64,000 nucleotides of DNA from a virus. This document shows, piece after piece, positions 1 through 64,000 of the stretch. Below the pieces are notes generated by a model that did no database searches, was not told the origin of the DNA, and was given only the letters and a program-made list of their open reading frames with translations. The stretch covers positions 1 through 64,000 of IMG/VR virus record IMGVR_UViG_3300032315_000675; one strand, 5' to 3'. Both the position numbers and the translations under genes were made by a program. Positions within the stretch are counted from its first letter, which is position 1; each line of letters begins with the position of its first letter.

Positions 1-49
1 CCTGTCAGAGAGACTGATAGGATCTTTAACATAAAAGGAAATAAAAAGT

Positions 50-559
50 ATGAAGAAGTTACTCGTAATCGCGGCTGTCGCAATGGCTGCTCTCACTACC
101 CCGGCAATGGCACAAGACTTCGCTGGTCCTCGTGCCGAGATTACTGTCGGTGCTGATAACGTGACCAACGGCATCGATCCAACTGACCTTGTTTATGGTG
201 CTGCTCTTGGTTATGACATTCAGCACGGTAAGTTTGTTTTTGGGGTGGACGCATCTGCTGCTAACATCTTTGATGACGCTGACCTCGGTGTAGGTGCCCG
301 CGTAGGCTATACCGTGAACGAAAATGTTCTCGCATATACCCGCGTTGGTTATACCAATCTTGAGCGCCCGCAGACTTGTGCTGGAAGTCGTCCAGTAGTT
401 TGCCGTGATACAGCAAACTTGGAAGGCCTCAATGCCGGTGCTGGACTTGAAGTCAAGGTTTCTGGTCCGGTGTTTTTCAAGGCTGAATATCGTTACACTG
501 ACTTTGACGACAACGTTGGTCGTCATAGCGGACTCATCGGTTTCGGCACCCGTTTCTAA
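50..559 (+). CDS. Outer-membrane beta-barrel (porin/Omp-family) protein with signal peptide
   Basis: Signal peptide ending AMA-Q, alternating beta-strand pattern, 'KAEYRYTDF' and C-terminal Phe; AAGGAA RBS upstream. Confidence 0.8.
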   Translation: MKKLLVIAAVAMAALTTPAMAQDFAGPRAEITVGADNVTNGIDPTDLVYGAALGYDIQHGKFVFGVDASAANIFDDADLGVGARVGYTVNENVLAYTRVGYTNLERPQTCAGSRPVVCRDTANLEGLNAGAGLEVKVSGPVFFKAEYRYTDFDDNVGRHSGLIGFGTRF

Positions 560-585
560 TATTACAGACTAATCTAGTAACAAAA

Positions 586-613
586 TAGCGGCGGGGAGAA
601 ATCTCCGCCGCTA
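586..613 (+). terminator. Intrinsic terminator-like hairpin
   Basis: TAGCGGCGG(586-594)...CCGCCGCTA(605-613) inverted repeat just after the porin stop. Confidence 0.65.
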
Positions 614-635
614 CCCTATTGTAGTAAATACATAC

Positions 636-1184
636 ATGAGAATTGGTCTTAGTCAGAAGATATTGAATCATAATGGCACAGCACATGACGCCATTGACCA
701 CGGCTGGTACTCGATACTCGTTGGGCACAGTCTTTACTTTCTACCCAATACAAGTAATCAGCAATTCGACCACGTGGCTGACAATCTAGACTCACTGATA
801 CTTACCGGCGGCGAGTCTTCTGAATTAAGGCAGAGCGTAGAACTAAGTTTAGCAAACAGGATGATAGAGCGCGGCAAGCCTGTAGTGGGGATTGCTCAGG
901 GCGCACTAGCTATAGCTGATATACTAGGAGCTACGTTAGAGCCAATAAAGAAACACGTAACGGTAAACTATCCTATAATCTATCACGGCGAAGTAATAGA
1001 AGTCACAGGAGATCATGCTACTGGTATTCTAAAGAACGGAGCTAGTGTTGAGGTACTATGCACAGATTATAATGGATATACCGAAGCTTTCATAAAAGAT
1101 AACGTTGCCGGTATTTTATGGAATCCCGAACGGATGAGTAAACCTTGGATTCCACCCGAGATCGCCCTGTTATTAAGAATTTAA
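636..1184 (+). CDS. Class-I glutamine amidotransferase / peptidase C26-like protein, catalytic residues substituted
   Basis: 'LDSLILTGG', 'KPVVGIAQG' (canonical GICRG) and 'GILWNPER' (canonical QWHPE). Confidence 0.7.
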   Translation: MRIGLSQKILNHNGTAHDAIDHGWYSILVGHSLYFLPNTSNQQFDHVADNLDSLILTGGESSELRQSVELSLANRMIERGKPVVGIAQGALAIADILGATLEPIKKHVTVNYPIIYHGEVIEVTGDHATGILKNGASVEVLCTDYNGYTEAFIKDNVAGILWNPERMSKPWIPPEIALLLRI

Positions 1185-1197
1185 GATAAATAGCTTG

Positions 1198-1908
1198 ATG
1201 AGAGCAAGAGAATTCATATCCGAACGCAAAAAAAAGCGCAGCAAGAAAAAATCCACGCGTGGATATTTCTTTCCCGGATATGCCTACTATGGATTAGGAA
1301 GTTCTGATTCTAGTGGGGATTCAGGCGGAGACGGAGGGGGCGAAAGTATCAACGAAGCTCCTGAAGCAGAACTAGCTAGACGATTACCCTCACTCACCAA
1401 ACACAATTATAATGCGATTGACGCTTTAATGCGTAAGATTGCAAAGAAACATCGTATTACTAACGGGGCACTACATCGCTTATTTCAAAAAAAGTATAAC
1501 GACAGGCCTGATCGTTGGATTAAAAACAAGCTTGATGAAAACGACCCTATCGTTAGTGACATCTCGGATGAAGTAGAAAAGTTTGTTCAATGGACTGCTG
1601 AAAAACTTAACATTAAAAAGATTCCTAAGATAGAGTTATCAATGGACACTGAAGAAGCGCAAAATAATCATCATACTGGCGGCCATGTACCTGGAGAAGA
1701 TAGTGTTTGGGTTTATGCGAAGAATCGTAATCTAGTAGATATTCTTAGAACAGTATTCCATGAACTAGTACATGTTCGTCAACATGAGATAGGTATGATC
1801 AAGCCCGGCGATAGCTATCCGGGTAGTCCTATTGAGGTCATGGCAGACGTACTTGCTGGAAAATATATTAAGATATACGGTGAAAAGAATCATCACATCT
1901 TTCAATAA
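1198..1908 (+). CDS. Late multi-segment protein with C-terminal HExxH metallopeptidase-like domain
   Basis: MRAREFISE leader, 'RTVFHELVHVRQ' motif; TAAATA ends 5 nt before ATG 1198. Confidence 0.6.
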   Translation: MRAREFISERKKKRSKKKSTRGYFFPGYAYYGLGSSDSSGDSGGDGGGESINEAPEAELARRLPSLTKHNYNAIDALMRKIAKKHRITNGALHRLFQKKYNDRPDRWIKNKLDENDPIVSDISDEVEKFVQWTAEKLNIKKIPKIELSMDTEEAQNNHHTGGHVPGEDSVWVYAKNRNLVDILRTVFHELVHVRQHEIGMIKPGDSYPGSPIEVMADVLAGKYIKIYGEKNHHIFQ

Positions 1909-1972
1909 GGTTACCAATATAGTTGAATTATCTGCGTAGTCTGTTACAATAACTAGACTATAAGGAGAAACT

Positions 1973-2230
1973 ATGTCACGTACATTCAATCAAGAAGCTA
2001 AGACCAAGCTGACTCAGCTTATCAATGAAGGCATGGGTGTTTTACAGGAAATTGAAACTCTCAACGAAGGTCTCACTGATACTGTTAAGGCAATCGCTGA
2101 GGAACTTGAAATTAAGCCTAGCGTATTGAAGAAAGCAATTCGTATCGCGCATAAACAGCGCCTGAACGAAGAAAATGAAGCCCATGACGAACTCAACACT
2201 ATTTTGGAGACAGTTGGCAAGACTAACTGA
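1973..2230 (+). CDS. Small dsDNA-binding protein (T4 DsbA/GapR-like)
   Basis: Helical 85-aa pattern 'EIETLNEGLTDTVKAIAEELEIKPSVLKKAIRIAHK', directly upstream of the polymerase; AGGAG RBS. Confidence 0.55.
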   Translation: MSRTFNQEAKTKLTQLINEGMGVLQEIETLNEGLTDTVKAIAEELEIKPSVLKKAIRIAHKQRLNEENEAHDELNTILETVGKTN

Positions 2231-4941
2231 TGGCATACGTTGACGCAATCTTAGAACAGAGCGCGGATAAGGTTTACGTAGTAGAGCGCACTCCCGAAGG
2301 TAAGCGGGCCTATAAGGAATATAGTACCAACTATGTTTTTTATTACTCTGATCCAAAGGGGAAACAACGTTCTATCTACGGAGACCCTGTATCTCGTTTC
2401 TCTACACGCAAACGTGCGGAGTTCGAGAAGGAGCGCAGAATTCACTCTAACAAACAATTGTTCGAGAGTGATGTTAACGTGGTCTTTAGGTGTCTGTCCG
2501 AAAACTATCTAAACGTAGAACCCCCGAAGCTTCATACTTGCTTCTTCGACATTGAAGTGGACTTTGACCCGGAGCGCGGGTTCAGTCCCACAGATGACCC
2601 ATTCAATGCAGTCACTGCGATCACGCTTTATCTTGATTGGCTGGATCAACTGATCACACTTGCGATTCCTCCGAGACACATGACGGATGAGACTGCACAA
2701 GAGTTGATCAAGGACTTTCCGAATACATTCCTCTTCCGCAGCGAAGTCGAAATGTTCGATACGTTTTTCGATCTTATCGAAGACGCAGACGTACTCACTG
2801 GCTGGAACTCGGAAGGGTATGACGTTCCCTACATGGTGAATCGTGTTACTCGTGTCATGAGTAAGAACGATACACGCAGGTTCTGTCTGATGGGGCAGCT
2901 TCCGAAGCCTCGTACTTATGAACGGTTCGGTAAGGAAGAACGGACATACGACTTTGTTGGTCGTATTCATCTTGACTACCTACAACTCTACAAGAAGTAT
3001 AACTACGAATCTCGTCACAGCTATTCACTTGATGCGATCGGTGAGTATGAACTAGGTGAGCGCAAGACTCAATACGAAGGATCATTGGATCAGCTATACA
3101 ACAAGGACTTTAGAAAGTTCATCGAGTATAACCGTCAGGACACATTGCTTGTGTTCAAGATTCATAATAAGCTAAAGTTTCTTGACCTCGCAAATGCTCT
3201 AGCGCATGAGAACACGGTACTGCTTCCGACTGTCATGGGGTCAGTGGCAATGATCGAAATGGCAGTCATGAACGAAGCACACGCCCGTGGATTCGTTGTT
3301 CCGGACAAGAAGCGTAAAGAATCTCGAGGTGAGGTTTCCCAAGCGGCTGGTGCTTATGTTGCTACTCCGAACAAGGGCATTCACGAATGGGTAGGAGCAG
3401 TTGACATCAACTCGCTGTATCCTTCTGCTATTCGTGCATTGAACATGGCCCCTGAAACTATCGTGGGTCAGCTTAGGCAGACGCTTACTGATCAGTACAT
3501 GAATGAGAAGAGCCTGTCACTAGCTAAAGACAAGCGCAAGCAGAAGAACGGCGATGACGCAGAAGCAGTCACTGGTGCTATTCTTTGGGAAGGGCTGTTT
3601 GGCTCACTAGAGTATACTGCGGTGATGAATCAAGAGAGGGGAACTACTCTCACTATTGATTATGCTGATGGACGTAGCGAGGAAAAGTCTGCGGCTGAAA
3701 TCTGGAAGATGATCTTTGACAGTCATCGTCCTTGGATCCTTTCAGCTAACGGAACCATCTTCACTTACGAGAAAGAAGGAATCATTCCGGGTCTATTGTC
3801 TCGCTGGTACTCAGAGCGTAAAGAAACTCAAAAGCTAGCCAGAGAAGCGTATGGTACAGACATGTTTGAGTACTACGATAAGCGTCAGCTTGTTCGTAAG
3901 ATTTTGCTAAACTCTGCATACGGCGCGCTCTTGAACGAACACTGCCGATTCTACGACAAGCGTATCGGTCAGTCTGTCACATTGTCTGGTCGTCAGATTG
4001 TCAAGCACATGATGAGTCAAATCAATGAAATCGTTGATGGTACTTATCAGCACGATGGTAAAGCTATCGTCTACGGTGACACTGACTCCTGCTACTTCAC
4101 TGCATATCCTGCACTCAAGCCTCAGATCGACAAGGGAGAATTAGAGTGGAGCAAGGAACTATGTATTGAACTATATGATAACATCGCAGACCAAGCTAAT
4201 GATAGCTTCCCTGCTTTCATGGAGAAGGCGTTTCATGCTCCGCGCAAGAACGGTGAAATCATCAAAGCTGGTCGTGAATTGATCGGTGATCGTGCTATCT
4301 TCATCACAAAGAAGCGTTATGCTATCAACATCTTTGATAAGGAAGGCAAGCGTCAAGACAAAGAAGGTAAGCTAGGCTCTGTCAAAGCAATGGGTCTTGA
4401 TCTGAAACGTGCTGACACGCCGAAATATGTTCAAGACTTCTTGATGCAAGTGCTTTGCATGGTCATTCAAGAAGGTAAGGACCGTGATGCTGTTGTTGAC
4501 AAGATTCGTGAGTTCAAGACTTGGCTTTCTACACAAGATAGTTGGACTAAGGGTAATCCGAAATCTGTCAACAATCTGACTAATCACACTATCAAGTTTG
4601 AGAAGACCGGCAAGTGTGCAGTTGGTCATGCTAAGGCTGCTATCAACTACAACTATCTTCGTAGAATGAACGGCGATCAGTATAGTCAGAAGATCGTTGA
4701 TGGCATGAAGGTAATCGTCTGTTCTCTCAAAGATAACATGTTCGGCTTTACTTCTGTCGCATATCCTACAGACGAACTTAGACTTCCGCAATGGTTCCTT
4801 GAACTGCCGTTTGATGACCTAGACATGGAGCGAAAGCTAGTTGATGAGAAGATCGACAATCTATTGGGTGTCCTAAACTGGAACATCCGCGTAGATACTA
4901 ATACTAACAGTACTGCCAATGATCTTTTCAGTTTCGGTTAA
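2230..4941 (+). CDS. Family B DNA polymerase (T4 gp43-like)
   Basis: Exonuclease motifs FFDIE, GWNSEGYD, YNRQD; polymerase motifs DINSLYPS, KILLNSAYG, YGDTDS, KKRY. Confidence 0.97.
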   Translation: MAYVDAILEQSADKVYVVERTPEGKRAYKEYSTNYVFYYSDPKGKQRSIYGDPVSRFSTRKRAEFEKERRIHSNKQLFESDVNVVFRCLSENYLNVEPPKLHTCFFDIEVDFDPERGFSPTDDPFNAVTAITLYLDWLDQLITLAIPPRHMTDETAQELIKDFPNTFLFRSEVEMFDTFFDLIEDADVLTGWNSEGYDVPYMVNRVTRVMSKNDTRRFCLMGQLPKPRTYERFGKEERTYDFVGRIHLDYLQLYKKYNYESRHSYSLDAIGEYELGERKTQYEGSLDQLYNKDFRKFIEYNRQDTLLVFKIHNKLKFLDLANALAHENTVLLPTVMGSVAMIEMAVMNEAHARGFVVPDKKRKESRGEVSQAAGAYVATPNKGIHEWVGAVDINSLYPSAIRALNMAPETIVGQLRQTLTDQYMNEKSLSLAKDKRKQKNGDDAEAVTGAILWEGLFGSLEYTAVMNQERGTTLTIDYADGRSEEKSAAEIWKMIFDSHRPWILSANGTIFTYEKEGIIPGLLSRWYSERKETQKLAREAYGTDMFEYYDKRQLVRKILLNSAYGALLNEHCRFYDKRIGQSVTLSGRQIVKHMMSQINEIVDGTYQHDGKAIVYGDTDSCYFTAYPALKPQIDKGELEWSKELCIELYDNIADQANDSFPAFMEKAFHAPRKNGEIIKAGRELIGDRAIFITKKRYAINIFDKEGKRQDKEGKLGSVKAMGLDLKRADTPKYVQDFLMQVLCMVIQEGKDRDAVVDKIREFKTWLSTQDSWTKGNPKSVNNLTNHTIKFEKTGKCAVGHAKAAINYNYLRRMNGDQYSQKIVDGMKVIVCSLKDNMFGFTSVAYPTDELRLPQWFLELPFDDLDMERKLVDEKIDNLLGVLNWNIRVDTNTNSTANDLFSFG

Positions 4942-4949
4942 GCAAAGCA

Positions 4950-4978
4950 TTGACAAGCGTAAAGAAATCCACTATTAT
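4950..4978 (+). promoter_or_regulatory. sigma70-type promoter
   Basis: TTGACA(4950-55)-17 nt-TATTAT(4973-78); TAAATA also present at ~4995. Confidence 0.7.
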
Positions 4979-5022
4979 ACACAGTATAAAACCCTAAATA
5001 TCATTAACAAAGGAAACACATA

Positions 5023-5757
5023 ATGAAAGACTATTTGCTCGACCTAGTTGAACATACTCATGCCCTCGGCATCATTGATCTTGTCAAGATCGTGGGAACC
5101 GATGAGGAAACAGAATTTGGTGCATATTCAGACAACCAGGACGTCGTTATCTCTGGTTCGTTTAAGACTCCTATTCTCGATTTTGTAGGCACTTTTGGCA
5201 TGCCTAATTTGTCTAAGCTGAAAACTATCATCGGCTTTGATGAATATGATGCTAATGCTAAGATCAATCTTGTCCGAGAAGATCGCGATGATGAAAAGGA
5301 TGTTCCTGTTCGTATTCATTTTGAAACTGCAACCGGCGACTTCGTTAATGATTATCGCTTGATGGTCAAATACATTGTCGAAGACAAAGTAAAGAACGTC
5401 AAGTTCAAGGGCGCTACCTGGGATGTTGAGTTTGAACCTACTAATGCTGGTATCAGCCGTCTGAAGAAGCAGGCTTCTGCTAATAGCGAAGAACTCACGT
5501 TCAATGCTAAGACCGAGAACGGCGACCTTAAGATTTACTTCGGTGATCCTTCTACTCACTCCGGTAACTTTGTCTTCCAGCCGGGAGTAACTGGCACTCT
5601 GTCTCGTGCATGGAACTGGCCTGTCAAGGTATTCCTCGCAATCATGGATCTTCCTGGTGACAAGAAGATTCGCATGGCAGACGCAGGTGCTGTTGAAATC
5701 GTAGTAGACAGCGGTCTTGCAACATATCGTTATCTCTTGCCCGCACAGGCGAAGTAA
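5023..5757 (+). CDS. Sliding clamp (gp45-like)
   Basis: 244 aa, acidic, beta-rich, right after the polymerase; ends in a PCNA/gp45-like 'YRYLLPAQ' strand. Confidence 0.7.
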   Translation: MKDYLLDLVEHTHALGIIDLVKIVGTDEETEFGAYSDNQDVVISGSFKTPILDFVGTFGMPNLSKLKTIIGFDEYDANAKINLVREDRDDEKDVPVRIHFETATGDFVNDYRLMVKYIVEDKVKNVKFKGATWDVEFEPTNAGISRLKKQASANSEELTFNAKTENGDLKIYFGDPSTHSGNFVFQPGVTGTLSRAWNWPVKVFLAIMDLPGDKKIRMADAGAVEIVVDSGLATYRYLLPAQAK

Positions 5758-6137
5758 TGATCAACACAGTAAACGGATTGGGAAAGTATGTTATAGTCGA
5801 GGGTGGAATGCCCTCGACGACATATATGAATACTAGTTCAGGTTACATGAACGTCGGCGACCTGAGATACAACCCGACGAGAAACCAGGTTGAAGTCTAT
5901 GACGGGAATAACTGGATTACATTAAACAGCGGTCATGCTTCGGTTAGATTAACTTCTCACGCTGAAACAGTGATTGATTGGGCTGCTAAGAAGATGCAAG
6001 AGGATATGGAACTTGAAGCATTATCAAAATCTAATCCTACTATCGCTGACCTTGTTGAGCAGAAAAAGAATCTTGATCACAAGATCAAGATGGTACAAAT
6101 CTTAATTAAAGAAGAGCCAAAAGTTGGAACAAATTAA
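5757..6137 (+). CDS. Hypothetical phage protein
   Basis: Coupled ORF (TAATG overlap); 'GDLRYNP...EVYDG..W' motif plus coiled coil. Confidence 0.6.
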   Translation: MINTVNGLGKYVIVEGGMPSTTYMNTSSGYMNVGDLRYNPTRNQVEVYDGNNWITLNSGHASVRLTSHAETVIDWAAKKMQEDMELEALSKSNPTIADLVEQKKNLDHKIKMVQILIKEEPKVGTN

Positions 6138-7713
6138 TCTCTCAGCATCACATAACCCAGATTGGGCGTTGTTTTTGCCAGCAGTCTCGTCTTTCTTCAT
6201 CGCCGGCTTAGGAAAGCAGCGTGAAGGTGAAAACTATTTTGACCCGGCGAGAATCCCTGCGGCATTCAACGGTGATGTTGAGAAGTTAAACTTCCTTAAT
6301 GAGAAGGAAGGCTTGTATACTTACAAGTGGGGACTATATTCTGCTGGTCACGCAAATCTAGATATCACAAAGAATGATAACAACGAGTCTATCATTCGTA
6401 AGCGTGATCGGCAGAATACTTTCTTACTCGGTGACTCTGGTGGATTCCAGATTCTCAAGTGTCAGTGGCCTGCTGATTGGAAGGACCCTAATTGCCCTCG
6501 TGCAATGAAGAAGCGTACAGAAGTCCTCAAGTGGATGGATGAATACATGGACTATGGCATGTGTCTTGATATTCCATCACAGTCTCTTACGACTTATCAT
6601 ATCGATGACCCAAAAACCCGAAAGAAAGATCCGGTTACCGGAATACCAATCGTAGGTTCTGGCGTTTCCATTCATGGCATTAAAACAATTCAAGATGCTA
6701 TCACGGCGACTCATATAAACAATGAGTATTTCATTGCTAATCGTGATGGTCGTTGCAAGTTTCTAAACGTTCTGCAAGGACGTAATCATAAGCAGTCTGA
6801 TGACTGGTATGAAGAAATGAAGAAGTATTGCGACACTAACGTCTATGGTGACAAAGCATTCAATGGCTGGGCATTCGGTGGTCAAAACAAGATCGATATT
6901 CACTTGATGCTTAAACGAATCATCAACATCATTCACGATGGTTATCTTGAAGAAGGTAAGCAAGATTTGATTCACTGCCTTGGTACTTCTATCATGGAGT
7001 ATGCTGTAATCTTTACCGATATTCAGAAGGCTGTGCGTAAGTATCATAATCCAAACCTACAGATTACGTTTGACTGTGCATCTCCTTTCTTTGCTGCGGC
7101 AAAAGGTCTTGTTTACAATAACAACACGTTCGAACACGACAGTAAGTGGACGTATGCGATGGAGAAGACTGCCGAGGACAAAAAGTATGCCACTGACACT
7201 CGCAAGTTTAGTGATGGTGTACTCGCAGACGAGATTCATAAGTTGTTTACTGATAGTCCCGTAACGGACATGATGGTGATGAAGGACCTTTGCTATCGTG
7301 GTCAAGGTTTCTTAGGTCAGCACGGTAAAGAGACCAAGACTAGCTGGGACACTCTTAGCTACACTCTCATTCAGGCACACAACGTGTATCAGCATATGAC
7401 TGCGGTTCAAGAAGCTAATCGTCGCTACGAGCAGGGTATCATGCCGAAGATGGTCTTTGATCGTTTCGATGGTAGAACGTTTGGGCAAATTGTTGATGAG
7501 ATTTTCTCACTTAAAGATAGACAAAAGAGCTTAGATTTGCTAGAGTCACATAGTAGATTCTGGACTCAGATGAAAGCAGGGCAAGGGTTCTCTGGTAAGA
7601 AGACTATCAATGCCCAAACAATGTTTAACCAGTTATTTGAAGTCGCAGATAGCGACCCCAAAGATGAAGAAATTGAAGACAGCGACGATGCAATGAAAGG
7701 TGTGCTAGAATGA
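6124..7713 (+). CDS. dpdA: TGT-fold base-exchange enzyme (DpdA-like DNA transglycosylase)
   Basis: 'LGDSGGFQ' catalytic motif, 'LDIP', 'NVLQG', 'GWAFGG', 'HCLGT', 'FDCASP'; clustered with folE/queD/queE; TTG start. Confidence 0.8.
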   Translation: MEQINLSASHNPDWALFLPAVSSFFIAGLGKQREGENYFDPARIPAAFNGDVEKLNFLNEKEGLYTYKWGLYSAGHANLDITKNDNNESIIRKRDRQNTFLLGDSGGFQILKCQWPADWKDPNCPRAMKKRTEVLKWMDEYMDYGMCLDIPSQSLTTYHIDDPKTRKKDPVTGIPIVGSGVSIHGIKTIQDAITATHINNEYFIANRDGRCKFLNVLQGRNHKQSDDWYEEMKKYCDTNVYGDKAFNGWAFGGQNKIDIHLMLKRIINIIHDGYLEEGKQDLIHCLGTSIMEYAVIFTDIQKAVRKYHNPNLQITFDCASPFFAAAKGLVYNNNTFEHDSKWTYAMEKTAEDKKYATDTRKFSDGVLADEIHKLFTDSPVTDMMVMKDLCYRGQGFLGQHGKETKTSWDTLSYTLIQAHNVYQHMTAVQEANRRYEQGIMPKMVFDRFDGRTFGQIVDEIFSLKDRQKSLDLLESHSRFWTQMKAGQGFSGKKTINAQTMFNQLFEVADSDPKDEEIEDSDDAMKGVLE

Positions 7714-7919
7714 CAGACTATGACACAGAAATTTATCTTTTACAAAAAGAATTCGATTCCCTGACTACTCAAGCGAATGCAGCGGAGCAGGCCGGAGAAA
7801 ACGCTCTTGAGATTCACGTACAACGCGGTGCCGTTTATGAAGAACTCACTCGCCTCAACAGGTTGAAGTTTGAAGAACTTCACGAAACAATAGGATACGA
7901 TGATGACTATGACTATTGA
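7710..7919 (+). CDS. Hypothetical protein
   Basis: Coupled small acidic ORF (ATGA overlap). Confidence 0.55.
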   Translation: MTDYDTEIYLLQKEFDSLTTQANAAEQAGENALEIHVQRGAVYEELTRLNRLKFEELHETIGYDDDYDY

Positions 7920-8379
7920 TGATATGTCGGCAGCTAGGGTTGCCGCTCAAGCAGAACATCGCAGTCGAATTAAGGATCAGGCTAAGCGAATGATCTGGGT
8001 AACCTTTCAGCGTGAAGGTATTCACAAGTATCCAGGTGCCGACACTGACCCTACACTAGCAACGGGCGATGAGTTCGATGTTAGTTTTCTAGGTTTCCCT
8101 CACCGACACATCTTTCATTTCAAGGTGGGGATTCAAGTATTTCATAACGACCGAGATATCGAGTTTATTCAGTTTAAACGTTGGCTTGAAAAGGTTTTCA
8201 ACGATGGATTGATGCAACTAGACTATCGGTCGTGTGAAATGGTTAGCGATGAGCTATATGACATGATTGCAACTCGCTACCCCAAACGTGACATTGAGAT
8301 TACCGTTTCAGAAGACGGTGAAAACGGTGCCACGATCTACTATAACATTTTTAAACCTGTACATTCAATCGCCATCTAA
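7900..8379 (+). CDS. QueD-paralogous T-fold protein (DpdL-like, putative CDG decarboxylase)
   Basis: 'LGFPHRHIF' (LxxxHRHxF in place of QueD CxxxHGH), 'SCEM', 'VSEDGENG'; exact start among several ATGs uncertain. Confidence 0.7.
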   Translation: MMTMTIDDMSAARVAAQAEHRSRIKDQAKRMIWVTFQREGIHKYPGADTDPTLATGDEFDVSFLGFPHRHIFHFKVGIQVFHNDRDIEFIQFKRWLEKVFNDGLMQLDYRSCEMVSDELYDMIATRYPKRDIEITVSEDGENGATIYYNIFKPVHSIAI

Positions 8380-8390
8380 GGAGTTATTCA

Positions 8391-8675
8391 ATGGCAAATC
8401 TTAATAACAAGTCTAACGTCAACCAAATCTTCAACGATCTGGACCTGTATCGTGATTTCTGTAGAGAATACGGTTACAGATTCGATGAACGAGACTTGTA
8501 CAGCGGTCAGAGCTATGTCTGGCGTCAACACCAAAAGGCTCTTACAGGAAAGACTGTAAAGGATCAATGGGAAGTTGATCGTATCCGCTTCAAGGAACAA
8601 CAAGAGCAGAAAGATCAGCGCAAGAGTGCTACTACTGTCCGCTCTAAGAATCAGAGCTTCCGCAAACGTGTATAG
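8391..8675 (+). CDS. Hypothetical phage protein
   Basis: AGGAG RBS; 'IFNDLDLYRDFCREYGYRFDERDLY'. Confidence 0.65.
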   Translation: MANLNNKSNVNQIFNDLDLYRDFCREYGYRFDERDLYSGQSYVWRQHQKALTGKTVKDQWEVDRIRFKEQQEQKDQRKSATTVRSKNQSFRKRV

Positions 8676-8685
8676 AAAAAATAAT

Positions 8686-9876
8686 ATGCGTAGATTATAC
8701 TACATGGGTTTGGAAGCATACAATGCCCGTTATACATTACAACTAACTGAATGGAACAGGCGTGTCTTTGACCATCGTGGTCTTGATGTTACTTACGTTC
8801 CCGGTGAGACTCTTGATGACAGTCAGAAGATTGTTGTTGGGCAGGTACTTGATGCACATGGTCGCTCTTACTTTGCGATGAGCCAGATGATGAATCTGGT
8901 TAAGATGATGCAGCAAGGTGAGGTCACTAACGAAGATGTAATCTACTTTGAAGACATGTTCCAGCCGGGCTTTGAAAGTCTAGGCTACATCATCAATCAA
9001 GTTCCTGATAACCTTCGTCCTCGTATCTTTGTTCGCTGTCTTGCTCAAGCAATCGATCCAGATGACTTTGTTCATGTTTGGGGAATGTCTAAGTGGATGA
9101 GTGACTATGAGCGCATGGTCAACGAAATCGTTTCTATCTCAGGTGGTGCAGTTCTTGCGACTAACGAAGAAATGGTAATGCACATGAAGGTAGCAGGTTG
9201 GACTGCTCCTATCTATAATATCTCCGGGCTTGCTTTTGGTAAGAATGAAGTAATCCAACGTCTCGGGGACAAGCTTAGGAACTTTACTGATCGTCGCCTG
9301 CGTGTAGTGTTCTCTGCACGTTGGGACCAAGAGAAGCAGCCTGACTTCTACATGGACCTTGTTGAAGCCTGGAAAGAACGTTTCCCTAGCAAGGACGTAG
9401 AGTTTGTCGTTTGCAGCGGTAGTTCATTGAAATCAAACAATGAAAGTTACATGGCTCGCACTCGCAAGATGCAAGATAGCGGCAAGCTGACTGTCTACGA
9501 AAACCTAGACAAGCAGAAGTACTACGAAATCCTCAATGATAGTCGTGTCGTTTTCAACTGTGCGCTACAAGATTGGGTTTCTAATACTGTAAGCGAAGCT
9601 GATGCTTTGGGATGCAATGTACTTTACCCTGCTTATCGTAGCTTCCCCGAGACGTTTGCAAACGATTATGAGCGTATGTACATTCCGTGGTCGATTGATG
9701 ACGCAGTGAACAAGCTGGATCCATTGCTTCGTAAGGCTCATCCTAACATGGGCAAGATCAGTGATTGGACTGACAAGACTGTTGATCGTGTGATCGACAT
9801 CATTGAAGGCAAAGGTGAACAATGGTTGCGTATGTCAACAGACTATCGCAAACATTCTAAGGAAGCAAAGTATTAA
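8686..9876 (+). CDS. GT-B glycosyltransferase (GT4-like)
   Basis: '[13 protein letters not shown]', '[16 protein letters not shown]', 'PAYRSFPE'; ATG 8686 after an A-rich spacer preferred over the track start 8575. Confidence 0.8.
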
Positions 9877-10940
9877 TGCGTATTGAAAACGAGATACTGC
9901 TTGACTTTAGCGATGTGTTGATTCGCCCAAAGCGGTCAACACTTGCTAGCCGTAAGGAAGTGCAGCTACAACGAACCTACACATTTAAGCATAGCGGTCG
10001 TATTTGGGCCGGTGTTCCTATCATGGCCTCTAACATGGATGGTGTTGGTACTGTTGGTGTGGCTTTAGCGTTGCAAGCTCAAGACATGTTTACTTGTTTG
10101 ACCAAAGATACTATTGAAATTCCCTATGGATTGAATCCTCATAGATATGCTATCAGCACAGGCACGAGTGATAAAGACTTTGAACGCTTGCAAATGATAT
10201 TGAGAAAGCATAGTTATATTCATTTTATCTGCATTGATGTAGCAAATGGATATAGTGAACACTTTGGTGAGTTTGTTGCTAAGATTCGTGAGAAGTATCC
10301 AGAACACACAATTATTGCGGGTAATGTAGTAACCGCAGACATGACACAGGAGTTAATCTTAAATGGAGCAGACATTGTTAAAGTGGGCATCGGTCCTGGG
10401 AGCGTTTGCACAACTCGTATTCAAACTGGCGTTGGCTATCCTCAGCTTAGTGCTATTATGGAGTGCGCTGATGCTGCTCATGGTCTTGGCGGACATATCA
10501 TCTCCGACGGAGGATGTGTATATCCAGGAGATGTTGCTAAGGCATTCGGGGCCGGTGCAGATTTCGTGATGCTCGGTGGAATGCTTGCCGGACATGATGA
10601 AGGCGGTGGAGAAATGTTCACTCGCTGGAAGCAGACTGGATATTGTGACGAAACCGGTGATCCTATTTTACGAGGAGACCGAAAAGTGCAGTTCTACGGG
10701 ATGAGTAGTGATACTGCTATGAAGAAGCATCACGGCGGTGTGGCAGAGTATCGTAGTAGCGAAGGCAGAACAGTAGAGATTCCTTATAAAGGTCCGATTG
10801 AAAACACTATAAAAGATATTCTAGGTGGACTTCGCAGCACTTGCACTTATGTTGGTGCAAGTGAACTTAAGCATCTAAGTAAATGCACGACCTTTGTTCG
10901 GGTAAATAATCAATTTAACAACGTATTTGTAGAAAGATAA
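9876..10940 (+). CDS. guaC: GMP reductase
   Basis: '[18 protein letters not shown]', '[11 protein letters not shown]', '[13 protein letters not shown]', 'FYGMSS', 'YRSSEG'. Confidence 0.95.
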
Positions 10941-10944
10941 AAAT

Positions 10945-11382
10945 ATGCATCCTGAAATCAGAAACATTATTCCCCTATATTATGAGTTTGAACCTAAAAG
11001 CTTCGAAGCGTTGAATGAACATGTCACATTCATCATACAAATTTGCGAAGATAATAGTCCAAAGGTCTATTCTTTGGAAGATTGGATTGATACTCTAAAC
11101 CTCAACATTAAATGTAAATTTAAATTACGGTATGATGAACAGGCTCGACGGCCGACCATTTCTGCTGGTGATTGTGGTAGACTTACAACCACTGAGCCAC
11201 GCGGACTTGTTTTAAATATGACAGAGGTCGAGGCTGAAAAGTTTGAGAAATTGTTATTGTTCCCGCTGCTTACCCAAGAGGGCGATGCATTCACTGTTGT
11301 GAAGATTAACAATTGTGAAATTGCAAGAAATATTGAACAAAAGAAAATTGATATTTTTAATTCCTTTTTTTCAGTTGAATAA
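10945..11382 (+). CDS. Hypothetical protein (AT-rich)
   Basis: ORF fills the gap between guaC and folE; no motif recognised. Confidence 0.5.
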   Translation: MHPEIRNIIPLYYEFEPKSFEALNEHVTFIIQICEDNSPKVYSLEDWIDTLNLNIKCKFKLRYDEQARRPTISAGDCGRLTTTEPRGLVLNMTEVEAEKFEKLLLFPLLTQEGDAFTVVKINNCEIARNIEQKKIDIFNSFFSVE

Positions 11383-11389
11383 ATAAGAA

Positions 11390-11449
11390 CGTAACACAAA
11401 GGTTACGACATGAGAGTAATCTCTCCGTTGGGTATTAACGTTAGATACT
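11390..11449 (+). promoter_or_regulatory. Structured 5' leader of folE (three hairpins, possible pseudoknot)
   Basis: CGTAAC/GTTACG, GAGAG/CTCTC and CGTTG/TAACG stems downstream of TAAATA (11380-85). Confidence 0.45.
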
Positions 11450-11465
11450 TTGAAAGGAAAAAACT

Positions 11466-12146
11466 ATGTCTTTTAATAAAAATAAATGTGACCCCGAACT
11501 AGGTCGTCGAGTTCACGAACATCTAGTGAAGATGGGGGTTGAAACTCCCACTATTGAAAACAATCTCAGCAGAACAGACAAAATTGAGATCATTGAACGC
11601 AAGTTTAAGGATATCATGGAAACCTTAGGGCTTGACCTAAGTGATGACAGTCTTATTGAAACTCCGAAACGTGTTGCCAAAATGTATGTAGGTGAAATCT
11701 TTTGGGGCCTCGACTATGAAGCATTTCCGAAATGCACTACAGTTGACAACAAGATGAAGTACAACGAGATGGTCGTTGAACGCAACGTGAATGTGCAATC
11801 TAACTGTGAACATCACTTCGTGATCATTGACGGACTTGCAACCGTTGCATATGTTCCTAACGAAAAAGTCCTTGGTCTATCAAAGATCAATCGTATCGTT
11901 GAATATTTCAGCAAGCGTCCTCAGATTCAGGAGCGGTTGACTGAACAGGTATTCCATGCACTTCGTTTTATTCTCGAAACGGAAGATGTTGCGGTCATGA
12001 TTGATGCACAGCACTATTGCGTTAAAAGTCGCGGCGTTGAGGATACTGGTTCTTCTACGGTGACAGTGCGTTTGGGCGGTGGATTCAAGACTGATCCTGC
12101 TGCCCGGGCAGAGTTTCTTAGTATTGCTCGTATGGGTAAATGCTAA
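11466..12146 (+). CDS. folE: GTP cyclohydrolase I
   Basis: 'ETPKRVAKMY', 'SNCEHHF', 'GLSKINR', 'QIQERLT', 'HYCVKSRGV'. Confidence 0.96.
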   Translation: MSFNKNKCDPELGRRVHEHLVKMGVETPTIENNLSRTDKIEIIERKFKDIMETLGLDLSDDSLIETPKRVAKMYVGEIFWGLDYEAFPKCTTVDNKMKYNEMVVERNVNVQSNCEHHFVIIDGLATVAYVPNEKVLGLSKINRIVEYFSKRPQIQERLTEQVFHALRFILETEDVAVMIDAQHYCVKSRGVEDTGSSTVTVRLGGGFKTDPAARAEFLSIARMGKC

Positions 12147-12616
12147 TGATTTTTAACAAGATTAAGAAACTAAAAGAGGACGGCCTCATGATTGGCATTA
12201 CCTTCTCGACCTTTGATATGCTACATGCGGGTCACATTGCAATGCTTTCAGAAGCTAAGAATCACTGCGACTATTTGATTTGCGGGTTGCAGACTGATCC
12301 TACTATTGACCGACCAGATACAAAGAACAAGCCAGTTCAAAGTATTGTAGAGAGGCAGATTCAACTTAGTGCTTGCCGCTTTGTTGATGAGATTGTTATC
12401 TACGAAACGGAAAAGGATTTGATAGATTTGCTATTGACTTTGCCACTAGATTGTCGTATACTGGGTGTAGAGTATGAAAATAGAGACTTCACTGGTCGAG
12501 GCGAATGTCAAGAACGAGGGATTGAACTCATATTCAATAGTAGAGACCACAGCTTTAGCAGTAGCAATCTACGAAAGCGTGTAGCAGAAGCAGAAAGAAA
12601 CAAAGATGGAACCTAA
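12146..12616 (+). CDS. Cytidylyltransferase (TagD-like, HxGH family)
   Basis: 'FSTFDMLHAGH', 'LICGLQTD', 'RDHSFSSS'. Confidence 0.85.
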   Translation: MIFNKIKKLKEDGLMIGITFSTFDMLHAGHIAMLSEAKNHCDYLICGLQTDPTIDRPDTKNKPVQSIVERQIQLSACRFVDEIVIYETEKDLIDLLLTLPLDCRILGVEYENRDFTGRGECQERGIELIFNSRDHSFSSSNLRKRVAEAERNKDGT

Positions 12617-12824
12617 AGACCCTAATAAGAAAAATGATATTTGGTTCGGCGGCTGGAGTTATAATTTTACTATGCCGGCCAATTCATATAAGACTCCTCA
12701 ATATAAGAAGGAGACTGTTGAAGAAACGATTGCACGAATGGATGTCGATGACGAAATAGTTAGTGCGATGAATTCATATCCTACTGCCGAGAAGATGCTT
12801 AACAAATTGTATGGAAAATCATAA
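12606..12824 (+). CDS. Hypothetical protein
   Basis: Overlap-coupled small ORF in the operon. Confidence 0.5.
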   Translation: MEPKDPNKKNDIWFGGWSYNFTMPANSYKTPQYKKETVEETIARMDVDDEIVSAMNSYPTAEKMLNKLYGKS

Positions 12825-13029
12825 GTTAGACTTACACGGTGTGCGGCATCAAGATGTTGATGCTCTAGTGGAGAACTTTGTTCTGACGAATCAGCAAAGT
12901 TTTCCGCTTACCATCATATGCGGTAACAGTGTAAAAATGACACAACTAGCTGAAACAGTACTAAATAGGATTGGTTGTAACACTCTTGTATTACGTTACG
13001 GAACAATCATTGTACATGGGTTCAAATAA
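12811..13029 (+). CDS. Stand-alone Smr-domain protein
   Basis: 'KLDLHG' and 'LTIICGNS' Smr motifs. Confidence 0.7.
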   Translation: MENHKLDLHGVRHQDVDALVENFVLTNQQSFPLTIICGNSVKMTQLAETVLNRIGCNTLVLRYGTIIVHGFK

Positions 13030-13039
13030 AAACATCCGA

Positions 13040-13105
13040 ACCGGTCTCTTTGGGCATCATCCCGGTATACAAACTCTGCCGCCTGTGCTAATATTAACAT
13101 AGGAG
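13040..13105 (+). promoter_or_regulatory. Candidate preQ1-I-like riboswitch variant plus RBS-sequestering hairpin upstream of queD
   Basis: P1 ACCGG/CCGGT, loop GGCA pairing with downstream TGCC, A-rich linker ATACAAAC, then CCTGTG/CATAGG hairpin over AGGAG. Confidence 0.5.
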
Positions 13106-13113
13106 ATTAAAGT

Positions 13114-13617
13114 ATGGCAGGACAATCAGTATCATACAAGTACACGAGTACTAAAGAATGGCATGACGCATTCCCGTGTGCGTATCGTCAATGGCGCGCC
13201 GATAGTCACTGTAATAACATTCATGGTTATTCATTTACTATTAAGGTATACTTCGGTGCTGATACGCTAGATGCACGTAACTGGTGTGCAGACTACGGTG
13301 GTCTAAAAGACCTCAAGGCAATTCTTGAAGACCAGTTCGACCATACTCTGCTTGTAGCAGAAGACGATCCTGATATGGATTTGTTCAACCTGTTGCAAGA
13401 GCGCGGTATAGCAAAGTTGACTATCATCCCGGCAACTGGGTGTGAAGCACTTGCTGACATGCTCTACAAGTTCATCAACAGTGTCTATATCCCAGATCAT
13501 TGGGGTTCGGGTGAAGCTGAACGACTTTGGTGCTATCGAGTAGAAGTTCGTGAAACACAAAGCAACATGGCTTTCCGTGAAGGTCATCGTGAATGGAATG
13601 AGGATTTGATCGGATGA
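13114..13617 (+). CDS. queD: 6-carboxy-5,6,7,8-tetrahydropterin synthase
   Basis: 'SHCNNIHGYS', 'DYGGLK', 'FDHTLL', 'GCEALA', 'VEVRET'. Confidence 0.9.
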   Translation: MAGQSVSYKYTSTKEWHDAFPCAYRQWRADSHCNNIHGYSFTIKVYFGADTLDARNWCADYGGLKDLKAILEDQFDHTLLVAEDDPDMDLFNLLQERGIAKLTIIPATGCEALADMLYKFINSVYIPDHWGSGEAERLWCYRVEVRETQSNMAFREGHREWNEDLIG

Positions 13618-13778
13618 AGTTAGTTGAAAAGAAAGTAACGGTAGGTGATGACCTCCTTCCAGTAATGACCGTTACTATGGAACTTAGCATGGAAAAGATC
13701 ATGGATGAACAAGCAATTGATCCTAATTTCTATGCGGAATTTGGTAGGAAGTTCTTTCAGGCACTTGAAAACAAATGA
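13614..13778 (+). CDS. Small hypothetical protein (54 aa, not in the ORF track)
   Basis: ATGA overlap with the queD stop; MKLVEKKVTVGDDLLPVMTV...ALENK. Confidence 0.5.
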   Translation: MKLVEKKVTVGDDLLPVMTVTMELSMEKIMDEQAIDPNFYAEFGRKFFQALENK

Positions 13779-13790
13779 GGATAAGAGATA

Positions 13791-14339
13791 ATGACTAAGA
13801 AAGTACACTACACAGAAAAACAAATCGACACCTTTATCCATACTATCATTCGACAACTAACCAATGATGATTGGAAACCTGACTATATAGTTGGTGTTAC
13901 TCGCGGAGGACTAGTGCCTGCTCTTAAGATCAGTCACTACTTTGATGTTCCGATGGAAACTCTCAAGGTTAATCTGCGCGATGGCGGTGAAAGTGAAACA
14001 AACTGCTGGATGTCAGAAGACGCATTCGGTTATGTTCCTGTATTAGAACGAGCAATCGTAAAGAGCCGCTGGGACACGAAGAAGCGTAAGAATATTCTTA
14101 TCGTAGATGATGTCAATGACACTGGTGCAACTCTAGAATGGATCAAGAAAAGTTGGGAAAGCTGCTGCTTACCCAACGAACCTACATGGGAAACAGTCTG
14201 GGGGAACAATGTTCGCTTTGCTGTATTAGTTAACAATGACGCAAGTCCTACAGAAGTCAATTATATCGGGGAGTCTATCAATAAGACAGAAGACCCTCAG
14301 TGGTGTGTTTTTCCCTGGGAGTGTTGGTGGAAACTTTAA
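13791..14339 (+). CDS. Type I phosphoribosyltransferase (xanthine/guanine PRT-like)
   Basis: 'IVGVTRGGLVPA', PRPP-binding 'ILIVDDVNDTGAT', 'WCVFPWE'. Confidence 0.88.
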   Translation: MTKKVHYTEKQIDTFIHTIIRQLTNDDWKPDYIVGVTRGGLVPALKISHYFDVPMETLKVNLRDGGESETNCWMSEDAFGYVPVLERAIVKSRWDTKKRKNILIVDDVNDTGATLEWIKKSWESCCLPNEPTWETVWGNNVRFAVLVNNDASPTEVNYIGESINKTEDPQWCVFPWECWWKL

Positions 14340-14728
14340 GAGACGACTTGATGGTGCAACAGCAGATAACGACTGATTGGGAACATATGGTCGGAGTGAT
14401 CATGCTGAACCAAACAGGAAGAAAGCCTGTGAAATACGTTCTGCCGAAATTCTTAAAAAAGTTTCCAAACCCAACAAGTCTCCTAAATAGCACAGTGGAG
14501 GAAGTGATCGATATCATCAAGCCACTTGGTATGTATAACATCAGAGAGAAACGGTTGCGCCGAATGTCAGAGGACTACTTGACTTGGAATAAACAAGATG
14601 CGTTAGCCCTTTACGGAATCGGTAAATACGGTAATGATAGTTATGAGATTTTCTTTAAACAAAACTACGACGTAACACCCACCGATAAAGAATTAGTGCG
14701 GTTCCTAAATGATAGAAAAGATAGTTGA
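14327..14728 (+). CDS. HhH-GPD DNA glycosylase (MBD4-like)
   Basis: 'IMLNQT', 'IIKPLGMYNIR', 'LYGIGKYGNDSY', 'PTDKEL'; GTG 14327 with GGAG upstream. Confidence 0.8.
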   Translation: METLRDDLMVQQQITTDWEHMVGVIMLNQTGRKPVKYVLPKFLKKFPNPTSLLNSTVEEVIDIIKPLGMYNIREKRLRRMSEDYLTWNKQDALALYGIGKYGNDSYEIFFKQNYDVTPTDKELVRFLNDRKDS

Positions 14729-14730
14729 CA

Positions 14731-15573
14731 ATGGCTGTGATTAAAGTAAGCGAATTATTCTACTCAATTCAAGGTGAAGGACGATACATGGGCGTACCAA
14801 GTATTTTCCTCAGAACGTTTGGCTGTAACTTCACTTGCGGCGGATTCGGAATGCCTAAAGGAGAGATGTCAGACGAGCGTGAGAAGTTAAATCCAAAAGA
14901 TTATACTGAGTATGGTTCTCTTCCGCTTCTCTCTACAGGCTGCGATTCATATGCATCCTGGGATCCTCGGTTTAAGCATCTGTCTCCTGTCAGAGACATC
15001 GATTCTATCGTCGATAGTATTATGAAGCTGCTACCGTTTGGAGAATGGAGGGACGAACACCTTGTCATCACAGGAGGAGAACCTCTCTTAGGTTGGCAAC
15101 GTGCTTATCCTGCGTTACTCGGTCATCCCAAAATGAAGGGTCTGAAGGAGATTACGTTTGAGACAAATGGTACACAAGAGTTGAGCGAAGAACTGTATGG
15201 GTTTTTGATCGACTGGGAAACTTCACAAAATAATCGACAGGTTACATTTAGTGTCAGTGCAAAACTAAGCTGTAGCGGTGAGTCTAGAGAACGGGCAATC
15301 TGCCCAGACATTGTCAGTAACTATGAGAATGTTGGGTATGCGTATCTCAAGTTTGTGATCGCTACCGAAGATGATGCTCAAGAAGCTCTTGAAGTAACCA
15401 AGCTTTATCGTGATAGCGGGTTCGAAGGACCCGTGTATTTCATGCCAGTAGGCGGTGTTGAAAGTGTCTACCATCTTAACAACAAGAATGTTGCACTGGC
15501 TGCGATGAAGCACGGTGTTCGCTATAGTGATCGTTTACAAGTCCCTCTTTTCAAAAATCAATGGGCAACTTAA
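14731..15573 (+). CDS. queE: 7-carboxy-7-deazaguanine synthase (radical SAM)
   Basis: 'ELFYSIQGEG', 'FLRTFGCNFTC...GCDS', 'VITGGEPL', 'FETNGT', 'YSDRLQ'. Confidence 0.92.
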   Translation: MAVIKVSELFYSIQGEGRYMGVPSIFLRTFGCNFTCGGFGMPKGEMSDEREKLNPKDYTEYGSLPLLSTGCDSYASWDPRFKHLSPVRDIDSIVDSIMKLLPFGEWRDEHLVITGGEPLLGWQRAYPALLGHPKMKGLKEITFETNGTQELSEELYGFLIDWETSQNNRQVTFSVSAKLSCSGESRERAICPDIVSNYENVGYAYLKFVIATEDDAQEALEVTKLYRDSGFEGPVYFMPVGGVESVYHLNNKNVALAAMKHGVRYSDRLQVPLFKNQWAT

Positions 15574-15585
15574 GGAGATAACAAT

Positions 15586-15849
15586 ATGAAGAAAATTTAT
15601 GAAGTGTTAGTAGCATATGACCCTGAATTAGGTCGTGATGTTCGTTGTAGATCAGACATTGATACCCAAGGTGGATTCACCCGATTGGAAGATGGTACTA
15701 TACTGCACCGAGATTCTAAGACTAAGAAACACAGACTTTTTATGCGAGTATATAAGGGTCCTGCCCGAGAAGCACACCAGCTTGCAGGAACGCTTAGGTT
15801 AGCATATGATGGATTGGGGATTCCTCATTCTATTCTTAGGAGAGTATGA
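15586..15849 (+). CDS. Hypothetical protein
   Basis: AAGGAG RBS; coupled to the next gene. Confidence 0.6.
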   Translation: MKKIYEVLVAYDPELGRDVRCRSDIDTQGGFTRLEDGTILHRDSKTKKHRLFMRVYKGPAREAHQLAGTLRLAYDGLGIPHSILRRV

Positions 15850-17183
15850 TAGTGAAGCGAATCGGGTTTCTAGTTAGTTCACAGACGCTAATTCCTCATG
15901 GCGGTATCGGTCAATTCACAAAGAGCTTTTGTGATATGATGGATGCTCGCGGCATCAAAGTAGACATCATTACCGACAAGTCGCCTCAGGGCGTTGCTGA
16001 TGAGTTTATCAAAGAAATTAAAGCAAACATCATCTATCCAAAAAAAACTCGCACATACACGGATCATAGTGCCATTTTTATGTACGGTGATAGTTACTGC
16101 TATGAACGTATGGCAAACTTTCGCAACGCAATTGTCAAGGCATTAACTACTAATATTTACGATGCCTTTGTTTGCAATACGTACGAGACCGTGCAAGTTG
16201 CAAGCACTATGGGACTTGAGGATTGTATTCAAGTCATTGCTTACACTCACCTCGAGAGCCAAATCTTCAAGGACACTAAGAATCCGTTCTTAGATAACGT
16301 CAATGAAATGATGCGTAAGCAACTAGGCATCAACAACGTTGCCATTGGAACACAAAGCAAGTTCAATCAACTACAATTTTGGGAAGGAAATGCATTTCAT
16401 CTTCCTATTCCCTTACCAGAGCAAGGGCTATTGCAAGAATACAATAAGCCACGTGAAGGTGTATTGTTCATCGGTCGATGGGAAGAAGGCAAGAACCCTG
16501 AACTTTATCTCGATCTTATTGAACAGACTAAGTTGCCTGCCCGTGTTATGACTAACGCGAATGGTGCTAAGAAATTTGAAGACCGTTTGAAGAAGTTAGG
16601 GGTTGACTACAAGATTGCTGTCAGCGTCATTGGACAAGAGAAGGTAGATTTCATCACAAGCTGCCGAGTGGCATTCAATCCTAGCACAGTAGAAAGCTAC
16701 GGTATTGCGTTCCATGAACAGACTATTCAACTACCTACGTTTGCTCTTGAGAACCAACGCTGGACCCAAAACTTTGATAGCCGTTCATTCTTCACTACAA
16801 ACAAGAAGAATATGGCAACAGACATTATAGAAGCATATAATAATTACGACACCGCAGAGAAGTGGTATGCTAACGGGTACCTTGAAGTATTCAAAGCACA
16901 AGAAGACCAAGTGTTCCATCATTGGAACGAGTGTTTCGGTAGCTTTACCGGCAAGCAATCTAACAGCAGTACTGCTAAGATATGTAATGAAACTACAGTA
17001 AAATACGCTGACTTCATTGACGCACTGAAGCGTAACATCATTTGCATAGATGATGTCAGGTCAGTACTCACAAACAGACACAAGTTCCGTGTCATCTACA
17101 CTGACAAGGATACGTGGTTGACTAAGGATCCTTCTTTTGAACCATCAGAAGAAGTTACTGGATTAGGATTATTTGAGTTTTAA
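15846..17183 (+). CDS. GT-B glycosyltransferase (GT4-like)
   Basis: 'PHGGIGQF', 'LFIGRWEEGKNP', 'NPSTVESYGIAFHE'. Confidence 0.85.
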   Translation: MIVKRIGFLVSSQTLIPHGGIGQFTKSFCDMMDARGIKVDIITDKSPQGVADEFIKEIKANIIYPKKTRTYTDHSAIFMYGDSYCYERMANFRNAIVKALTTNIYDAFVCNTYETVQVASTMGLEDCIQVIAYTHLESQIFKDTKNPFLDNVNEMMRKQLGINNVAIGTQSKFNQLQFWEGNAFHLPIPLPEQGLLQEYNKPREGVLFIGRWEEGKNPELYLDLIEQTKLPARVMTNANGAKKFEDRLKKLGVDYKIAVSVIGQEKVDFITSCRVAFNPSTVESYGIAFHEQTIQLPTFALENQRWTQNFDSRSFFTTNKKNMATDIIEAYNNYDTAEKWYANGYLEVFKAQEDQVFHHWNECFGSFTGKQSNSSTAKICNETTVKYADFIDALKRNIICIDDVRSVLTNRHKFRVIYTDKDTWLTKDPSFEPSEEVTGLGLFEF

Positions 17184-17184
17184 T

Positions 17185-18033
17185 ATGAAAAAGGTTTTAG
17201 TGACAGGCTGTTCAGGATACATCGGATCACATCTTTGCAAGCTACTTGAAAATGATTATGAGGTATACGGACTTGATGTGCGTCAACCTAATCATCCGGT
17301 AAAAGAATTCTTTCAGCTTGACATCAACAAGCCGTTCAAGACTGATAGAGAGTTTGACGCAGTTGTGCATCTGGCTGCGCTAGTCAACGTCAGTGAGAGT
17401 GAAGTGGTTCCAATCATGTATTACATCACTAACCTTAACGGCACGATGAATGTACTGAATAAGGTCAAGACGAAAAACTTTATCTTTGCTTCTACCGGCG
17501 CAGCAGCACTATGTGAGAGCGCATACGGTATTAGTAAGAGAGCCGCAGAAGATGTGGTCACCGAATATTGTACGCGCCACACCTCTACTCCTCACACGAT
17601 TTTTAGGTTCTATAACGTTCTTGGTTCCTCAAGTTATCCTCCCACTAATCCAGATGGCTTGATGTATAAGATGATGGAATCTAGTTATACCAGAGAGTTC
17701 ACGATCTTCGGGGATGATTATGACACCCCAGACGGAACGTGTGTGCGTGACTACGTTCACGTTGATGAAATCTGCGAGGCTATCAAGCTAGCGATTGAAA
17801 AGCCAGCTAATAAGATCGAGTGTTTAGGTCACGGTGTAGGATACACTGTTAGAGAAATCTTTGACAAGTTCTTAGAAGTGAACGAAGAAGCATTGTATAA
17901 AGACACTGATGAGGCAATTATTTGTAAAGTCGGTCCCCGTAGAAAAGGGGACGTACCTCATAGCGTACTAGAAGATGTGTCCCCTTATATGAAAAATCTC
18001 TATACTATAGAAGAGTTACTCAAACTACCTTAG
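17185..18033 (+). CDS. NAD-dependent sugar epimerase/dehydratase (GalE-like)
   Basis: 'VLVTGCSGYIGSH', YxxxK 'YGISK', 'RFYNV', 'DGTCVRDYVHV'. Confidence 0.9.
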   Translation: MKKVLVTGCSGYIGSHLCKLLENDYEVYGLDVRQPNHPVKEFFQLDINKPFKTDREFDAVVHLAALVNVSESEVVPIMYYITNLNGTMNVLNKVKTKNFIFASTGAAALCESAYGISKRAAEDVVTEYCTRHTSTPHTIFRFYNVLGSSSYPPTNPDGLMYKMMESSYTREFTIFGDDYDTPDGTCVRDYVHVDEICEAIKLAIEKPANKIECLGHGVGYTVREIFDKFLEVNEEALYKDTDEAIICKVGPRRKGDVPHSVLEDVSPYMKNLYTIEELLKLP

Positions 18034-19337
18034 TGCATCAATAGGAATGAGTTAAGAACGTCATTGCGATTGGCGGAGTCGTCGCCGTCGCCCGGCTTAA
18101 CAATGACGTTCCACTTACCTACTTCCTTACCTTGAGGTGTTTTCATCATCTCATCATAAGTCAAGATGGACTCCGGCTTTACGCTGTATTTTGCAGCAAT
18201 GCGTTGCTTAAGCGAATTGATTGCGTTCTTGTCGATGTAGAACAGCTTTCCTTTCTCGTCTCGGTCAAGAAGGTCCTTGAATAGAACCTCGGGAACAACT
18301 CGACTGTTCTTAGTTTTTTGGAAGTCAATCTGCTTCTCTTCTCCTGGCTTCGCACCCATCGAATAGTTAATCTTGAAGTTGTCTGGCTTTCCGCCCTGTG
18401 CAACTGATGCTAGTTTGGTGTAAGCATAGAAATCTACATTAGGGTGCTTTTTAGCTAATGCATACGACATTGCAAGATATTGAGGAGAGAAGAAGTCGCC
18501 GGCATCATGCCATCGAATAACAAGTTTAGTTTTCTTGTCTTTCTTGTTGAACTTCTTGTCGGCAGCATCAATTTCTCTGCTCATCATGTCCATGAAGCCG
18601 TCAGGGTCATTATACAAGAAGTTTAGAAGCTGCGTTTGTCCTTCAGCAACATTCTTCCACTGAACATATCCGCCCTTCATAGCATAACAGTAAGTCTGAC
18701 ATTCTCCTGCGCCCGGGCAAGTATCGATGATCACAAACTTCTTGTCGTCTTCGTCATATGCTAGTCCCTTTAGAGCAGGAAGACCGATGTTGTAAAACAC
18801 ACTAGTACTACCATCGCTATGCTGCATCTTTTCATTCTGCTTTAGAATCTTACCCGGACGCCGAGTGATCAAGTTCTGTAGAGCATCTAGGTCATACTTT
18901 TTACCGTCTTGGTCAACGATAGGAACTACTGAACTTCGGTGAATGTAGGGCTGCTTGAACTTGTCCTGCTTAGTTTTGCCTGACACATACTTGTCAGTTC
19001 CGCGAGCGGTCTTTTTTGCTGCACCCGTCTTAGGGTCTGTGACAGGTTTACCCATGATACGATCTAGATAACCCTTCAATTCCTTTGGACTTAACTCACG
19101 AGAAGGTGCGTCAAGTTTAGCTTCTTCAATTTCCTCATCGTCCCAACGCTTATCATCTGCGTCGTCTTCGGGGTACTCCGGGGTGTCGCCTGGTTCTTCT
19201 TCATCAGGTGTTACCACCCCCGCTGCATTGAGAAACTGATCCAATGTCATCACGTTCAGTTTATCCGAAAACGGAGAAGAACCCTTGACTTCTTCCGAAT
19301 TCTCTGTTATAAGATTGAGTATGTTTCTAATATCCAT
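18030..19337 (-). CDS. Gp88-like protein with acidic N-terminal leader
   Basis: 'TCPGAGECQTYCYA', 'IRWHDAGDFFS', 'FYAYTK'; ATG 19337 with AGGA upstream and TAAATA on the minus strand at ~19367-72. Confidence 0.7.
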   Translation of the reverse strand: MDIRNILNLITENSEEVKGSSPFSDKLNVMTLDQFLNAAGVVTPDEEEPGDTPEYPEDDADDKRWDDEEIEEAKLDAPSRELSPKELKGYLDRIMGKPVTDPKTGAAKKTARGTDKYVSGKTKQDKFKQPYIHRSSVVPIVDQDGKKYDLDALQNLITRRPGKILKQNEKMQHSDGSTSVFYNIGLPALKGLAYDEDDKKFVIIDTCPGAGECQTYCYAMKGGYVQWKNVAEGQTQLLNFLYNDPDGFMDMMSREIDAADKKFNKKDKKTKLVIRWHDAGDFFSPQYLAMSYALAKKHPNVDFYAYTKLASVAQGGKPDNFKINYSMGAKPGEEKQIDFQKTKNSRVVPEVLFKDLLDRDEKGKLFYIDKNAINSLKQRIAAKYSVKPESILTYDEMMKTPQGKEVGKWNVIVKPGDGDDSANRNDVLNSFLLMH

Positions 19338-19393
19338 GATAAATCCTAGTATCTTTGATGTGCTTGTATTTATCAATTTAAAAGAGGTTAGCT

Positions 19394-19984
19394 ATTAACA
19401 TTTTTTATATACACTCTGACCCAACCATTGCTGCACAGTCGATGGTTGACCGTCACGTAGTTAAAATGATTTTGGAGACGGCCCAGCTACTCTCTACTGC
19501 ACATCGGGTGATCGATGGTGTAGAGTATGCGGGTCAGTCCCAGTCTGGTCGTAAAGCAAAACGATGGCGGTTGTCAGGTAATGCTGACGCTATTATGTAT
19601 GCTGCTACTCATATCAATCATCCTTCAGCAGTTTGGGTTCGTGAAAACTCTGCCAACTATGTTTGGTTGTATGAACATCTATTAGCACTTGGTCGCGAGT
19701 ATACTTATCGGTATGGTCGTACCCATCTTACTATTGATAAGCTAAAGGATATTCTCAAGGAAGCTCCTGAGCAGATCACAGAAAGCAAAGTAATGACTAA
19801 GATGCCATCTTGTATGGACAAGCAGTACATTGTTAGCCTGGACCCGATTGTCAACTATCGTAATTATTACAACTACGGAAAGACTGACTTACTGCGCTGG
19901 ACTGACCGCGAACCTCCCGGCTGGATCGACGGTGAAGTTATTCAGCAGTCAGGTAAAAAGACGATATATACTATTGAAAGGTAA
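19394..19984 (+). CDS. Pyrimidine-dimer DNA glycosylase (DenV-like family), ATT start
   Basis: '(M)NIFYIHSDP..AAQSMVDRHVVKMILETAQLLSTAH', 'THINHPSAVW', 'EYTYRYGRTH'; GAGG upstream of ATT. Confidence 0.8.
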   Translation: MNIFYIHSDPTIAAQSMVDRHVVKMILETAQLLSTAHRVIDGVEYAGQSQSGRKAKRWRLSGNADAIMYAATHINHPSAVWVRENSANYVWLYEHLLALGREYTYRYGRTHLTIDKLKDILKEAPEQITESKVMTKMPSCMDKQYIVSLDPIVNYRNYYNYGKTDLLRWTDREPPGWIDGEVIQQSGKKTIYTIER

Positions 19985-19988
19985 AAAT

Positions 19989-20435
19989 ATGTTTGACAAA
20001 TTAAAGAAATGGTTCACTGACCCGATGTTTCCGGAAGAACAGCCGGCGGCTCCTGAACCAAAGCCTGAACCAAAACCTGAAGTGAAGGCACCTAGAAAGC
20101 CTAAGGTGGAACTCACTGACAAGGAAAAGGCTACTGCGGCTGGTGAACCCTACATCGCTATTCTCAAGGTTGATCTGGATCCAAATGACATCAACAATGG
20201 TGCATTTGATCTTGACTGGAATGACAAGTTCCTTCTCAATCTAATTAAACAAGGGTACAAGATTCGTGCCGATGACACAGACGCCATGATCGTTGACCGT
20301 TGGTTCCAAACTGTTTGTCGAAATATCGCACTTGAGGTATACGAGCAAGAACAAGCTGATCCAGATAAGCGAGAAAGCGACATGCGTATTATTCAGCAGC
20401 GTGATCTGGGCGGCGGATACACAGAAGTTAGCTGA
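19989..20435 (+). CDS. Hypothetical phage protein
   Basis: AAGG RBS before ATG 19989; Pro-rich linker; 'GAFDLDWND', 'IVDRWF'. Confidence 0.65.
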   Translation: MFDKLKKWFTDPMFPEEQPAAPEPKPEPKPEVKAPRKPKVELTDKEKATAAGEPYIAILKVDLDPNDINNGAFDLDWNDKFLLNLIKQGYKIRADDTDAMIVDRWFQTVCRNIALEVYEQEQADPDKRESDMRIIQQRDLGGGYTEVS

Positions 20436-20481
20436 TAGTACAAATAAGATGATATTAACATATAAAAAGGAACTTGAATAA

Positions 20482-20967
20482 ATGCGATATCTTACTGATC
20501 TTGTAGAATACGTACATTCCAATCGTAGTATCGAAACAAAAAAATATATTATTCATCAAATGGTTAAAACGGTAGATTCCAATAAAGGGTATTTATGGGA
20601 AGAGGTATTAGAAAAGGCAATGTCCCACACGACACGATTGCCCGGTAACTCGGTTGGTATGGACTTTACCGATACTACAGATGCGAAGTTGGCTAGGTTC
20701 TCTAGAAAGAAAAACGCAAGTACACTAGAGGCTTCTATAAGCGGGATCGCTAATAAGGTTGGTCCTCTACGGGTGTGTTTGCTAGTTCCTGGACATGAAT
20801 TCCATCGTCTCATGTACATGTTTATTCCTTATGAAGCGTATGCGCCATACATAAGAGGGCATAGCAGTGCATTGAAAGTGACGTTGAGTCCACGGGGGAA
20901 TGTTCAGGGACCTCTTTCCAAATATGTTTGTTCGTTCGATGAAGTATGCAAACCATATACTAATTAG
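20482..20967 (+). CDS. Hypothetical protein, possible PD-(D/E)xK nuclease
   Basis: 'GYLWEEVLE...GMDFTDTTDAK' resembles E...D...DxK. Confidence 0.4.
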   Translation: MRYLTDLVEYVHSNRSIETKKYIIHQMVKTVDSNKGYLWEEVLEKAMSHTTRLPGNSVGMDFTDTTDAKLARFSRKKNASTLEASISGIANKVGPLRVCLLVPGHEFHRLMYMFIPYEAYAPYIRGHSSALKVTLSPRGNVQGPLSKYVCSFDEVCKPYTN

Positions 20968-20970
20968 GAC

Positions 20971-20999
20971 TTGACAACTGCTCATAAATAGCGTATTAT
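20971..20999 (+). promoter_or_regulatory. sigma70-type promoter with an embedded TAAATA late motif
   Basis: TTGACA-17-TATTAT; TAAATA at 20985-90. Confidence 0.65.
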
Positions 21000-21026
21000 C
21001 TACGTATATTATGATAAAGGTATCTC

Positions 21027-22031
21027 GTGAAATACGCACTGATCGACACTGCTAACACTTTCTTCCGCGCCCGCCATGTTGCTGCTCGCAACACTGATAC
21101 GTGGGAGAAGATTGGCATGGCTATGCATCTAACGCTTTCGTCTGTAAATCAGGCTGTGCGTATGTTCAACATTGACCACGTTGTGTTCTGTCTTGAAGGA
21201 CGTTCATGGCGTAAAGAATTCTACAAGCCCTACAAAGCGCATCGTGCTATTGATAACACTGCGTTGACTGAGGCTGAAATCGAAGAAAATAAGATGTTCT
21301 GGGAAACGTATGAAGCATTCACTACGTTCCTGTCGCAGAAGACTAATGCTAGTGTGTTGCGTCATCCTAATGCAGAAGCAGATGACCTTATCGCCCGCTT
21401 TGTTGACTTGCACCCCGAAGATGAACACTATATCATTTCGTCCGACACTGACTTCGTTCAGTTGATCAGCGAGAATGTGCATCAGTACAACGGTGTCGCA
21501 GGTCAGTTGATCAAGCTAGACGGGTATTTCAATGATCGAGGTAAGCCTGTCAAGGACAAGAAGACCGGTGAGCAAAAGCTGCTAGAAGATCCGGAATACC
21601 TTCTCTTTAAGAAGATCATTCGCGGCGATGCTACTGACAATGTGTTCTCTGCATACCCCGGTGTTCGTGAGAAGGGTTCTAAGAACTCTGTCGGCATCAA
21701 GGAAGCATTTGAAGATCGCAACAAGCAAGGATTCAACTGGAACAATCTGATGCTACAGCGTTGGTCTGATCACAACGGCGATGAACATCGTGTCAAGGAT
21801 GACTACGAACGCAACAAGACGCTGATTGATCTCCGAGCGCAACCAGCAGAAATCAAGGCTGCGGTCGACAGCGTGATCAAAGAGAACGTGCGTACAACTG
21901 TAACCCCAATGGTTGGCATTCATCTTATGAAGTTCTGCGGCAAGTATGAACTCACAAAGATTTCTGAGCAAGCTGAAACTTATTCCAAGTGGCTCAACAA
22001 TACGTATAAAGGAGTTCTCAATGCCGATTGA
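21027..22031 (+). CDS. rnh: RNase H / 5'-3' flap exonuclease (T4 rnh-like)
   Basis: 'LIDTAN', 'SWRKEFYKPYKAHR', 'EADDLIA', 'SSDTDFVQL', 'GDATDNV'. Confidence 0.92.
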   Translation: MKYALIDTANTFFRARHVAARNTDTWEKIGMAMHLTLSSVNQAVRMFNIDHVVFCLEGRSWRKEFYKPYKAHRAIDNTALTEAEIEENKMFWETYEAFTTFLSQKTNASVLRHPNAEADDLIARFVDLHPEDEHYIISSDTDFVQLISENVHQYNGVAGQLIKLDGYFNDRGKPVKDKKTGEQKLLEDPEYLLFKKIIRGDATDNVFSAYPGVREKGSKNSVGIKEAFEDRNKQGFNWNNLMLQRWSDHNGDEHRVKDDYERNKTLIDLRAQPAEIKAAVDSVIKENVRTTVTPMVGIHLMKFCGKYELTKISEQAETYSKWLNNTYKGVLNAD

Positions 22032-22323
22032 TCCTGTATATCTCTGTAAAGATTGTAAGTTTAGCAAGATGGATGTCTTGGATACTATTTTTACACTCGG
22101 TGGCCGAATGGGTGTTAGAGGATCTATGTACAATTGTGCTAAAACAGTAAAGCTAGCGCATAGCGTACTTGACCCTGTCACAGGTCCCGAAAGGGTGAAG
22201 CCTGAGATGCCATATTGCTCGGTTGAACGGAAGTACGGCGACTGCGGCCCTAATGCAAAGCATTGGGTACCTAAACACAAGAAAGATTTATTTAAAATGT
22301 TGACAAAGGAATCACATGACTGA
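22021..22323 (+). CDS. Cys-rich hypothetical protein
   Basis: 'LCKDCKF...NC...YC..ER....CGP.AKHW'; ATG 22021 overlaps the rnh end. Confidence 0.55.
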   Translation: MPIDPVYLCKDCKFSKMDVLDTIFTLGGRMGVRGSMYNCAKTVKLAHSVLDPVTGPERVKPEMPYCSVERKYGDCGPNAKHWVPKHKKDLFKMLTKESHD

Positions 22324-22774
22324 ACTAGTAGCGAAGCCAATCGTAAAGAATCAGTTTTGGATCGTCACTGACGGTAACAAGAAGGTAGGAAACATTGAAG
22401 TTAATAATGACGGGTACGGTGTCCGGCTTAATGGCACGTTGTTGCAGTTCAATAACACTGACGAGTTGAAGAAAAAGACTCATATTCGTTTTGAGCCTAT
22501 AAAGTCAAACAACAAGAAAGTTTCGCTTCCCTATCCTGAATATCCAACTACTGCTCGCACTTACAACTCGCTACTTGATGTTAAACGAGGACTGCATCTT
22601 TTTACTAAGACACGCAAGTCTAAATGTCAGCATGCCGCAGGTTGGTTTGTGATGGATCAAAACGGTGTTAAGGTTGTTGTTTTTTGTCCTAAATACATCT
22701 TTGTCCAGCGCTATCCGTACTCCGGACCTTACAAAACAGAAGCTGAGGCGGAAGCTCAGATAAATACAACATGA
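22316..22774 (+). CDS. Hypothetical phage protein
   Basis: AAGGAA RBS; coupled ORF. Confidence 0.65.
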   Translation: MTELVAKPIVKNQFWIVTDGNKKVGNIEVNNDGYGVRLNGTLLQFNNTDELKKKTHIRFEPIKSNNKKVSLPYPEYPTTARTYNSLLDVKRGLHLFTKTRKSKCQHAAGWFVMDQNGVKVVVFCPKYIFVQRYPYSGPYKTEAEAEAQINTT

Positions 22775-22971
22775 TGCATATTAACCGATTCATGGATAGG
22801 ATGACCGTAGCTGACTCCAAACAAAACAAAGATTTGGTGTTGCCGATGACGGATGCCCGTGGGTTGCGCGATGATATCTCTAGATTGCTTTTAGACTTGC
22901 ACGAGTTGTCTAAGAATAAGAATCAAAACGAGGTAATACAAGTCGAAGTTAAGGGCGGATCATTCAAGTGA
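22771..22971 (+). CDS. Hypothetical protein
   Basis: TAAATA 4 nt upstream of the ATG; coupled. Confidence 0.6.
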   Translation: MMHINRFMDRMTVADSKQNKDLVLPMTDARGLRDDISRLLLDLHELSKNKNQNEVIQVEVKGGSFK

Positions 22972-23273
22972 GTAGAACGCAACCAAATGTACTATTAGAG
23001 CATGTAGATAAGAAGACCTACAAGTGTGACCAGATTGTAGAGGCTGCTGGAATTTGGGCTGTGTTCTACGACGGTCAGCCTATCAACCTCAAGTCTTCAC
23101 ATTATCTAGCAAACGACGCTGCTCCGAAATACAAGAAAACAAGTTTTTCAAATCCAGGCCATGCTAGGAACTTATGCAGAAAACTAAACTCACAATTTAA
23201 GACTGACAAGTTTACTGTAGTGTTTATGAACACCGGTAGAACGGTCTACCCTGATGACCTATCCCAAGACTAA
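22968..23273 (+). CDS. Hypothetical phage protein
   Basis: GTGA overlap; 'WAVFYDGQPINL...KYKKTSFSNPGHA'. Confidence 0.65.
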   Translation: MSRTQPNVLLEHVDKKTYKCDQIVEAAGIWAVFYDGQPINLKSSHYLANDAAPKYKKTSFSNPGHARNLCRKLNSQFKTDKFTVVFMNTGRTVYPDDLSQD

Positions 23274-23679
23274 AATTGAAATTGTCAAAACTATCTTGGC
23301 TGAAACTCGGGATGATCCGGACTTTCCTTGGAACAACCATGAACCTGACAAGCTGATATTTGAATGGTTTGTTACAGGGAGAAGAGGAAACGGCCTTAGA
23401 CTAACTGATGTTGGTGCTTCTGCCTTCACAAAAGCAAACATCGCTCACTACACATTTGACCTTAAGCAGGAGCTGTCGAACACGGTCTCGCCAACGGGGG
23501 CGAACTGGGAGAGCTATGTTATGCTTCTAAACAAGAAGATACATTGCCCCTATTACATCGGCGCAACAATCGATGAGAAGAAGAAGAAAAAACCCTATAT
23601 TAGAATCTACGATCATAAGATAGCTATGCTCATGACCTTGTACGGCACAGTAGATGAATATCTGGAATCGGTAAAATAG
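23254..23679 (+). CDS. Hypothetical protein
   Basis: Overlapping ORF in the same operon. Confidence 0.6.
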   Translation: MTYPKTKIEIVKTILAETRDDPDFPWNNHEPDKLIFEWFVTGRRGNGLRLTDVGASAFTKANIAHYTFDLKQELSNTVSPTGANWESYVMLLNKKIHCPYYIGATIDEKKKKKPYIRIYDHKIAMLMTLYGTVDEYLESVK

Positions 23680-23828
23680 TCATCTATGCCAACGGTACGT
23701 ACTAAATATATGGTAGCCCCGCTTTAAACAGAGAGAAAATGTCTGAATCTTCGGGCATTTTTTTTGGATAAAAAGGTTGACATTGGCTTCGTATTTGTTA
23801 TGATTAGTATGTAGCAAGGAGATAGCAA

Positions 23829-24026
23829 ATGGCACAAGTTAATGTTAAGTTTCGTGTTCACTGCGTAGATTCAGAGCGTGGTTGGGGCCAAGACTACTGG
23901 CACATCGATTTCGATACCCGCGCTGAAGCTGAAAAGTTTAAGGCAGACATCAATGCTAAGAACACTGCAAGTGTTGCCCCTGACTTCTACAGCCAGGCAA
24001 ATAGCATCGAAATGATTGAAGCATAA
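23829..24026 (+). CDS. Early small hypothetical protein
   Basis: TTGACA...TATGAT promoter (23777-23804) and AAGGAG RBS. Confidence 0.65.
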   Translation: MAQVNVKFRVHCVDSERGWGQDYWHIDFDTRAEAEKFKADINAKNTASVAPDFYSQANSIEMIEA

Positions 24027-24031
24027 AAATC

Positions 24032-24081
24032 GTACCCGAGGTCATTTTTCGGTTGACTTCGGGTACCCATTTTGCTATATT
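24032..24081 (+). repeat. Stem-loop/early-promoter cassette, copy 1
   Basis: GTACCCGAGGTC...GACTTCGGGTAC inverted repeat overlapping TTGACT-17-TATATT. Confidence 0.85.
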
Positions 24082-24113
24082 GAATCATAGATTGAATCGA
24101 AGGATACAACGAC

Positions 24114-24296
24114 ATGGACCGCAAAGACAATATGAATACGAAAGAGTGGCACGAAGAACGTGATGCCTCCGATGCCCCTGTTTGGATGTCTGTTGACGAA
24201 GCCAATGGATGGGCTAGCGGCTGGAACGCAGCCGTAGAAGCGGCAAAGGCCGAGGCTCCGTGGTGGGCCACCGGCGCTGGCCGTAGGGCCGACTAA
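24114..24296 (+). CDS. Early small hypothetical protein
   Basis: AAGGA RBS downstream of the promoter cassette. Confidence 0.5.
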   Translation: MDRKDNMNTKEWHEERDASDAPVWMSVDEANGWASGWNAAVEAAKAEAPWWATGAGRRAD

Positions 24297-24321
24297 AAAA
24301 AATTCAACAAAGAGGAAGACA

Positions 24322-24537
24322 ATGTCAACTGATGTGACTGACAAAACTTTCACGATGACAATGGCTCAAATGAAAGCCATGTTTGATGCTGGTGCTCGAT
24401 GTGGTGAGGGGCCGTCCAGTACACCCTACGCTGACTTCGTTGAGGCTGTTTACGAATTCGTTAACGAGGGCATGAAGTGGGGCGAAGAAGGCCACACTGA
24501 CTGGGATGTCGTTGAATCGATGGTTAAGAAGGGTTAA
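24322..24537 (+). CDS. Early small hypothetical protein
   Basis: GAGGA RBS. Confidence 0.6.
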   Translation: MSTDVTDKTFTMTMAQMKAMFDAGARCGEGPSSTPYADFVEAVYEFVNEGMKWGEEGHTDWDVVESMVKKG

Positions 24538-24540
24538 GGT

Positions 24541-25374
24541 ATGAACTACGAATTGACTAAAGAAGCAATGACAGCCACGTTGCGTAACCTTCTGCATGAT
24601 CCTGTTAGGTCAGTTGAGATTCACGGACATCGTATTATGATCGCTGCTCCGGAACTCAGTGATGTCTTTCGTGACCACCTGAAAGAGCGGGAAGCTATGT
24701 TGCGACGGGAACTCAAGAACATCGAACATGTTCGAGATGGCTTCGAATCCGGTTCGCGGGCTATCGTTTCGGCTAGGCTTAAGAAAAACACGCAAGAACT
24801 TAAAGGAACTGGCATGAACTATGAATTGACAGATGAAACTATCGAACATGGTGGTCGGACGCTGTATCGCATTCGTGCGCTTATAGATATGCCGTATCAT
24901 CGCGTTAAGGCGGGTGAGCTTGGCGGGTTTGTCGAGAATATCGAGAACCTTCAAGAGAATGCTTGGGTCTTTGACGATGCTCAGGTCTTTGACGATGCTG
25001 CGATCTCTGGCAATGCTCGGGTCTCTAGTTTTGCCAAGGTCTATGGCGATGCTAAGGTATTTGGCGATGCTAGGATCTTTGGCAATGCTTTGGTCTATGG
25101 TAATGCTATTGTCTATGGCGATGCTCAGGTCCGTAGTAATGCTATGGTCTTTGACAATGCTATGGTCTTTGACAATGCTAAGGTCTATGACAACGCTCTG
25201 GTTTTTGGTGATGCTTGGGTCTCCGGTGATGCTAAGGTCTCTGATAATGCCAGAGTCTATGGCAATGCTGAGGTCTCTGATAATGCTAGAGTCTATGGCA
25301 ATGCTGAGGTCTATGGCAAGGCTTTGGTCTGTGGCACTGATGAGGTTTCTAGCGATGCTAAGGTCTCAAAATAA
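24541..25374 (+). CDS. Hexapeptide-repeat (left-handed beta-helix) protein with a duplicated MNYELT start
   Basis: Many [DN]AxV[YFS]G-type repeats; internal AAGGAA RBS plus a second MNYELT at 24814. Confidence 0.8.
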   Translation: MNYELTKEAMTATLRNLLHDPVRSVEIHGHRIMIAAPELSDVFRDHLKEREAMLRRELKNIEHVRDGFESGSRAIVSARLKKNTQELKGTGMNYELTDETIEHGGRTLYRIRALIDMPYHRVKAGELGGFVENIENLQENAWVFDDAQVFDDAAISGNARVSSFAKVYGDAKVFGDARIFGNALVYGNAIVYGDAQVRSNAMVFDNAMVFDNAKVYDNALVFGDAWVSGDAKVSDNARVYGNAEVSDNARVYGNAEVYGKALVCGTDEVSSDAKVSK

Positions 25375-25497
25375 CACTTGACATTAATTAGAGTCCTGTT
25401 ATTATGATAATAGGAAGTGAGAAAGAACTTGACTTCTTCTTAAAATCTGTTATATTGTTTACACACTACATCGACAACACAAACAAGGACTAATGCA

Positions 25498-25698
25498 ATG
25501 AAACTAACTTTCAAGTGGGATGAGGACATGGGTGAGGCATTTCCGATCAAAAAGGATGTCACAGCCATCATGCAGGAACATCCATTGACTCTGGTTGACT
25601 TCCTCAATGATGTCATTGGTGAAGCCGAGGCCCTGCGCGAACATGCCATGCAGGGATTTAAAGACTGGTGTGAAGAGACTGCTCAGTCGGCAGAATAA
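25498..25698 (+). CDS. Early small hypothetical protein
   Basis: TTGACT...TATATT promoter and AAGGA RBS upstream. Confidence 0.55.
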   Translation: MKLTFKWDEDMGEAFPIKKDVTAIMQEHPLTLVDFLNDVIGEAEALREHAMQGFKDWCEETAQSAE

Positions 25699-25940
25699 TT
25701 GTTGACACGCTGGCCCTGCTAGCGTATACACTCAAACAAAGGAAATTTTTATGTTTACTTACGTGATTGTCGCTTTCATTCTTGGAATGGTTGTGATGGA
25801 CTTTATGTGGGCCTACAAGATGGGCATTCCCCAGGCCATGTGGCGTCGTTGGAAAAATCGCAAAACCCGCATTTAAGGGTTGACTTCTTCACAAAGAATC
25901 TATACATTAAGATCATAGATTGAAGCAACGGAAGCGTCAC

Positions 25941-26600
25941 ATGTCTCGTTATAAAGCTCCCAAGATTTCTTATTCGACCGACGAAGTGTTTGCTGCTGCT
26001 TGTGCTGCACAGCGCATCAACGGTGAATATATCAAGGAAGACAAGCATCTTTACGATACTGACGGGTATGTCCTTTCGGTCGAGAAGGTCGCTAACAAAA
26101 AGCTGACTTCTCAGTTTCTTCGCGGTGATTTTGAAATCAGCGATGATGATCGTGAACAGGGGCAAGAGGTACGGCAGTACTGCAACTCTCTGACGTTCAA
26201 GATCCTGCAAGGAAAGACTCTGAGTGAGTTTGAGCAGACCATGCTCAAGATTGCTGACAAAGAGATTGTTGACAGCTTCTATGATATTGCTGTTGTTTCG
26301 TCTCTCCCTGCTTCGTATGAGCGTTCTAAGGTTCGGCGCGAGCAGAGCAATCGTCTCCTCGATCATCAGGGTTGTCTGAATCAAGCAGCAGGTACCGTGG
26401 TTGATCTTGAAATCGAAGTCGTGCGCTGCAACTATAGCAACAACTGGAACACTTATTATGTTACTGCTATTGTTGAAAATGCTGTAGTGTTTTTTGCGTT
26501 TCGTGATCAGATTGAACTTGGTTCTAAAATCCGTGTCAAGGGTAAGGTTAAATCCCACAAAGAAGATCGTACTCAACTTAGCCACGTGAAAGTTGTGTAA
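25941..26600 (+). CDS. Hypothetical protein with C-terminal OB-fold-like domain
   Basis: 'IRVKGKVKSH...TQLSHVK' OB-like ending; TTGACT...TACATT promoter upstream. Confidence 0.55.
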   Translation: MSRYKAPKISYSTDEVFAAACAAQRINGEYIKEDKHLYDTDGYVLSVEKVANKKLTSQFLRGDFEISDDDREQGQEVRQYCNSLTFKILQGKTLSEFEQTMLKIADKEIVDSFYDIAVVSSLPASYERSKVRREQSNRLLDHQGCLNQAAGTVVDLEIEVVRCNYSNNWNTYYVTAIVENAVVFFAFRDQIELGSKIRVKGKVKSHKEDRTQLSHVKVV

Positions 26601-26604
26601 GAGT

Positions 26605-26703
26605 TACAGGAAGCGGACAAGTCCCGAATGGCAGGTCGTATATTGGGTCTCCCTTAAGTGGGTTGTAAATTCCCTCAGTGTGCTGGCTTGTCCGCTTCTT
26701 GTA
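26605..26703 (+). ncRNA. Candidate structured non-coding RNA (19-bp closing stem, ~60-nt interior)
   Basis: TACAGGAAGCGGACAAGTC pairs with GGCTTGTCCGCTTCTTGTA (2 G-U pairs); followed by a U-tract. Confidence 0.5.
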
Positions 26704-26723
26704 TTTTCTTTTAGGGTTTATGT

Positions 26724-27098
26724 ATGACGGATTGGACGATACCAATTCAAAGTGTAGGGCGCTCTTGCCGTCCGAGTATGGAAGTCAAAATGCTTACCGC
26801 AGGAAAAGGCAAGTCTGTTTTTGTGGATATAGAATCCGATGCTTGGATCCCGATGGTATCGCGACTCCAATCTGTACTGAGCCCTCACTATGCTGAATAT
26901 TTTGACTATGATACCGGTGAGACATACTGGAAGAAGTTCACTGGGATGCCTAAAATAGCAGACTTATATAGAGCAAACAATGTCATTCGCAAGAACGAAG
27001 ACGGTTCATATGAATATGTTAAGAATCGTCAAACTGGCGAGGAGCGGCCGCTGACCGAACAAGAAGTTATTTGGCTTATTTTGAAAGCAGGAGCATAA
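26724..27098 (+). CDS. Hypothetical protein
   Basis: ORF in the forward gene run; start uncertain. Confidence 0.5.
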   Translation: MTDWTIPIQSVGRSCRPSMEVKMLTAGKGKSVFVDIESDAWIPMVSRLQSVLSPHYAEYFDYDTGETYWKKFTGMPKIADLYRANNVIRKNEDGSYEYVKNRQTGEERPLTEQEVIWLILKAGA

Positions 27099-27099
27099 A

Positions 27100-27438
27100 A
27101 TGCAAATCGCAATCGCAGACACTACCGGCAATGTTTCGCTTTGGTGCGAAGTCATCGGCATCAACAAAGATGGCTCCATCAATTTTAGTGTTATCAACGG
27201 TGCTTGGGATGGCAAGTATCACAATAATACAGTGTATGTAGAATATACTAAGGCAACCTATCCTGGCTTCCTTGTCTGGGTTGGTCAAGCTAAGTTCGGC
27301 GGTCAAGATTACAACGATGCTATTCCTTGGATTCAGGATCAGGTTGTTCATCCTGAATATGTGATGATCCAGCCTGATCAGTATGTTGGTCCTGTTAGAA
27401 AACCGCGGTGGGTAGACCAAGACGACATTCCTTTTTGA
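27100..27438 (+). CDS. Hypothetical protein with acidic DDIPF tail
   Basis: AGGAG RBS; C-terminus QDDIPF. Confidence 0.6.
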   Translation: MQIAIADTTGNVSLWCEVIGINKDGSINFSVINGAWDGKYHNNTVYVEYTKATYPGFLVWVGQAKFGGQDYNDAIPWIQDQVVHPEYVMIQPDQYVGPVRKPRWVDQDDIPF

Positions 27439-27457
27439 GCGATGTTGAAAGCATAAG

Positions 27458-27688
27458 ATGGCAAACCCTGTTCCCGAACACAAAGACAAGTTAGGTAGAC
27501 TGCTCTCAGTAGGGGAGTACGTTGCCTACTCTGATAGCAATCAACTCCGTCTTGGAACTATCATAAAATTAAATCCAAAGATGTTAAAGATTAAGCCTCT
27601 AGGTAGCGCATGGGATATTAATAAATATCCTGATGACACCCTTAAGGTTGAAGGTCCTGACCTTACTTGGTATCTGCTGAAAAAGTAA
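27458..27688 (+). CDS. Small hypothetical protein (possible SH3/KOW-like barrel)
   Basis: 'DKLGRLLSVGEYVAY...GTIIKLNPKMLKI'. Confidence 0.5.
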   Translation: MANPVPEHKDKLGRLLSVGEYVAYSDSNQLRLGTIIKLNPKMLKIKPLGSAWDINKYPDDTLKVEGPDLTWYLLKK

Positions 27689-27744
27689 GGCTTGACTTTT
27701 GTTTGTCTTCGCTGTATAGTCGCTATATAAACTAAAGGAAACAC

Positions 27745-29118
27745 ATGTCTGCATCTTGGATTCAAAAGCTGACTGAAAGCGATTCTCGCCTTCATAAAGA
27801 AGATGTCATTCTTCAAGCATTGACTGCCGCAAAGCTAGGCAATGACATCTCTTCGCGGTTTCTGCGAGGACTAAACGTATGCTATGATCCATACATCACG
27901 TTCGGTGTAAAGAAGATTCCCGACACAGTAGGTATCACTGGTGCAGAAAATCCAGTAGATGATTTCTACCAGCTTCTAGAAGACCTATTTGCTCGGCGCG
28001 TGACCGGGCATGATGCGCGTGATGCTATTCAGGGGCTTGCTGAACGGTTTGACAGTGATGAGTGGAATTACTTCTACGCTCCTATCCTTCGTCGGGATAT
28101 GCGTTGCGGCATCAGCGCGACCACAATCAACAAGATTGTTAAGAAAACGGTTTACGAAATTCCGATATTCAGTTGCCAGCTTGCTTCGAACAGCGAAGGC
28201 AGGCCTGAAATGCGCGGCACAAAGCGGCTTGAACCGAAACTAGACGGTGTGCGTGTTATTATGATTGTTCAGCCTAATTGGTCAATCGACGACCGTTCGA
28301 TCAGTTCGGTTATTTGCTACAGCCGTAACGGCAAGTTGTTTGACAACTTCTCGCACATTGAAGACCAAATCTGCAACAACGTTAAAGAGCTTATCGCTGC
28401 TGCTGATAAAGTGGATGACATGCAGAGCGGCATTCTTAAGCAAGGATTTGTCCTTGACGGCGAAGTCGTCGGCAACACTTTCCAAGAACTGATGCGTCAG
28501 GCTCGTCGTAAAGAAAATGTCGATGCTGCTGACAGCGTGTTCCACGTATTTGATGTTCTCCCGCTTGCTGACTTCCAACGCGGTCATTGGAATGCACCGT
28601 TGAGCAAGCGTATCGCTTTGCTTGAAGCTATGCAGCCTGCCTTTGATAAGATGCCCAACGCTGAACTTCTTCTTCATCTTCAAGTTGACCTTGATACAAA
28701 CGAAGGTAAGAACCAGACTGAACGTTACGCCAATGAAATGGTGAATGCAGGATTTGAAGGCATCATGATCAAGAATCTTGACGCACCTTATCTCTGTAAG
28801 CGTAGCACTGATTGGATGAAGTGGAAGCCTACTATCACAGTCGACCTTGAAGTGATCGGTCTTGAAGAAGGTACTGGTCGCAATAAGGGTCGGCTTGGCG
28901 CATTGGTCTGCAATGGTGTTGATGATGGTAAGGAGATCACTGTCAACGCTGGCAGTGGATTCAGTGACGCAGAGCGAGACAGTCTATGGGAAGATCGTAA
29001 TCTGATTGTTGGTCGCACTGTCGAGATTCTTGCTGATGCTGTTACGCAGAATCAAGATGGTACATATTCACTGCGCTTCCCGCGCTTTGTTCGATTCCGT
29101 GATGATAAAGGAGAATGA
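27745..29118 (+). CDS. lig: ATP-dependent DNA ligase
   Basis: 'EPKLDGVR', 'VLDGE', 'FDVL', 'EGIMIK', 'WMKWKP', 'GSGFSD', 'SLRFPRF'. Confidence 0.96.
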   Translation: MSASWIQKLTESDSRLHKEDVILQALTAAKLGNDISSRFLRGLNVCYDPYITFGVKKIPDTVGITGAENPVDDFYQLLEDLFARRVTGHDARDAIQGLAERFDSDEWNYFYAPILRRDMRCGISATTINKIVKKTVYEIPIFSCQLASNSEGRPEMRGTKRLEPKLDGVRVIMIVQPNWSIDDRSISSVICYSRNGKLFDNFSHIEDQICNNVKELIAAADKVDDMQSGILKQGFVLDGEVVGNTFQELMRQARRKENVDAADSVFHVFDVLPLADFQRGHWNAPLSKRIALLEAMQPAFDKMPNAELLLHLQVDLDTNEGKNQTERYANEMVNAGFEGIMIKNLDAPYLCKRSTDWMKWKPTITVDLEVIGLEEGTGRNKGRLGALVCNGVDDGKEITVNAGSGFSDAERDSLWEDRNLIVGRTVEILADAVTQNQDGTYSLRFPRFVRFRDDKGE

Positions 29119-29339
29119 TAATGAACATTAAAGAAAAATACAACACGTTGAGTGCCAAGACTAGAGCAGCTATCAAGACGGCTGCTATCATGACCTTTGC
29201 ATTTGTAGTGCCGACTGCATTTGTTGCTATCCCGCAGATTATGCTTCCTGTTGCTGCGTTTGCTCTACTTGCAGGAGCTACATGGGCTATATACAATCTC
29301 GTGTTAAGCGACATCAAATACAACGATCGGCATAAATGA
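29115..29339 (+). CDS. Small membrane protein
   Basis: Two hydrophobic segments. Confidence 0.55.
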   Translation: MIMNIKEKYNTLSAKTRAAIKTAAIMTFAFVVPTAFVAIPQIMLPVAAFALLAGATWAIYNLVLSDIKYNDRHK

Positions 29340-29340
29340 A

Positions 29341-29520
29341 ATGGGCAGGATTGTAGTTGTAGTTGAAGAGGAACCTCAACGGTGCGAATGCTGCGGTATT
29401 ATTGCCGAAACCCGCCCGTATGGGTTGAATCATGAAGAAATCTGCTTTGATTGTGCTATGAAGGACGAGTCGCTTACAGAAATCCGAGCTAAAGAGTTTT
29501 TATTCGGAGCGGAAGAATGA
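29341..29520 (+). CDS. Small Zn-ribbon protein (59 aa, not in the ORF track)
   Basis: MGRIVVVVEEEPQRCECCG...ETRPYG...ICFDCAM. Confidence 0.55.
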   Translation: MGRIVVVVEEEPQRCECCGIIAETRPYGLNHEEICFDCAMKDESLTEIRAKEFLFGAEE

Positions 29521-29735
29521 TATATTTAACCGTAGCTTTTAGTTTGTTGGTAGTATATGCATATTTTGCTACTTACATTGATAAACTTTTTGGGATTTAT
29601 GGTCTTGGTTGGACCTTCACTATGGGTATTGTTGCATGTTTGGTTTGGCCATTGTTTCTCGGACTTTCTATTCTCATTGTACCGTTGGTGCTAGTCATGC
29701 GTTTAGGCGCAAAGCATAGAGGAGATAAAATCTAA
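29517..29735 (+). CDS. Small membrane protein
   Basis: Hydrophobic; ATGA-coupled. Confidence 0.55.
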   Translation: MIYLTVAFSLLVVYAYFATYIDKLFGIYGLGWTFTMGIVACLVWPLFLGLSILIVPLVLVMRLGAKHRGDKI

Positions 29736-29980
29736 TGATAGAAGACGATGAGGATATGGAGAAGGTAACAGCCGAATGGTCTGCGAAGCTATTAGGGCTT
29801 CACCATACGTTTGAAGATGGTGATAGTATTGAAGTCACTCAAGTAAGACGTAGAGATACTGGTCCTTGGGTCACCTTTAATGTCAGGCAAGGTCCGGGTA
29901 TCCCGAGAAAGTTGCTTATGGGTATAGACGAGTTTCTCGGGACATATGGCCACTTGTTCATCAAAGAAGAAAATAGTTAA
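29735..29980 (+). CDS. Hypothetical protein
   Basis: AGGAG RBS; TAATG overlap. Confidence 0.55.
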   Translation: MIEDDEDMEKVTAEWSAKLLGLHHTFEDGDSIEVTQVRRRDTGPWVTFNVRQGPGIPRKLLMGIDEFLGTYGHLFIKEENS

Positions 29981-30014
29981 CTTTATCCTCAGGGGATAGT
30001 AGTATAAATAAAGC

Positions 30015-31421
30015 ATGACTTTAAATAAAAAAATATTCAGTTTTGCAACTATCACCTTACTAGTTGCTCTTTCATTGAGTGCCGTTGCGGCTTGGTACTC
30101 TATTCAGGGATTGATGGCTATCTTCGCTGCTGCGCTCATCCCTATCATGATCATGGGAGGCTCCCTAGAACTAGCTAAGATAGTCACAACTGTTTGGTTA
30201 CATAGATATTGGGATAGGTGCGGTTGGGTGATGAAGCTCTACCTTATTCCTGCAGTCGTCGCTCTTGCATTGTTGACTAGCATGGGTATCTTTGGCTTCT
30301 TGTCAAAAGCACACAGTGACCAGAACTTAATAAGCGGAGATGCAGCAGCTAGGGTTGAACTGGTTGATGAAAGGATTCGGATTTCTCAGGAAAACATTGC
30401 CATGAACCAAAGGGCGATTGAGCAAATGAACAGCCAGGTTGACCAGTTACTAGGTAGAACAGATGACGACAGAGGGGCTAATCGTGCAATTCAGGTCCGC
30501 AGGCAACAAGCAACAGAGCGCAATCGACTACTCCAAGAGATAGCAGCCGAACAAGCCGAAATCGCACAGCTTAACGAAGAGGTTGCACCTATTCGTGCAG
30601 AGATACGCAAGATTGAAGCAGAAGTAGGTCCTATCAAATATATTGCTGCAATGATCTACGGGGATAACCCCGATACAAACCTGTTAGAACGTGCAGTACG
30701 ATGGATGATCGTTCTCATCGTTCTTGTCTTTGATCCTCTAGCTCTTATGCTCATGATAGCTGCACAGGGTAGTTACAAGTGGGATGAAGAGGACGCAAAG
30801 AAAGAAAAAAACAAGACTGACAGTAAGGATGAACCCGATGTTAAGCCAGCTAGTGTTGAGGAAATTAAAGATTATGTCTCAGATACAAGAGTATTACAAG
30901 ACGATGTTGCTCAAGTCGATGACACGGTGGGAGAACCACTACCTGAAGAACCTATTCCCGATGCCGATGAGTCGGAACCGAGTGGGGCAGAGCCTGCAGA
31001 AAGAGTAGAAATCCAAACTGAGGGCGTAACGCTTCATGAAATACAGGAAGGCTATTACGACGTTGAGGGGAAATCTATGAGTAAGGCTGCGCTATTAGGA
31101 ATGCGCCCTGAATTGTTTTCTGCTAAACCTGATACTGAGCCAAGTAACACTAACTTTGGAACCGAGTTTCCTAAATTTGCGAAGAAGTCTGACATATTTG
31201 TTCGCGTGGATGTTCTTCCTAATAAAGTTTTTAAATTTGACGGTCACAAGTGGATTGAAATCAGTAAAGAAAATAGTGATTCGTACTTGTATGACGAAGC
31301 ATATGTTCGCCACCTCATAAGCAAGGTTGGGTCCGGTGAGTATGATGTTGACTTGCTTTCAGAAAACGAGAAGGCACAGATTGAAGAATATCTTCAACGA
31401 AATCAGTCCCAAGATAAGTAA
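30015..31421 (+). CDS. Membrane-anchored coiled-coil protein
   Basis: N-terminal TM segments, long coiled coil, further TM 'LVFDPLA', acidic tail; TATAAATA 4 nt before the ATG. Confidence 0.7.
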   Translation: MTLNKKIFSFATITLLVALSLSAVAAWYSIQGLMAIFAAALIPIMIMGGSLELAKIVTTVWLHRYWDRCGWVMKLYLIPAVVALALLTSMGIFGFLSKAHSDQNLISGDAAARVELVDERIRISQENIAMNQRAIEQMNSQVDQLLGRTDDDRGANRAIQVRRQQATERNRLLQEIAAEQAEIAQLNEEVAPIRAEIRKIEAEVGPIKYIAAMIYGDNPDTNLLERAVRWMIVLIVLVFDPLALMLMIAAQGSYKWDEEDAKKEKNKTDSKDEPDVKPASVEEIKDYVSDTRVLQDDVAQVDDTVGEPLPEEPIPDADESEPSGAEPAERVEIQTEGVTLHEIQEGYYDVEGKSMSKAALLGMRPELFSAKPDTEPSNTNFGTEFPKFAKKSDIFVRVDVLPNKVFKFDGHKWIEISKENSDSYLYDEAYVRHLISKVGSGEYDVDLLSENEKAQIEEYLQRNQSQDK

Positions 31422-31426
31422 GACAC

Positions 31427-32620
31427 ATGACTGATAAGATACAAAACTGTTCTTTCTGCGGAAACCACAAAGACCAAGTAAAAAAATTAATAGTAAGTGA
31501 AGACGTTTCGATTTGCAGCAGTTGTATTTCGTTATGCACCCAGCTACTGGAAGAAGAGAACAGTGAGGGGAAAAAGGAAATAGAATCTAAAAACTTCGAC
31601 GCATATAGCATTAAAAAACATTTGGATCAGTTGGTCATTGGACAAAATGACGCCAAAGAGGTGTTAGCAGTTGCGATATCTAATCACTACAAGCGAATCA
31701 ATCACCCGCCCAAAAACCTTGAGATTCAGAAGGGTAACGTTTTATTGATTGGTCCAACTGGATCAGGAAAGACTTTACTCGCTAGGGCAGTTGCAAAGTA
31801 TCTTAATGTGCCGTTTGTGGTTGCAGATGCAACTAGCCTTACTGAAGCAGGTTATGTAGGCGAAGATGTAGAGAGTATGATTTCGATGCTGCTTGCTTTG
31901 GCAGACAATGATGTTAGCAAAGCAGAGCGCGGAATCGTGTTTATCGATGAAATTGATAAGATTGCCCGCAAGAGCGAAAGCACTAGCATTACTCGTGATG
32001 TGAGCGGCGAAGGTGTGCAGCAAGCACTTCTAAAGTTAGTAGAAGGTACCAAGTGCAGAGTGAGTGCTGCGGGAAAGCGTAAGCATCCGCAGGGAGAATC
32101 AATCGAAGTTGATACTAAGAACATTCTATTCATTGCAGGCGGAGCATTCGTTGGACTTGAGAATGTTATTAAGTCTAGGACTCAAGGAACCTCTATCGGC
32201 TTCGGAGCTGACGTAAAGTCCAAAAACGAAAAGCCTAACATCAATCAAGTCACCCCCGATGATCTAACTCGTTTCGGAATGATTCCAGAATTCATCGGTA
32301 GGTTCACCACTACAATCACGCTACAAGAATTGACCCTACCACAACTGATAGAAGTCTTAACTGATATCAAGAACAGCTTTATTAAGCAGTATGCCTATCT
32401 GTTTTCGATTGATGATATCAATCTCTCGTTCACCGATCAGGCTATCGAAAAAATTGCACAGAACTGCATAGATTTAAAGACAGGTGCCCGCGGACTTCAT
32501 ACTGAGATTGAGCGTGTACTGATGCCGCACCTCTTCCACATCAATAAGTATAAAGAGAATAATCTAACTGATTTGATCATTGACGTAGAACATATCAATG
32601 AGCCTAAATCTATCTTTTAG
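31427..32620 (+). CDS. clpX: ATP-dependent Clp protease ATPase subunit ClpX
   Basis: Zn finger CSFC...CSSC, Walker A GPTGSGKT, 'IDEIDK', '[14 protein letters not shown]', IGF loop, 'TGARGL'. Confidence 0.96.
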
Positions 32621-32665
32621 TCCCGAAATACTATATTTTTTTACGTAATAGTATACACTAAATAA

Positions 32666-32728
32666 TATCGTAGATGCTTTAATAGGTCTACGATAATAGT
32701 CTTGCTAACACATAGGAGATAAAACATG
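32666..32728 (+). promoter_or_regulatory. ROSE-like RNA thermometer upstream of hsp20
   Basis: Hairpin TATCGTAGA/TCTACGATA, then TCTTGCT able to pair with the SD AGGAGA (UYGCU signature). Confidence 0.65.
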
Positions 32729-33187
32729 ACTAATGCACATCTAAGCCTTCGTTCCCTCGACATTCCGTCGATTCATAAATTTGCTGTAGGATTCGACAAC
32801 GTCTTTGACGAACTTCTACGAATCAATGCACAGCAAGCAAACGGATCAAATTATCCCCCATACAACGTAGTAAAGCATGATGACGATCATTTCGCCATTG
32901 AACTTGCTGTGGCTGGGTTTAACATCGGGGACATCTCTATCACAGTAGAGAAGAATCTTCTAACCATCAAGGGTGAGCAAACACAAAGTCTTGATGAACT
33001 AGAGAAGGAAGTCGAATACCTGCATCGCGGTATTTCAGCCCGTAGCTTCTCTCGCACATTCACTTTGGCGGAGCATGTCGAAGTGACAGGGGCAACATCA
33101 GAGAACGGTATTCTCAATATTGAACTTGAGCGTAGGGTTCCTGACGAACAAAAGCCCAAAACAATTGCTATTTCGTACAATAAATAA
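32726..33187 (+). CDS. Small heat-shock protein (Hsp20/IbpA-like)
   Basis: 'NYPPYNV', 'IELAVAGF', 'YLHRGIS.RSF.RTF.LA', 'NGIL.I.L'. Confidence 0.95.
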   Translation: MTNAHLSLRSLDIPSIHKFAVGFDNVFDELLRINAQQANGSNYPPYNVVKHDDDHFAIELAVAGFNIGDISITVEKNLLTIKGEQTQSLDELEKEVEYLHRGISARSFSRTFTLAEHVEVTGATSENGILNIELERRVPDEQKPKTIAISYNK

Positions 33188-33200
33188 TAGAAGTAACATA

Positions 33201-33229
33201 GTGCTTGCAGTCATTGTGGCTGCAAGCAC
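33201..33229 (+). promoter_or_regulatory. Hairpin between hsp20 and clpS (terminator or leader)
   Basis: GTGCTTGCAG...CTGCAAGCAC 10-bp inverted repeat after TAAATA. Confidence 0.55.
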
Positions 33230-33249
33230 TTCTTAAAGGAATCATATTA

Positions 33250-33558
33250 ATGGCAAATGCAGAACCAAAAGCTAAGATTAGACCCAACGTTGCTCTCAAG
33301 GAGCCGCCCCTATACAAGGTCATCTACATGAATGATGAACACACATCGATGGAATTTGTGATTGAAAGTCTATGTGAATATTTCAACTACAATCCGGACA
33401 CTGCTACGCAGATTACAGTAGATGTTCACGAAAAGGGTAGTGCAGTTGTTGCAGTTTTGCCTTATGAAATTGCAGAACAAAAGGGTATCGAAGTGACACT
33501 TGATGCACGTGCCCAAGGATTTCCGCTTCAGGTCAAAGTCGAAGCAGAATCAGACTGA
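33250..33558 (+). CDS. clpS: ClpS N-degron adaptor
   Basis: 'PPLYKVIYMNDEHTSMEFV', 'VHEKGSAVV', 'EIAEQK', 'FPLQ'. Confidence 0.92.
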   Translation: MANAEPKAKIRPNVALKEPPLYKVIYMNDEHTSMEFVIESLCEYFNYNPDTATQITVDVHEKGSAVVAVLPYEIAEQKGIEVTLDARAQGFPLQVKVEAESD

Positions 33559-34251
33559 CAATGTTATTCTCTTGGCCCAATAAGGTTGCTTATAGGGGCG
33601 AGGGTTATTGACATAATTTACGTTACCTAAACAAGTGTCAACCATCTTATCATAGGTTCCAAATACCCAATGCGTTACTTTGCGTTCAGTATCAATTTTT
33701 AAAGCAACGTGCAAGGGTATTTGGGCCGCTGTTACTTCAGGAGTTTCTTTGAAATACAAGTCTGGGTGAGGTACTGCATTAGTTACAACAATGACTTTCG
33801 TGATATCCAAATGTCTTTGAAGTTTTTCAATAGATTTATATAGATATGTTGTATCTTCTTCTCTCGACGCTGCTTCCATTAAGTTTTCTAATGTTAGGTT
33901 GTCGGTATCAACGTTAGACCATCCGTTAGCACCAATGATGGCAATTCCGTCAATCATCACTACATGGTGATGTAGTATGCAAACATTAGGAATAGGAAGA
34001 GTTAAATTCATCAACTCTTCTGTCCTAGACTGAATGTCAGTGGCAGTCTCATACTCTAATGTACCCGGAACGAAAAACACACCCTGATAACAAGTACCAA
34101 GATGTGCTAACGTTTGAAGTATAGTTCGCAAGTCAGAACTAATGTTGCCCGACACAATACAGTACAAACTAGACGCCTTGTTTTCCCAATTGAAGCTGTC
34201 TTCGGGTGATAAGTTTAGATCACCGAGGACATCAAAGCCGATATCTTGCAT
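33550..34251 (-). CDS. Degenerate calcineurin-like metallophosphoesterase
   Basis: Same motif order as 43941-44780 but ligands changed (GDLNL, GNIS, PGTLEY, VTNAVP, WVFGTY, NNPR). Confidence 0.65.
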   Translation of the reverse strand: MQDIGFDVLGDLNLSPEDSFNWENKASSLYCIVSGNISSDLRTILQTLAHLGTCYQGVFFVPGTLEYETATDIQSRTEELMNLTLPIPNVCILHHHVVMIDGIAIIGANGWSNVDTDNLTLENLMEAASREEDTTYLYKSIEKLQRHLDITKVIVVTNAVPHPDLYFKETPEVTAAQIPLHVALKIDTERKVTHWVFGTYDKMVDTCLGNVNYVNNPRPYKQPYWAKRITLSV

Positions 34252-34262
34252 CTTTAGTTAGA

Positions 34263-34529
34263 TTACTTTGCAATCTTAATCTTAGGCTTCTTGATCGGTT
34301 TTTTAACAGCTTCTTCCGCTTCATGAATTTCCTCTGACGGAGAATCCATCTGAGGAACGTCCGTGATCTCAACTTCCTCGATCTCAGGCTCCGGTGGCCA
34401 GACTTCTGGTAAAACTTCTTTATCGATGACGGGTTCTGATTCTTCATTGCGTCTGTCAGTATACTTCTTATATGCGTGATAACCGACAAAAAGTGCTAAT
34501 GCGGCTAAGAGAGCTAGTGCGATTTCCAT
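34263..34529 (-). CDS. Small single-TM protein
   Basis: N-terminal hydrophobic helix and acidic tail; AGGAG RBS and TATAAATA on the minus strand. Confidence 0.6.
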   Translation of the reverse strand: MEIALALLAALALFVGYHAYKKYTDRRNEESEPVIDKEVLPEVWPPEPEIEEVEITDVPQMDSPSEEIHEAEEAVKKPIKKPKIKIAK

Positions 34530-34641
34530 ATGATTCTCCTATTAAGTATGGTATCCATACTGTATTTATATACGACTACATAACCCGAAAGAATAAATAA
34601 TTAATGCATGACCTTGTAGACAGATTGGAACTTATCAACGA

Positions 34642-35970
34642 ATGAGTACAGGACTGGCTGGCAGAGGAACGGGTGACGTTTTTCGCAATAGCGACGGTGA
34701 CGAGATCACTTTCGACAACATCATTTTTGTCCCCGGACAGGGAGGAAAATTAGAGTATAAGGAGCTAAACGACGCTCTAATTTCCGTTGACAGTGCCGTG
34801 CAATGGTTGAACACCCGCACCGGTCGTACGGGAGGGTATGCTATTGCTACCTTTAATGGTCCTGCTGGTCCTTTATATTTTGGTAGATATTTAGAAAATG
34901 TCAAGGCTAACTTCGTATCTAACTTTGTTCCTAATCATGTAGCAGGGTATAAACTTGCAACTAAGACGGCACTGAAAGCCCAAGCCGGGCTGACCCCTCA
35001 GGAACTTCTGACAGAAAAGACAGACCTAACGGTAAATAATATTGTTACTCAGCTTTCAATAAGCTTAGGTACCGACAGCCCGCTGTATGCAGTTGCACAT
35101 AGGCTGGCTGAAGGTGATCCGCTACCAATGACCTTTTCGGCTCCTGCCGGGACTAGCTTCTCTGCATTTAGAGATTACTTTTGTGAAATCTTGCAACCTA
35201 TCGCCCTCCAAAGAGGTCAATGTACAGGTAATGCAGATGAAGCTGCTAAAATCTTTTTGGGCGGTAGCTTTGACGATACTCTAATCTCATTTGATTTCAG
35301 CAAGACTGCTGGATTGAGTGATAGTACGATGTCTAAAGAAGACGGCAAATATATAAAGGTTAGTAGCAAAGGCGGCACCGGTGCAACTGCTAGTACAAAG
35401 AATCTCATCACTAGCCTTGATGAACTAGCTCACACTCCTGACGGTAAAAAGTTGTTAGCTGAACATTCCGAAGTTGTAGAAATGTTGCGTGAGATAGCTG
35501 CATCAGGACAAGTAGGTGCTCCTCTTGGTTTAGGAGTTAAGTTTGGTATCATCGATGAAGAAGATGCTGTACAGATTCGTGACTTAAAGGACATCCCGCC
35601 GACCAAAGAAGATAAGATCGATGATCTTGGGTTAAGCGATAATCTTATAAGGTTAGCTAAATCTAGAAAGCCGGATAACCCAGAAAGAATCAGTTTATAC
35701 TTCCATCTAATCGCTGCAATAGCACACAAAGTTGCAAAGGAAGTAAACGAGACTACTGGATTCAGCAAGGCAGCCGCAGACATCCTAAACAACGGTGCGT
35801 TGATACAGGTTTATACTGAGGCCAAGGAAGACAAGGAAAATTGGATACTAGATAAGTTCAACGCAGTTTATCCCGGCAATAGCATCAAGGGTGTCTATCT
35901 ATCGGCTTCTAAGACGTACTACAGCACCGGCATCAAGGGTAACTTCACGTTCAAGATTGATCGAGGTTAG
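34642..35970 (+). CDS. Late hypothetical protein, possible PD-(D/E)xK-like fold; N-terminal leader split off (see findings)
   Basis: 'GLSDSTM...YIKVSSKGG'; preceded by a 13-codon ORF at 34604-34645. Confidence 0.6.
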   Translation: MSTGLAGRGTGDVFRNSDGDEITFDNIIFVPGQGGKLEYKELNDALISVDSAVQWLNTRTGRTGGYAIATFNGPAGPLYFGRYLENVKANFVSNFVPNHVAGYKLATKTALKAQAGLTPQELLTEKTDLTVNNIVTQLSISLGTDSPLYAVAHRLAEGDPLPMTFSAPAGTSFSAFRDYFCEILQPIALQRGQCTGNADEAAKIFLGGSFDDTLISFDFSKTAGLSDSTMSKEDGKYIKVSSKGGTGATASTKNLITSLDELAHTPDGKKLLAEHSEVVEMLREIAASGQVGAPLGLGVKFGIIDEEDAVQIRDLKDIPPTKEDKIDDLGLSDNLIRLAKSRKPDNPERISLYFHLIAAIAHKVAKEVNETTGFSKAAADILNNGALIQVYTEAKEDKENWILDKFNAVYPGNSIKGVYLSASKTYYSTGIKGNFTFKIDRG

Positions 35971-36077
35971 GGGTACTCAATGATAAGGCGTTCATTGCGA
36001 AAGTAATAGGTATCCAAACTCTTTGCTTTTAGCACCAAAGTAGTCTATCATTATTAAATCATTAAGAAGGATATTAC

Positions 36078-36671
36078 ATGAGCCTAGTCCCAATCGTACT
36101 CGAACAAACCAGCCGCGGCGAACGCAGCTACGACATTTATTCACGTTTGCTCAGGGAGCGTGTCATTTTGCTTGAGGGCGAAGTGCATGATCAGATGGCT
36201 AACTTGATTGTTGCACAGCTTCTTTATCTTGAATCAGAAGATTCAGATAAGGATATTTCTCTCTACATCAATAGCCCTGGCGGTAGCGTCACTGCTGGTA
36301 TGGCGATCTATGACACCATGATGTTTATCAAGCCGGAAATCACTACGATTGTGATGGGGCAGGCTTGTTCGATGGGTTCGCTTCTTGCACAAGCAGGTGC
36401 GCCCGGTAAGCGAATGATGCTTCCACACGCTCGACATATGATTCACCAGCCCTCGGGAGGCGCACGTGGTCAGGCTACTGATATGGAAATTCAAGTTCGT
36501 GAAATTCTTGCTGCGAAGAAGTCGTTGACCGAAATCTATGTCAAGCACAATAGCGGTGGTAAGACGTATGAGCAACTCGCCGCTGATATGGAACGAGACT
36601 ATTTTATGAGTGCAGAAGAAGCACGAATCTATGGTCTGATTGACAAGGTCGTAACCAGCAGGAATCCATGA
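36078..36671 (+). CDS. clpP: ClpP protease subunit
   Basis: '[11 protein letters not shown]', 'YINSPGG', catalytic 'ACSMG', 'MIHQP', 'ERDYFM'. Confidence 0.97.
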
Positions 36672-36756
36672 TCAGGGCCCGAGAGCTACATCTCACCGTT
36701 TTGTGCGTTAGCGTATAAATAAGAGTGAGCGCAATTCACATTTCGGTGAAAAAAGG

Positions 36757-36785
36757 TTGACTTCGGGTACGCTCTTTGTTAGAGT
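36757..36785 (+). repeat. Partial stem-loop/early-promoter cassette (3' arm only)
   Basis: TTGACTTCGGGTAC...TAGAGT with a 17-nt spacer, followed by the ATAAGCTGAGAAAC leader. Confidence 0.7.
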
Positions 36786-36831
36786 GCATCATAAGCTGAG
36801 AAACACAAAATTCAAGGACATCAGATTTAAA

Positions 36832-37041
36832 ATGCTTTTTCAAAAAGTCTTTACACTTCGGGTCATTTACAAGAGTGGTTATGCCATTGACTTTGAAGTC
36901 ACTGAATATGAGATCGGTCCGTCTAGCGCCAAGTGGGTTTCTGCCAACGACGAGTTTCGTCCGATCCATCTGAACTACGATGAAGTAGCTTCGGTGTGGA
37001 AAGTCGGTCAACGTCTGCGCCTCAAGTTTTTCAAGAAATAA
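36832..37041 (+). CDS. Early small hypothetical protein
   Basis: ATG after AAGGA, downstream of the promoter cassette. Confidence 0.55.
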   Translation: MLFQKVFTLRVIYKSGYAIDFEVTEYEIGPSSAKWVSANDEFRPIHLNYDEVASVWKVGQRLRLKFFKK

Positions 37042-37052
37042 GGAAATATAAA

Positions 37053-37268
37053 ATGTCAGAAAAGTATGATGAACGTCACGGAGGTCCCTGGGACCGAGGC
37101 TCGGCTGATAGCTACTACGGTCGGGGTAGTAACCCTCATTACTACAAAGGTGGTAGCTATTCCAGCGAAAGGGTTGAGAAGGAGCGGATGACTCCTGAGG
37201 AAATCGAAGCCTATCTTGCAGGATACGCAGGAAACGAAGCCGAAGGTAACTTTAAAAACTGGAATTAA
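37053..37268 (+). CDS. Small phage protein
   Basis: AAGGAA RBS; 'RHGGPWDRGSADSYYGR...PHYY...MT.EEI.AY.AGY'. Confidence 0.7.
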   Translation: MSEKYDERHGGPWDRGSADSYYGRGSNPHYYKGGSYSSERVEKERMTPEEIEAYLAGYAGNEAEGNFKNWN

Positions 37269-37272
37269 AATC

Positions 37273-37321
37273 GTACCCGAAGTCGTTTTTGGTTGACTTC
37301 GGGTACCTTTTTGTCTATATT
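37273..37321 (+). repeat. Stem-loop/early-promoter cassette, copy 2
   Basis: Perfect 12-bp inverted repeat GTACCCGAAGTC/GACTTCGGGTAC overlapping TTGACT-17-TATATT. Confidence 0.88.
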
Positions 37322-37351
37322 AAATCATAAGCTGAGAAATAGGAATATATT

Positions 37352-37759
37352 ATGGCTGAACAAGATCAAACAATCATCCTGACCTGTAAAGGATCGGGCA
37401 CCGAACAGTGGACGGCGGTATGTCCTGACTATCCGAAGGACGTTACCTCGGGGCACACTGCTTCGCAGGCCCTTCAGGCTTACAACATCATGCTCTGGCG
37501 GAAGCACTACGATAAGCGGGCGCGCATGGACAAATGCCGTGGCCTGCTACGTGATGAGGTCCGTCGTGCTGCTGGTATCCCTGAATGGGCTTTGCGTTTC
37601 CCGCGTTGGCTTCTCTGGAATAAGAAGGAACGGGATAGTCAGTACGACCGTATGGCCGAGATTGTGAGGCGTATCAGTGCAGCGCCCAATCTCCAGGATG
37701 CCACTTATGAGGAAGTGACCAAGCTCAGTATTGCCGAGTTCAAGGGTTTGGTTAAGTAA
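37352..37759 (+). CDS. Early hypothetical protein
   Basis: AGGAA RBS after the cassette. Confidence 0.6.
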   Translation: MAEQDQTIILTCKGSGTEQWTAVCPDYPKDVTSGHTASQALQAYNIMLWRKHYDKRARMDKCRGLLRDEVRRAAGIPEWALRFPRWLLWNKKERDSQYDRMAEIVRRISAAPNLQDATYEEVTKLSIAEFKGLVK

Positions 37760-39885
37760 TAATTGATGTCTGGAAATGCTAAAGTTTCAAAATAACTGTT
37801 GCTTTTTCCTGTAAAGCGTATGTAATAGAGTATAAGCTGAGAAACAGAGATTTGATAATGTTTGAAGTAACTACCGAGAAGCTCGGAGAATCACAATGAC
37901 CCCGTTTATGCCGACAGTCACCCTGTCCCCGGATGCCCTTGTGCGTATCGAGGGTGGCGAGGTTATAACATGGGCCGAGTGCGAACGCCGTTTACTTGCC
38001 GCCCGCACCCCTGACAAAGCCGGCAAAAGACGCCTAAAACTATACCCCTCTGATCCAAAAGGACCGCCCATGTTAAGAAAGCAAATGACCGCCCATGCAC
38101 CAGAGGGTGAGCCGCTGTTTGTTAGCGTGACTTGCGGAGGCGAACTCTGCTGGTGCGGAAAGCCTGCGGTCCGAAAGGTTGGGGAGGAGTTTGCGTATGA
38201 CGAGCCGAACCCTGAACGACACAACCTCACTCGGTATATCTGCGCCTATCACTTCGCTGAACTCATGGGGCCTGCAGGTGCGCGATCTGTCGGCATTGCC
38301 CCTGCCCCAGAGGGGGAGGCGTGGCGGACTGTTCCGGTAGAGCCGACCGAAGCGATGTTGGACGCGATGTTCACCGCGTATGTCGGCAGCGAAGGCAGTT
38401 ACCGAGCCGCCTACTGTGCAATGCTCGCAGCATCCCCTGTCGTTCCGGTAGAGGTGAGCAGGGAGATTGATTTCCCCACAGTTGACGAGCCGATGGCAGA
38501 CGGCTTTTTGTATCGAACCACAGTTACCGGCGAGCGCCACATCGTTCATGCCGATACTGGGTTTGTCCTAGTCAAGTTACCCTACGACTATCGTTTTACC
38601 GACAACGCGACGCAGCGTAGTAACGCCGACGCCATCCTCGCAGCCCTTCGCCCTACCGATACAGGGAGGGAAGGGTGATGGTTCGGCAGAGTTTTCGTTG
38701 TGATTTGTTCGGACACAAAATGCCGGAACAAGGGTGGTGGGGAGACGGGCTTTATGGCCGGGTCGTTCCCGGCGGCACTGACGGTATCGGTCGATCACAT
38801 TTTGACGTTGTTCTCACCTGCCCGCGATGCGGCGCAGATTGGACCACCGCCCGCTTCCACGGTCATCAAGTAGAAAAATACATGGAGCGTCCCCAATGAC
38901 CACCCCTGACATAGCCGATCTGTTGCACGAGCCTTACCCGCACCCCGCAGTGCCGGTTTACGATCGGACCCGCGATGAGTTTGCAATGACTGCACTGACG
39001 GGGCTTCTATCGGGTCGCGCGTTCTGGTACACCGACGCCTCTAACTATGCAAAAGCTGCCTACATCATTGCCGACGCCATGCTAGCAGAGAGAAACATCA
39101 TGACCCCCGACGAACTCCCCGCTGACGCAAAGCCCGAGCCGCCCTTAAAGGAGAAGACTAATGAATGAGATCGATGCAATCCGTCACGTCCGTAAACAGT
39201 CAGAGACTCAGTTTGAGCCCGTCATGCGTAATCTTATTACAGCTATCGGGCAAGCGGAGCGCTTAGGTACGCTAACGCAAGAGCAATTCGATCAACTACA
39301 TCAGGCAGCTGATCGACTCCTTACTGCTGCACAGACATCAAAATTGCTAAAATAAAGGTTGCTTTATTCTTATAAAGTGTATACATTAAATTATAAGCTG
39401 AGACACAGAGAGATACACATGAAATTGTTTCTGGTAAAATTCACTGTTTCGTCGTCAACGTATATGAATGACGATGAACGCGACGATGAATACACCCGTA
39501 TGGTGGAAGCGGTTGACGAAGACCATGTCGAACGTATTATCAAAAATCAACCAGAGTTTAAAACCGATGAGTATTCGGTTTATCGTCGGGTCTATTTTAA
39601 TGAAATTACTACGGTCTTGAGGGATTCGTCAAATTCATCCCCCGACGAACTCCCCGCTGATATGGAGGCGGTTGTCGCGCGGCTTGAGGTGTCGGCAATC
39701 GACCCTGTTCCGTGGTCGGACCTCCGCGCCCTCCTGAAAGCATACCAAGAGCAGCGCCGGGCTTTGGTGGCCTGTCGGGGTGCCGCCGCGCCGCTGCTGG
39801 AGCAATCCGAAGACCGTGTCTGGCGTCGCGCCAAGATGATCGTGGACACGGTTGACACCGCCCTCAACCAGAAAGGTGATGAACG

Positions 39886-40389
39886 ATGAGCGAGAAACTG
39901 TTACCTTGTCCGTTCTGTGGGGGCGAAAGTAACCTTTGGCACAACCCGCCGCACAGTTTTGGCGTGGTCTGCGATGCTTGCGGCTGCGAAATTACTGGGC
40001 CGGACAACACTCGCGCGGGAGCCATCGCAGCATGGAACCGCCGCACCCCTGCACCAGAGGGGGAGGCTTCGCTTTGGGGCTGCGCTGACGGGAACGGAAT
40101 AGACCCACGGTTGGTCTTCCGTGACAGGCCCACTGCCGAACAGGTCGCCGCTGATATGAATATGGTGGTCCAGCCCCTCTACGCATCCCCTGTCGTTCCG
40201 GTAGGGGTGAGCGAAAGAATGGATGAAGTCAAAAGCTGGGTGGAAGACGCGGAGTGCAGCCGAGGTTGCTCGTCTTGGCGTCCTGACGTTCACGGGCGAT
40301 CACGTTGTGACTGTGGGCGAGGGGATGCGCTTGAAGCCACCGACGCCATCCTCGCAGCCCTTCGCCCTACCGATACAGGGAGGGAGTGA
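39886..40389 (+). CDS. Lar (restriction-alleviation)-like Zn-finger domain fused to further modules
   Basis: 'LLPCPFCGG...VCDACG...AIAAWNRR'. Confidence 0.7.
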   Translation: MSEKLLPCPFCGGESNLWHNPPHSFGVVCDACGCEITGPDNTRAGAIAAWNRRTPAPEGEASLWGCADGNGIDPRLVFRDRPTAEQVAADMNMVVQPLYASPVVPVGVSERMDEVKSWVEDAECSRGCSSWRPDVHGRSRCDCGRGDALEATDAILAALRPTDTGRE

Positions 40390-40928
40390 TGGGACGCAAA
40401 CTCTACCCGTCAAACCCAAAAGCACCGCCGCCTAAACAGGAACCCCCAATGACCACCACTGACATAGCCGGTCTGTGCGAAGGGTTTGACGAACTTCTGA
40501 TTTCCCTTCGCAGTGAGACCGATAGCCATCCTCGTGGGGGTCGGAGGCTTGTAAATCCCGATGGCCCCGAAGCAGCCGACACCCTTGAACTCCTAGTCGC
40601 TGAGGTGGAGCGGATGCGGGAGGCTTTGGAGTTCTACGCTGACGAAGATAACTGGTTCGGAGTTTACATGACTGGTTGCGGACCAATGGCTGATGATTGG
40701 TCCATCGACGGTCACCCCTACTGGCCAGATGGAAAGCCCGGAAAAACCGCCCGAGCCGCCCTTAAAGGAGAAGACCAGTGAGCCTAAGACTTTCACGTAA
40801 GACACAATTTGTCGAAGGTGGCCTTCTTGATCTTTTATCTTATTTGGATTCTATATCCGGATGGGTAAACTATTGTGAAATTACATTTCTTGAAAGAGGT
40901 TACGTTGTCCGCACAGGAGAATAATAAT

Positions 40929-41240
40929 ATGGAAGAACTTAAAAATTGGAAACCAATCTCAGACGCACCTAAAGACGGCGCGGCGATCTATACTCACGAT
41001 GGAGCGAATCCTGTTATTGCCGCTTGGTGTTCTTGGCCCAACCACAGTTTCGAAGAGGAAGGTCCGTGGTGGAACCGAAGAAAGGTCAAAGTAGAAAAGC
41101 CCAACACAGAGGGCTGGTATGCCGTATATTGTGTCCGTGGTAAATGGACCGCTTCTCACCAGATTTTCCCATCACTTTGGAGGCCCTTGCCAAAGATGCC
41201 TTGGGAATGCATCCCTACCGATACAGGGGTGGAAGGGTGA
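40929..41240 (+). CDS. DUF551-like protein
   Basis: 'WKPISDAPKDG...WRPLP'; AGGAG RBS. Confidence 0.6.
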   Translation: MEELKNWKPISDAPKDGAAIYTHDGANPVIAAWCSWPNHSFEEEGPWWNRRKVKVEKPNTEGWYAVYCVRGKWTASHQIFPSLWRPLPKMPWECIPTDTGVEG

Positions 41241-41584
41241 TGGGCTTCGTAATCGGCATAGTGATCGTTTCGGGTCTCGTCATCGCCATAGGCTTCGCTC
41301 CTGCGAAGAAAGACTATCGCACCCTGACATGTGACTTCGACTAGAAAGGTGATGAACGATGACCGATACAGTAGAAGAATTATTCCGAATGCAAGTTGCA
41401 CATGGGCTGGAGAAGTCCACGTTGCTAAAAGACTCCGGAGGTTGGCCGGACTACCAAGAAATTTCTGATTACATTGATCGAATGGACAAAACAGAGTTTC
41501 TTTTGTATCTATCGATAGCGATTGAAGATCGACTTAGAAATCTGGAATGACATGTCATCTTGCACATACTAGTAATTAAAAATC

Positions 41585-41634
41585 GTATCCGAGGTCATTT
41601 TTTGTTTGACTTCGGGTACCCGTTTTGCTACATT
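41585..41634 (+). repeat. Stem-loop/early-promoter cassette, copy 3
   Basis: GTATCCGAGGTC/GACTTCGGGTAC overlapping TTGACT-17-TACATT. Confidence 0.85.
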
Positions 41635-41667
41635 GAATCATAGACAGCAGCAAACGGAGATATCACG

Positions 41668-41919
41668 ATGAATACTATGTTCTTCAAAGTCCGCGCAAAA
41701 CCCACCGACGCGCAAGTGATCCAGCTTAGTGCTGACTTTTACGAAAACTTTACCAACAAAAACGCGATGTACTTCACCGAGATTGCGATTAACGCAGACA
41801 CTACGCTTGCTACCGTGCAAAACAAAGCAGAAGTGATTGCGAACTGGCAACGCGCCCGTGCCGTAGTCGCTTACCAAAGTAAAGTAGTGAAACTGCTCAC
41901 CCAATCGCAACGCAAATAA
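41668..41919 (+). CDS. Early small hypothetical protein
   Basis: GGAG RBS after the cassette. Confidence 0.6.
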   Translation: MNTMFFKVRAKPTDAQVIQLSADFYENFTNKNAMYFTEIAINADTTLATVQNKAEVIANWQRARAVVAYQSKVVKLLTQSQRK

Positions 41920-41973
41920 AAGATCATTTACCCGATCTTTTCGGTTGACATTGGTTACCCTCTTTGCTACATT
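41918..41973 (+). repeat. Variant stem-loop/early-promoter cassette
   Basis: AAAAGATC/GATCTTTT hairpin, TTGACA-17-TACATT, same GAATCATAGACAG leader as copy 3. Confidence 0.75.
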
Positions 41974-42010
41974 GAATCATAGACAGACACAAACAAACGG
42001 AGATACGAAC

Positions 42011-42286
42011 ATGATCTACACTCTCAAGATTTATCGTTATGATCGTCGCTGCAAGAGCGGTGAACGCTTCGTCAAGACCTACGAGTATGATCGCCCGGAC
42101 GATGCTTCGATGGATCGTGAAGTCAACGCTCTCCGTGGCTGCGGCTACTTTGACGACATGTTCCGCATCGAATATGCTCCCAAGTTCATCACTGTCAAGA
42201 ACCTGATGAGCGGCAAGGATGTGCAGGTTGCTGCTGATACTCCCTACTACCTTCGTCCCGACTCTGAATCCTACTGGTGCAACTAA
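42011..42286 (+). CDS. Early small hypothetical protein
   Basis: GGAG RBS; 'VKNLMSGK.V....DTP....P.SE.YW'. Confidence 0.65.
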   Translation: MIYTLKIYRYDRRCKSGERFVKTYEYDRPDDASMDREVNALRGCGYFDDMFRIEYAPKFITVKNLMSGKDVQVAADTPYYLRPDSESYWCN

Positions 42287-42287
42287 G

Positions 42288-42479
42288 ATGACTATGACGA
42301 CCGAAATGACCAACCCCGAACTTCTCAACTATTTGATTGAGTCCGCAACTGTTCCCGCAGAAGCAAAGACTGCATATTCTGCTGGTTACTTTGAGGGAAC
42401 TCTGCTGACCCTGATGGAACGTTTTCCTGAGGTTCGTGCAGAGATTGAAGACCGCGTAAACTATCGTAGGAGCAACTAA
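42288..42479 (+). CDS. Small hypothetical protein
   Basis: 'AYSAGYFEG'; coupled ORF. Confidence 0.5.
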   Translation: MTMTTEMTNPELLNYLIESATVPAEAKTAYSAGYFEGTLLTLMERFPEVRAEIEDRVNYRRSN

Positions 42480-42710
42480 GATGGTGACCGACAATGATCA
42501 CGCCCTGCGCATCGTCCAGAAGATGGCGAAAGAACGCAACAAGACCATCGGGGATGTTCTTGCTGAATTTATCAAGTGGGAAAAGAATAATGAGTGCCAG
42601 CATTTTTGGCCCGATGAAAACACGGCATGTCTCATGCTGATTAAGCGACGAGCGAGTCAGTAATGCTGCAATATATCCCTTCAAAAGTCAACATCTACAA
42701 GGAAAATAAA

Positions 42711-42926
42711 ATGGAAACTGTCGTTAAGGTTGTCGGTATCGCTGTTGTCGGTATCGCTGTTATCGTTGTCCTCGGGCTTATTCTTAGCCTGCCGGTCATG
42801 TGGCTTTGGAATGCCTGTCTCGTTGCCGCTATTCCTGGAATCAAGGAAATCGGGTGGCTCCAGGCTTGGGGTATCTTGATTCTGTGTGGATTGCTCTTTA
42901 AGAATACGTCTTCGTCTTCTAACTAA
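42711..42926 (+). CDS. Small membrane protein
   Basis: 'MWLWN...I.WLQAWG..IL..LLF'; AAGGAA RBS. Confidence 0.65.
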   Translation: METVVKVVGIAVVGIAVIVVLGLILSLPVMWLWNACLVAAIPGIKEIGWLQAWGILILCGLLFKNTSSSSN

Positions 42927-43012
42927 GAAAACTTAGAGTTTGGTATAAATATAGGCATACCAGATAATAACTAAAATCTAAAAATCAAAATTAATATTAC
43001 AGGAGAATAAAA

Positions 43013-43234
43013 ATGCTAAAAACTATTACTGCACTAATGATCGGAGCTAGCCTAGTTGCTGGTCAAGCCATTGCTCAAAACAGCGCACTGACACCTCGGG
43101 TCGGTGATCGGGTCGGTTCTCAGGCCGACATGTCTAGCGAGATTGCCGGCATGCCGCTGTCAGTGCTACTGATTGGTTCTATCGTAGCTGTTGTCGCTTA
43201 CAAAGCACTAGACGACAAACCTGCAAGTAACTAA
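43013..43234 (+). CDS. Small secreted/membrane protein
   Basis: Signal peptide plus C-terminal TM; TATAAATA and AGGAG upstream. Confidence 0.6.
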   Translation: MLKTITALMIGASLVAGQAIAQNSALTPRVGDRVGSQADMSSEIAGMPLSVLLIGSIVAVVAYKALDDKPASN

Positions 43235-43543
43235 ACAAAATAACACTTGACAACTGCTTAGGTTGGGCGTATAGTTGATATATATTTCGACTATGGGGTC
43301 AGTCATGGACTGCAAGTGCGGTGCTAGAATAAGATGAATGCAGCTAAAGAAAACACATTTAGGGCATTGCGTGATGAGGAGTTGCTTGTGACCAGTTTTT
43401 GGTGTAGGTTTGGTTGGCACACTTGGACCAAATATCGTGAACCCGAACTTGTTCGTGAGGGCATCCATAAGCTGACCATTCAAGAACGCAGATGCGGGTC
43501 TTGTAACATCGCCAATCGTAAAGTCTTGAATAAGGATTAAGCA

Positions 43544-43909
43544 GTGTCAATGCACCTAGCACCTGTGTTCGTTAGCACGATCAATCAGGGTAAGATCAAA
43601 AAGAAACTCACTGCACCCCAGCAACGAGCATTAGCTGAACACGAGGCCTGGCTACGCAAGCGCGGGCTTCATAGCGATCAACTTAACGCAAGGAAACCTA
43701 AAAAGCGGGTCGCAGAAGAAAGCACCTTCACCTACGAGTCTCGCTGCACCGTTCCTACCTCAAACACGGTGGGCAATGGGTTCAAGAAAGAAGAAAATAC
43801 CTATACAGGCACCTTGATTAAAGGAGTGGCTACGATGCATAAGAGCAATGCCGTTCCTGTCATTGACAAAAAACAAATGGAAGAAATCTCCCGGATGCGT
43901 CGGGGCTGA
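43544..43909 (+). CDS. Hypothetical phage protein
   Basis: 'YTGTLIKGVATMHKSNAVPV...EEISRMRR'. Confidence 0.65.
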   Translation: MSMHLAPVFVSTINQGKIKKKLTAPQQRALAEHEAWLRKRGLHSDQLNARKPKKRVAEESTFTYESRCTVPTSNTVGNGFKKEENTYTGTLIKGVATMHKSNAVPVIDKKQMEEISRMRRG

Positions 43910-43940
43910 TCTACTACGAGATTCGCAAGAAGGAAGAATA

Positions 43941-44780
43941 ATGAAAATTGCATTAGCTAGTGATTTACATCTAGAGTTTCAGACTATCACGCTCCCCAAC
44001 ACTGAGGGGGCGAAGGTCCTTATTCTGTCCGGCGATATCTGCGTAGCACATTCATTGCATGATCATCCCATTGACAAGCCTGTGCCTAAAGACGCAATGA
44101 AGCCTGGACGTAATCAAAGTGCTGCATATAAGTACCGTGAGTTCTTCCAACATGTCAGTGCAGAGTATGACCACGTAGTTTACATTGCAGGCAACCACGA
44201 GTTCTATCATGGTCGCTTCCCTGATGCCTATGACTGGCTGCGGGAAGAAATGAAGAATTATACTAACATTCACTTCCTTGATAAAGAGCATGTTGAGATT
44301 GATGGTGTGACCTTCGTAGGCGGCACCCTCTGGACGGATATGAACAAGAATGATCCTACTACTATGCAAGTCATTGAGGGTATGATAAATGACTTTCGAA
44401 TCATTCGTAACAGTCAGCGCAACTATTCTAGATTTACTCCTCTGGATTCCGTAGTCCATCATAAGGAGACGGTAGAGTACATCAAGAATGTAGTTGACAG
44501 TGACCCTGCGAAGAAGTACGTTGTAGTTGGACACCATGCTCCTACGTCCTTGAGTATCCACGAAAAGTACAAGAAAGATGTATGGATGAACGGCGGCTAC
44601 TATAGTGACCTGTCTGAGTTCATACTAGATCGCCCTCAGATCGCCCTCTGGACACATGGACACATGCACGATCCTCATGACTACATGATGGGAGAGACAC
44701 GCATTGTGTGCAATCCTAGGGGCTATAAGGGGCACGATCCTCACGCTGACCACTTTCAATTAAAGTTTTTGGAGATTTGA
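43941..44780 (+). CDS. Calcineurin-like metallophosphoesterase
   Basis: SDLH, GD, GNHE, GHH, HGHMH and NPRGY motifs intact. Confidence 0.92.
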   Translation: MKIALASDLHLEFQTITLPNTEGAKVLILSGDICVAHSLHDHPIDKPVPKDAMKPGRNQSAAYKYREFFQHVSAEYDHVVYIAGNHEFYHGRFPDAYDWLREEMKNYTNIHFLDKEHVEIDGVTFVGGTLWTDMNKNDPTTMQVIEGMINDFRIIRNSQRNYSRFTPLDSVVHHKETVEYIKNVVDSDPAKKYVVVGHHAPTSLSIHEKYKKDVWMNGGYYSDLSEFILDRPQIALWTHGHMHDPHDYMMGETRIVCNPRGYKGHDPHADHFQLKFLEI

Positions 44781-44998
44781 GTATGACTGGTATTATTTGG
44801 GAATCGAAGTTGGATGAAGTGTTCGATTGTAAGGTCGAACGTATTGACGAGAGCCGCGGTAAGCTGACTGTCGTTGATCAATTTGATCGTATCCTTCTTG
44901 ACACGGAAGTTGGACTGTCATATGGTGCAATGTTTGGACCTGACGTAGCAGACGTTGCCCTTTGGGAAGACATGGTCATTAAGGTTATTGACGGATAA
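44777..44998 (+). CDS. Hypothetical protein
   Basis: Coupled ORF; 'LSYGAMFGPDVADV..W'. Confidence 0.55.
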   Translation: MSMTGIIWESKLDEVFDCKVERIDESRGKLTVVDQFDRILLDTEVGLSYGAMFGPDVADVALWEDMVIKVIDG

Positions 44999-45070
44999 TT
45001 ACCCGTTTCACTTGTGTTAATCATCAAATGGTTGTATTATGATAACACGCTGTAATTATACAAAAGGTTC

Positions 45071-45100
45071 GAGGGGTCCTTTCAAAACCCCTCATTTTTT
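45071..45100 (+). terminator. Intrinsic terminator-like hairpin
   Basis: GAGGGGT...ACCCCTC followed by ATTTTTT. Confidence 0.6.
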
Positions 45101-45117
45101 GGTATGAAGGTATCACA

Positions 45118-45651
45118 ATGAGGGTAAAACTCGGACGCTATCTTAAGTCAAAAGAACGGAAGATAGATATTCAAATTGACAAGTTTGATACGTGGTCGTT
45201 TGACCACACCTTGTCTTTGATCATCTTGCCAGCCCTCATTCAACTAAGACAGACTAAGACCGGAACGCCTGGAAATTTTGTGAATGATAGCGCAGAAGAT
45301 TATCATGATCAAGCTACATTTGACTTCATGAAAGAAGACAAGGATGAAGTTTTCCAAAAAGGATGCGATGAATGGGACAACACGCTTGATAAGATGATTT
45401 GGTCTTTTCAGCAGATTGCGTTGGTTGACTATGACAGCAAGTATCATCATGGTGAGATGAATATCAGTTGGGAGAAGTCAGACAAGCAGTGGCCAAATCC
45501 TATAACAGGAAAGATGGAGGGCACGTATGAGATGGTCGACAACAATCCCGGTGAACACTGGTATGATTCTGTCGGACATCGTCTGCATGAGGAGCGCATC
45601 CAAGAAGGTTTAGAACTGTTTGGTAAGCATTTTCGCTCACTCTGGGATTAG
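45118..45651 (+). CDS. Hypothetical phage protein
   Basis: 'DTWSFDHTL..II.P.L', 'W...LDKMIWSF', 'GLELFGKHF..LWD'. Confidence 0.7.
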   Translation: MRVKLGRYLKSKERKIDIQIDKFDTWSFDHTLSLIILPALIQLRQTKTGTPGNFVNDSAEDYHDQATFDFMKEDKDEVFQKGCDEWDNTLDKMIWSFQQIALVDYDSKYHHGEMNISWEKSDKQWPNPITGKMEGTYEMVDNNPGEHWYDSVGHRLHEERIQEGLELFGKHFRSLWD

Positions 45652-45690
45652 GTTATCTTTAATCCTATAAGTCGTAATGAAAGATTTAAA

Positions 45691-46119
45691 ATGAAACCTA
45701 AATACATATCCCTTTATATGGACATCGCTGAAAGAATAAGCCAGATGTCACACGCCAAAAGACTTCAAGTAGGTAGCGTGATTGTAAAGAACGATACTAT
45801 TCTCTCATATGGTTGGAATGGTATGCCTGCAGGATGGCCGAATACTTGTGAGGTTATACAAGAAGACGGTTCACTAAAAACTAAGCCCGAAGTTCTCCAT
45901 TCTGAAATGAATGCCCTGATGAAGGTAGCGCAGTCTACTGAATCTTCGTCAGGAGCAACATTGTTTTGCACCCATGCCCCGTGCATCGATTGTGCAAAAG
46001 CCATCTTCCAAGCCGGTATCTCTGATCTGTACTACCGAGAAGAATACCGCTCAACGGCGGGAACACAGTTTTTGAAGATATCGGGAGTAAATGTCCATAG
46101 ATATTCCGACCGCACATAA
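45691..46119 (+). CDS. dCMP deaminase
   Basis: 'GWNG', 'HSEMNA', 'PCIDCAK'. Confidence 0.92.
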   Translation: MKPKYISLYMDIAERISQMSHAKRLQVGSVIVKNDTILSYGWNGMPAGWPNTCEVIQEDGSLKTKPEVLHSEMNALMKVAQSTESSSGATLFCTHAPCIDCAKAIFQAGISDLYYREEYRSTAGTQFLKISGVNVHRYSDRT

Positions 46120-46278
46120 AATTGAAGTAAAATTTCCGTTTGGCGAACTCGATTCTATGATCGAGTGGTGCGGCAAGAACTGCCAAGCTGAGTGGAAGTT
46201 TGATGATAGTGACAATGGCTACACATTTTATTTTGAGTCTGAGAAAGACTATGTTGCATTTATGATTTGGAAAACGTA

Positions 46279-46548
46279 ATGAAGTACTACGTGTTTAAGA
46301 GGGAATCCAATAAGTTTGATGACATTCTCAACGATGTAGCATTAAAGCCGGTTGCCAGGCACAAGATTAGATTCAAGAACCATTTGATACTCGGATTTGC
46401 AGACGATGATGAAAAGATCATGTCATTCATGACTATCAAGTACGGTGATGACATGATCTCTTTGAGCGACATTGCGCCTGATAGAACTCCTATCATGGGC
46501 AAAGATTATACACCTATTCGTAGAGACAAAAAGGTTGTTAGCCCTTAA
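46279..46548 (+). CDS. Hypothetical protein
   Basis: Coupled ORF following small ORF 46091-46279. Confidence 0.5.
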   Translation: MKYYVFKRESNKFDDILNDVALKPVARHKIRFKNHLILGFADDDEKIMSFMTIKYGDDMISLSDIAPDRTPIMGKDYTPIRRDKKVVSP

Positions 46549-47164
46549 TAAGTCCTAACATTACAGCGTACTTTTTAGTTTTGTCTTTGCGATCATCAAG
46601 CCCGTGAGTGCCGCCGTTAATTCTCTTTGTTAAAGCTAGAATAGTAGCATCGTCTACTCCTTTGTCGCAAATAGCCCATAAGTTATTTGTTTCAAAGAAG
46701 AACATCGCACTCTCAAAAGAATATTTGGTCGCAACAACGTCAGGGTTAGTCATGACCTCTGGATCACCGATGTGCTTTGAGAATGCTAGATAGTTGTCTT
46801 TGCCAGTCAACTGAATAGCTCCGCGACCACGATATTTCCATCCGTCACCGCTCTTTTCGTCACCGTTTCCCATACGATTTGCGTAAACACGATTGGCAAT
46901 CATTTCCGGCTTGCGCTCATACTTTGCAGCAGTAGCAGCATCAGGGAAATACTTCTTAAAAGTGCCTTGTAGACCTTTAGCACCATAGTTAAGATTTTCG
47001 TTGAATGCTTTGAACCCACCGCTTTCGTGGGCGCATTGTGCAAAGAAGTGTGCTGCACGACTCGGCGTCATCTTATAGTGAGCTATGGCAGCCTTTAATG
47101 TGCCTGGACCAAATGCTCCGTCAGCAGTAACACCTACTTTTTCTTGAAGATGTATCAAACTCAT
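46538..47164 (-). CDS. GH19-family endolysin with short peptidoglycan-binding N-terminus
   Basis: 'ADGAFGPGT', 'FFAQCAHESGGF', 'YRGRGAIQLTGKDNY', 'RINGG..GL.DR'. Confidence 0.93.
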   Translation of the reverse strand: MSLIHLQEKVGVTADGAFGPGTLKAAIAHYKMTPSRAAHFFAQCAHESGGFKAFNENLNYGAKGLQGTFKKYFPDAATAAKYERKPEMIANRVYANRMGNGDEKSGDGWKYRGRGAIQLTGKDNYLAFSKHIGDPEVMTNPDVVATKYSFESAMFFFETNNLWAICDKGVDDATILALTKRINGGTHGLDDRKDKTKKYAVMLGLIKG

Positions 47165-47174
47165 TTAACTCTCC

Positions 47175-47675
47175 TTAGAATGTTTTCCATTCATCTTTTG
47201 GATCAAAATCATTAGTTGGCAAGTACTTAGTTGACTTACCGTCTTTCTTTGCGATCAATTTCTGTTTGCGATTGCCGCCTTCTTTCTTGATAGAAGCATG
47301 TACCCATCCTGAGTTCTTGTCACCTTCTACGTAGAATTCCAAAATTATTTGGTCAAACTCTAGGTTATCAGCAATCCAGTCTGCTACGATTTTGTTTGAA
47401 ATACCATTGATTTCAAAGTCAATAGCTTGACCATTAACATGCTGACTGGTCTTTGAACCGCCGACAGCAGCATTAACCTTCGGTGCGCGGTATGATGAAT
47501 TGATTGATATCGGCTTACCAAAGTGCTTGCGTACTGGCTCAAGAATCTTTTCGCAGCAATAACGCATATTTTCAATATGTTCTGGTGTAGGGGTATTCGA
47601 CAAACCTAAGCGTTGGGCGGTAGGTGATACAATCATTTCTTCTAGTGTAAAGTGTTCTGTTAGTTTAGTTGGCAT
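47175..47675 (-). CDS. Peptidase M15A-like Zn peptidase
   Basis: 'HFTLEE', 'INSSYR', 'SQHVNGQAID', 'WVH'; start MPTKL with GGAG and TAAATA upstream. Confidence 0.88.
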   Translation of the reverse strand: MPTKLTEHFTLEEMIVSPTAQRLGLSNTPTPEHIENMRYCCEKILEPVRKHFGKPISINSSYRAPKVNAAVGGSKTSQHVNGQAIDFEINGISNKIVADWIADNLEFDQIILEFYVEGDKNSGWVHASIKKEGGNRKQKLIAKKDGKSTKYLPTNDFDPKDEWKTF

Positions 47676-47753
47676 ACATTTGCTCCCTCGTCCGGCAGAT
47701 GTATTTATACAAAAGGACTTGACTTCGCCTATATGACATGCTATATATAGTAT

Positions 47754-48305
47754 ATGAAAATAGTTAAATTTATGGAAAATCCCGTTTCGGCAGGAAACAC
47801 GAAACCCATCGTATATGTTGATATGGATGGGGTCTTGGCTGACCTCTACAATCATGCCGCTGAAATCCATGACGTTGAACATTACAACGAAATGACTAGA
47901 GATGAATGGGAGACGTTCTTTAAAGATAGCAACGCACATCATCTGTTTCGTGACATTCCTCCCTTCGCTACCGCTAATCAATTGCTCAATCTCGTAAAGA
48001 AGTATGCTAGCGGATATTGTATTCTCAGCAGCCCATTGAACTTTGACCGTGAAGGTAGCATCAAGGGCAAGCGTGAATGGCTTGCAAAACATATCAATGT
48101 TCCTGCTGATGAGATCATCTTCGAACATGAAAAATACAAATACGCTGTGCAGCCTGACGGTACTCCTAACGTATTGATTGATGACTACGGAGTGAACACT
48201 CGTGCATGGGACAACGCAGGCGGCATCGCTTGCAAATATCAGGCTGACGAGAATGACCTTAGTGTAGTAGAGGATGTTCTAAAAGAAACGTTCGGGGATA
48301 AATAG
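47754..48305 (+). CDS. HAD-family 5'(3')-deoxyribonucleotidase-like
   Basis: 'VDMDGVLAD', 'ILSSP', 'K..W', 'LIDD'. Confidence 0.88.
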   Translation: MKIVKFMENPVSAGNTKPIVYVDMDGVLADLYNHAAEIHDVEHYNEMTRDEWETFFKDSNAHHLFRDIPPFATANQLLNLVKKYASGYCILSSPLNFDREGSIKGKREWLAKHINVPADEIIFEHEKYKYAVQPDGTPNVLIDDYGVNTRAWDNAGGIACKYQADENDLSVVEDVLKETFGDK

Positions 48306-48327
48306 TATTATACATTCGGAGATTGCA

Positions 48328-50391
48328 ATGAGTGATGCTAGAGACCTTTACAAGCTATTCAGAGAGCTTGAGAACCAACACCAAGTAAATGACACCGTGG
48401 GTTTGCATGACAGTTTTGATTTAGAACTTAACGAACACTTCGTCATTGAAAGCGGAGTAGTTGGCTTTATGGAAGATGGTGTCATCATCCAGCTTGACGA
48501 ACAAGCATTAGAGTTTCTAGACTTTAGCGGGATGCTCACAGAATCTTTGCAAGAAGTTGGTCTTAAAGATCATGAGCCAAGAAAAGTAGAAGGTGTGTAC
48601 GGGGTGAATGCGAAGCCTTTTACTAAGAAGTTCAATAATCTAAAAGCGATGAATAAATTTTTCGACCACCCCGACAATGAGGGAAACTATCAAATAGAAC
48701 GTATTTCAAAGGTCTCCGAATCAGTTGAACTTAATGAGATATCTGACGAATTGATGGCAAGATATTTCGTCAAGACTCAGCCCAAAAGAGGTGAGACTGT
48801 CCCCGATAAAAGACAGCCCTTTAGGCAACGGGCCAGAGGCGGCGCCGATAGATATTGGGACAAGCAGATAAAAGATAACGACGCTGCCGATGTACAAAAA
48901 GTGTTGGCTAGAACCCCCAAAGTTCATGACCTAAGACATATGAGTCATGGAGAAGTCTATGATCTCACACAAACTTCCGATGACATTCGTGATGGAGATG
49001 TTCTTCATGTAAAGGATGGCTCTGCCGTCATGTTTAAGGCTTGGCCTACAATGGTAAACGGCAATAGCAAATCTCTGCACTCATTCGATACAGGATACTC
49101 ATGGGACGACGAGGATTTAAGCCACTATAAGCGAGCAGTTGATATCGCCAAATCTTTGAAAGAAGAAATGGGGCCAAACTCGTCCAGACGATCCACAAAC
49201 GAGTCATTACTAGCAGAAGGTTCTAGTCAAGGTGTAGCAAACGCCATCCTTAATAGAATCATCCATCGTCATGCAGATGTTCTTGGTAAATACGGTCCAA
49301 TCAGAGTCCCGGCAGCCGTTGACGAGGTAGCAGCTAGACTAGATGACCTAGAAGAAATCGGTTCAAGCGATGTAAGTATTTGGACTAATCAAGTCATCGC
49401 TAACCTAGAAAAAGGTTGGTATGATGATATGGATCCAGAGTCTCCGGTCAGACGAGCCGTGGGCGAATCAGCAGAAGATTCTGACATTTTTGAGAGAATC
49501 GTAAAGAGCGATGACGCCTTCGAATTAATTTACAAAGGTATCACGGGTCGCCTTGGTGAAGCGGCACGTGGCAAGCTTCAAAAAATCTACGATGTCGTAG
49601 CTCGTGATAACGGTCTCGATCCAGGTGATGATCTTGAGGAGATCATTGATGGTATGATTCCCCGCATTCATGAACTTTATGATATTGGTTTTGATAACTC
49701 AGCTCCAAGAAAAGACGAGCTAGATGAAATCAAGAAACTTGCATTTGGACGAGACGCTTTAGAAGAAAATCCTATGTTGATGGCTTTGGGGACGGCGGCT
49801 GCTACTGGCGCAGGCCGAGAGCTTGCGGGCAGAGTCGCTGACAAGATTGGACTAGAAGAAAAGTTCGTAGATGAAGGATGGGGTAAGAACCTTGCAGGGG
49901 CCGGTGCTGTGATTGGCGCGCTTGCTGCTATTGCCGGTATCGATAAGATGGAAGCAGATCGTCTAATGAAATCTGAACCGCAGCTAGTCACCTTGACTCA
50001 AATGCGCCAAGAAGCAGAGCAAGAGGGCGACAAAAGGGCTGTTGATGCCCTCGATCACCGAATCAGAGTGACACTTAATTCTATCCGTAATACTGGAAGA
50101 CCTGTAATGGGTCCAGACGGTGAGCCAGTCGATCCTAGAAAATCATTAGGCGAAGCAGAATATCAAGGACGAAAGGTTACCCTCAATAAGCCGATGCAGG
50201 GAGATGTTGCAAAAAGCAAAGTATATGTCAAGAAGCCAGACGGTAAGGTCGTGAAGGTAAACTTCGGCGATAAGAATATGACTATCAAGAAGTCTAATCC
50301 GGCGCGCCGCAAATCATTCCGTGCAAGACACAACTGTGAAAATCCGGGACCAAAATGGAAGGCCAGATACTGGTCATGCCGAGCTTGGTAA
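48328..50391 (+). CDS. Late multi-segment (polyprotein-like) protein with basic C-terminal domain
   Basis: TAAATA promoter; many (L/I/V)xE junctions; C-terminal 'KVNFGD...RRKSFRARHNC...ARYWSC.W'. Confidence 0.65.
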   Translation: MSDARDLYKLFRELENQHQVNDTVGLHDSFDLELNEHFVIESGVVGFMEDGVIIQLDEQALEFLDFSGMLTESLQEVGLKDHEPRKVEGVYGVNAKPFTKKFNNLKAMNKFFDHPDNEGNYQIERISKVSESVELNEISDELMARYFVKTQPKRGETVPDKRQPFRQRARGGADRYWDKQIKDNDAADVQKVLARTPKVHDLRHMSHGEVYDLTQTSDDIRDGDVLHVKDGSAVMFKAWPTMVNGNSKSLHSFDTGYSWDDEDLSHYKRAVDIAKSLKEEMGPNSSRRSTNESLLAEGSSQGVANAILNRIIHRHADVLGKYGPIRVPAAVDEVAARLDDLEEIGSSDVSIWTNQVIANLEKGWYDDMDPESPVRRAVGESAEDSDIFERIVKSDDAFELIYKGITGRLGEAARGKLQKIYDVVARDNGLDPGDDLEEIIDGMIPRIHELYDIGFDNSAPRKDELDEIKKLAFGRDALEENPMLMALGTAAATGAGRELAGRVADKIGLEEKFVDEGWGKNLAGAGAVIGALAAIAGIDKMEADRLMKSEPQLVTLTQMRQEAEQEGDKRAVDALDHRIRVTLNSIRNTGRPVMGPDGEPVDPRKSLGEAEYQGRKVTLNKPMQGDVAKSKVYVKKPDGKVVKVNFGDKNMTIKKSNPARRKSFRARHNCENPGPKWKARYWSCRAW

Positions 50392-50525
50392 AAAAGTTTG
50401 TGCTTGGAACAGAGACTAAATATTGTTATGACTGATCGGACACCGAAAGAAGCAAAGAGCGGCGTTTTTCCAATGCCGATATTCCTTTGATATTTCATCG
50501 CTTGGGAAGAATTGCAGCATAATAC

Positions 50526-50693
50526 ATGTCTGACACCCGATTCGAAGTAATTACCCAAGAAGATCCGGACACCGGAGACCTGATTATACCTATCCCTATT
50601 CCTCTTCTTAAGCATTTAGGCTGGAAAGAGGGCGATGACGTTCAGATTGACGTTGGGGAAGATGGACAAATCTATTTGAGGAAAGCAAACTAA
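50526..50693 (+). CDS. AbrB/MazE-like small DNA-binding protein (55 aa, not in the ORF track)
   Basis: MSDTRFEVITQEDPDTGDLIIPIPIPLLKHLGWKEGDDVQI. Confidence 0.65.
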   Translation: MSDTRFEVITQEDPDTGDLIIPIPIPLLKHLGWKEGDDVQIDVGEDGQIYLRKAN

Positions 50694-51055
50694 TGAGCCT
50701 ATCCGTTGGATCGCCGCTGACCGGCACACTCACAACACAGTCTACTATAGCTACTCAACCTACAATAACCTATACGGGTACGCCATCTACTATAACAAAT
50801 GGCTGGCTCAATGCAAATACAGGACCTACAACTCTTAAAGTTGCAGGCGATGCTGAATTTGGCGGGGATATAAAGATCAAAGGCGTAAATCTAACTTCAA
50901 GACTAGACGCGATTGAAGAACGTTTAGGTATCCTACGCCCGAACAATGATCTTGAAGGTAAGTGGGAGAAGCTAAAGGCACTCGGTGAAGAATATCGGGC
51001 GCTAGAAAAAGATATTCTTGAGAGGGAGAAGATTTGGGACTTGCTCAGAAAATGA
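50693..51055 (+). CDS. Hypothetical protein
   Basis: Thr-rich N-terminus plus 'RLDAIEERLGIL.PN..LE..WE.LK' coiled coil. Confidence 0.6.
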   Translation: MSLSVGSPLTGTLTTQSTIATQPTITYTGTPSTITNGWLNANTGPTTLKVAGDAEFGGDIKIKGVNLTSRLDAIEERLGILRPNNDLEGKWEKLKALGEEYRALEKDILEREKIWDLLRK

Positions 51056-51075
51056 ATAGTTCTATAAGTTGATTT

Positions 51076-51291
51076 ATGTCTAAAGAAAATACACTTAAAG
51101 TTGAAGGAGATGTGATTGACGTACTCCCGAACGCAACATTCAAAGTCAAGCTTGATAACGATATGATTGTATTGAGTTACATATCAGGAAAGATGCGACA
51201 GCATGAGATTCGCATTTTGCTAGGAGACAAGGTTGAACTTGAGGTCAGCCCCTATGACTTATCAAGAGGCAGGATAGTTCGGCGCAAGTAA
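51076..51291 (+). CDS. infA: Translation initiation factor IF-1
   Basis: 'EG.V...LPNATF.V.L.N...L.YISGKMR...IRIL.GDKV..E.SPYDL.RGRI..R'. Confidence 0.95.
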
Positions 51292-51314
51292 TAGCCGAAG
51301 TGATAAATAGTCTC

Positions 51315-51875
51315 ATGAGAGAATTTATCACGCTTCTTGAGGAAAAGTCAAAACCCCAAGACATAGAAATCATCCCACTTAACTTCACCGAGCGTGAGGT
51401 TTCTCCCGTTATGGGGGGAGACACCTTAGACTTGCACTACAATAAGCTCGCTAAGGGATACGCACAACGCTACAATGACAAAGAAGGTGACCCTGAGTTT
51501 AACTACGCAGGGGCATTCCTGCACAATACGTGGTTTCCTCAGTTCAGAGAAGTGAGAAACAACAACAAACCAAATGGTCCTATGGTAGGGTTCATCAACA
51601 AGCACTTCGGTAACTTCGATGACTTCAAGGACGACGTAGAAGAAGTCGCTATGACGATACAAGGTTCTGGTTGGGTCTATCTAGCTTATGACGGTAAGAT
51701 CAAGACGATCAAGAATCATGAAGTGCGTGACGACATCTTGCTGCTGATTGACTGGTGGGAACACGCTTGGATTCTTGATTATGGGAGTGACAAGAAGAAG
51801 TATCTCAAAGAGCTTTGGAAGATCATCAACTGGAACGTGGTTTCTACCCGTTTAGGAAAATTCTGGTCGTCGTAG
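51315..51875 (+). CDS. sod: Fe/Mn superoxide dismutase with N-terminal leader
   Basis: 'LHY', 'FLHN', 'QGSGWVYL', 'DWWEHAW', 'WKIINW'. Confidence 0.88.
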   Translation: MREFITLLEEKSKPQDIEIIPLNFTEREVSPVMGGDTLDLHYNKLAKGYAQRYNDKEGDPEFNYAGAFLHNTWFPQFREVRNNNKPNGPMVGFINKHFGNFDDFKDDVEEVAMTIQGSGWVYLAYDGKIKTIKNHEVRDDILLLIDWWEHAWILDYGSDKKKYLKELWKIINWNVVSTRLGKFWSS

Positions 51876-52058
51876 ATGGACACTAATGATCTAAAAAGAC
51901 TAGCAGGTATTGTTGATAGTAGAGGTAAGCCTACTCATGCGGAGCCCATTGACCGTAGCAAGATCACCGCTAAGCCCGGCACAGACGAATGGTTCAAAGC
52001 TATGTTCCCTATAAACGACACTCAAATGCCAGTCGGGTTCAGAGGTCGTAAGAAATGA
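51876..52058 (+). CDS. Small late protein
   Basis: 'LKRLAGI', 'KPGTDEWFK'. Confidence 0.55.
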   Translation: MDTNDLKRLAGIVDSRGKPTHAEPIDRSKITAKPGTDEWFKAMFPINDTQMPVGFRGRKK

Positions 52059-52390
52059 GAGCTAAAGAATTCTTGTATGAGTCCGACACACAGACAGCAT
52101 ATCATGCTACCCCTAGAGATAACTTAGGAAGTGTACTGCATAAAGGATTGGTTCCAAAAAAGAGCAAGCATTATCCCAGTGCAGGTAAAAGAGTATACCT
52201 TTTTCCGTCAATTGATGCAGCAAACGAAGCACTTTTGGATTGGTTAGAAGATAGGTTTTCGAATGATATTCTATCATTATTAAAGATTGATCTTCGTGGA
52301 TTATCTGTATTTGAGGATTTTGACGAACTTTATACTACCGATCCAATATCACCTGATAGAATTTCAGTAATAGACGAGCATTGGGGATAA
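52055..52390 (+). CDS. ADP-ribosyltransferase-fold (Tpt1/KptA-like) protein with MRAKEF leader
   Basis: 'YHAT...L.SV...GL.P', 'VYL', 'LLKID', 'I.PDRI'. Confidence 0.65.
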   Translation: MRAKEFLYESDTQTAYHATPRDNLGSVLHKGLVPKKSKHYPSAGKRVYLFPSIDAANEALLDWLEDRFSNDILSLLKIDLRGLSVFEDFDELYTTDPISPDRISVIDEHWG

Positions 52391-52391
52391 G

Positions 52392-53540
52392 ATGAGAGCT
52401 AGAGAATTTATCACCGAAAATCGTAATAGGTATTTAGAAATCGAGTTTGTCTGCGTAAACAAGAACGTTTCGGGTTCTACCTCCCCCAAAGACCAAGACG
52501 CCTTGTTTCAGGCTTTAAAGCAGGTCCCGAATATCATTGTGTACCGTCAGGACTTTGACGAGTCTGAAGAACACACCTCAGGCGGCAAGAGTATGGCTGT
52601 CATTGTCGTTAAGGGCGGCAATACAACCGCTACTAAAGTTCGGGCACTAGCAGCACAGCATGGTGTAATGATTGATCTAACTACATACCGAGATGATAGA
52701 TTTATTGATCGGTTGTATAATGACCGTGTGCCTGCAGTGACTAGCTGGTATGATAATAGCAGTCCTGCTGTAACCGAAAACATTGAAATCCCTATCGGGC
52801 GGGGTCGTGCTAATACTTCTGTACCAGACATTTTATATCATAGTTTGCGTGGAAGGGCACTTAACATGTCAGGTGGAATTGACGCATATGTACCGGGAAA
52901 TCCGCAGGAATGGCGTGAACTCGGCTCTAGGTTTAAGCAACCGATACAAGGACTCGTGTATCTTAGTAACAAACCATTGGATCAGAGTGCTTTGGCGATT
53001 GATGTACACAAACTTAATCCAAACCTACTTAGATATACCGGTCAGTCCGAAGGTTATCTAATATACGGTGACAATATTCCTGCAGATGCTATCATTGATG
53101 TTTCCAGACAAGAAATTGATGAGAACGACGAACCTGTAACAATCAAAATTGGCGGAACTGATCCCAAAGTTAAAGCATGGATTCAAAAAGTATATGACAT
53201 GTTCCCGCAGCAATTTGGAAACAAGCATGTCATGCCTCTAGGCGGAGAAGGGGACGATCAGGAGTTTGCATTGTTTGAGCTTGTTACTAGTTTCAGCAAG
53301 CGAGGCGCAGTAGAAGTTAAATGGATTGAAGCCTATCCGCTCAGACAGGGGGTAGGTAGTAAAGCCATGAAGATACTGCAAGACTTAGCAAAACAAGACG
53401 GTATTGCTCTTACTGTCTACCCTTGGGATAAAGGACAGGTATCCCAATCAAAGCTCATGAAGTTTTATAAGAAACAAGGCTTCGTGCCAAGAAGCACAGG
53501 CTCTAAAAACATGATATGGGAACCCTCACCCGATAAGTGA
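52392..53540 (+). CDS. Multi-domain late protein: unknown domain + ART-like domain + GNAT acetyltransferase
   Basis: MRAREFITE leader; 'LYHS...VYLS...IPADAI'; 'RQGVGSKAM...L.KFYKKQGF'. Confidence 0.65.
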   Translation: MRAREFITENRNRYLEIEFVCVNKNVSGSTSPKDQDALFQALKQVPNIIVYRQDFDESEEHTSGGKSMAVIVVKGGNTTATKVRALAAQHGVMIDLTTYRDDRFIDRLYNDRVPAVTSWYDNSSPAVTENIEIPIGRGRANTSVPDILYHSLRGRALNMSGGIDAYVPGNPQEWRELGSRFKQPIQGLVYLSNKPLDQSALAIDVHKLNPNLLRYTGQSEGYLIYGDNIPADAIIDVSRQEIDENDEPVTIKIGGTDPKVKAWIQKVYDMFPQQFGNKHVMPLGGEGDDQEFALFELVTSFSKRGAVEVKWIEAYPLRQGVGSKAMKILQDLAKQDGIALTVYPWDKGQVSQSKLMKFYKKQGFVPRSTGSKNMIWEPSPDK

Positions 53541-53582
53541 TTTCAGCCCAAATTGATAAATACTATCAATAGGGACTGAGAA

Positions 53583-56500
53583 ATGAGCATAAACGGTCAA
53601 CAAATAATTAACATTGGATTGCCTAATGAATCTGCAGGCAGCGACTCCCTGTACGAGGCGTTCAACAAGACAGAAGACAACTTTACAACCTTATTCACCT
53701 GTGCTAGCCCTTATACTAATTTTGTGGCGCTTACTGGCATCAGTGTGAATTCTAATGCTAACGCAGGTACAGTGTCTATCACTAACACCGGCGTTACTAA
53801 CATCATTGCTGGTACAAACATAACAATCAATCAATCTAACGGAAACGTTACTATTTCGTCAACCGGCGGCGGTAACGGTGGAGGAAGTGGCACTGTTACT
53901 AGCGTAGGACTTGCACCAGTATCAAATAGTAGAATCGTTGTGACTAATTCACCTATCGTTTCTTCAGGGAACATCGGCATTGACCTAGCTACAACAGGTG
54001 TTGTTCCTGGAACATACACTGCCCCTACAGTAACACTTGACGCATATGGCAGAATCACTTCTGCTGCTAATACAACTAGCAGCGGTACTGTAACAAGCGT
54101 AGGAATTATCCCTGGTTCAGGCATCGGAGTTGCAAGCAGCCCGGTTACTACTGTCGGAAACGTGACTGTAACAAATACGGGTGTCGTGAGATTGACTGCT
54201 GGACTTGGCATCACGCTTTCAGCACCTAACGGAATTGTTCAGGTTTCTTCGGTTTATACAGGAACTGTAACTTCAGTAGGAATCAGTAGCAATACACTGA
54301 CCGTATCAAGCAGTCCTATAACTGCATCAGGTAATATTGCAGTTGAGTTGCCCTCATCGATCACGCTTAGTGGAAACATCACTGCTGCAAACGGAAATCT
54401 TGGAAATCTAGCAACAGCAAATTTCTTCTCGGGCGACGGCGGATTGTTGTCAAATCTTGCTGGTGCTGTTGGAACACAAACAACTATAGCTAACGGCACG
54501 AGCAATGTAAGAGTCTTTACTAACGGAAACGTTACTACTAGTGTTGCCGGTAACGCGAACATAGTGATCGTCACTGGAACTGGCGCCAACATTGCCGGCA
54601 CTGCTAATATCTCAGGCAATGCAAATGTTGGGAATATCGGTGCTTCATCCGGGGTGTTCACATCAAATGTAACATCCGGCAACGTCTATGCTAACTCAGG
54701 CACAGTTGGAGCTTCATTGCTAGCAGGTACACTAACAACTGCGGCACAGCCAAACATCACTAGTGTTGGTACATTAGGCTCACTAACTGTAACAGGTAAA
54801 GTAACTGCTGGTCAATTACAAGGTGACGGTGGCAACATCAGTAACATTCAAGGCGGCAATGTGTCTGGTGCAGTAGCTACTGCAACTACTGCCGCGACTG
54901 TCACAACTGCCGCGCAACCAAACATCACATCTGTTGGTACGCTGACTTCGTTGACTACTTCAGGAAATACATTCTTGGCGACTTCAAGTGGTAACGTCGG
55001 CATCAACACTACGAACCCCACCTCCGCCCTGGTAGTTGGTGGCTCTCAGGCAGGAAACGCAGGCCTAGAGGTCGTCCCCGGTTCGGGGGTAGTCCTTCAG
55101 GGCTACAACCGAAGTACATCTGCCTACACTAGTCTGAACTTAGATGGCGCTACGATCGGGTTCCGCCCTAATGGGTCTACTCGTTTAACTGTAGACGCAT
55201 CCGGTGCTAACGTAACCGGTACTTTCGGGGTAAGCGGGAACGCTAACGTAGGTAATTTGGGCACTGCGGGTTTGGTTGTTGCAACGGGAAATGTTACTGG
55301 AGGCAATTTAGTTACCGGAGGCGTCGTGGCCGCAACAGGTAACGTAGTTGCCGGAAACCTATATGCTAATTCGGGTACACTTGGAGTCGCTATCCTTAAT
55401 GTATCTGGTATAAGTAATCTCAACGCGGTTGGTAATGTAAGAATTTCGGGCGGCAGCGCGAACCAAATATTAAAAACAGATGGTGCAGGAAACTTAACCT
55501 GGGTTGATCCAAACGGCGGATACTATTTACATACGCAAAACTCATCAAGTAGTACATGGACTGTAACTCACAATCTTAATAGACAATATGTGACAGTTGA
55601 AGCGATTGATGCTAATGGAAATTCATACACCGGTCGTTATGATTATCCAACAATCAACTATACCAATGCGAATGCATTGACAATGACGTTTGCTTCCGCA
55701 GTCCAAGGATACGCTGCTGTTACCGGCGGCGGCACAAACATCAATAGCGTTAGTGTGGGGAACTCCACACCCGGCGGGGTCAACACTCAAGTACAATTCA
55801 ACGATGCGGGTGCATTAGCAGGCAGTTCAGGCCTTGTATATAACAAGACTACAGGAACATTGACCGCTACGCTATATGCCGGATCAGGCGCAAATTTAAC
55901 CAATATCGCAGGTGCTAATGTTACAGGGGCAGTGTCCTTTGCATCAACTGCTAATGCAGTAGCTGGCGCAAATGTCTCAGGCACAGTGTCTAGTGCAACT
56001 ACTGCTGCAACTGTAACAACTGCTGCACAACCAAACATCACATCAGTTGGTACATTGGCTAATCTCAACGTCTCCGGCAATGTAAGTTTCACCGGATCCA
56101 ACGTCTCTTTGGGTTCCAACGCAAATGTAAGAATCACAGGTGGTTCGTCTGGACAAATATTGTCTACTGATGGTTCCGGAAATCTAAGTTGGGTTCCTAC
56201 TGGAACAGCTACAACTGCTGCAACAGTCACAACTAACGCACAGCCAAACATCACATCTGTTGGTACACTGACATCATTGAGTGTGTCGGGCAACATCAGC
56301 GGTGCTAATCTAACAGGTAATCATTTCGGGAACGGGGCATCATTATCAAGTATCACCGGTGCCAATGTTACAGGCACTGTACCTACTGCAAACAACTCTG
56401 CATTCTTGGGTGGTACCGCAGCCGCAAGTTATCTTTTGACAACTGGTACTGGTAGCTCACTTACTGCAATTGCAGGTGCTAATGTTACAGGCACTGTTGC

Positions 56501-57014
56501 TAATGCGACAACAGTAACAGGTGCAACTCAAAACAATATCACAACACTGGGAGCCTTGACAGTGTTAAGCTCCGGTGCAAACACGACGGCAGGTACTATC
56601 ACAGGTAATTGGTCACTCTCTACTGGTTCGCGATTATCTGCTACCTACGCTGACTTAGCAGAATATTATCAAGCTGACGCAACGTATGAACCAGGAACTG
56701 TTCTCATGTTTGGCGGTGACAATGAAGTTACACTCGCAGAGGAAGCAACGAATAGAGTTGCCGGCGTAGTATCTACAAACCCTGCGTATGCAATGAATTC
56801 TGGTTGCCCTGATATTGCAGTAGCAATCGCACTGCAAGGTAGAGTACCTTGCAAAGTTCAGGGTACTGTTAGAAAAGGTGACATGATGATCAGCGCAGGC
56901 AGCGGCTACGCGGTAGCTTGCAGCGAACCTCGTTTAGGACAAGTCATCGGTAAAGCATTAGAAAACTTTGATCTCAGCGACGGCGTGATTGAAATCGTAG
57001 TCGGCAGATTATAA
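53583..57014 (+). CDS. Tail-fibre-like virion protein with C-terminal chaperone/peptidase-like domain
   Basis: G/N/T/S-rich, repeated 'AQPNITSVGTL'; C-terminal 'ADLAEYY...GVVST.PAY.MN...GRVPCKV'. Confidence 0.8.
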   Translation: MSINGQQIINIGLPNESAGSDSLYEAFNKTEDNFTTLFTCASPYTNFVALTGISVNSNANAGTVSITNTGVTNIIAGTNITINQSNGNVTISSTGGGNGGGSGTVTSVGLAPVSNSRIVVTNSPIVSSGNIGIDLATTGVVPGTYTAPTVTLDAYGRITSAANTTSSGTVTSVGIIPGSGIGVASSPVTTVGNVTVTNTGVVRLTAGLGITLSAPNGIVQVSSVYTGTVTSVGISSNTLTVSSSPITASGNIAVELPSSITLSGNITAANGNLGNLATANFFSGDGGLLSNLAGAVGTQTTIANGTSNVRVFTNGNVTTSVAGNANIVIVTGTGANIAGTANISGNANVGNIGASSGVFTSNVTSGNVYANSGTVGASLLAGTLTTAAQPNITSVGTLGSLTVTGKVTAGQLQGDGGNISNIQGGNVSGAVATATTAATVTTAAQPNITSVGTLTSLTTSGNTFLATSSGNVGINTTNPTSALVVGGSQAGNAGLEVVPGSGVVLQGYNRSTSAYTSLNLDGATIGFRPNGSTRLTVDASGANVTGTFGVSGNANVGNLGTAGLVVATGNVTGGNLVTGGVVAATGNVVAGNLYANSGTLGVAILNVSGISNLNAVGNVRISGGSANQILKTDGAGNLTWVDPNGGYYLHTQNSSSSTWTVTHNLNRQYVTVEAIDANGNSYTGRYDYPTINYTNANALTMTFASAVQGYAAVTGGGTNINSVSVGNSTPGGVNTQVQFNDAGALAGSSGLVYNKTTGTLTATLYAGSGANLTNIAGANVTGAVSFASTANAVAGANVSGTVSSATTAATVTTAAQPNITSVGTLANLNVSGNVSFTGSNVSLGSNANVRITGGSSGQILSTDGSGNLSWVPTGTATTAATVTTNAQPNITSVGTLTSLSVSGNISGANLTGNHFGNGASLSSITGANVTGTVPTANNSAFLGGTAAASYLLTTGTGSSLTAIAGANVTGTVANATTVTGATQNNITTLGALTVLSSGANTTAGTITGNWSLSTGSRLSATYADLAEYYQADATYEPGTVLMFGGDNEVTLAEEATNRVAGVVSTNPAYAMNSGCPDIAVAIALQGRVPCKVQGTVRKGDMMISAGSGYAVACSEPRLGQVIGKALENFDLSDGVIEIVVGRL

Positions 57015-57033
57015 ACATTATAGGATTTCAAGA

Positions 57034-60000
57034 ATGATTGATAGCATTAAGATTACGAGTTTAACTAACATAGGTGCAAATCTATCCTACACCTCTATAT
57101 TCCCGGTAGTAAACATAACGGGAACTCCGATCACTAACAAAGCTAATCTGCAAATTATAGGTAACTACATTCTTAGCCAAGCCGGCGGCGCAAACATGGT
57201 TCAAGCTGCTCAAGCTACTCTTGCTCAATCGGTAGTCAATGCTGCACAGCCAAACATCACATCAGTTGGCACATTGAGCATCAGCACATTGAAAATCTCA
57301 GGTGGTGTTAGCGGGTATATTCTTAGAACTGATGGTGCAGGAAATCTAACTTGGATTGCTTCAACTGCGACTGTATCAGGTTCAAACACTCAAATCCAAT
57401 TTAACAATGCCGGTAGCTTTGGTAGTTCAGCCAACCTTACCTATAACAATACAACCGGTATCTTTACTGCACCGTTCGTAGCAGGTAATGGCAATGGTTT
57501 ATCAAATATTCAAGGTGCTAACGTATCGGGATTTGTTGCTAATGCTAATATTGCTAATACTGCATTTGCAGTAGCAGCCGCAAACGTGTCCGGTTTAGGT
57601 AATATTGCAACAATCAATTTAACCGGTAGCAATGCTAATGTGTTATACGGTAATGGCGTATTTGCGGCAATAGCAGGTGGTGCTAATACAGGCAATATAA
57701 CATTTGTTAATACCACTATTTCAGCACCAAATGATGATGATATCGTTGTGCAAGCAATGGACAGTGATGGCATTGTAAGTTCATCTTTAGAGCTGTCGCC
57801 CGGCGATACAACCCGCTTGGAACAATGGAGCAGTCAACAGAGCGACACCTTCACTACAGCCGACTGGACTACGGGTGTTTACATAAATCAAGGCGGACAA
57901 GGCGCAATTCAATTTACTGGTGCTGCCAACATCATTGCCTTTGTTAATTCTCTAGATGGAGTTGGTCATATTTACTACAGTGTAAACGGTGGACCGCAGT
58001 TGGTCTATGACGGTACTAGCGATGGTGGGGGAAACATCACATTTTACACACCCACACTGCCAGCAACTGATCCTACAGTAGTAACTAGTTTTGAATATTT
58101 TTACAGTTATAATTCAGGTTTTGAAATAGTTTCTGGTGAAGGCACTGAAGTCAATATCTATGGCGGCTATGCTGATATCAATTTACGAACTACAGGTCAA
58201 CAGGATATCAATTTAGACTCCTCAGGTGATGTAATATTAACTGCTAACAGTACAGTAAATTGGACATTTGCCTCAACTGGTAACTTAACACTACCAGGCA
58301 ATACATTTGCTGTTAACTACGCTAACGGTACTCAAGTATCAATTGGTGGCGGTGGTGCTAATACAGGTAATGTGACATTTAGCGACCAAATCGTATTAGG
58401 CACTGGCAGCAATGATGGCAGTGGCGGATTGTATTTGGCTCCTGGAAGTAATAGTATTGCTAATAGTGCATTACAATACCTGAGAGTGCGCGGTGGTGAT
58501 GTTGTCACACACATTCACCTTGACACAGGCAACAACGCCTTTTATGACCAATACTTTGGTAATGATGCTAAGTATGTAAAATTAGAAGCAGGTGATGCAG
58601 GCAATGTCGTAATCGGTACTGATGATGCCAATGGTAATCAGTACAGTTGGTCATTTACTAGTGACGGTAATTTAATCCTAGCAGATGGCAACAGTATAAT
58701 TACGAGCATTGCTAATAGTTCGCTGGATCCAAATAATGCAAATGTCAGCACAATGGTCTTTACACCGGATCAAAATTATACCTCACAAGCATTAGTAATT
58801 GACCCAACTGGACCAAGTCATATTCACTTACGAGCACCAGGTGCAAATATTGACGAACCAGATGCTAATATATTCTTAGGTGGCGAAGAATCAAGTTTTG
58901 AAGTAGGTTACTATAACGGTGCCGCTCCCAACTTATTCATTCACAGTAATAACAATACTTGGACATTTGATAATGGTGGAACTCTACTATTCCCGCGTGA
59001 TACTGATCCTAATACTGCTGATCCTATCTTAGCTATTGTCGGTGGTGCAAATCCTAGCATTAGTGCAATTGATGCAAGTTTAGCTGGGCCCGCCAATCTT
59101 GGTATTTCGGCTCTTACTACTATATTCAGTGGCGTCAGCGGTGACGAAATTAAGATTTATCCTGATGATGGCGAAATCAGTTCAACAGCAAATCTTCAGA
59201 TTTGGGCTAACTCGGGCGGCAATACTGAATACAGTTGGACGTTTGGTACAGATGGTAGTTTAACATTACCAATTGGTGTATCAATTGATTATAACGAAAA
59301 CGTTCAGTATCCTAAGATTATTGCAGACAGTGGCAAGTTATTCAGCGTTCAAGGACAAGGTAATACTGGTTCTGCGGCACTAGCGTGGACTATAGATCCT
59401 AATGCGGCATCTCAGTATGCGGCTGTCGCTGTTACCAGAGCCGGCGGAGACGATCTTGCCAAGGTGGTATTACAAGCACAATCTAATTCAGGTGATGTTG
59501 CAACTGCAAAGACTTGGCAATTTAGTGAAACTGGTAACTTGACCTTGCCATTAGGCAGTATTGTTTATGAAACCAACATTCCAGACCAATCACTTAGTGG
59601 TAGTGCTATTGCTTTAAAACCAATAGGTGGAACTACTGCCAATCAACAGTTATTAATATATCCAACAGCGGCTGACGGTGACCATATACATATGACAAGT
59701 GGAAACTTGTATACAACCGAGTTATTCTTAGGTAGTGATAACTTCTATGTCAAGTTAGCAAATACAGGTAATGTTGTTATCAACAGTAACAATGGTAATA
59801 GCAATACTGCTATGTGGACATTTGACACTGCCGGTAACCTGACGGCGCCCGGGGTAGTAGATGCTACAGGATTTACAGGCGATGGCAGTACATTATCTAA
59901 TGTCGCTACCAAAGTAACAAGTAGTTGGACACTCGCGTCCGGTAATAATACAGTGAGCATTTCTGTGCCCGGTAGCGGCACTTATACAATTTGGATTAAT

Positions 60001-60270
60001 GGTAATATTCCAAACGGTATCGTAACTTACATTGCTACTGCGGTTGTCACAAATACAAATGTACCAGTACTAGGTGATCAATATGGTTGGTATTACGAAG
60101 TTGGGAATGCGTTAGTGCTTACGTCAATACCTAATCAGTTTGTAGGAACTGCGGGTGCAATCAGCAATGTTAATACTTACTTAGGCAACACAGCTAACGT
60201 GTTTACATTCGGCATCACTAACAATAGCGGTAATGCAGCAGTTGTTAATTATGGTTACACTAAACTATAA
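57034..60270 (+). CDS. Tail-fibre-like virion protein
   Basis: 'AQPNITSVGTL' and repeated 'W.F...G.L.LP' modules. Confidence 0.75.
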   Translation: MIDSIKITSLTNIGANLSYTSIFPVVNITGTPITNKANLQIIGNYILSQAGGANMVQAAQATLAQSVVNAAQPNITSVGTLSISTLKISGGVSGYILRTDGAGNLTWIASTATVSGSNTQIQFNNAGSFGSSANLTYNNTTGIFTAPFVAGNGNGLSNIQGANVSGFVANANIANTAFAVAAANVSGLGNIATINLTGSNANVLYGNGVFAAIAGGANTGNITFVNTTISAPNDDDIVVQAMDSDGIVSSSLELSPGDTTRLEQWSSQQSDTFTTADWTTGVYINQGGQGAIQFTGAANIIAFVNSLDGVGHIYYSVNGGPQLVYDGTSDGGGNITFYTPTLPATDPTVVTSFEYFYSYNSGFEIVSGEGTEVNIYGGYADINLRTTGQQDINLDSSGDVILTANSTVNWTFASTGNLTLPGNTFAVNYANGTQVSIGGGGANTGNVTFSDQIVLGTGSNDGSGGLYLAPGSNSIANSALQYLRVRGGDVVTHIHLDTGNNAFYDQYFGNDAKYVKLEAGDAGNVVIGTDDANGNQYSWSFTSDGNLILADGNSIITSIANSSLDPNNANVSTMVFTPDQNYTSQALVIDPTGPSHIHLRAPGANIDEPDANIFLGGEESSFEVGYYNGAAPNLFIHSNNNTWTFDNGGTLLFPRDTDPNTADPILAIVGGANPSISAIDASLAGPANLGISALTTIFSGVSGDEIKIYPDDGEISSTANLQIWANSGGNTEYSWTFGTDGSLTLPIGVSIDYNENVQYPKIIADSGKLFSVQGQGNTGSAALAWTIDPNAASQYAAVAVTRAGGDDLAKVVLQAQSNSGDVATAKTWQFSETGNLTLPLGSIVYETNIPDQSLSGSAIALKPIGGTTANQQLLIYPTAADGDHIHMTSGNLYTTELFLGSDNFYVKLANTGNVVINSNNGNSNTAMWTFDTAGNLTAPGVVDATGFTGDGSTLSNVATKVTSSWTLASGNNTVSISVPGSGTYTIWINGNIPNGIVTYIATAVVTNTNVPVLGDQYGWYYEVGNALVLTSIPNQFVGTAGAISNVNTYLGNTANVFTFGITNNSGNAAVVNYGYTKL

Positions 60271-60300
60271 TTAGACTAAATAAAACAAAGGAAACATAGC

Positions 60301-60630
60301 ATGGCAGTAACAGTTGGATCAGGAATAGGCATAGGCCCCGGCATTACGCTCACCAGCAGCGTATTGGTCACGACCAGCTCTGGCCAAAACGTTGGCGGCA
60401 GCCCAAACACTCAAGGATTTTTCTTTGCTGTGTTAAACAGAAGCGAACCGGGTTGGGATTACTTTGCAGCCAATGGTAACAACGGAAATTGGACAGCCAC
60501 TGGTGATTTTGGTAGCGGTACTGCCACTGTTCCTGTACTCAGCGTTCCACAAGATGCTGATTCAGTTTACCCAATAGTAAGCGGCGGCCAATTCCAGCCT
60601 GGATTGTTTTATACTTTTAGCGGATATTAA
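60301..60630 (+). CDS. Small virion-type protein, shared GIxIGxGI N-terminus (1 of 5)
   Basis: MAVTVGSGIGIGPGITL; AAGGAAA RBS; TAAATA upstream. Confidence 0.65.
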   Translation: MAVTVGSGIGIGPGITLTSSVLVTTSSGQNVGGSPNTQGFFFAVLNRSEPGWDYFAANGNNGNWTATGDFGSGTATVPVLSVPQDADSVYPIVSGGQFQPGLFYTFSGY

Positions 60631-60632
60631 AA

Positions 60633-61367
60633 ATGGCAATCAACATCGGCGGCGGAATCAACATTGGAACAGGCATCTCAATAGGTGTTGGTGAGCCGAT
60701 CAACGGCAGTGCCCAGTTCAACGGCAGCAACTACCTATCCGTTGCTGGTGGTGCAGGCACAGCAATGGGAACCGGTGATTTTACCTGGGAATCATGGGTA
60801 TACCCAACCAGCAGTTTGGACTATCAGTGTTTTATAGACACTAGAACACAGCCATTGACAGGTGGTGACGACACTGGCTTCTACTTTGGAACAAACTTCA
60901 ATACATTGGCACCAATATACTATACTACAAACCTACAGTTTGAATCAACGGTCAGCATGACTCTAAACGCTTGGAACCATGTGGCGTTGACCAGAAATAA
61001 CGGAACAGTAACCTTATGGGTAAACGGTGCCAGTGGTGGAACACAATCAAACGCTACAGATTTAACACAGCAACGAGTCTTGATAGGCGGTGACGGACTA
61101 GGCACCGCGTTGAACCTAATAGGTAGTATATCCAATCTACGCATGGTAAAAGGCGTGGCGGTTTATACAGGTGCATTCACTGTGCCCACAGCACCACTTG
61201 CGGCCACGCAGAGCGCAGGCACAAACATCTCGGCTATTACAGGCACACAAACATCTTTGTTGTTGAACACAGTAGTTGGTGCCAACTTCTTGGCAGACAG
61301 TAGCACCAATAACTTCACCGTTACCAATAATGGCAGTGTGACAAGCAACGCATCAAATCCGTTCTAA
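60633..61367 (+). CDS. LamG/ConA-like domain protein, shared N-terminus (2 of 5)
   Basis: 'DFTWESWVYP', 'WNHVALTR', 'LWVNG', 'ISNLR'. Confidence 0.8.
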   Translation: MAINIGGGINIGTGISIGVGEPINGSAQFNGSNYLSVAGGAGTAMGTGDFTWESWVYPTSSLDYQCFIDTRTQPLTGGDDTGFYFGTNFNTLAPIYYTTNLQFESTVSMTLNAWNHVALTRNNGTVTLWVNGASGGTQSNATDLTQQRVLIGGDGLGTALNLIGSISNLRMVKGVAVYTGAFTVPTAPLAATQSAGTNISAITGTQTSLLLNTVVGANFLADSSTNNFTVTNNGSVTSNASNPF

Positions 61368-61396
61368 CAATAAATATTCAGTTAAGGAAATAACAA

Positions 61397-61816
61397 ATGA
61401 CAATAACAATCGCAAGCGGAATACAAGTAGGGCCTGGAATTTCATTAGGTGGAACGGGTGGCGGCGGTACTCCGGGCGTAGACAATGTAATTGGTTACAA
61501 CGAAGTGCCTCCTCCGGTCACGGCGCTCGGAACATTAGAAGATCCAACTGCTACTATTAACAGCCCAACTGGATTCACAATCAATGACGATACTAAAACA
61601 GGTATTGCTATTAGTGGATTGACTGCAAGTAACCAAGCTTGGTTTGCGGCAAACTATCTGACTATGCCAGGCACATATACTTGTACATGGGGGCCTGGTA
61701 GCACCGCGGCATCAAGTAGTATTACTGTTTTTCAACTCGCAGGAAGTCTTCTTGTGTTCCGTGTTCTAGGGCAATCCGGCCCTACAACATATAACTATCC
61801 ATTCACATTCAGCTAA
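61397..61816 (+). CDS. Small virion-type protein, shared N-terminus (3 of 5)
   Basis: MTITIASGIQVGPGISLG; AAGGAAA RBS. Confidence 0.65.
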   Translation: MTITIASGIQVGPGISLGGTGGGGTPGVDNVIGYNEVPPPVTALGTLEDPTATINSPTGFTINDDTKTGIAISGLTASNQAWFAANYLTMPGTYTCTWGPGSTAASSSITVFQLAGSLLVFRVLGQSGPTTYNYPFTFS

Positions 61817-61828
61817 AGGAAATATAAC

Positions 61829-62578
61829 ATGGCAACAACTCTCACATTAGGACCAGGAATACAAATAGGAGCCGGAATAACTCTCGGTTCTTTACCGCCT
61901 GCTCCACCGCCCCCCGCGGCAGAAGGTAGTCTAGTTTTCAACCGCAGCAACTATCTATCTATTCCCAATAATTCAGCATTTGATCAGAACGCCGGTGCTT
62001 GGACAGTAGAATGTTTTGCATATCCAAATCCAGATAACACCAGCCAAATCGGCACGATCTATAATCAAGGTGAAGTCAGTAGATTTTTGGGACTTTATTA
62101 TGAAAATGCTAGGTTTGGGATTATACAGAGCAGCGGTGGCTTCCTGCCTGGTCCTAATTCCTTTCCTAAAAACAACTGGTACCACGTAGCCATGGTATAT
62201 AACGGATCCAATTTGGTAACTTTGTATGTTAACGGAAATAGTGTAGCATCTGCAAATCCCGGCGCTATGGCCGCATCTGGAGCAGATACTTTCATTGGCA
62301 CCTGGTCTCTCGGGTACACAGATGGAAAATTCAAAGGTAACCTATCAAACCTCCGTGTAGTTAAGGGCGTTGCAGTTTATACTGGTAATTTCACAGTACC
62401 GACAGCGCCGTTAACGGTCACTCAAAGCAGTGGTACAAATATTTCAGCAATCACTTCAGGTCAGACTCAACTACTGTTGAACACCGCTGCTCCTGATTAC
62501 TTCTTGGATGCTTCAACGAATGCGTTTACTGTCACTAACGTTGGTTCAGTAGCAACAAGCACCGATAACCCATTTTAA
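61829..62578 (+). CDS. LamG/ConA-like domain protein, shared N-terminus (4 of 5)
   Basis: 'WTVECF.YP', 'WYHVAMV', 'LYVNG', 'LSNLRVVKG'. Confidence 0.8.
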   Translation: MATTLTLGPGIQIGAGITLGSLPPAPPPPAAEGSLVFNRSNYLSIPNNSAFDQNAGAWTVECFAYPNPDNTSQIGTIYNQGEVSRFLGLYYENARFGIIQSSGGFLPGPNSFPKNNWYHVAMVYNGSNLVTLYVNGNSVASANPGAMAASGADTFIGTWSLGYTDGKFKGNLSNLRVVKGVAVYTGNFTVPTAPLTVTQSSGTNISAITSGQTQLLLNTAAPDYFLDASTNAFTVTNVGSVATSTDNPF

Positions 62579-62591
62579 TAAGGAATAGAAC

Positions 62592-63299
62592 ATGACATTA
62601 ACAATCGGAGCAGGAATCTCAGTAGGTCCTGGAATCAGCTTTAGTTCATCAGTGCCTGGTGATCCCTATATAGCAGACGTAATCTCTTTAATTCCTATGA
62701 CAGGAACAGTAGGCGATGCACCCACTGTTACGTATGGCACAACTAACACGCTCACCGCTGTCGGCACACCACCGTTGATCTCTGCTGCACAGTCTAATTG
62801 GGGAACAACTTCTACCGCGTTTAGCGCCATCGGGTCTCTATATTTGTCAGTACTTCCTGCTATGACCGGGGACCTCACTTGGGAAACTTTTGTATATCCA
62901 ACTGAAGTTTCGGGTTCGGGCTTCCATATACTTACTAATTGGAATAGTCCAGCCGGTCGTCTACTTTATATACAATCAGGTGCACTGAATTTTTACAACA
63001 GCAATGCACCGACGCAGGCAATATCAGGTGGAACCGTAACAGTCAATCAATGGCACCATGTTGCGATATCTCGTACTTCTGGAAACACAAAACTTTTCCT
63101 GAACGGACAGCAAGTAGGAAGTACGGTATTGAATGATAACTCTAATTTTAGCGGTGCATCAACAAGTTTGGGAATCGGTGGATATTCAGGGAGTTCTGGT
63201 GACTTTAAAGGTTACATGAACGATGTTCGTATCACAGTCGGCGTTGGCAGATACACTTCTAACTTCACACCAGCTGCACAGCCGTTCCCAGCGTTCTAA
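62592..63299 (+). CDS. LamG/ConA-like domain protein, shared N-terminus (5 of 5)
   Basis: 'TWETFVYP', 'WHHVAISR', 'LFLNG', 'GYMNDVRIT.G..RY..NF'. Confidence 0.8.
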   Translation: MTLTIGAGISVGPGISFSSSVPGDPYIADVISLIPMTGTVGDAPTVTYGTTNTLTAVGTPPLISAAQSNWGTTSTAFSAIGSLYLSVLPAMTGDLTWETFVYPTEVSGSGFHILTNWNSPAGRLLYIQSGALNFYNSNAPTQAISGGTVTVNQWHHVAISRTSGNTKLFLNGQQVGSTVLNDNSNFSGASTSLGIGGYSGSSGDFKGYMNDVRITVGVGRYTSNFTPAAQPFPAF

Positions 63300-63315
63300 T
63301 TAAAAAGGAACAGGT

Positions 63316-64000
63316 ATGAAATATCCGCGCCCCGTAGTCGATGCAACACAAGATCCGGGATTACATCGCCGCCCTATCGAGTTTAAGCCGGCTAAATTGC
63401 CGATCGACATTGCTAAATTTCATTGGGTTCGTGACAAGCCTGACCGCAGAGATTATCTCTACATACCAACTACTACAAAAACACCGTCTACGGTCGACTT
63501 GAGAGAGTTCACGACGCCCGTAGAAGATCAAGGTAGCTTGGGTAGCTGCACGGGACATGCTGTTGCAAGCGCGATTGAATTGATCAATAAGAAGAATAAG
63601 ATTGTCAACGAAATTAGTAGATTGTTCATATACTACTACGAACGTCTGTTGATTGGCACTGTACACTACGATAGCGGAGCGTACATCAGAGATGGAATCA
63701 AAGCTACAAACCGCTGGGGCGCACCAGTAGAAAACTTATGGCCCTATAACATATCTAAGTTTAGGGTAGCTCCATCTCGCCCTGCTATCATGGATGCGTC
63801 AAAGCGCAAAGTCACCCGGTATGAACGTGCTATTAACTTCAACGCCTGCATTGATGCACTGTCAAACGGGTACCCGGTCATTGTCGGATTCACTGTTTAC
63901 AGCAGCTTCATAAGCGGCAATTGGCATCGTACTACTGCTGTCATGCCCTACCCTAATACCCGCTCAGAGAGAGTATTAGGGGGACACGCAGTGCTTCTAG
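63316..64000 (+). CDS. Papain-like cysteine protease (C1A), runs off the window (not in the ORF track)
   Basis: Manual translation: 'VDLREFTTPVEDQGSLGSCTGHA'...'GGHAVLL'; AAGGAA RBS. Confidence 0.9.
   Translation, partial: MKYPRPVVDATQDPGLHRRPIEFKPAKLPIDIAKFHWVRDKPDRRDYLYIPTTTKTPSTVDLREFTTPVEDQGSLGSCTGHAVASAIELINKKNKIVNEISRLFIYYYERLLIGTVHYDSGAYIRDGIKATNRWGAPVENLWPYNISKFRVAPSRPAIMDASKRKVTRYERAINFNACIDALSNGYPVIVGFTVYSSFISGNWHRTTAVMPYPNTRSERVLGGHAVLL

Follow-up and report, generated by a model that had tools for sequence, protein, structure and literature searches.

Genes at the queD locus

The window analysed here is a stretch of 64,000 nucleotides from the start of an IMG/VR virus record that is 77.4 kb long. 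CheckV estimated the completeness of this record at 22%, and its source was therefore considered to be a large phage. A queD-like gene in the window is preceded by an 84-base gap (13030-13113), the queD leader, which separates it from a 72-aa ORF. The stop codon of this ORF is 10 nt 5' of P1, the first helix of the leader described below, so read-through transcripts would include the aptamer-like part of the leader. The features that frame the leader are as follows.

12811..13029, + strand: co-directional 72-aa ORF upstream of the leader, no family match
13101..13105, + strand: Shine-Dalgarno (SD) sequence AGGAG of queD, 8 nt 5' of the ATG (13114)
13114..13617, + strand: queD-like gene, 167 aa, PTPS/QueD fold, active-site motif C..HGY (PF01242, E 6e-19)

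The sole PDB match of the QueD-like protein was 7V0F, a 6-carboxytetrahydropterin synthase. Genes 5' of the leader encode PolB, an ORF with a DSGGFQ motif, a GT-B glycosyltransferase, an IMPDH/GMP-reductase-family protein, FolE and a cytidylyltransferase-like protein, and those 3' of the leader and QueD encode a phosphoribosyltransferase (PRTase), an HhH-GPD glycosylase, QueE, a second glycosyltransferase and an epimerase. The DSGGFQ-motif ORF (6124-7713), which had no Pfam or PDB match, is a candidate divergent transglycosylase; the TGT Pfam model PF01702 gave zero matches in the five records searched.

The HGY variant of the active site was considered as a possible mark of a special enzyme tied to the RNA element and was rejected. 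It was present in 74 of the 74 QueD proteins linked to the motif, yet also in cultured phages without the RNA, and its distribution indicates that it is a trait of a phage QueD subfamily rather than a correlate of the switch.

A predicted pseudoknot in the queD leader

The original prediction for this leader was of a preQ1-I-like pseudoknot followed by a hairpin over the queD SD, and all the bases it named (ACCGG/CCGGT, U13045, C13061, ATACAAAC, GGCA/TGCC, CCTGTG/CATAGG and the ATG at 13114) are present. The parts of the aptamer-like domain in the window, which spans 13040-13084, are listed below.

13040..13044, + strand: P1 5' strand, ACCGG, pairs with 13062-66
13045..13051, + strand: L1, N-C-U (UCU in the window) plus the variable linker CUUU; CU at L1 positions 2-3 in 135 of 136 aptamers
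13052..13056, + strand: P2 5' strand, GGGCA; 13052-55 pair with 13084-81, with an A13056/C13080 mismatch; register from both alignments
13057..13061, + strand: L2, UCAUC, nearly invariant (123 of 136 aptamers); C13061 unpaired, just before the P1 3' strand
13062..13066, + strand: P1 3' strand, CCGGU, pairs with 13040-44
13067..13073, + strand: A-rich L3, AUACAAA, pattern NNANANA with three invariant A (MAFFT alignment); the stretch ATACAAAC starts at 13067
13074..13079, + strand: YUCUGC hexamer, CUCUGC in the window, unpaired in the knot; UCUGC part identical in 135 of 136 aptamers
13080..13084, + strand: P2 3' strand (P2b), CGCCU, of which 13081-84 are paired; the same bases also lie in the sequestering helices

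Folding of the leader as a single sequence gave no signal, with a minimum free energy (MFE) of -19.3 kcal/mol compared with a dinucleotide-shuffle mean of -19.2 (z -0.03), and the case for the element therefore rests on comparison with its relatives. The predicted layout, a 5-bp P1, an unpaired C, an A-rich L3 and a P2 formed with the 3' tail, was borne out by that comparison. Two of its details had to be amended. P2 had been placed as GGCA (13053-56)/TGCC (13077-80), which is possible in the window, but the conserved register lies about 3 bases downstream on the 3' strand. As the P2 3' strand in the family starts right after the invariant UCUGC, P2 of the window was assigned as GGGC (13052-55)/GCCU (13081-84), with the pairs G13052-U13084, G13053-C13083, G13054-C13082 and C13055-G13081; the calculated energy of the P2 duplex in this register was -6.5 kcal/mol versus -4.3 for GGCA/TGCC. 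Of the two single-stranded bases that had been emphasised, C13061 proved invariant, but the U after P1 is not conserved (57 of 136 aptamers), while the CU that follows it is.

Conservation and covariation

At least 597 protein relatives of the QueD were present in IMG/VR contigs, and the same element was found 5' of queD in 73 of the 80 loci kept. More than 150 distinct versions were identified before queD-type genes in uncultured phage contigs, and the knot is kept by hundreds of uncultured phages. The queD upstream regions of related phages had been proposed as the place to look for conservation and covariation of P1 and P2; on alignment, both helices were strongly conserved and covarying there.

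The first alignment (A1) was made with MAFFT from 56 distinct copies, collected under the requirement that P1 pair, and in it P1 was paired in 100% of cells, with three of its five pairs showing compensatory changes and its two top pairs being invariant G-C (56/56). P2 was 82% paired, with double-sided changes at six of six pairs and with four core pairs that were 87-98% paired; G-U pairs were frequent among these. Overall, 90.3% of cells could pair, versus 32-46% when the partner strand was slid by 1-3 columns, and the covariation score of 0.546 was reached by none of 500 shuffles (0.186 in shuffles).

A second set was selected with the DNA pattern TCATCCC-N5-ANANAYTCTGC, in which only the unpaired consensus bases and both invariant C residues of P1 are specified, so that the three lower P1 pairs and P2 are free. 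Among 100 viral contigs with the pattern, 97 were full-length members of the covariance model (33-71 bits). In 92 pattern-selected copies P1 was 99.6% paired and P2 87% paired, the two top pairs were G-C in 92/92, and the three free P1 pairs appeared as AU/UA/GU, GC/CG/UA and CG/AU/UA. The alignment of this set was fitted to P2 by the model, and the MAFFT result is therefore the cleaner test for P2. The G-U pairs of P2 would be C/A mismatches on the other strand, which argues that the structure is an RNA read from the + strand.

Seven sets of P1 pairs occurred among the 136 distinct aptamers (AGCGG/CCGCU, AGUGG/CCACU, AGAGG/CCUCU, UGCGG/CCGCA, ACCGG/CCGGU, AUCGG/CCGAU and GGCGG/CCGCU). The P2 5' strand adjoined UCAUC in all subgroups and the 3' strand started directly after UCUGC, with variants including GACGC/GUGUC, GACAC/GUGUC, AGACAU/AUGUCU, GGCG/CGCC, GGCA/UGCC, GGCU/AGCC, GACUU/AAGUC, GGCUA/UAGCC and AUGCG/CGCAU. 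L1 consisted of N-C-U plus 0-6 variable bases, its first base being U in 57, C in 49 and A in 30 aptamers (U13045 in the window), and the loop between the P1 strands was 13-19 nt overall. L2 always ended in an unpaired C (136/136); L3 was 7 nt, rarely 8, and was followed by YUCUGC in 135 of the 136 aptamers and then by P2b. The near-invariance of the unpaired UCAUC, YUCUGC and L1 CU is a pattern of conservation typical of a binding pocket. Together, these alignments established a conserved and covarying predicted H-type pseudoknot, with a P1 of 5 bp and a P2 of 4-5 bp, before phage queD.

Distribution and link to queD

Of 78 pattern-selected copies, 74 were directly 5' of a QueD-like ORF, and the identity of these proteins to the window QueD was only 28-93%; the RNA is therefore conserved better than the protein and is tied to queD operons. 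Among the other four, one extra ORF precedes QueD in L292 and L285, as also in the earlier-collected L061; QueD does follow the element in L215, where it had been missed by the SD rule, and in L288 the ORF runs off the contig after 16 codons. The covariance model had one match in G000, and five larger records each contained a single significant match; one of these five was 333 kb long and rated 92% complete. Across the contigs compared, these data demonstrated an exclusive association of the predicted knot with queD operons in phages.

Searches beyond the viral contigs supported this restriction. For the pattern in 596 Gb of bacterial and archaeal genomes, the 80 matches listed were chance matches, none of which exceeded 27 bits and which aligned over the pattern itself. 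The element was not found in 151 sampled genomes of a proteobacterial class. By blastn against 50,697 deposited phage genomes the locus had no match, and what the leader matched were chance fragments. The closest cultured homologues of the QueD (Acidovorax phage ACP17, Xanthomonas phage X1 and Dinoroseobacter phage R5C) lack the leader, their queD overlapping or abutting the upstream gene, so that among the deposited phage genomes and nearest cultured QueD homologues no cultured carrier of the element was found.

With the 4227 covariance models of Rfam 15 there was no match in the window at the gathering threshold and none in the leader at E<=10. The element was not a detectable member of the preQ1-I family: cmsearch with RF00522 (gathering threshold 39 bits) gave no match at gathering over the window, no PreQ1 match at E<=10 between 12950 and 13200, where the element lies, and no match in 11 relatives, and its best match in G000 was elsewhere (18304-18329, 13.8 bits). 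Full-text literature searches found no description of the motif. The text of a catalogue that lists over 10,000 candidate structured RNAs of viruses names neither queD nor riboswitches (PMC10690425), and the motif could be there unnamed.

Expression platform

The MFE structure of the window leader contains two sequestering helices.

13075..13081, + strand: outer sequestor helix, 5' strand UCUGCCG, pairs with 13115-13121 (UGGCAGG) in the MFE structure; covers the UG of the start codon and codons 2-3
13082..13103, + strand: inner sequestor hairpin CCUGUG (13082-87)/CAUAGG (13098-103), with one G-U pair; covers the AGG of the SD

P2b, which in the window lies at least 16 nt upstream of the SD, is complementary to the SD/AUG region, and in the MFE structures of the 3' part it paired with the SD/AUG zone by at least 2 bases in 157 of 162 distinct leaders. 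The local-shuffle control for this pairing was weak, as 69% of shuffles also paired P2b to the SD/AUG zone, and a swap test gave a modest difference (-6.9 versus -5.5 kcal/mol, the native combination being better in 113 of 162 leaders). The covariation between the bases after P2b and those before the AUG is therefore the stronger evidence.

Several platform types occurred among the leaders. The hairpin over the queD SD, which had been part of the original prediction, is of a type kept in 78 of the 162 distinct leaders, including that of the window. In these hairpin-type leaders the final two or three P2b bases are also the first of the hairpin, whose arms vary as CCUAUG/CAUAGG, CCUAUA/UAUAGG (compensatory), CCUGUG/CAUAGG (with the G-U pair, as in the window) and UCUAUG/CAUAGG. 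In the other 84 leaders, which we refer to as the anti-start type, P2b and the next 3-4 bases are complementary to the start-codon region, and a contiguous helix of 6-11 bp that includes the AUG was present in 72 of the 84. CAUC or CGUC after P2b was accompanied by G at -1 in 49 of 50 cases, and CAUUG by CA at -2/-1 in 16 of 16. Codon 2 also tracked P2b, with AAGUC occurring with AUGACUU, and GUGUC, AUGCC or GCC with AUGGCA.

In these structure models the knot and the sequestor pairing were found to be mutually exclusive. The MFE of the window leader was -19.3 kcal/mol with the sequestor and -11.5 with the P2 strands withheld, a cost of 7.8 kcal/mol. As P2 contributes about -6.5 kcal/mol before loop penalties, the knot would need extra stabilisation, and the default state would be closed. 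Based on these models, we propose that when the knot is unformed the more stable sequestor wins, so that the SD and start codon would be buried and queD would not be translated, whereas stabilisation of the knot would withdraw the P2 3' strand, open the ribosome site and allow QueD to be made. As P2b is the anti-SD/anti-start strand, knot formation should turn translation ON. This wiring argues against end-product feedback on the phage pathway, that is, an OFF switch, as had been suggested originally.

Promoter-like sequences in hairpin-type leaders

In hairpin-type leaders the end of P1 together with L3 reads like a -35 element (TTGACA, TTTACA or TATACA), and TGnTAnnnT follows 17 bases later in the stem and loop of the hairpin. 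TGnTAnnnT with at least a 4/6 match to the -35 consensus at 16-18 nt was present in 74 of 78 distinct hairpin-type leaders, which are related by descent, so that these are not 74 independent events. In the window the loop of the inner hairpin reads TGCTAATAT, which resembles an extended -10, and the arrangement is TATACA (4/6), 17 nt, TG-C-TAATAT (4/6), i.e., TATACA-17-TGCTAATAT. A promoter scan of the window scored this site below threshold and did not flag it; a perfect TTGACA occurs in some relatives. The promoter-like signal is missing from the 84 leaders of other types, yet these keep the knot.

A transcription start inside the hairpin would produce queD mRNAs without the aptamer or sequestor, which would escape the switch. 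That the hairpin-type leaders keep a covarying knot and that the 84 others have no promoter signal argue that such mRNAs are not the only queD transcripts, so long transcripts should matter. To judge from these signals, hairpin-type leaders may have a constitutive bypass promoter.

Pathway context and candidate ligands

That the phage pathway apparently cannot make preQ1 had also been predicted, and the gene content agreed: full-length QueC (PF06508) was not found in G000 nor in 20 motif-bearing records, three of which are 92-100% complete. The only PF06508 matches were in unrelated 310-343-aa ORFs and covered just the N-terminal PP-loop; a QueF was not noted in the window either. Across the clade, gene content thus agrees with a pathway that ends before preQ0 and preQ1, unless a host QueC is used. 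With a phage pathway that lacks QueC, a ligand other than preQ1 is reasonable.

We propose that the stabiliser would be a small molecule bound against the invariant C13061, atop the invariant G-C that closes P1, as at the ligand site of preQ1-I. Our best guess is a ligand with a guanine-like face, which could be 7-carboxy-7-deazaguanine (CDG), another 7-deazaguanine, guanine or the pterin substrate of QueD.

ON control would be unusual for a biosynthetic gene, which is a point against this proposal.

A PRTase gene was alongside queD in 65 of 200 loci and in all three of the near-complete genomes. The biosynthesis of tubercidin employs a CDG-PRPP transferase and a GMP-reductase-like enzyme (PMC6112128), and the phage PRTase recalls, by analogy, the former enzyme, which provides a lead. 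We considered a tubercidin-like pathway as a guide to the ligand and did not adopt it. The PRTase is common and the GMP-reductase-like gene rare (14 of 200 loci and none of five large records, being confined to the subgroup of the window), and the analogy is only partial.

Interpretation and alternative explanations

On comparative evidence, the queD leader contains a genuine cis-regulatory RNA pseudoknot, deeply conserved, confined to phages in the sequences searched and without a match among the catalogued families. We think it moderately probable that the queD leader is a cis-acting RNA switch of the translational ON kind, with the knot stabilised most likely by a small molecule; we infer that a small molecule drives it, what kind of molecule this is and in which direction queD is regulated in vivo. 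As such it would most likely represent a new riboswitch class with a preQ1-I-related architecture and translational ON control of QueD.

A protein of the phage or host, rather than a metabolite, might instead bind the knot as a translational operator and shift the same two-state equilibrium. The pseudoknot in the T4 gene 32 leader is a phage translational operator, conserved single-stranded bases and a covarying knot would suit a protein site equally well, and the confinement of the element to phages and the failure of any riboswitch model to match it are also consistent with a protein. We nevertheless consider an operator of this kind unlikely, because the element stays with QueD across 28-93% identity and several platforms, which would require the effector to be conserved in all these phages or hosts, because no candidate RNA-binding gene is consistently adjacent, and because the compact knot, some 45 nt in size, has an unpaired C over a G-C floor much as in a known ligand pocket. 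The leader might also be a true, divergent preQ1-I riboswitch whose ligand is host-derived preQ1 or preQ0 and which represses queD when this base is abundant. A 5-bp P1, the G-C floor, the 'UC' before the P1 3' strand (as in type I), the P2 to the tail and an A-rich L3, often interrupted by C, are all shared, and the phage-family model partly aligns a Bacillus preQ1-I aptamer over P1 and L3. However, RF00522 falls short of even E 10 at the site and the reciprocal score was 4.9 bits (E 0.5), the L1 base after P1 is not a conserved U, an invariant UCUGC hexamer is inserted before P2b, the phages lack QueC, with no QueF noted in the window, and with P2b as the anti-SD/anti-start strand a ligand would activate rather than repress; such a riboswitch seems to us quite improbable.

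The leader might also be mainly a DNA element, that is, a sigma-70-type promoter with its -35 in 'L3' and the P1 repeat as an operator, the RNA fold being incidental or relevant to read-through only. The promoter-like signal kept in 74 of 78 hairpin-type leaders, the TATACA, 17 nt and TGCTAATAT of the window and the perfect TTGACA of some relatives are what such a promoter would predict. Those leaders share descent, however, the promoter scan did not flag the site, 84 leaders of the other types have the knot and no signal, and P2 is not palindromic and its many G-U pairs are C/A mismatches on the other strand, so that we find it hard to credit this explanation. The two-state architecture established by the folding models could, lastly, operate as a ligand-independent device, in which knot and sequestor compete kinetically or thermally to give a burst of translation on the nascent transcript, a thermometer or stabilisation of the mRNA. 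A pure folding competition would not need the near-invariance that some 20 unpaired positions show over deep divergence, which makes a device without a ligand very unlikely.

Returning to the small-molecule ON switch that we favor, we speculate further that it could be the first phage-only riboswitch class, in which a preQ1-I-derived knot with an extra hexamer and an ON platform gates the committed hypermodification enzyme by sensing an intermediate or by-product of the QueC-less pathway. This fuller version is possible, and we put it forward tentatively. Its ligand could be, for example, 7-carboxy-7-deazaguanine, 7-deazaguanine, guanine released by base exchange or the dihydroneopterin-triphosphate substrate.

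If this is true, phages run metabolite-sensing RNA control over anti-restriction DNA-base chemistry, and a probably new ligand would join the short list of purine and deazapurine sensors. The aptamer-like part, at about 45 nt and with more than 130 natural variants, is directly testable and would be an attractive compact ON switch for engineering. The knot is also a marker for a large group of related uncultured phages, most of them very large, in which the 7-deazaguanine pathway ends before preQ0, and the QueC-less state of this clade bears on which modified base such phages make.

Comparison with preQ1-I and other known systems

The preQ1 class I aptamer is an H-type pseudoknot with a strictly conserved C before the P1 3' strand, on a G-C floor; the base before this C is U in type I and A in types II and III (PMC11625349). 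Its ligand is read by a U in L1 and an A in the A-rich L3, and P2 contains SD bases, so that ligand-dependent folding in the preQ1 classes buries SD bases and turns expression OFF (PMC11625349). A preQ1-I knot can also act by favouring a terminator, which again turns the gene OFF. In the literature searched, all three preQ1 classes are described as OFF switches and riboswitches as bacterial devices.

The phage family resembles preQ1-I in its 5-bp P1 and short P2 to the 3' tail (P1 99.6-100% and P2 82-87% paired), in its invariant unpaired C before the P1 3' strand, which sits on a G-C closing pair and is preceded by U as in type I, in its 7-nt A-rich L3, and in its position in the leader of a queuosine/7-deazaguanine pathway gene. 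The likeness extends to individual sequences. A genuine preQ1-I aptamer of Bacillus sp. (L336:1506-1541, RF00522 46.8 bits) reads AGAGG-UUC-UAG-CAAAAC-CCUCU-AUAAAAAA-CUA-AGG, and the phage P1 variant AGAGG/CCUCU and L3 variant AUAAAAA are letter-for-letter identical to it. In the reciprocal test, the phage-family model with filters off scored 4.9 bits (E 0.5) on this Bacillus sequence and aligned only P1 and L3.

The differences are as extensive. L1 of the phage family is NCU, and its first base after P1, the position of the ligand-contacting U in preQ1-I, is not conserved as U; the loop is 13-19 nt compared with 11 in the Bacillus example, and UCAUC is nearly invariant. YUCUGC, a hexamer that is not in the Bacillus aptamer, stands between L3 and P2b and makes the span from P1 to P2b 13 nt. 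The phage P2b is the anti-SD/anti-start strand and not the SD, giving an ON rather than an OFF wiring, and the family was found only in phage contigs, in pathways that lack QueC. The preQ1-I-like pocket in the phage knot is put forward as an analogy. The phage knot would work like a preQ1-I aptamer and may have one as its ancestor, but it cannot be classed within that family.

In its proposed mode of action the leader resembles the adenine (add) riboswitch, a translational ON switch that releases a sequestered ribosome site. The add riboswitch is built on a three-way junction rather than the H-type pseudoknot of the phage element, has another pocket and gene class, and has no sequence or model similarity to it. 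What the two would share is the logic: two exclusive folds, an aptamer strand that doubles as the anti-SD/anti-start strand, and a ligand-bound form that frees the ribosome site.

RNA and Promoter-Like Signals

A promoter-like signal with a -35 and an extended -10 element lies within the A-rich L3 loop of the pseudoknot and the loop of the adjoining sequestor hairpin (window 13066–13094). The signal is embedded in 74 of the 78 hairpin-type leaders and is a candidate bypass promoter for queD. A search of the genome with the queD-leader model did not find a second copy of the leader. The folE leader is among the few other gaps in the densely packed gene block. The genome's highest score to the Rfam PreQ1 model RF00522 fell inside a GP88-like gene, far under the 39-bit gathering threshold, and is probably noise.

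11383–11465, +, 83-nt leader ahead of folE
18304–18329, -, top RF00522 match (13.8 bits, E 0.17)

On a relative's contig (L077), a betaproteobacterial-type two-piece (permuted) tmRNA was observed at 472–864 (+), scoring 149 bits with RF01850 and 146 bits with RF04321, and the queD leader lies ~2 kb downstream of it. This type of tmRNA is a hint of Betaproteobacteria as hosts.

QueD and Neighboring Proteins

All motif-linked QueD-like proteins (the window's, 13114–13617, and 74 related ORFs) carry C..HGY, whereas the solved 6-carboxytetrahydropterin synthase 7V0F has HGH at this site. HGY is a trait of a phage QueD subfamily, because the cultured phages ACP17, X1 and R5C, all of which lack the RNA, have it too.

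Grouped with FolE and QueD are three further genes, in a locus without QueC; another ORF is located directly 3' of the polymerase module.

6124–7713, +, 529-aa ORF with the transglycosylase-type motif LLGDSGGFQIL
9876–10940, +, IMPDH/GMP-reductase-family gene
13791–14339, +, type-I PRTase gene
14725–15573, +, QueE gene

The 529-aa ORF had no sequence match in Pfam, PHROG or PDB (top PDB match E 0.34). A highly diverged DNA transglycosylase of the DpdA-like kind is a possible identity for it.

Among near-complete motif-bearing phages, the sole QueC-like signal came from ORFs of 310–343 aa, at L091:1327–2310 (equivalent to G001:68861–69844) and, similarly, in the phage records G003, G011 and G020; the match of these ORFs to the QueC model is confined to its first ~60 positions. 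The G001 ORF, the only one of these that was read, has an SGGMDS PP-loop.

A PRTase commonly adjoins the queD-leader motif (65 of 200 loci and all three near-complete genomes); a GMP-reductase-like gene does not (14 of 200 loci and none of five large records). The window's set of IMPDH/GMP-reductase-family, PRTase and QueE genes beside FolE and QueD, with no QueC, is reminiscent of tubercidin biosynthesis, where 7-carboxy-7-deazaguanine is coupled with PRPP by a PRTase and a GMP-reductase-like enzyme then acts (PMC6112128).

Follow-up and report, generated by a model that had tools for sequence, protein, structure and literature searches.

The window analysed here, that is, the whole stretch of 64,000 nt (IMGVR_UViG_3300032315_000675:1-64000), belongs to a 77-kb record, ~22% complete, of a jumbo phage with a GC content of 43%, the PolB of which finds its best matches (45–46%) in jumbo phages of Sinorhizobium and Agrobacterium. 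Within the window lies a GC-rich island, already apparent in a preliminary description of the sequence and borne out by the GC profile (55–65% GC against a background of ~43%), which is the sole region of the record to reach at least 55% GC. The island is interrupted by AT-rich native DNA at 39165–39638, and its GC content drops again past 40780. Its features (Table 1) probably form two tandem units, at about 37896–39164 and 39639–40781, followed by a more diverged remnant extending to 41366. The first copy of the D7 repeat and a sigma-70-like unit at 37286 have the leader ATAAGCTGAGA in common. The island is flanked by D1 repeats, each with a stem-loop and a sigma-70-like promoter, at 37273–37342, 41599 and 41938.

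Table 1. Genes, linkers and native repeats of the GC-rich island (positions counted from the first nucleotide of the window).
Feature	Position	Strand	Remarks
D7 copy 1, native AT-rich promoter/leader repeat	37803–37850	+	48 nt, 79% identical to 39364–39411; heads cassette unit 1
Gene P1, 260 aa	37896–38678	+	ORF; linkers A', A, B and C connect four unrelated modules
Linker A' (HAPEGE), degenerate copy of A	38092–38118	+	4 mismatches in 22
Linker A (PAPEGE), copy 1	38299–38325	+	Repeated at 40046
Linker B (ASPVVPV), copy 1	38430–38459	+	Repeated at 40183
Linker C1+C2, copy 1	38626–38681	+	DAILAALRPTDTGRE, then stop, ribosome site and next start; 46 nt identical to 40340–40385
Gene P2, 74 aa	38675–38899	+	ORF; small Cys-rich protein in the C2-to-G slot; phrog_12346, E=2.8e-5
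Linker G (start and MTTPDIA), copy 1	38891–38923	+	33 nt, 94% identical to 40444
Gene P3, 90 aa	38896–39168	+	G, helical module, D abutting E; phrog_20565, E=1.2e-8
Linker D (PDELPAD), copy 1	39104–39125	+	22 nt identical to 39639–39660
Linker E (gene end, ribosome site, start), copy 1	39132–39164	+	33 nt, 94% identical to 40749
Gene P4	39161–39355	+	Variants on up to 9 other contigs
Native AT-rich segment between units	39165–39638	+	GC 0.37–0.47; P4, D7 copy 2, N-terminal half of P5
D7 copy 2	39364–39411	+	79% identical to D7 copy 1
Gene P5, 156 aa	39419–39889	+	Native AT-rich N-terminus joined in frame at linker D to imported D-to-F gene
Linker D, copy 2	39639–39660	+	Identical to 39104–39125; left edge of GC-rich block 2
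Linker F (NQKGDER, stop, ribosome site, start), copy 1	39864–39893	+	30 nt, 90% identical to 41337
Gene P6, 167 aa	39886–40389	+	Lar zinc ribbon, A, beta-rich module, B, Cys-rich module, C
Linker A, copy 2	40046–40072	+	Repeated at 38299
Linker B, copy 2	40183–40212	+	Repeated at 38430
Linker C1+C2, copy 2	40340–40395	+	46 nt identical to copy 1
Gene P7, 131 aa from GTG or 110 aa from ATG at 40449	40386–40781	+	ORF; short spacer, G, module, E
Linker G, copy 2	40444–40476	+	94% identical to copy 1
Linker E, copy 2	40749–40781	+	Read as ARAALKGEDQ*; right edge of GC-rich block 2
Gene P8, about 103 aa	40929–41243	+	Mixed GC; ends in diverged C2 linker (PTDTGVEG*)
Linker F, copy 2	41337–41366	+	90% identical to copy 1; precedes native AT-rich gene 41359–41550

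All the direct repeats listed in the preliminary description were recovered in a repeat search of the window. The region contains 62 repeated 16-mers, the highest count among the 3.5-kb bins of the window, compared with none in 200 dinucleotide shuffles, and the repeats are therefore beyond chance. The longest is the 46-nt identity between 38626–38671 and 40340–40385, with a partial third copy at 41213–41243, and an exact 18-mer from this C1+C2 linker is present in 19 viral contigs. Each repeat in the window would correspond to two copies of one linker, one per unit. Linkers mark the right edge of GC-rich block 1 and both edges of block 2: directly after the first copy of linker E, GC content falls from ~0.55 to 0.41, and within P5, the N-terminus of which matches phrog_11654, it jumps exactly at 39639. 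In P3, linker E is read out of its usual frame, and the gap between D and E is 6 nt, compared with 187 nt in a related cassette (L004).

As the preliminary description had it, P1 and P6 align at the protein level only at three linkers. P1 yields 541 representative matches, none of them full length and each covering one module only. In its AF2 model, confident domains (residues 11–40, 71–140 and 201–250) alternate with stretches of pLDDT below 50 (49–63, 145–149 and 180–194) around linkers A', A and B, and in the model of P6 the pLDDT is 88–95 in both N-terminal domains, 60 at A and 49 at B, so that in both proteins the model loses confidence at the linkers and regains it in the domains on either side. 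The linker peptides (TPAPEGE, ASPVVPVGV, DAILAALRPTDTGRE, MTPDELPAD and MTTPDIA) are rich in Pro and Gly and inter-domain. At the nucleotide level, individual stretches have close relatives in foreign contigs, with 93.8% identity to L108 across P2 (38651–38923) and 91% identity to L096 across the module of P7 (40547–40777).

The N-terminus of P6 is a Lar-like domain, as had been proposed, confirmed by both PF14354 (46.4 bits against a cut-off of 28.6, 4.8e-12, profile positions 1–58 of 58) and TIGR03655 (40.8 against 39.6, positions 1–55 of 55). It contains the four cysteines of a zinc ribbon (CPFC...CDAC) and is modelled by AF2 as three short strands and a helix with a pLDDT of 88–90; its best fold matches are zinc ribbons (Trm112 and Rpb9/C11), at E-values of only 0.2–3. 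Across the modules, searches of Pfam, PHROGs, NCBIfam, PDB sequences and PDB structures (Foldseek) returned only Lar, a zinc ribbon and unnamed phage families. P8 resembles DUF551 by eye only, and no window protein matches Ead_Ea22 or DUF551 (PF04448) in Pfam at E≤0.1; PF04448 does occur in three relatives (P0038, P0090 and P0101), and DUF551 modules of relatives have PTDTG on both flanks. The preliminary description had considered the array a source of anti-defence diversity. The Lar domain of P6 and the methylases and ArdA encoded beside related cassettes in other contigs provide a hint in this direction, to which no other module adds, and, judging from these sequence affinities, the cassettes might serve an anti-restriction or host-takeover role.

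The linkers are not confined to the window. In total, 49 distinct loci carry at least 2 linkers, namely, the window and 48 other metagenomic viral contigs, mostly of 57–68% GC, from more than 25 samples. In all 49 loci the linkers share a single strand, the opposite one carrying none, and follow the near-constant order D, F, A, B, C1, C2, G, E, which is realised exactly in block 2 of the window, L100 and L109. The 186 segments between linkers fall into 131 unrelated clusters, with each slot occupied by 9–26 clusters, for instance, 21 clusters among 41 instances between A and B and 26 among 37 between B and C1. Among 843 pairs of segments from the same slot, 78% are unrelated, and the flanking linkers are ~94% identical whatever the identity of the module, a value inflated by linker detection at no more than 3 mismatches to the window copies. 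A scan with P0024 yielded 13 further cassette loci, the P0024 contig itself not being among them. Thus, given that the linkers elsewhere have different flanks, they do not conform to an array occurring only here with fixed flanks; they are junctions of a combinatorial system of modules, as the preliminary description had suggested.

This distribution bears directly on the simplest account of the island, a local tandem duplication of one cassette followed by decay. The two tandem units do share the same linker order, and each stands behind a copy of the native D7 leader, but the modules in equivalent slots are unrelated although the linkers around them are 94–100% identical, the closest relatives of the window modules are scattered over different foreign contigs (L095, L004, L006, L108, L009, L010, L096 and L120), and the linkers recur in 48 other contigs with other flanks. 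We therefore consider local duplication extremely improbable. The idea of an array generated locally is likewise not supported: the window holds what appear to be two imported canonical units, and the evidence of shuffling comes mainly from the wider gene pool of high-GC phages.

The conservation of the linkers extends to the DNA itself, beyond what the encoded peptides require. For linkers A, B, C1, D and G, the only ones for which this test is free of the detection bias, codons are invariant in 10–24 flank-distinct instances per linker, and most of the consensus codons are minority ones, with background usages of 17% for GCA, 14% for TCC, 13% for ATA and 18% for ACA, such that the chance of a single instance having all consensus codons is 1e-4 to 2e-3. 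The codons CCT GCA CCA GAG GGG GAG of linker A are nearly invariant in 18 flank-distinct instances; in linker B, GCA TCC CCT GTC is present in 21 of 21 instances and GTT in 20 of 21; and in linker G, the minority Ile codon ATA is found in all 17. Since its two window copies are read in different frames, linker E is a feature of the DNA rather than a protein motif. These observations have to be weighed against the possibility that the linkers are conserved for a protein-level reason, as protease sites, docking motifs or flexible linkers, with the mosaic arising by illegitimate recombination and selection and the DNA identity being a by-product. Such a possibility would fit the location of these Pro- and Gly-rich peptides between folded domains and their strong conservation in 104 of 120 protein homologues, those that carry at least 2 linkers. 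It fits poorly with the invariance of synonymous, mostly minority codons, the two reading frames of linker E and the ends of homology blocks at linkers (see below), and three of the linkers (C2, E and F) run through the stop codon, the ribosome site and the next start and so are partly non-coding. On balance, an exclusively protein-level explanation appears unlikely, although the conserved linker peptides could have a protein-level role as well.

Reassortment of the modules is evident from comparison of the assembled sequences. Of the 36 ends of homology blocks between the window and other contigs, 24 lie inside linkers, compared with 20% expected (p=2e-9). At the protein level, 102 distinct pairs of modules are joined across linker B, and there are 20 four-gamete quartets. 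Natural recombinant proteins include P0007, in which the N-terminal module of P1 is joined to the last module of P6 at 6–10 nt of shared sequence; P0024, in which the native N-terminus of P5 and linker D are joined to different modules; and P0004, in which the last module of P6, 100% identical, stands behind a different middle module. Modules also occur as free-standing genes, as in the case of P0272, an 84-aa D-to-F gene. The preliminary description had invoked microhomology, which is the wrong scale: apart from P0007, most joints are identical patches of 20–46 nt, pointing to homologous recombination over short homologies.

Import from GC-rich phages, as proposed in the preliminary description, is supported. 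The island matches GC-rich phage contigs, and no nucleotide similarity to the 36.7–42.5 kb region was detected in 80 relatives of the host phage, defined by ClpP loci with 77–86% amino acid identity. Similar GC-rich cassette islands are present in other low-GC phages (L095 and L098/L103), and the neighbourhoods of the cassettes differ, including a jumbo phage, a contig that encodes a T7-type RNA polymerase and contigs with an integrase; in high-GC contigs, the cassettes close an early operon and have a weak integrase match as their neighbour. Cultured phages provided nothing meaningful for the island, P6 or single linkers in megablast, blastn and tblastn searches, and the linker set was not found in GenBank phages. 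Across 185,579 species genomes, a 19-mer of linker B had only two matches, in Alistipes and Streptomyces, which we dismissed as chance because no other linker lies nearby, bar one weak match with three mismatches in Streptomyces. A metagenome scan with a 24-mer across the native/foreign joint at 39.63 kb, in which near-identical records may have been withheld, had no match. A search for the host of the donor phages with two structural proteins returned only a 27% match to a Rhizobium phage and a partial match to a Pseudanabaena phage. For the alphaproteobacterial origin proposed in the preliminary description, the Rhizobium match and the best PolB matches are faint hints.

We considered compositional drift as proof of long residence in the recipient genome, and found it unsupported: relative to their relatives, the window copies show no AT-ward drift (161 against 141 substitutions, p=0.27). 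Accordingly, import must be recent, or else the join could be artefactual. The latter option would have assemblers jumping between co-occurring phages at the 20–46-nt repeats, rendering the island or some of the module combinations chimeric. All our data are metagenome assemblies, with recombination being read from sequence comparison; the repeats are common to phages from similar samples; and many variant proteins come from contigs of 0.7–3 kb. Nevertheless, the same arrangements recur in different samples (L004 and L005; linker patterns L100/L104 and L098/L103), and exact P1, P5 (the native-foreign fusion) and P6 are found in both JGI/IMG and ENA, on a 143.5-kb contig. Furthermore, the native-foreign joints at ~37.89, 39.16 and 40.78 kb are located at ribosome-site/start sequences rather than at repeats of k-mer length, the 6–10-nt joint of P0007 is too short for an assembler jump, and one linker order is maintained in 49 loci, many on contigs of 20–70 kb. 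Assembly artefact is thus quite unlikely in our view.

Fixed order, single orientation and near-invariant sequence are also what one would expect of recombination sites, and in L004 and L096 the cassettes have weak matches to tyrosine integrases downstream of them, so that a dedicated site-specific or template-driven system, be it a recombinase, a shufflon- or integron-like element or a retroelement, might recognise the linkers and move the cassettes. Yet the eight linkers differ and share no core sequence other than CCCCTG, which is present in A and B; every copy is a direct repeat, and cassette neighbourhoods differ among contigs. The notion of a hairpin or recombination site, suggested by CCCCT...AGGGG in linkers A, B and C2, was rejected, as folding z-scores range from +1.1 to -2.05 without a consistent hairpin and differ between copies, including those of B. 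The preliminary description had envisaged exchange without an integrase and, in agreement, no integrase, resolvase, reverse transcriptase, RecA or other recombinase was found in the 77-kb record, an incomplete genome whose ~22% completeness makes this weak evidence. Unlike shufflons and integrons, which combine a dedicated recombinase with a common site (inverted sfx repeats or folded attC), the locus displays neither as far as the 77-kb record goes, and unlike diversity-generating retroelements, it has no RVT_1 match in that record and its repeats are short junctions with unrelated sequence between them. We regard a dedicated system as very unlikely.

Conserved junctions mediating modular exchange are an old idea, and the present locus adds no new principle to it but a clearly delimited example that lends itself to testing. 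The modular theory of lambdoid phages, as cited in PMC3157838 (Botstein in 1980; Campbell and Botstein in 1983), already included short conserved boundary 'linker' sequences. For relaxed homologous recombination by Rad52-like phage enzymes (PMC3945230), the picture is similar, with near-identical short DNA patches flanking exchangeable units, homologous exchange between otherwise dissimilar phages and temperate phages acting as the reservoir. Unlike in those systems, the patches in our loci are mostly inside genes, at inter-domain linkers, so that exchange keeps the reading frame and operates domain by domain, and there are eight distinct patches in fixed order. The PeSL cassettes of T4-type phages (Arbiol et al. 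2010, PMC2839356; Comeau et al. 2014, PMC4122927) likewise consist of short conserved repeats in hyperplastic early regions, through which small non-essential genes are inserted, deleted or replaced; as with PeSLs, the linkers sit at the boundaries of homology blocks and recombinant variants are seen. The D1 repeats flanking the island, with their promoter and stem-loop, themselves look like PeSLs. By contrast, linkers A to G show no promoter or terminator match and no consistent hairpin; they are coding or ribosome-site/start junctions, imported with GC-rich DNA and not native to the T4-like genome.

Another parallel comes from the gp38 adhesins of T-even phages (Trojet et al. 2011, PMC3157838), in which strictly conserved, ordered motifs separate variable segments drawn from a limited palette and recombinants between phages swap segments. 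According to PMC3157838, however, the Gly-rich motifs of gp38 are believed to make up the structural core of a single domain, and each of them is essential, whereas the linkers described here are predicted flexible spacers between autonomous domains that can stand alone as genes. Small early accessory proteins assembled from portable domains are also exemplified by the Ea22 variants and the 'portable' DUF551 encoded between xis/int and exo in lambda and Stx phages, according to the relevant passages of PMC10834534, and proteins built from portable domains are the subject of work on protein-fragment mosaicism in phages (Smug et al. 2023, PMC10684548). DNA-level linkers are not described in the DUF551 passages of the former, and the word 'linker' is absent from the latter, in which we found no description of them.

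Taken together, we think it probable that the island consists of two canonical cassette units imported from high-GC phages, with the linkers being homology patches for in-frame exchange of modules. Under this scenario, a jumbo phage of 43% GC would have received the units, in its hypervariable early region, from a pool of uncultured phages of 57–68% GC, in which small autonomous protein modules, sometimes whole genes, would be strung between eight short DNA linkers serving as portable homology patches of 20–46 nt. In a cell shared by two phages, or by a phage and a prophage, a homologous crossover inside a linker would swap the adjoining module in frame, giving rise to combinatorial sets of early proteins. 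The enzymes involved might be a phage annealing protein, UvsX or host RecA; phage Rad52-like recombinases are known to recombine short, diverged homologies (PMC3945230), and shuffling in T4-type phages proceeds by way of conserved motifs or cassettes (PMC2839356, PMC3157838). The direction of import, from high-GC phages into the jumbo phage, and selection maintaining the linkers are presumed. It is conceivable, if rather doubtful, that the linkers represent a selected 'exchange standard', that is, DNA signals retained for ordered, in-frame swapping of domains and genes between unrelated phage lineages, possibly with a sequence-preferring annealing enzyme, resulting in a combinatorial library of early counter-defence proteins common to these lineages. 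They would comprise temperate phages of high GC, a phage that encodes a T7-type RNA polymerase and a T4-like jumbo phage.

Early regions of phage genomes comprise many small, uncharacterised genes with fast turnover, and many of the known anti-defence genes are located there. The locus described here shows unusually cleanly how such early genes can be built and rebuilt, with a few ordered DNA linkers between which more than 130 different segments are exchanged in frame. If the linkers are true crossover points, they would provide a practical means of delimiting functional units in hundreds of uncharacterised proteins and could be used as anchors to mine libraries of modules from metagenomes. 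It would also follow that the accessory genes of temperate phages, with their very different base composition, are a pool available to virulent jumbo phages and used by them.

The source record is a 77.4-kb IMG/VR virus with a CheckV completeness estimate of 22%, the window being its first 64 kb. Encoded in the window are a family-B DNA polymerase, a ligase, ClpX and ClpP, and the polymerase shares 42-46% identity with the enzymes of jumbo phages such as Sinorhizobium phage Phosso, Agrobacterium phage Atu_ph07, Xanthomonas phage XaC1 and Serratia phage BF. Against the ~43% GC background of the window, the GC-richer island described earlier resolves into two blocks with native AT-rich DNA between them (see table), and no other stretch of at least 55% GC and no further linker copy was found in the whole 77-kb record. 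Here, linkers (D, F, A, B, C1, C2, G and E) are short, near-invariant DNA patches, modules are the segments between them, and a slot is the position between two named linkers. Every repeat pair listed in the preliminary description was recovered in place, and the region contains 62 repeated 16-mers versus none in 200 dinucleotide shuffles, the top count among the 3.5-kb bins of the window; three other bins are also rich in such repeats. The two genes said to share a scaffold with different domains in the slots, P1 and P6, indeed align only over PAPEGE (linker A), ASPVVPV (linker B) and DAILAALRPTDTGRE, and the Lar-like domain, located at the P6 N-terminus, scores above both curated cut-offs.

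Coordinates of the features discussed (in the window unless a contig is named) and identities of related modules in other contigs
Feature	Position	Remark
Stem-loop/promoter units	37273-37342; 41599-41655; 41938-41994	bracket the island-bearing segment
Native leader repeat	37803; 39364	one copy ahead of each unit
Left GC-rich block	about 37.9-39.16 kb	55-65% GC
Native AT-rich DNA	39165-39638	between the blocks
Right GC-rich block	about 39.64-40.78 kb	55-65% GC
P1	37896-38678	gene
P1 residues 36-60	38001-38080	TPDKAGKRRLKLYPSDPKGPP
Gene with frame-shifted tail	38896-39168	13-residue tail
Abutting linkers D and E	39104-39164	6 nt apart
Linker E copies	39132; 40749	different reading frames
P6	39886-40389	gene
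Counterpart of P1 residues 36-60	40386-40470	GRKLYPSNPKAPPP...MTTTDIA, in gene 40386-40781
Calcineurin-like phosphoesterase gene	43848-44780	a few kb downstream of the island
Other repeat-rich bins	24270-27737; 41605-45072; 55473-58940	22, 12 and 19 repeated 16-mers
C5 cytosine DNA methylase	L105:3532-4335	PF00145, E=4.9e-44
Weak phosphoesterase match	L105:4912-5970	directly downstream of the cassette
Related module, L095		87.5% identity
Related module, L004		90% identity
Related module, L006		90-96% identity
Related module, L096		91% identity
Related module, L108		94% identity
Related module, L009		95% identity
Related module, L010		95% identity

Far from being confined to the window with fixed flanks, the linkers recur with varying segments between them: protein-pattern scans with P1 and P6, together with exact-match scans for three of the linkers and a metagenome scan, identified at least two linkers in each of 48 other distinct contigs, from more than 25 samples and mostly of 57-68% GC. 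They were not found in GenBank phages, and linker B, the only one for which species genomes were scanned, was missing from all 185,579 species, each represented by a single genome. At every one of the 49 loci, all linkers share a strand and follow the almost constant order D, (F), A, B, C1, C2, (G), E, which the right block of the window matches exactly; the left block reads A, B, C1, C2, G, D, E. Thus, the proposed shuffling "array" amounts to two canonical units in tandem, each behind its copy of the native leader. In the left block, linkers D and E nearly abut, with E out of its usual frame, and the gene there ends in a frame-shifted tail; the D-to-E gap is 187 nt in contig L004, and the near-abutment resembles a scar left by the deletion of a D-to-E gene.

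The modules are highly diverse. Clustering sorts the 186 inter-linker segments into 131 groups, of which 101 have a single member; 21 clusters occur among 41 instances of the A-to-B slot and 26 among 37 of the B-to-C1 slot. Same-slot pairs from different loci are unrelated in 78% of 843 cases, and their flanking linkers are ~94% identical whatever the module identity, a value biased upwards because detection tolerated no more than 3 mismatches. In the proteins, linker B separates 102 distinct left-right module pairs, and 20 four-gamete quartets occur across it. Among the matches listed, 104 of 120 P6 homologues carry at least two linker peptides, most commonly in the architecture N-module, A, module, B, module, C, and of the 541 representative clusters retrieved by an exhaustive search with P1 none is a full-length relative, every match spanning a single module. 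AlphaFold models of P1 and P6 predict confident small domains with dips in confidence at the linkers, a picture that fits autonomous modules on flexible spacers. P1 residues 36-60 resemble, in reversed order, the G linker and C2-to-G spacer of gene 40386-40781; the database protein P0129 has this extension too, which may thus represent a longer form of the module. Whole enzymes, beyond small modules, also travel in the cassette frame, as in contig L105, where a complete C5 cytosine DNA methylase fills the C2-to-E slot. A calcineurin-like phosphoesterase lies near the cassettes in both the window and L105 (a weak match in the latter), which may be coincidence.

Judging from codon usage, the conservation of the linkers is at the DNA level. 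Linkers A, B, C1, D and G were located by peptide, that is, with no nucleotide ascertainment, and their codon choice is essentially invariant across 10-24 flank-distinct instances: GCA TCC CCT GTC is used in 21/21 instances and followed by GTT in 20/21, Ile is ATA in 17/17 and Leu is CTT in 19/19. These consensus codons are mostly minority ones in the same genes (GCA 17%, TCC 14%, ATA 13%, ACA 18%), so that the probability of all consensus codons in one linker instance is 1e-4 to 2e-3. Selection on the peptide is excluded as the whole explanation by these invariant codons, by linker E, read in two frames, and by the partly non-coding nature of linkers C2, E and F, each of which extends past a stop codon and over a ribosome-binding site into the following start.

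The closest relative of each window module lies in a different contig each time, and among the 36 ends of the homology blocks (90 nt or longer) that the island shares with other contigs, 24 lie within 5 nt of a linker, versus 20% expected (p=2e-9). Several database proteins are, by sequence, window genes rejoined at linkers. P0007 fuses the P1 N-module to the last P6 module, P0004 carries the latter, 100% identical, behind a different middle module, and P0024 joins the native AT-rich N-terminus of gene 39419-39889 and linker D to other modules. P0272 is a free-standing D-to-F gene of 84 aa, whose counterpart in the window lacks a start of its own, having been joined in frame to a native gene at 39639, the site of the GC jump. 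The evidence is comparative throughout and all sequences derive from metagenome assemblies; nevertheless, that the island or its combinations are chimeras of assembly is very improbable, given that the same arrangements recur across different samples, that exact fusion proteins are recorded by two sources, on a 143.5-kb contig, and that the native-foreign joints do not fall within k-mer-length repeats. The 6-10 nt shared at the P0007 joint are likewise too short for an assembler artefact.

The most economical reading of the linkers is short-patch homologous recombination: modules would be exchanged at short identical patches, and recurrent crossover there would keep the linkers uniform while modules diverge or are replaced. 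In reported crosses, Rad52-like phage recombinases outdid RecA on short and diverged homology, and the genome survey in the same paper showed frequent intragenic exchange of ~100-bp segments (PMC3945230). No sign of a dedicated recombination system was found: the eight linkers differ in sequence, are direct repeats only and form no consistent hairpin; neither integrase, resolvase, reverse transcriptase nor RecA was found in the 77-kb record, a weak point at 22% completeness. Homologous recombination at linkers takes the place of the microhomology-driven exchange originally invoked, which may instead apply to capture: imported-native joints fall at ribosome-site and start sequences, suggesting a separate step of illegitimate or microhomology joining.

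In 80 loci of host-phage relatives, recovered through ClpP (77-86% identical at the amino acid level), there is no nucleotide similarity to window 36.7-42.5 kb, which marks the 5.8 kb downstream of ClpP as hyperplastic. Each unit bracketing the island-bearing segment has a 13-bp stem-loop that overlaps the TTGACT -35 box of a sigma-70-like promoter, with TATATT or TACATT 17 nt further on; these units resemble PeSL cassettes of T4-type phages (PMC2839356). No AT shift was seen in the window copies, which suggests a recent import. At least two other low-GC phage backgrounds (~0.44-0.47 GC) carry GC-rich (0.55-0.65) linker-cassette islands, namely L095 (locus 1-1000 of IMGVR_UViG_3300046011_004498), which encodes a T7-type RNA polymerase, and L098/L103. 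Cassettes of the high-GC contigs are found at the end of an early operon, convergent with lysis and tail-fibre genes, and neighbour N6/N4 and C5 DNA methylases, an ArdA match, HNH nucleases, replication genes and weak integrase matches.

Lar is the sole recognisable function among the island modules; taken with the methylases and ArdA found next to related cassettes, it hints at an anti-restriction theme. Short conserved junctions as crossover points are an idea of the modular theory of lambdoid phages, as relayed in PMC3157838, with worked examples in the PeSLs of T4-type phages (PMC2839356, PMC4122927) and the glycine-rich motifs of gp38 (PMC3157838). Early proteins that are mosaics of portable domains are known from Ea22 (PMC10834534), and protein-fragment shuffling across phages at large is described in PMC10684548, the text of which nowhere uses the word "linker". 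What differs here is an ordered set of eight linkers that serves intragenic and intergenic joints alike, an uncultured gene pool, and capture by phages that are unrelated in type and in base composition.
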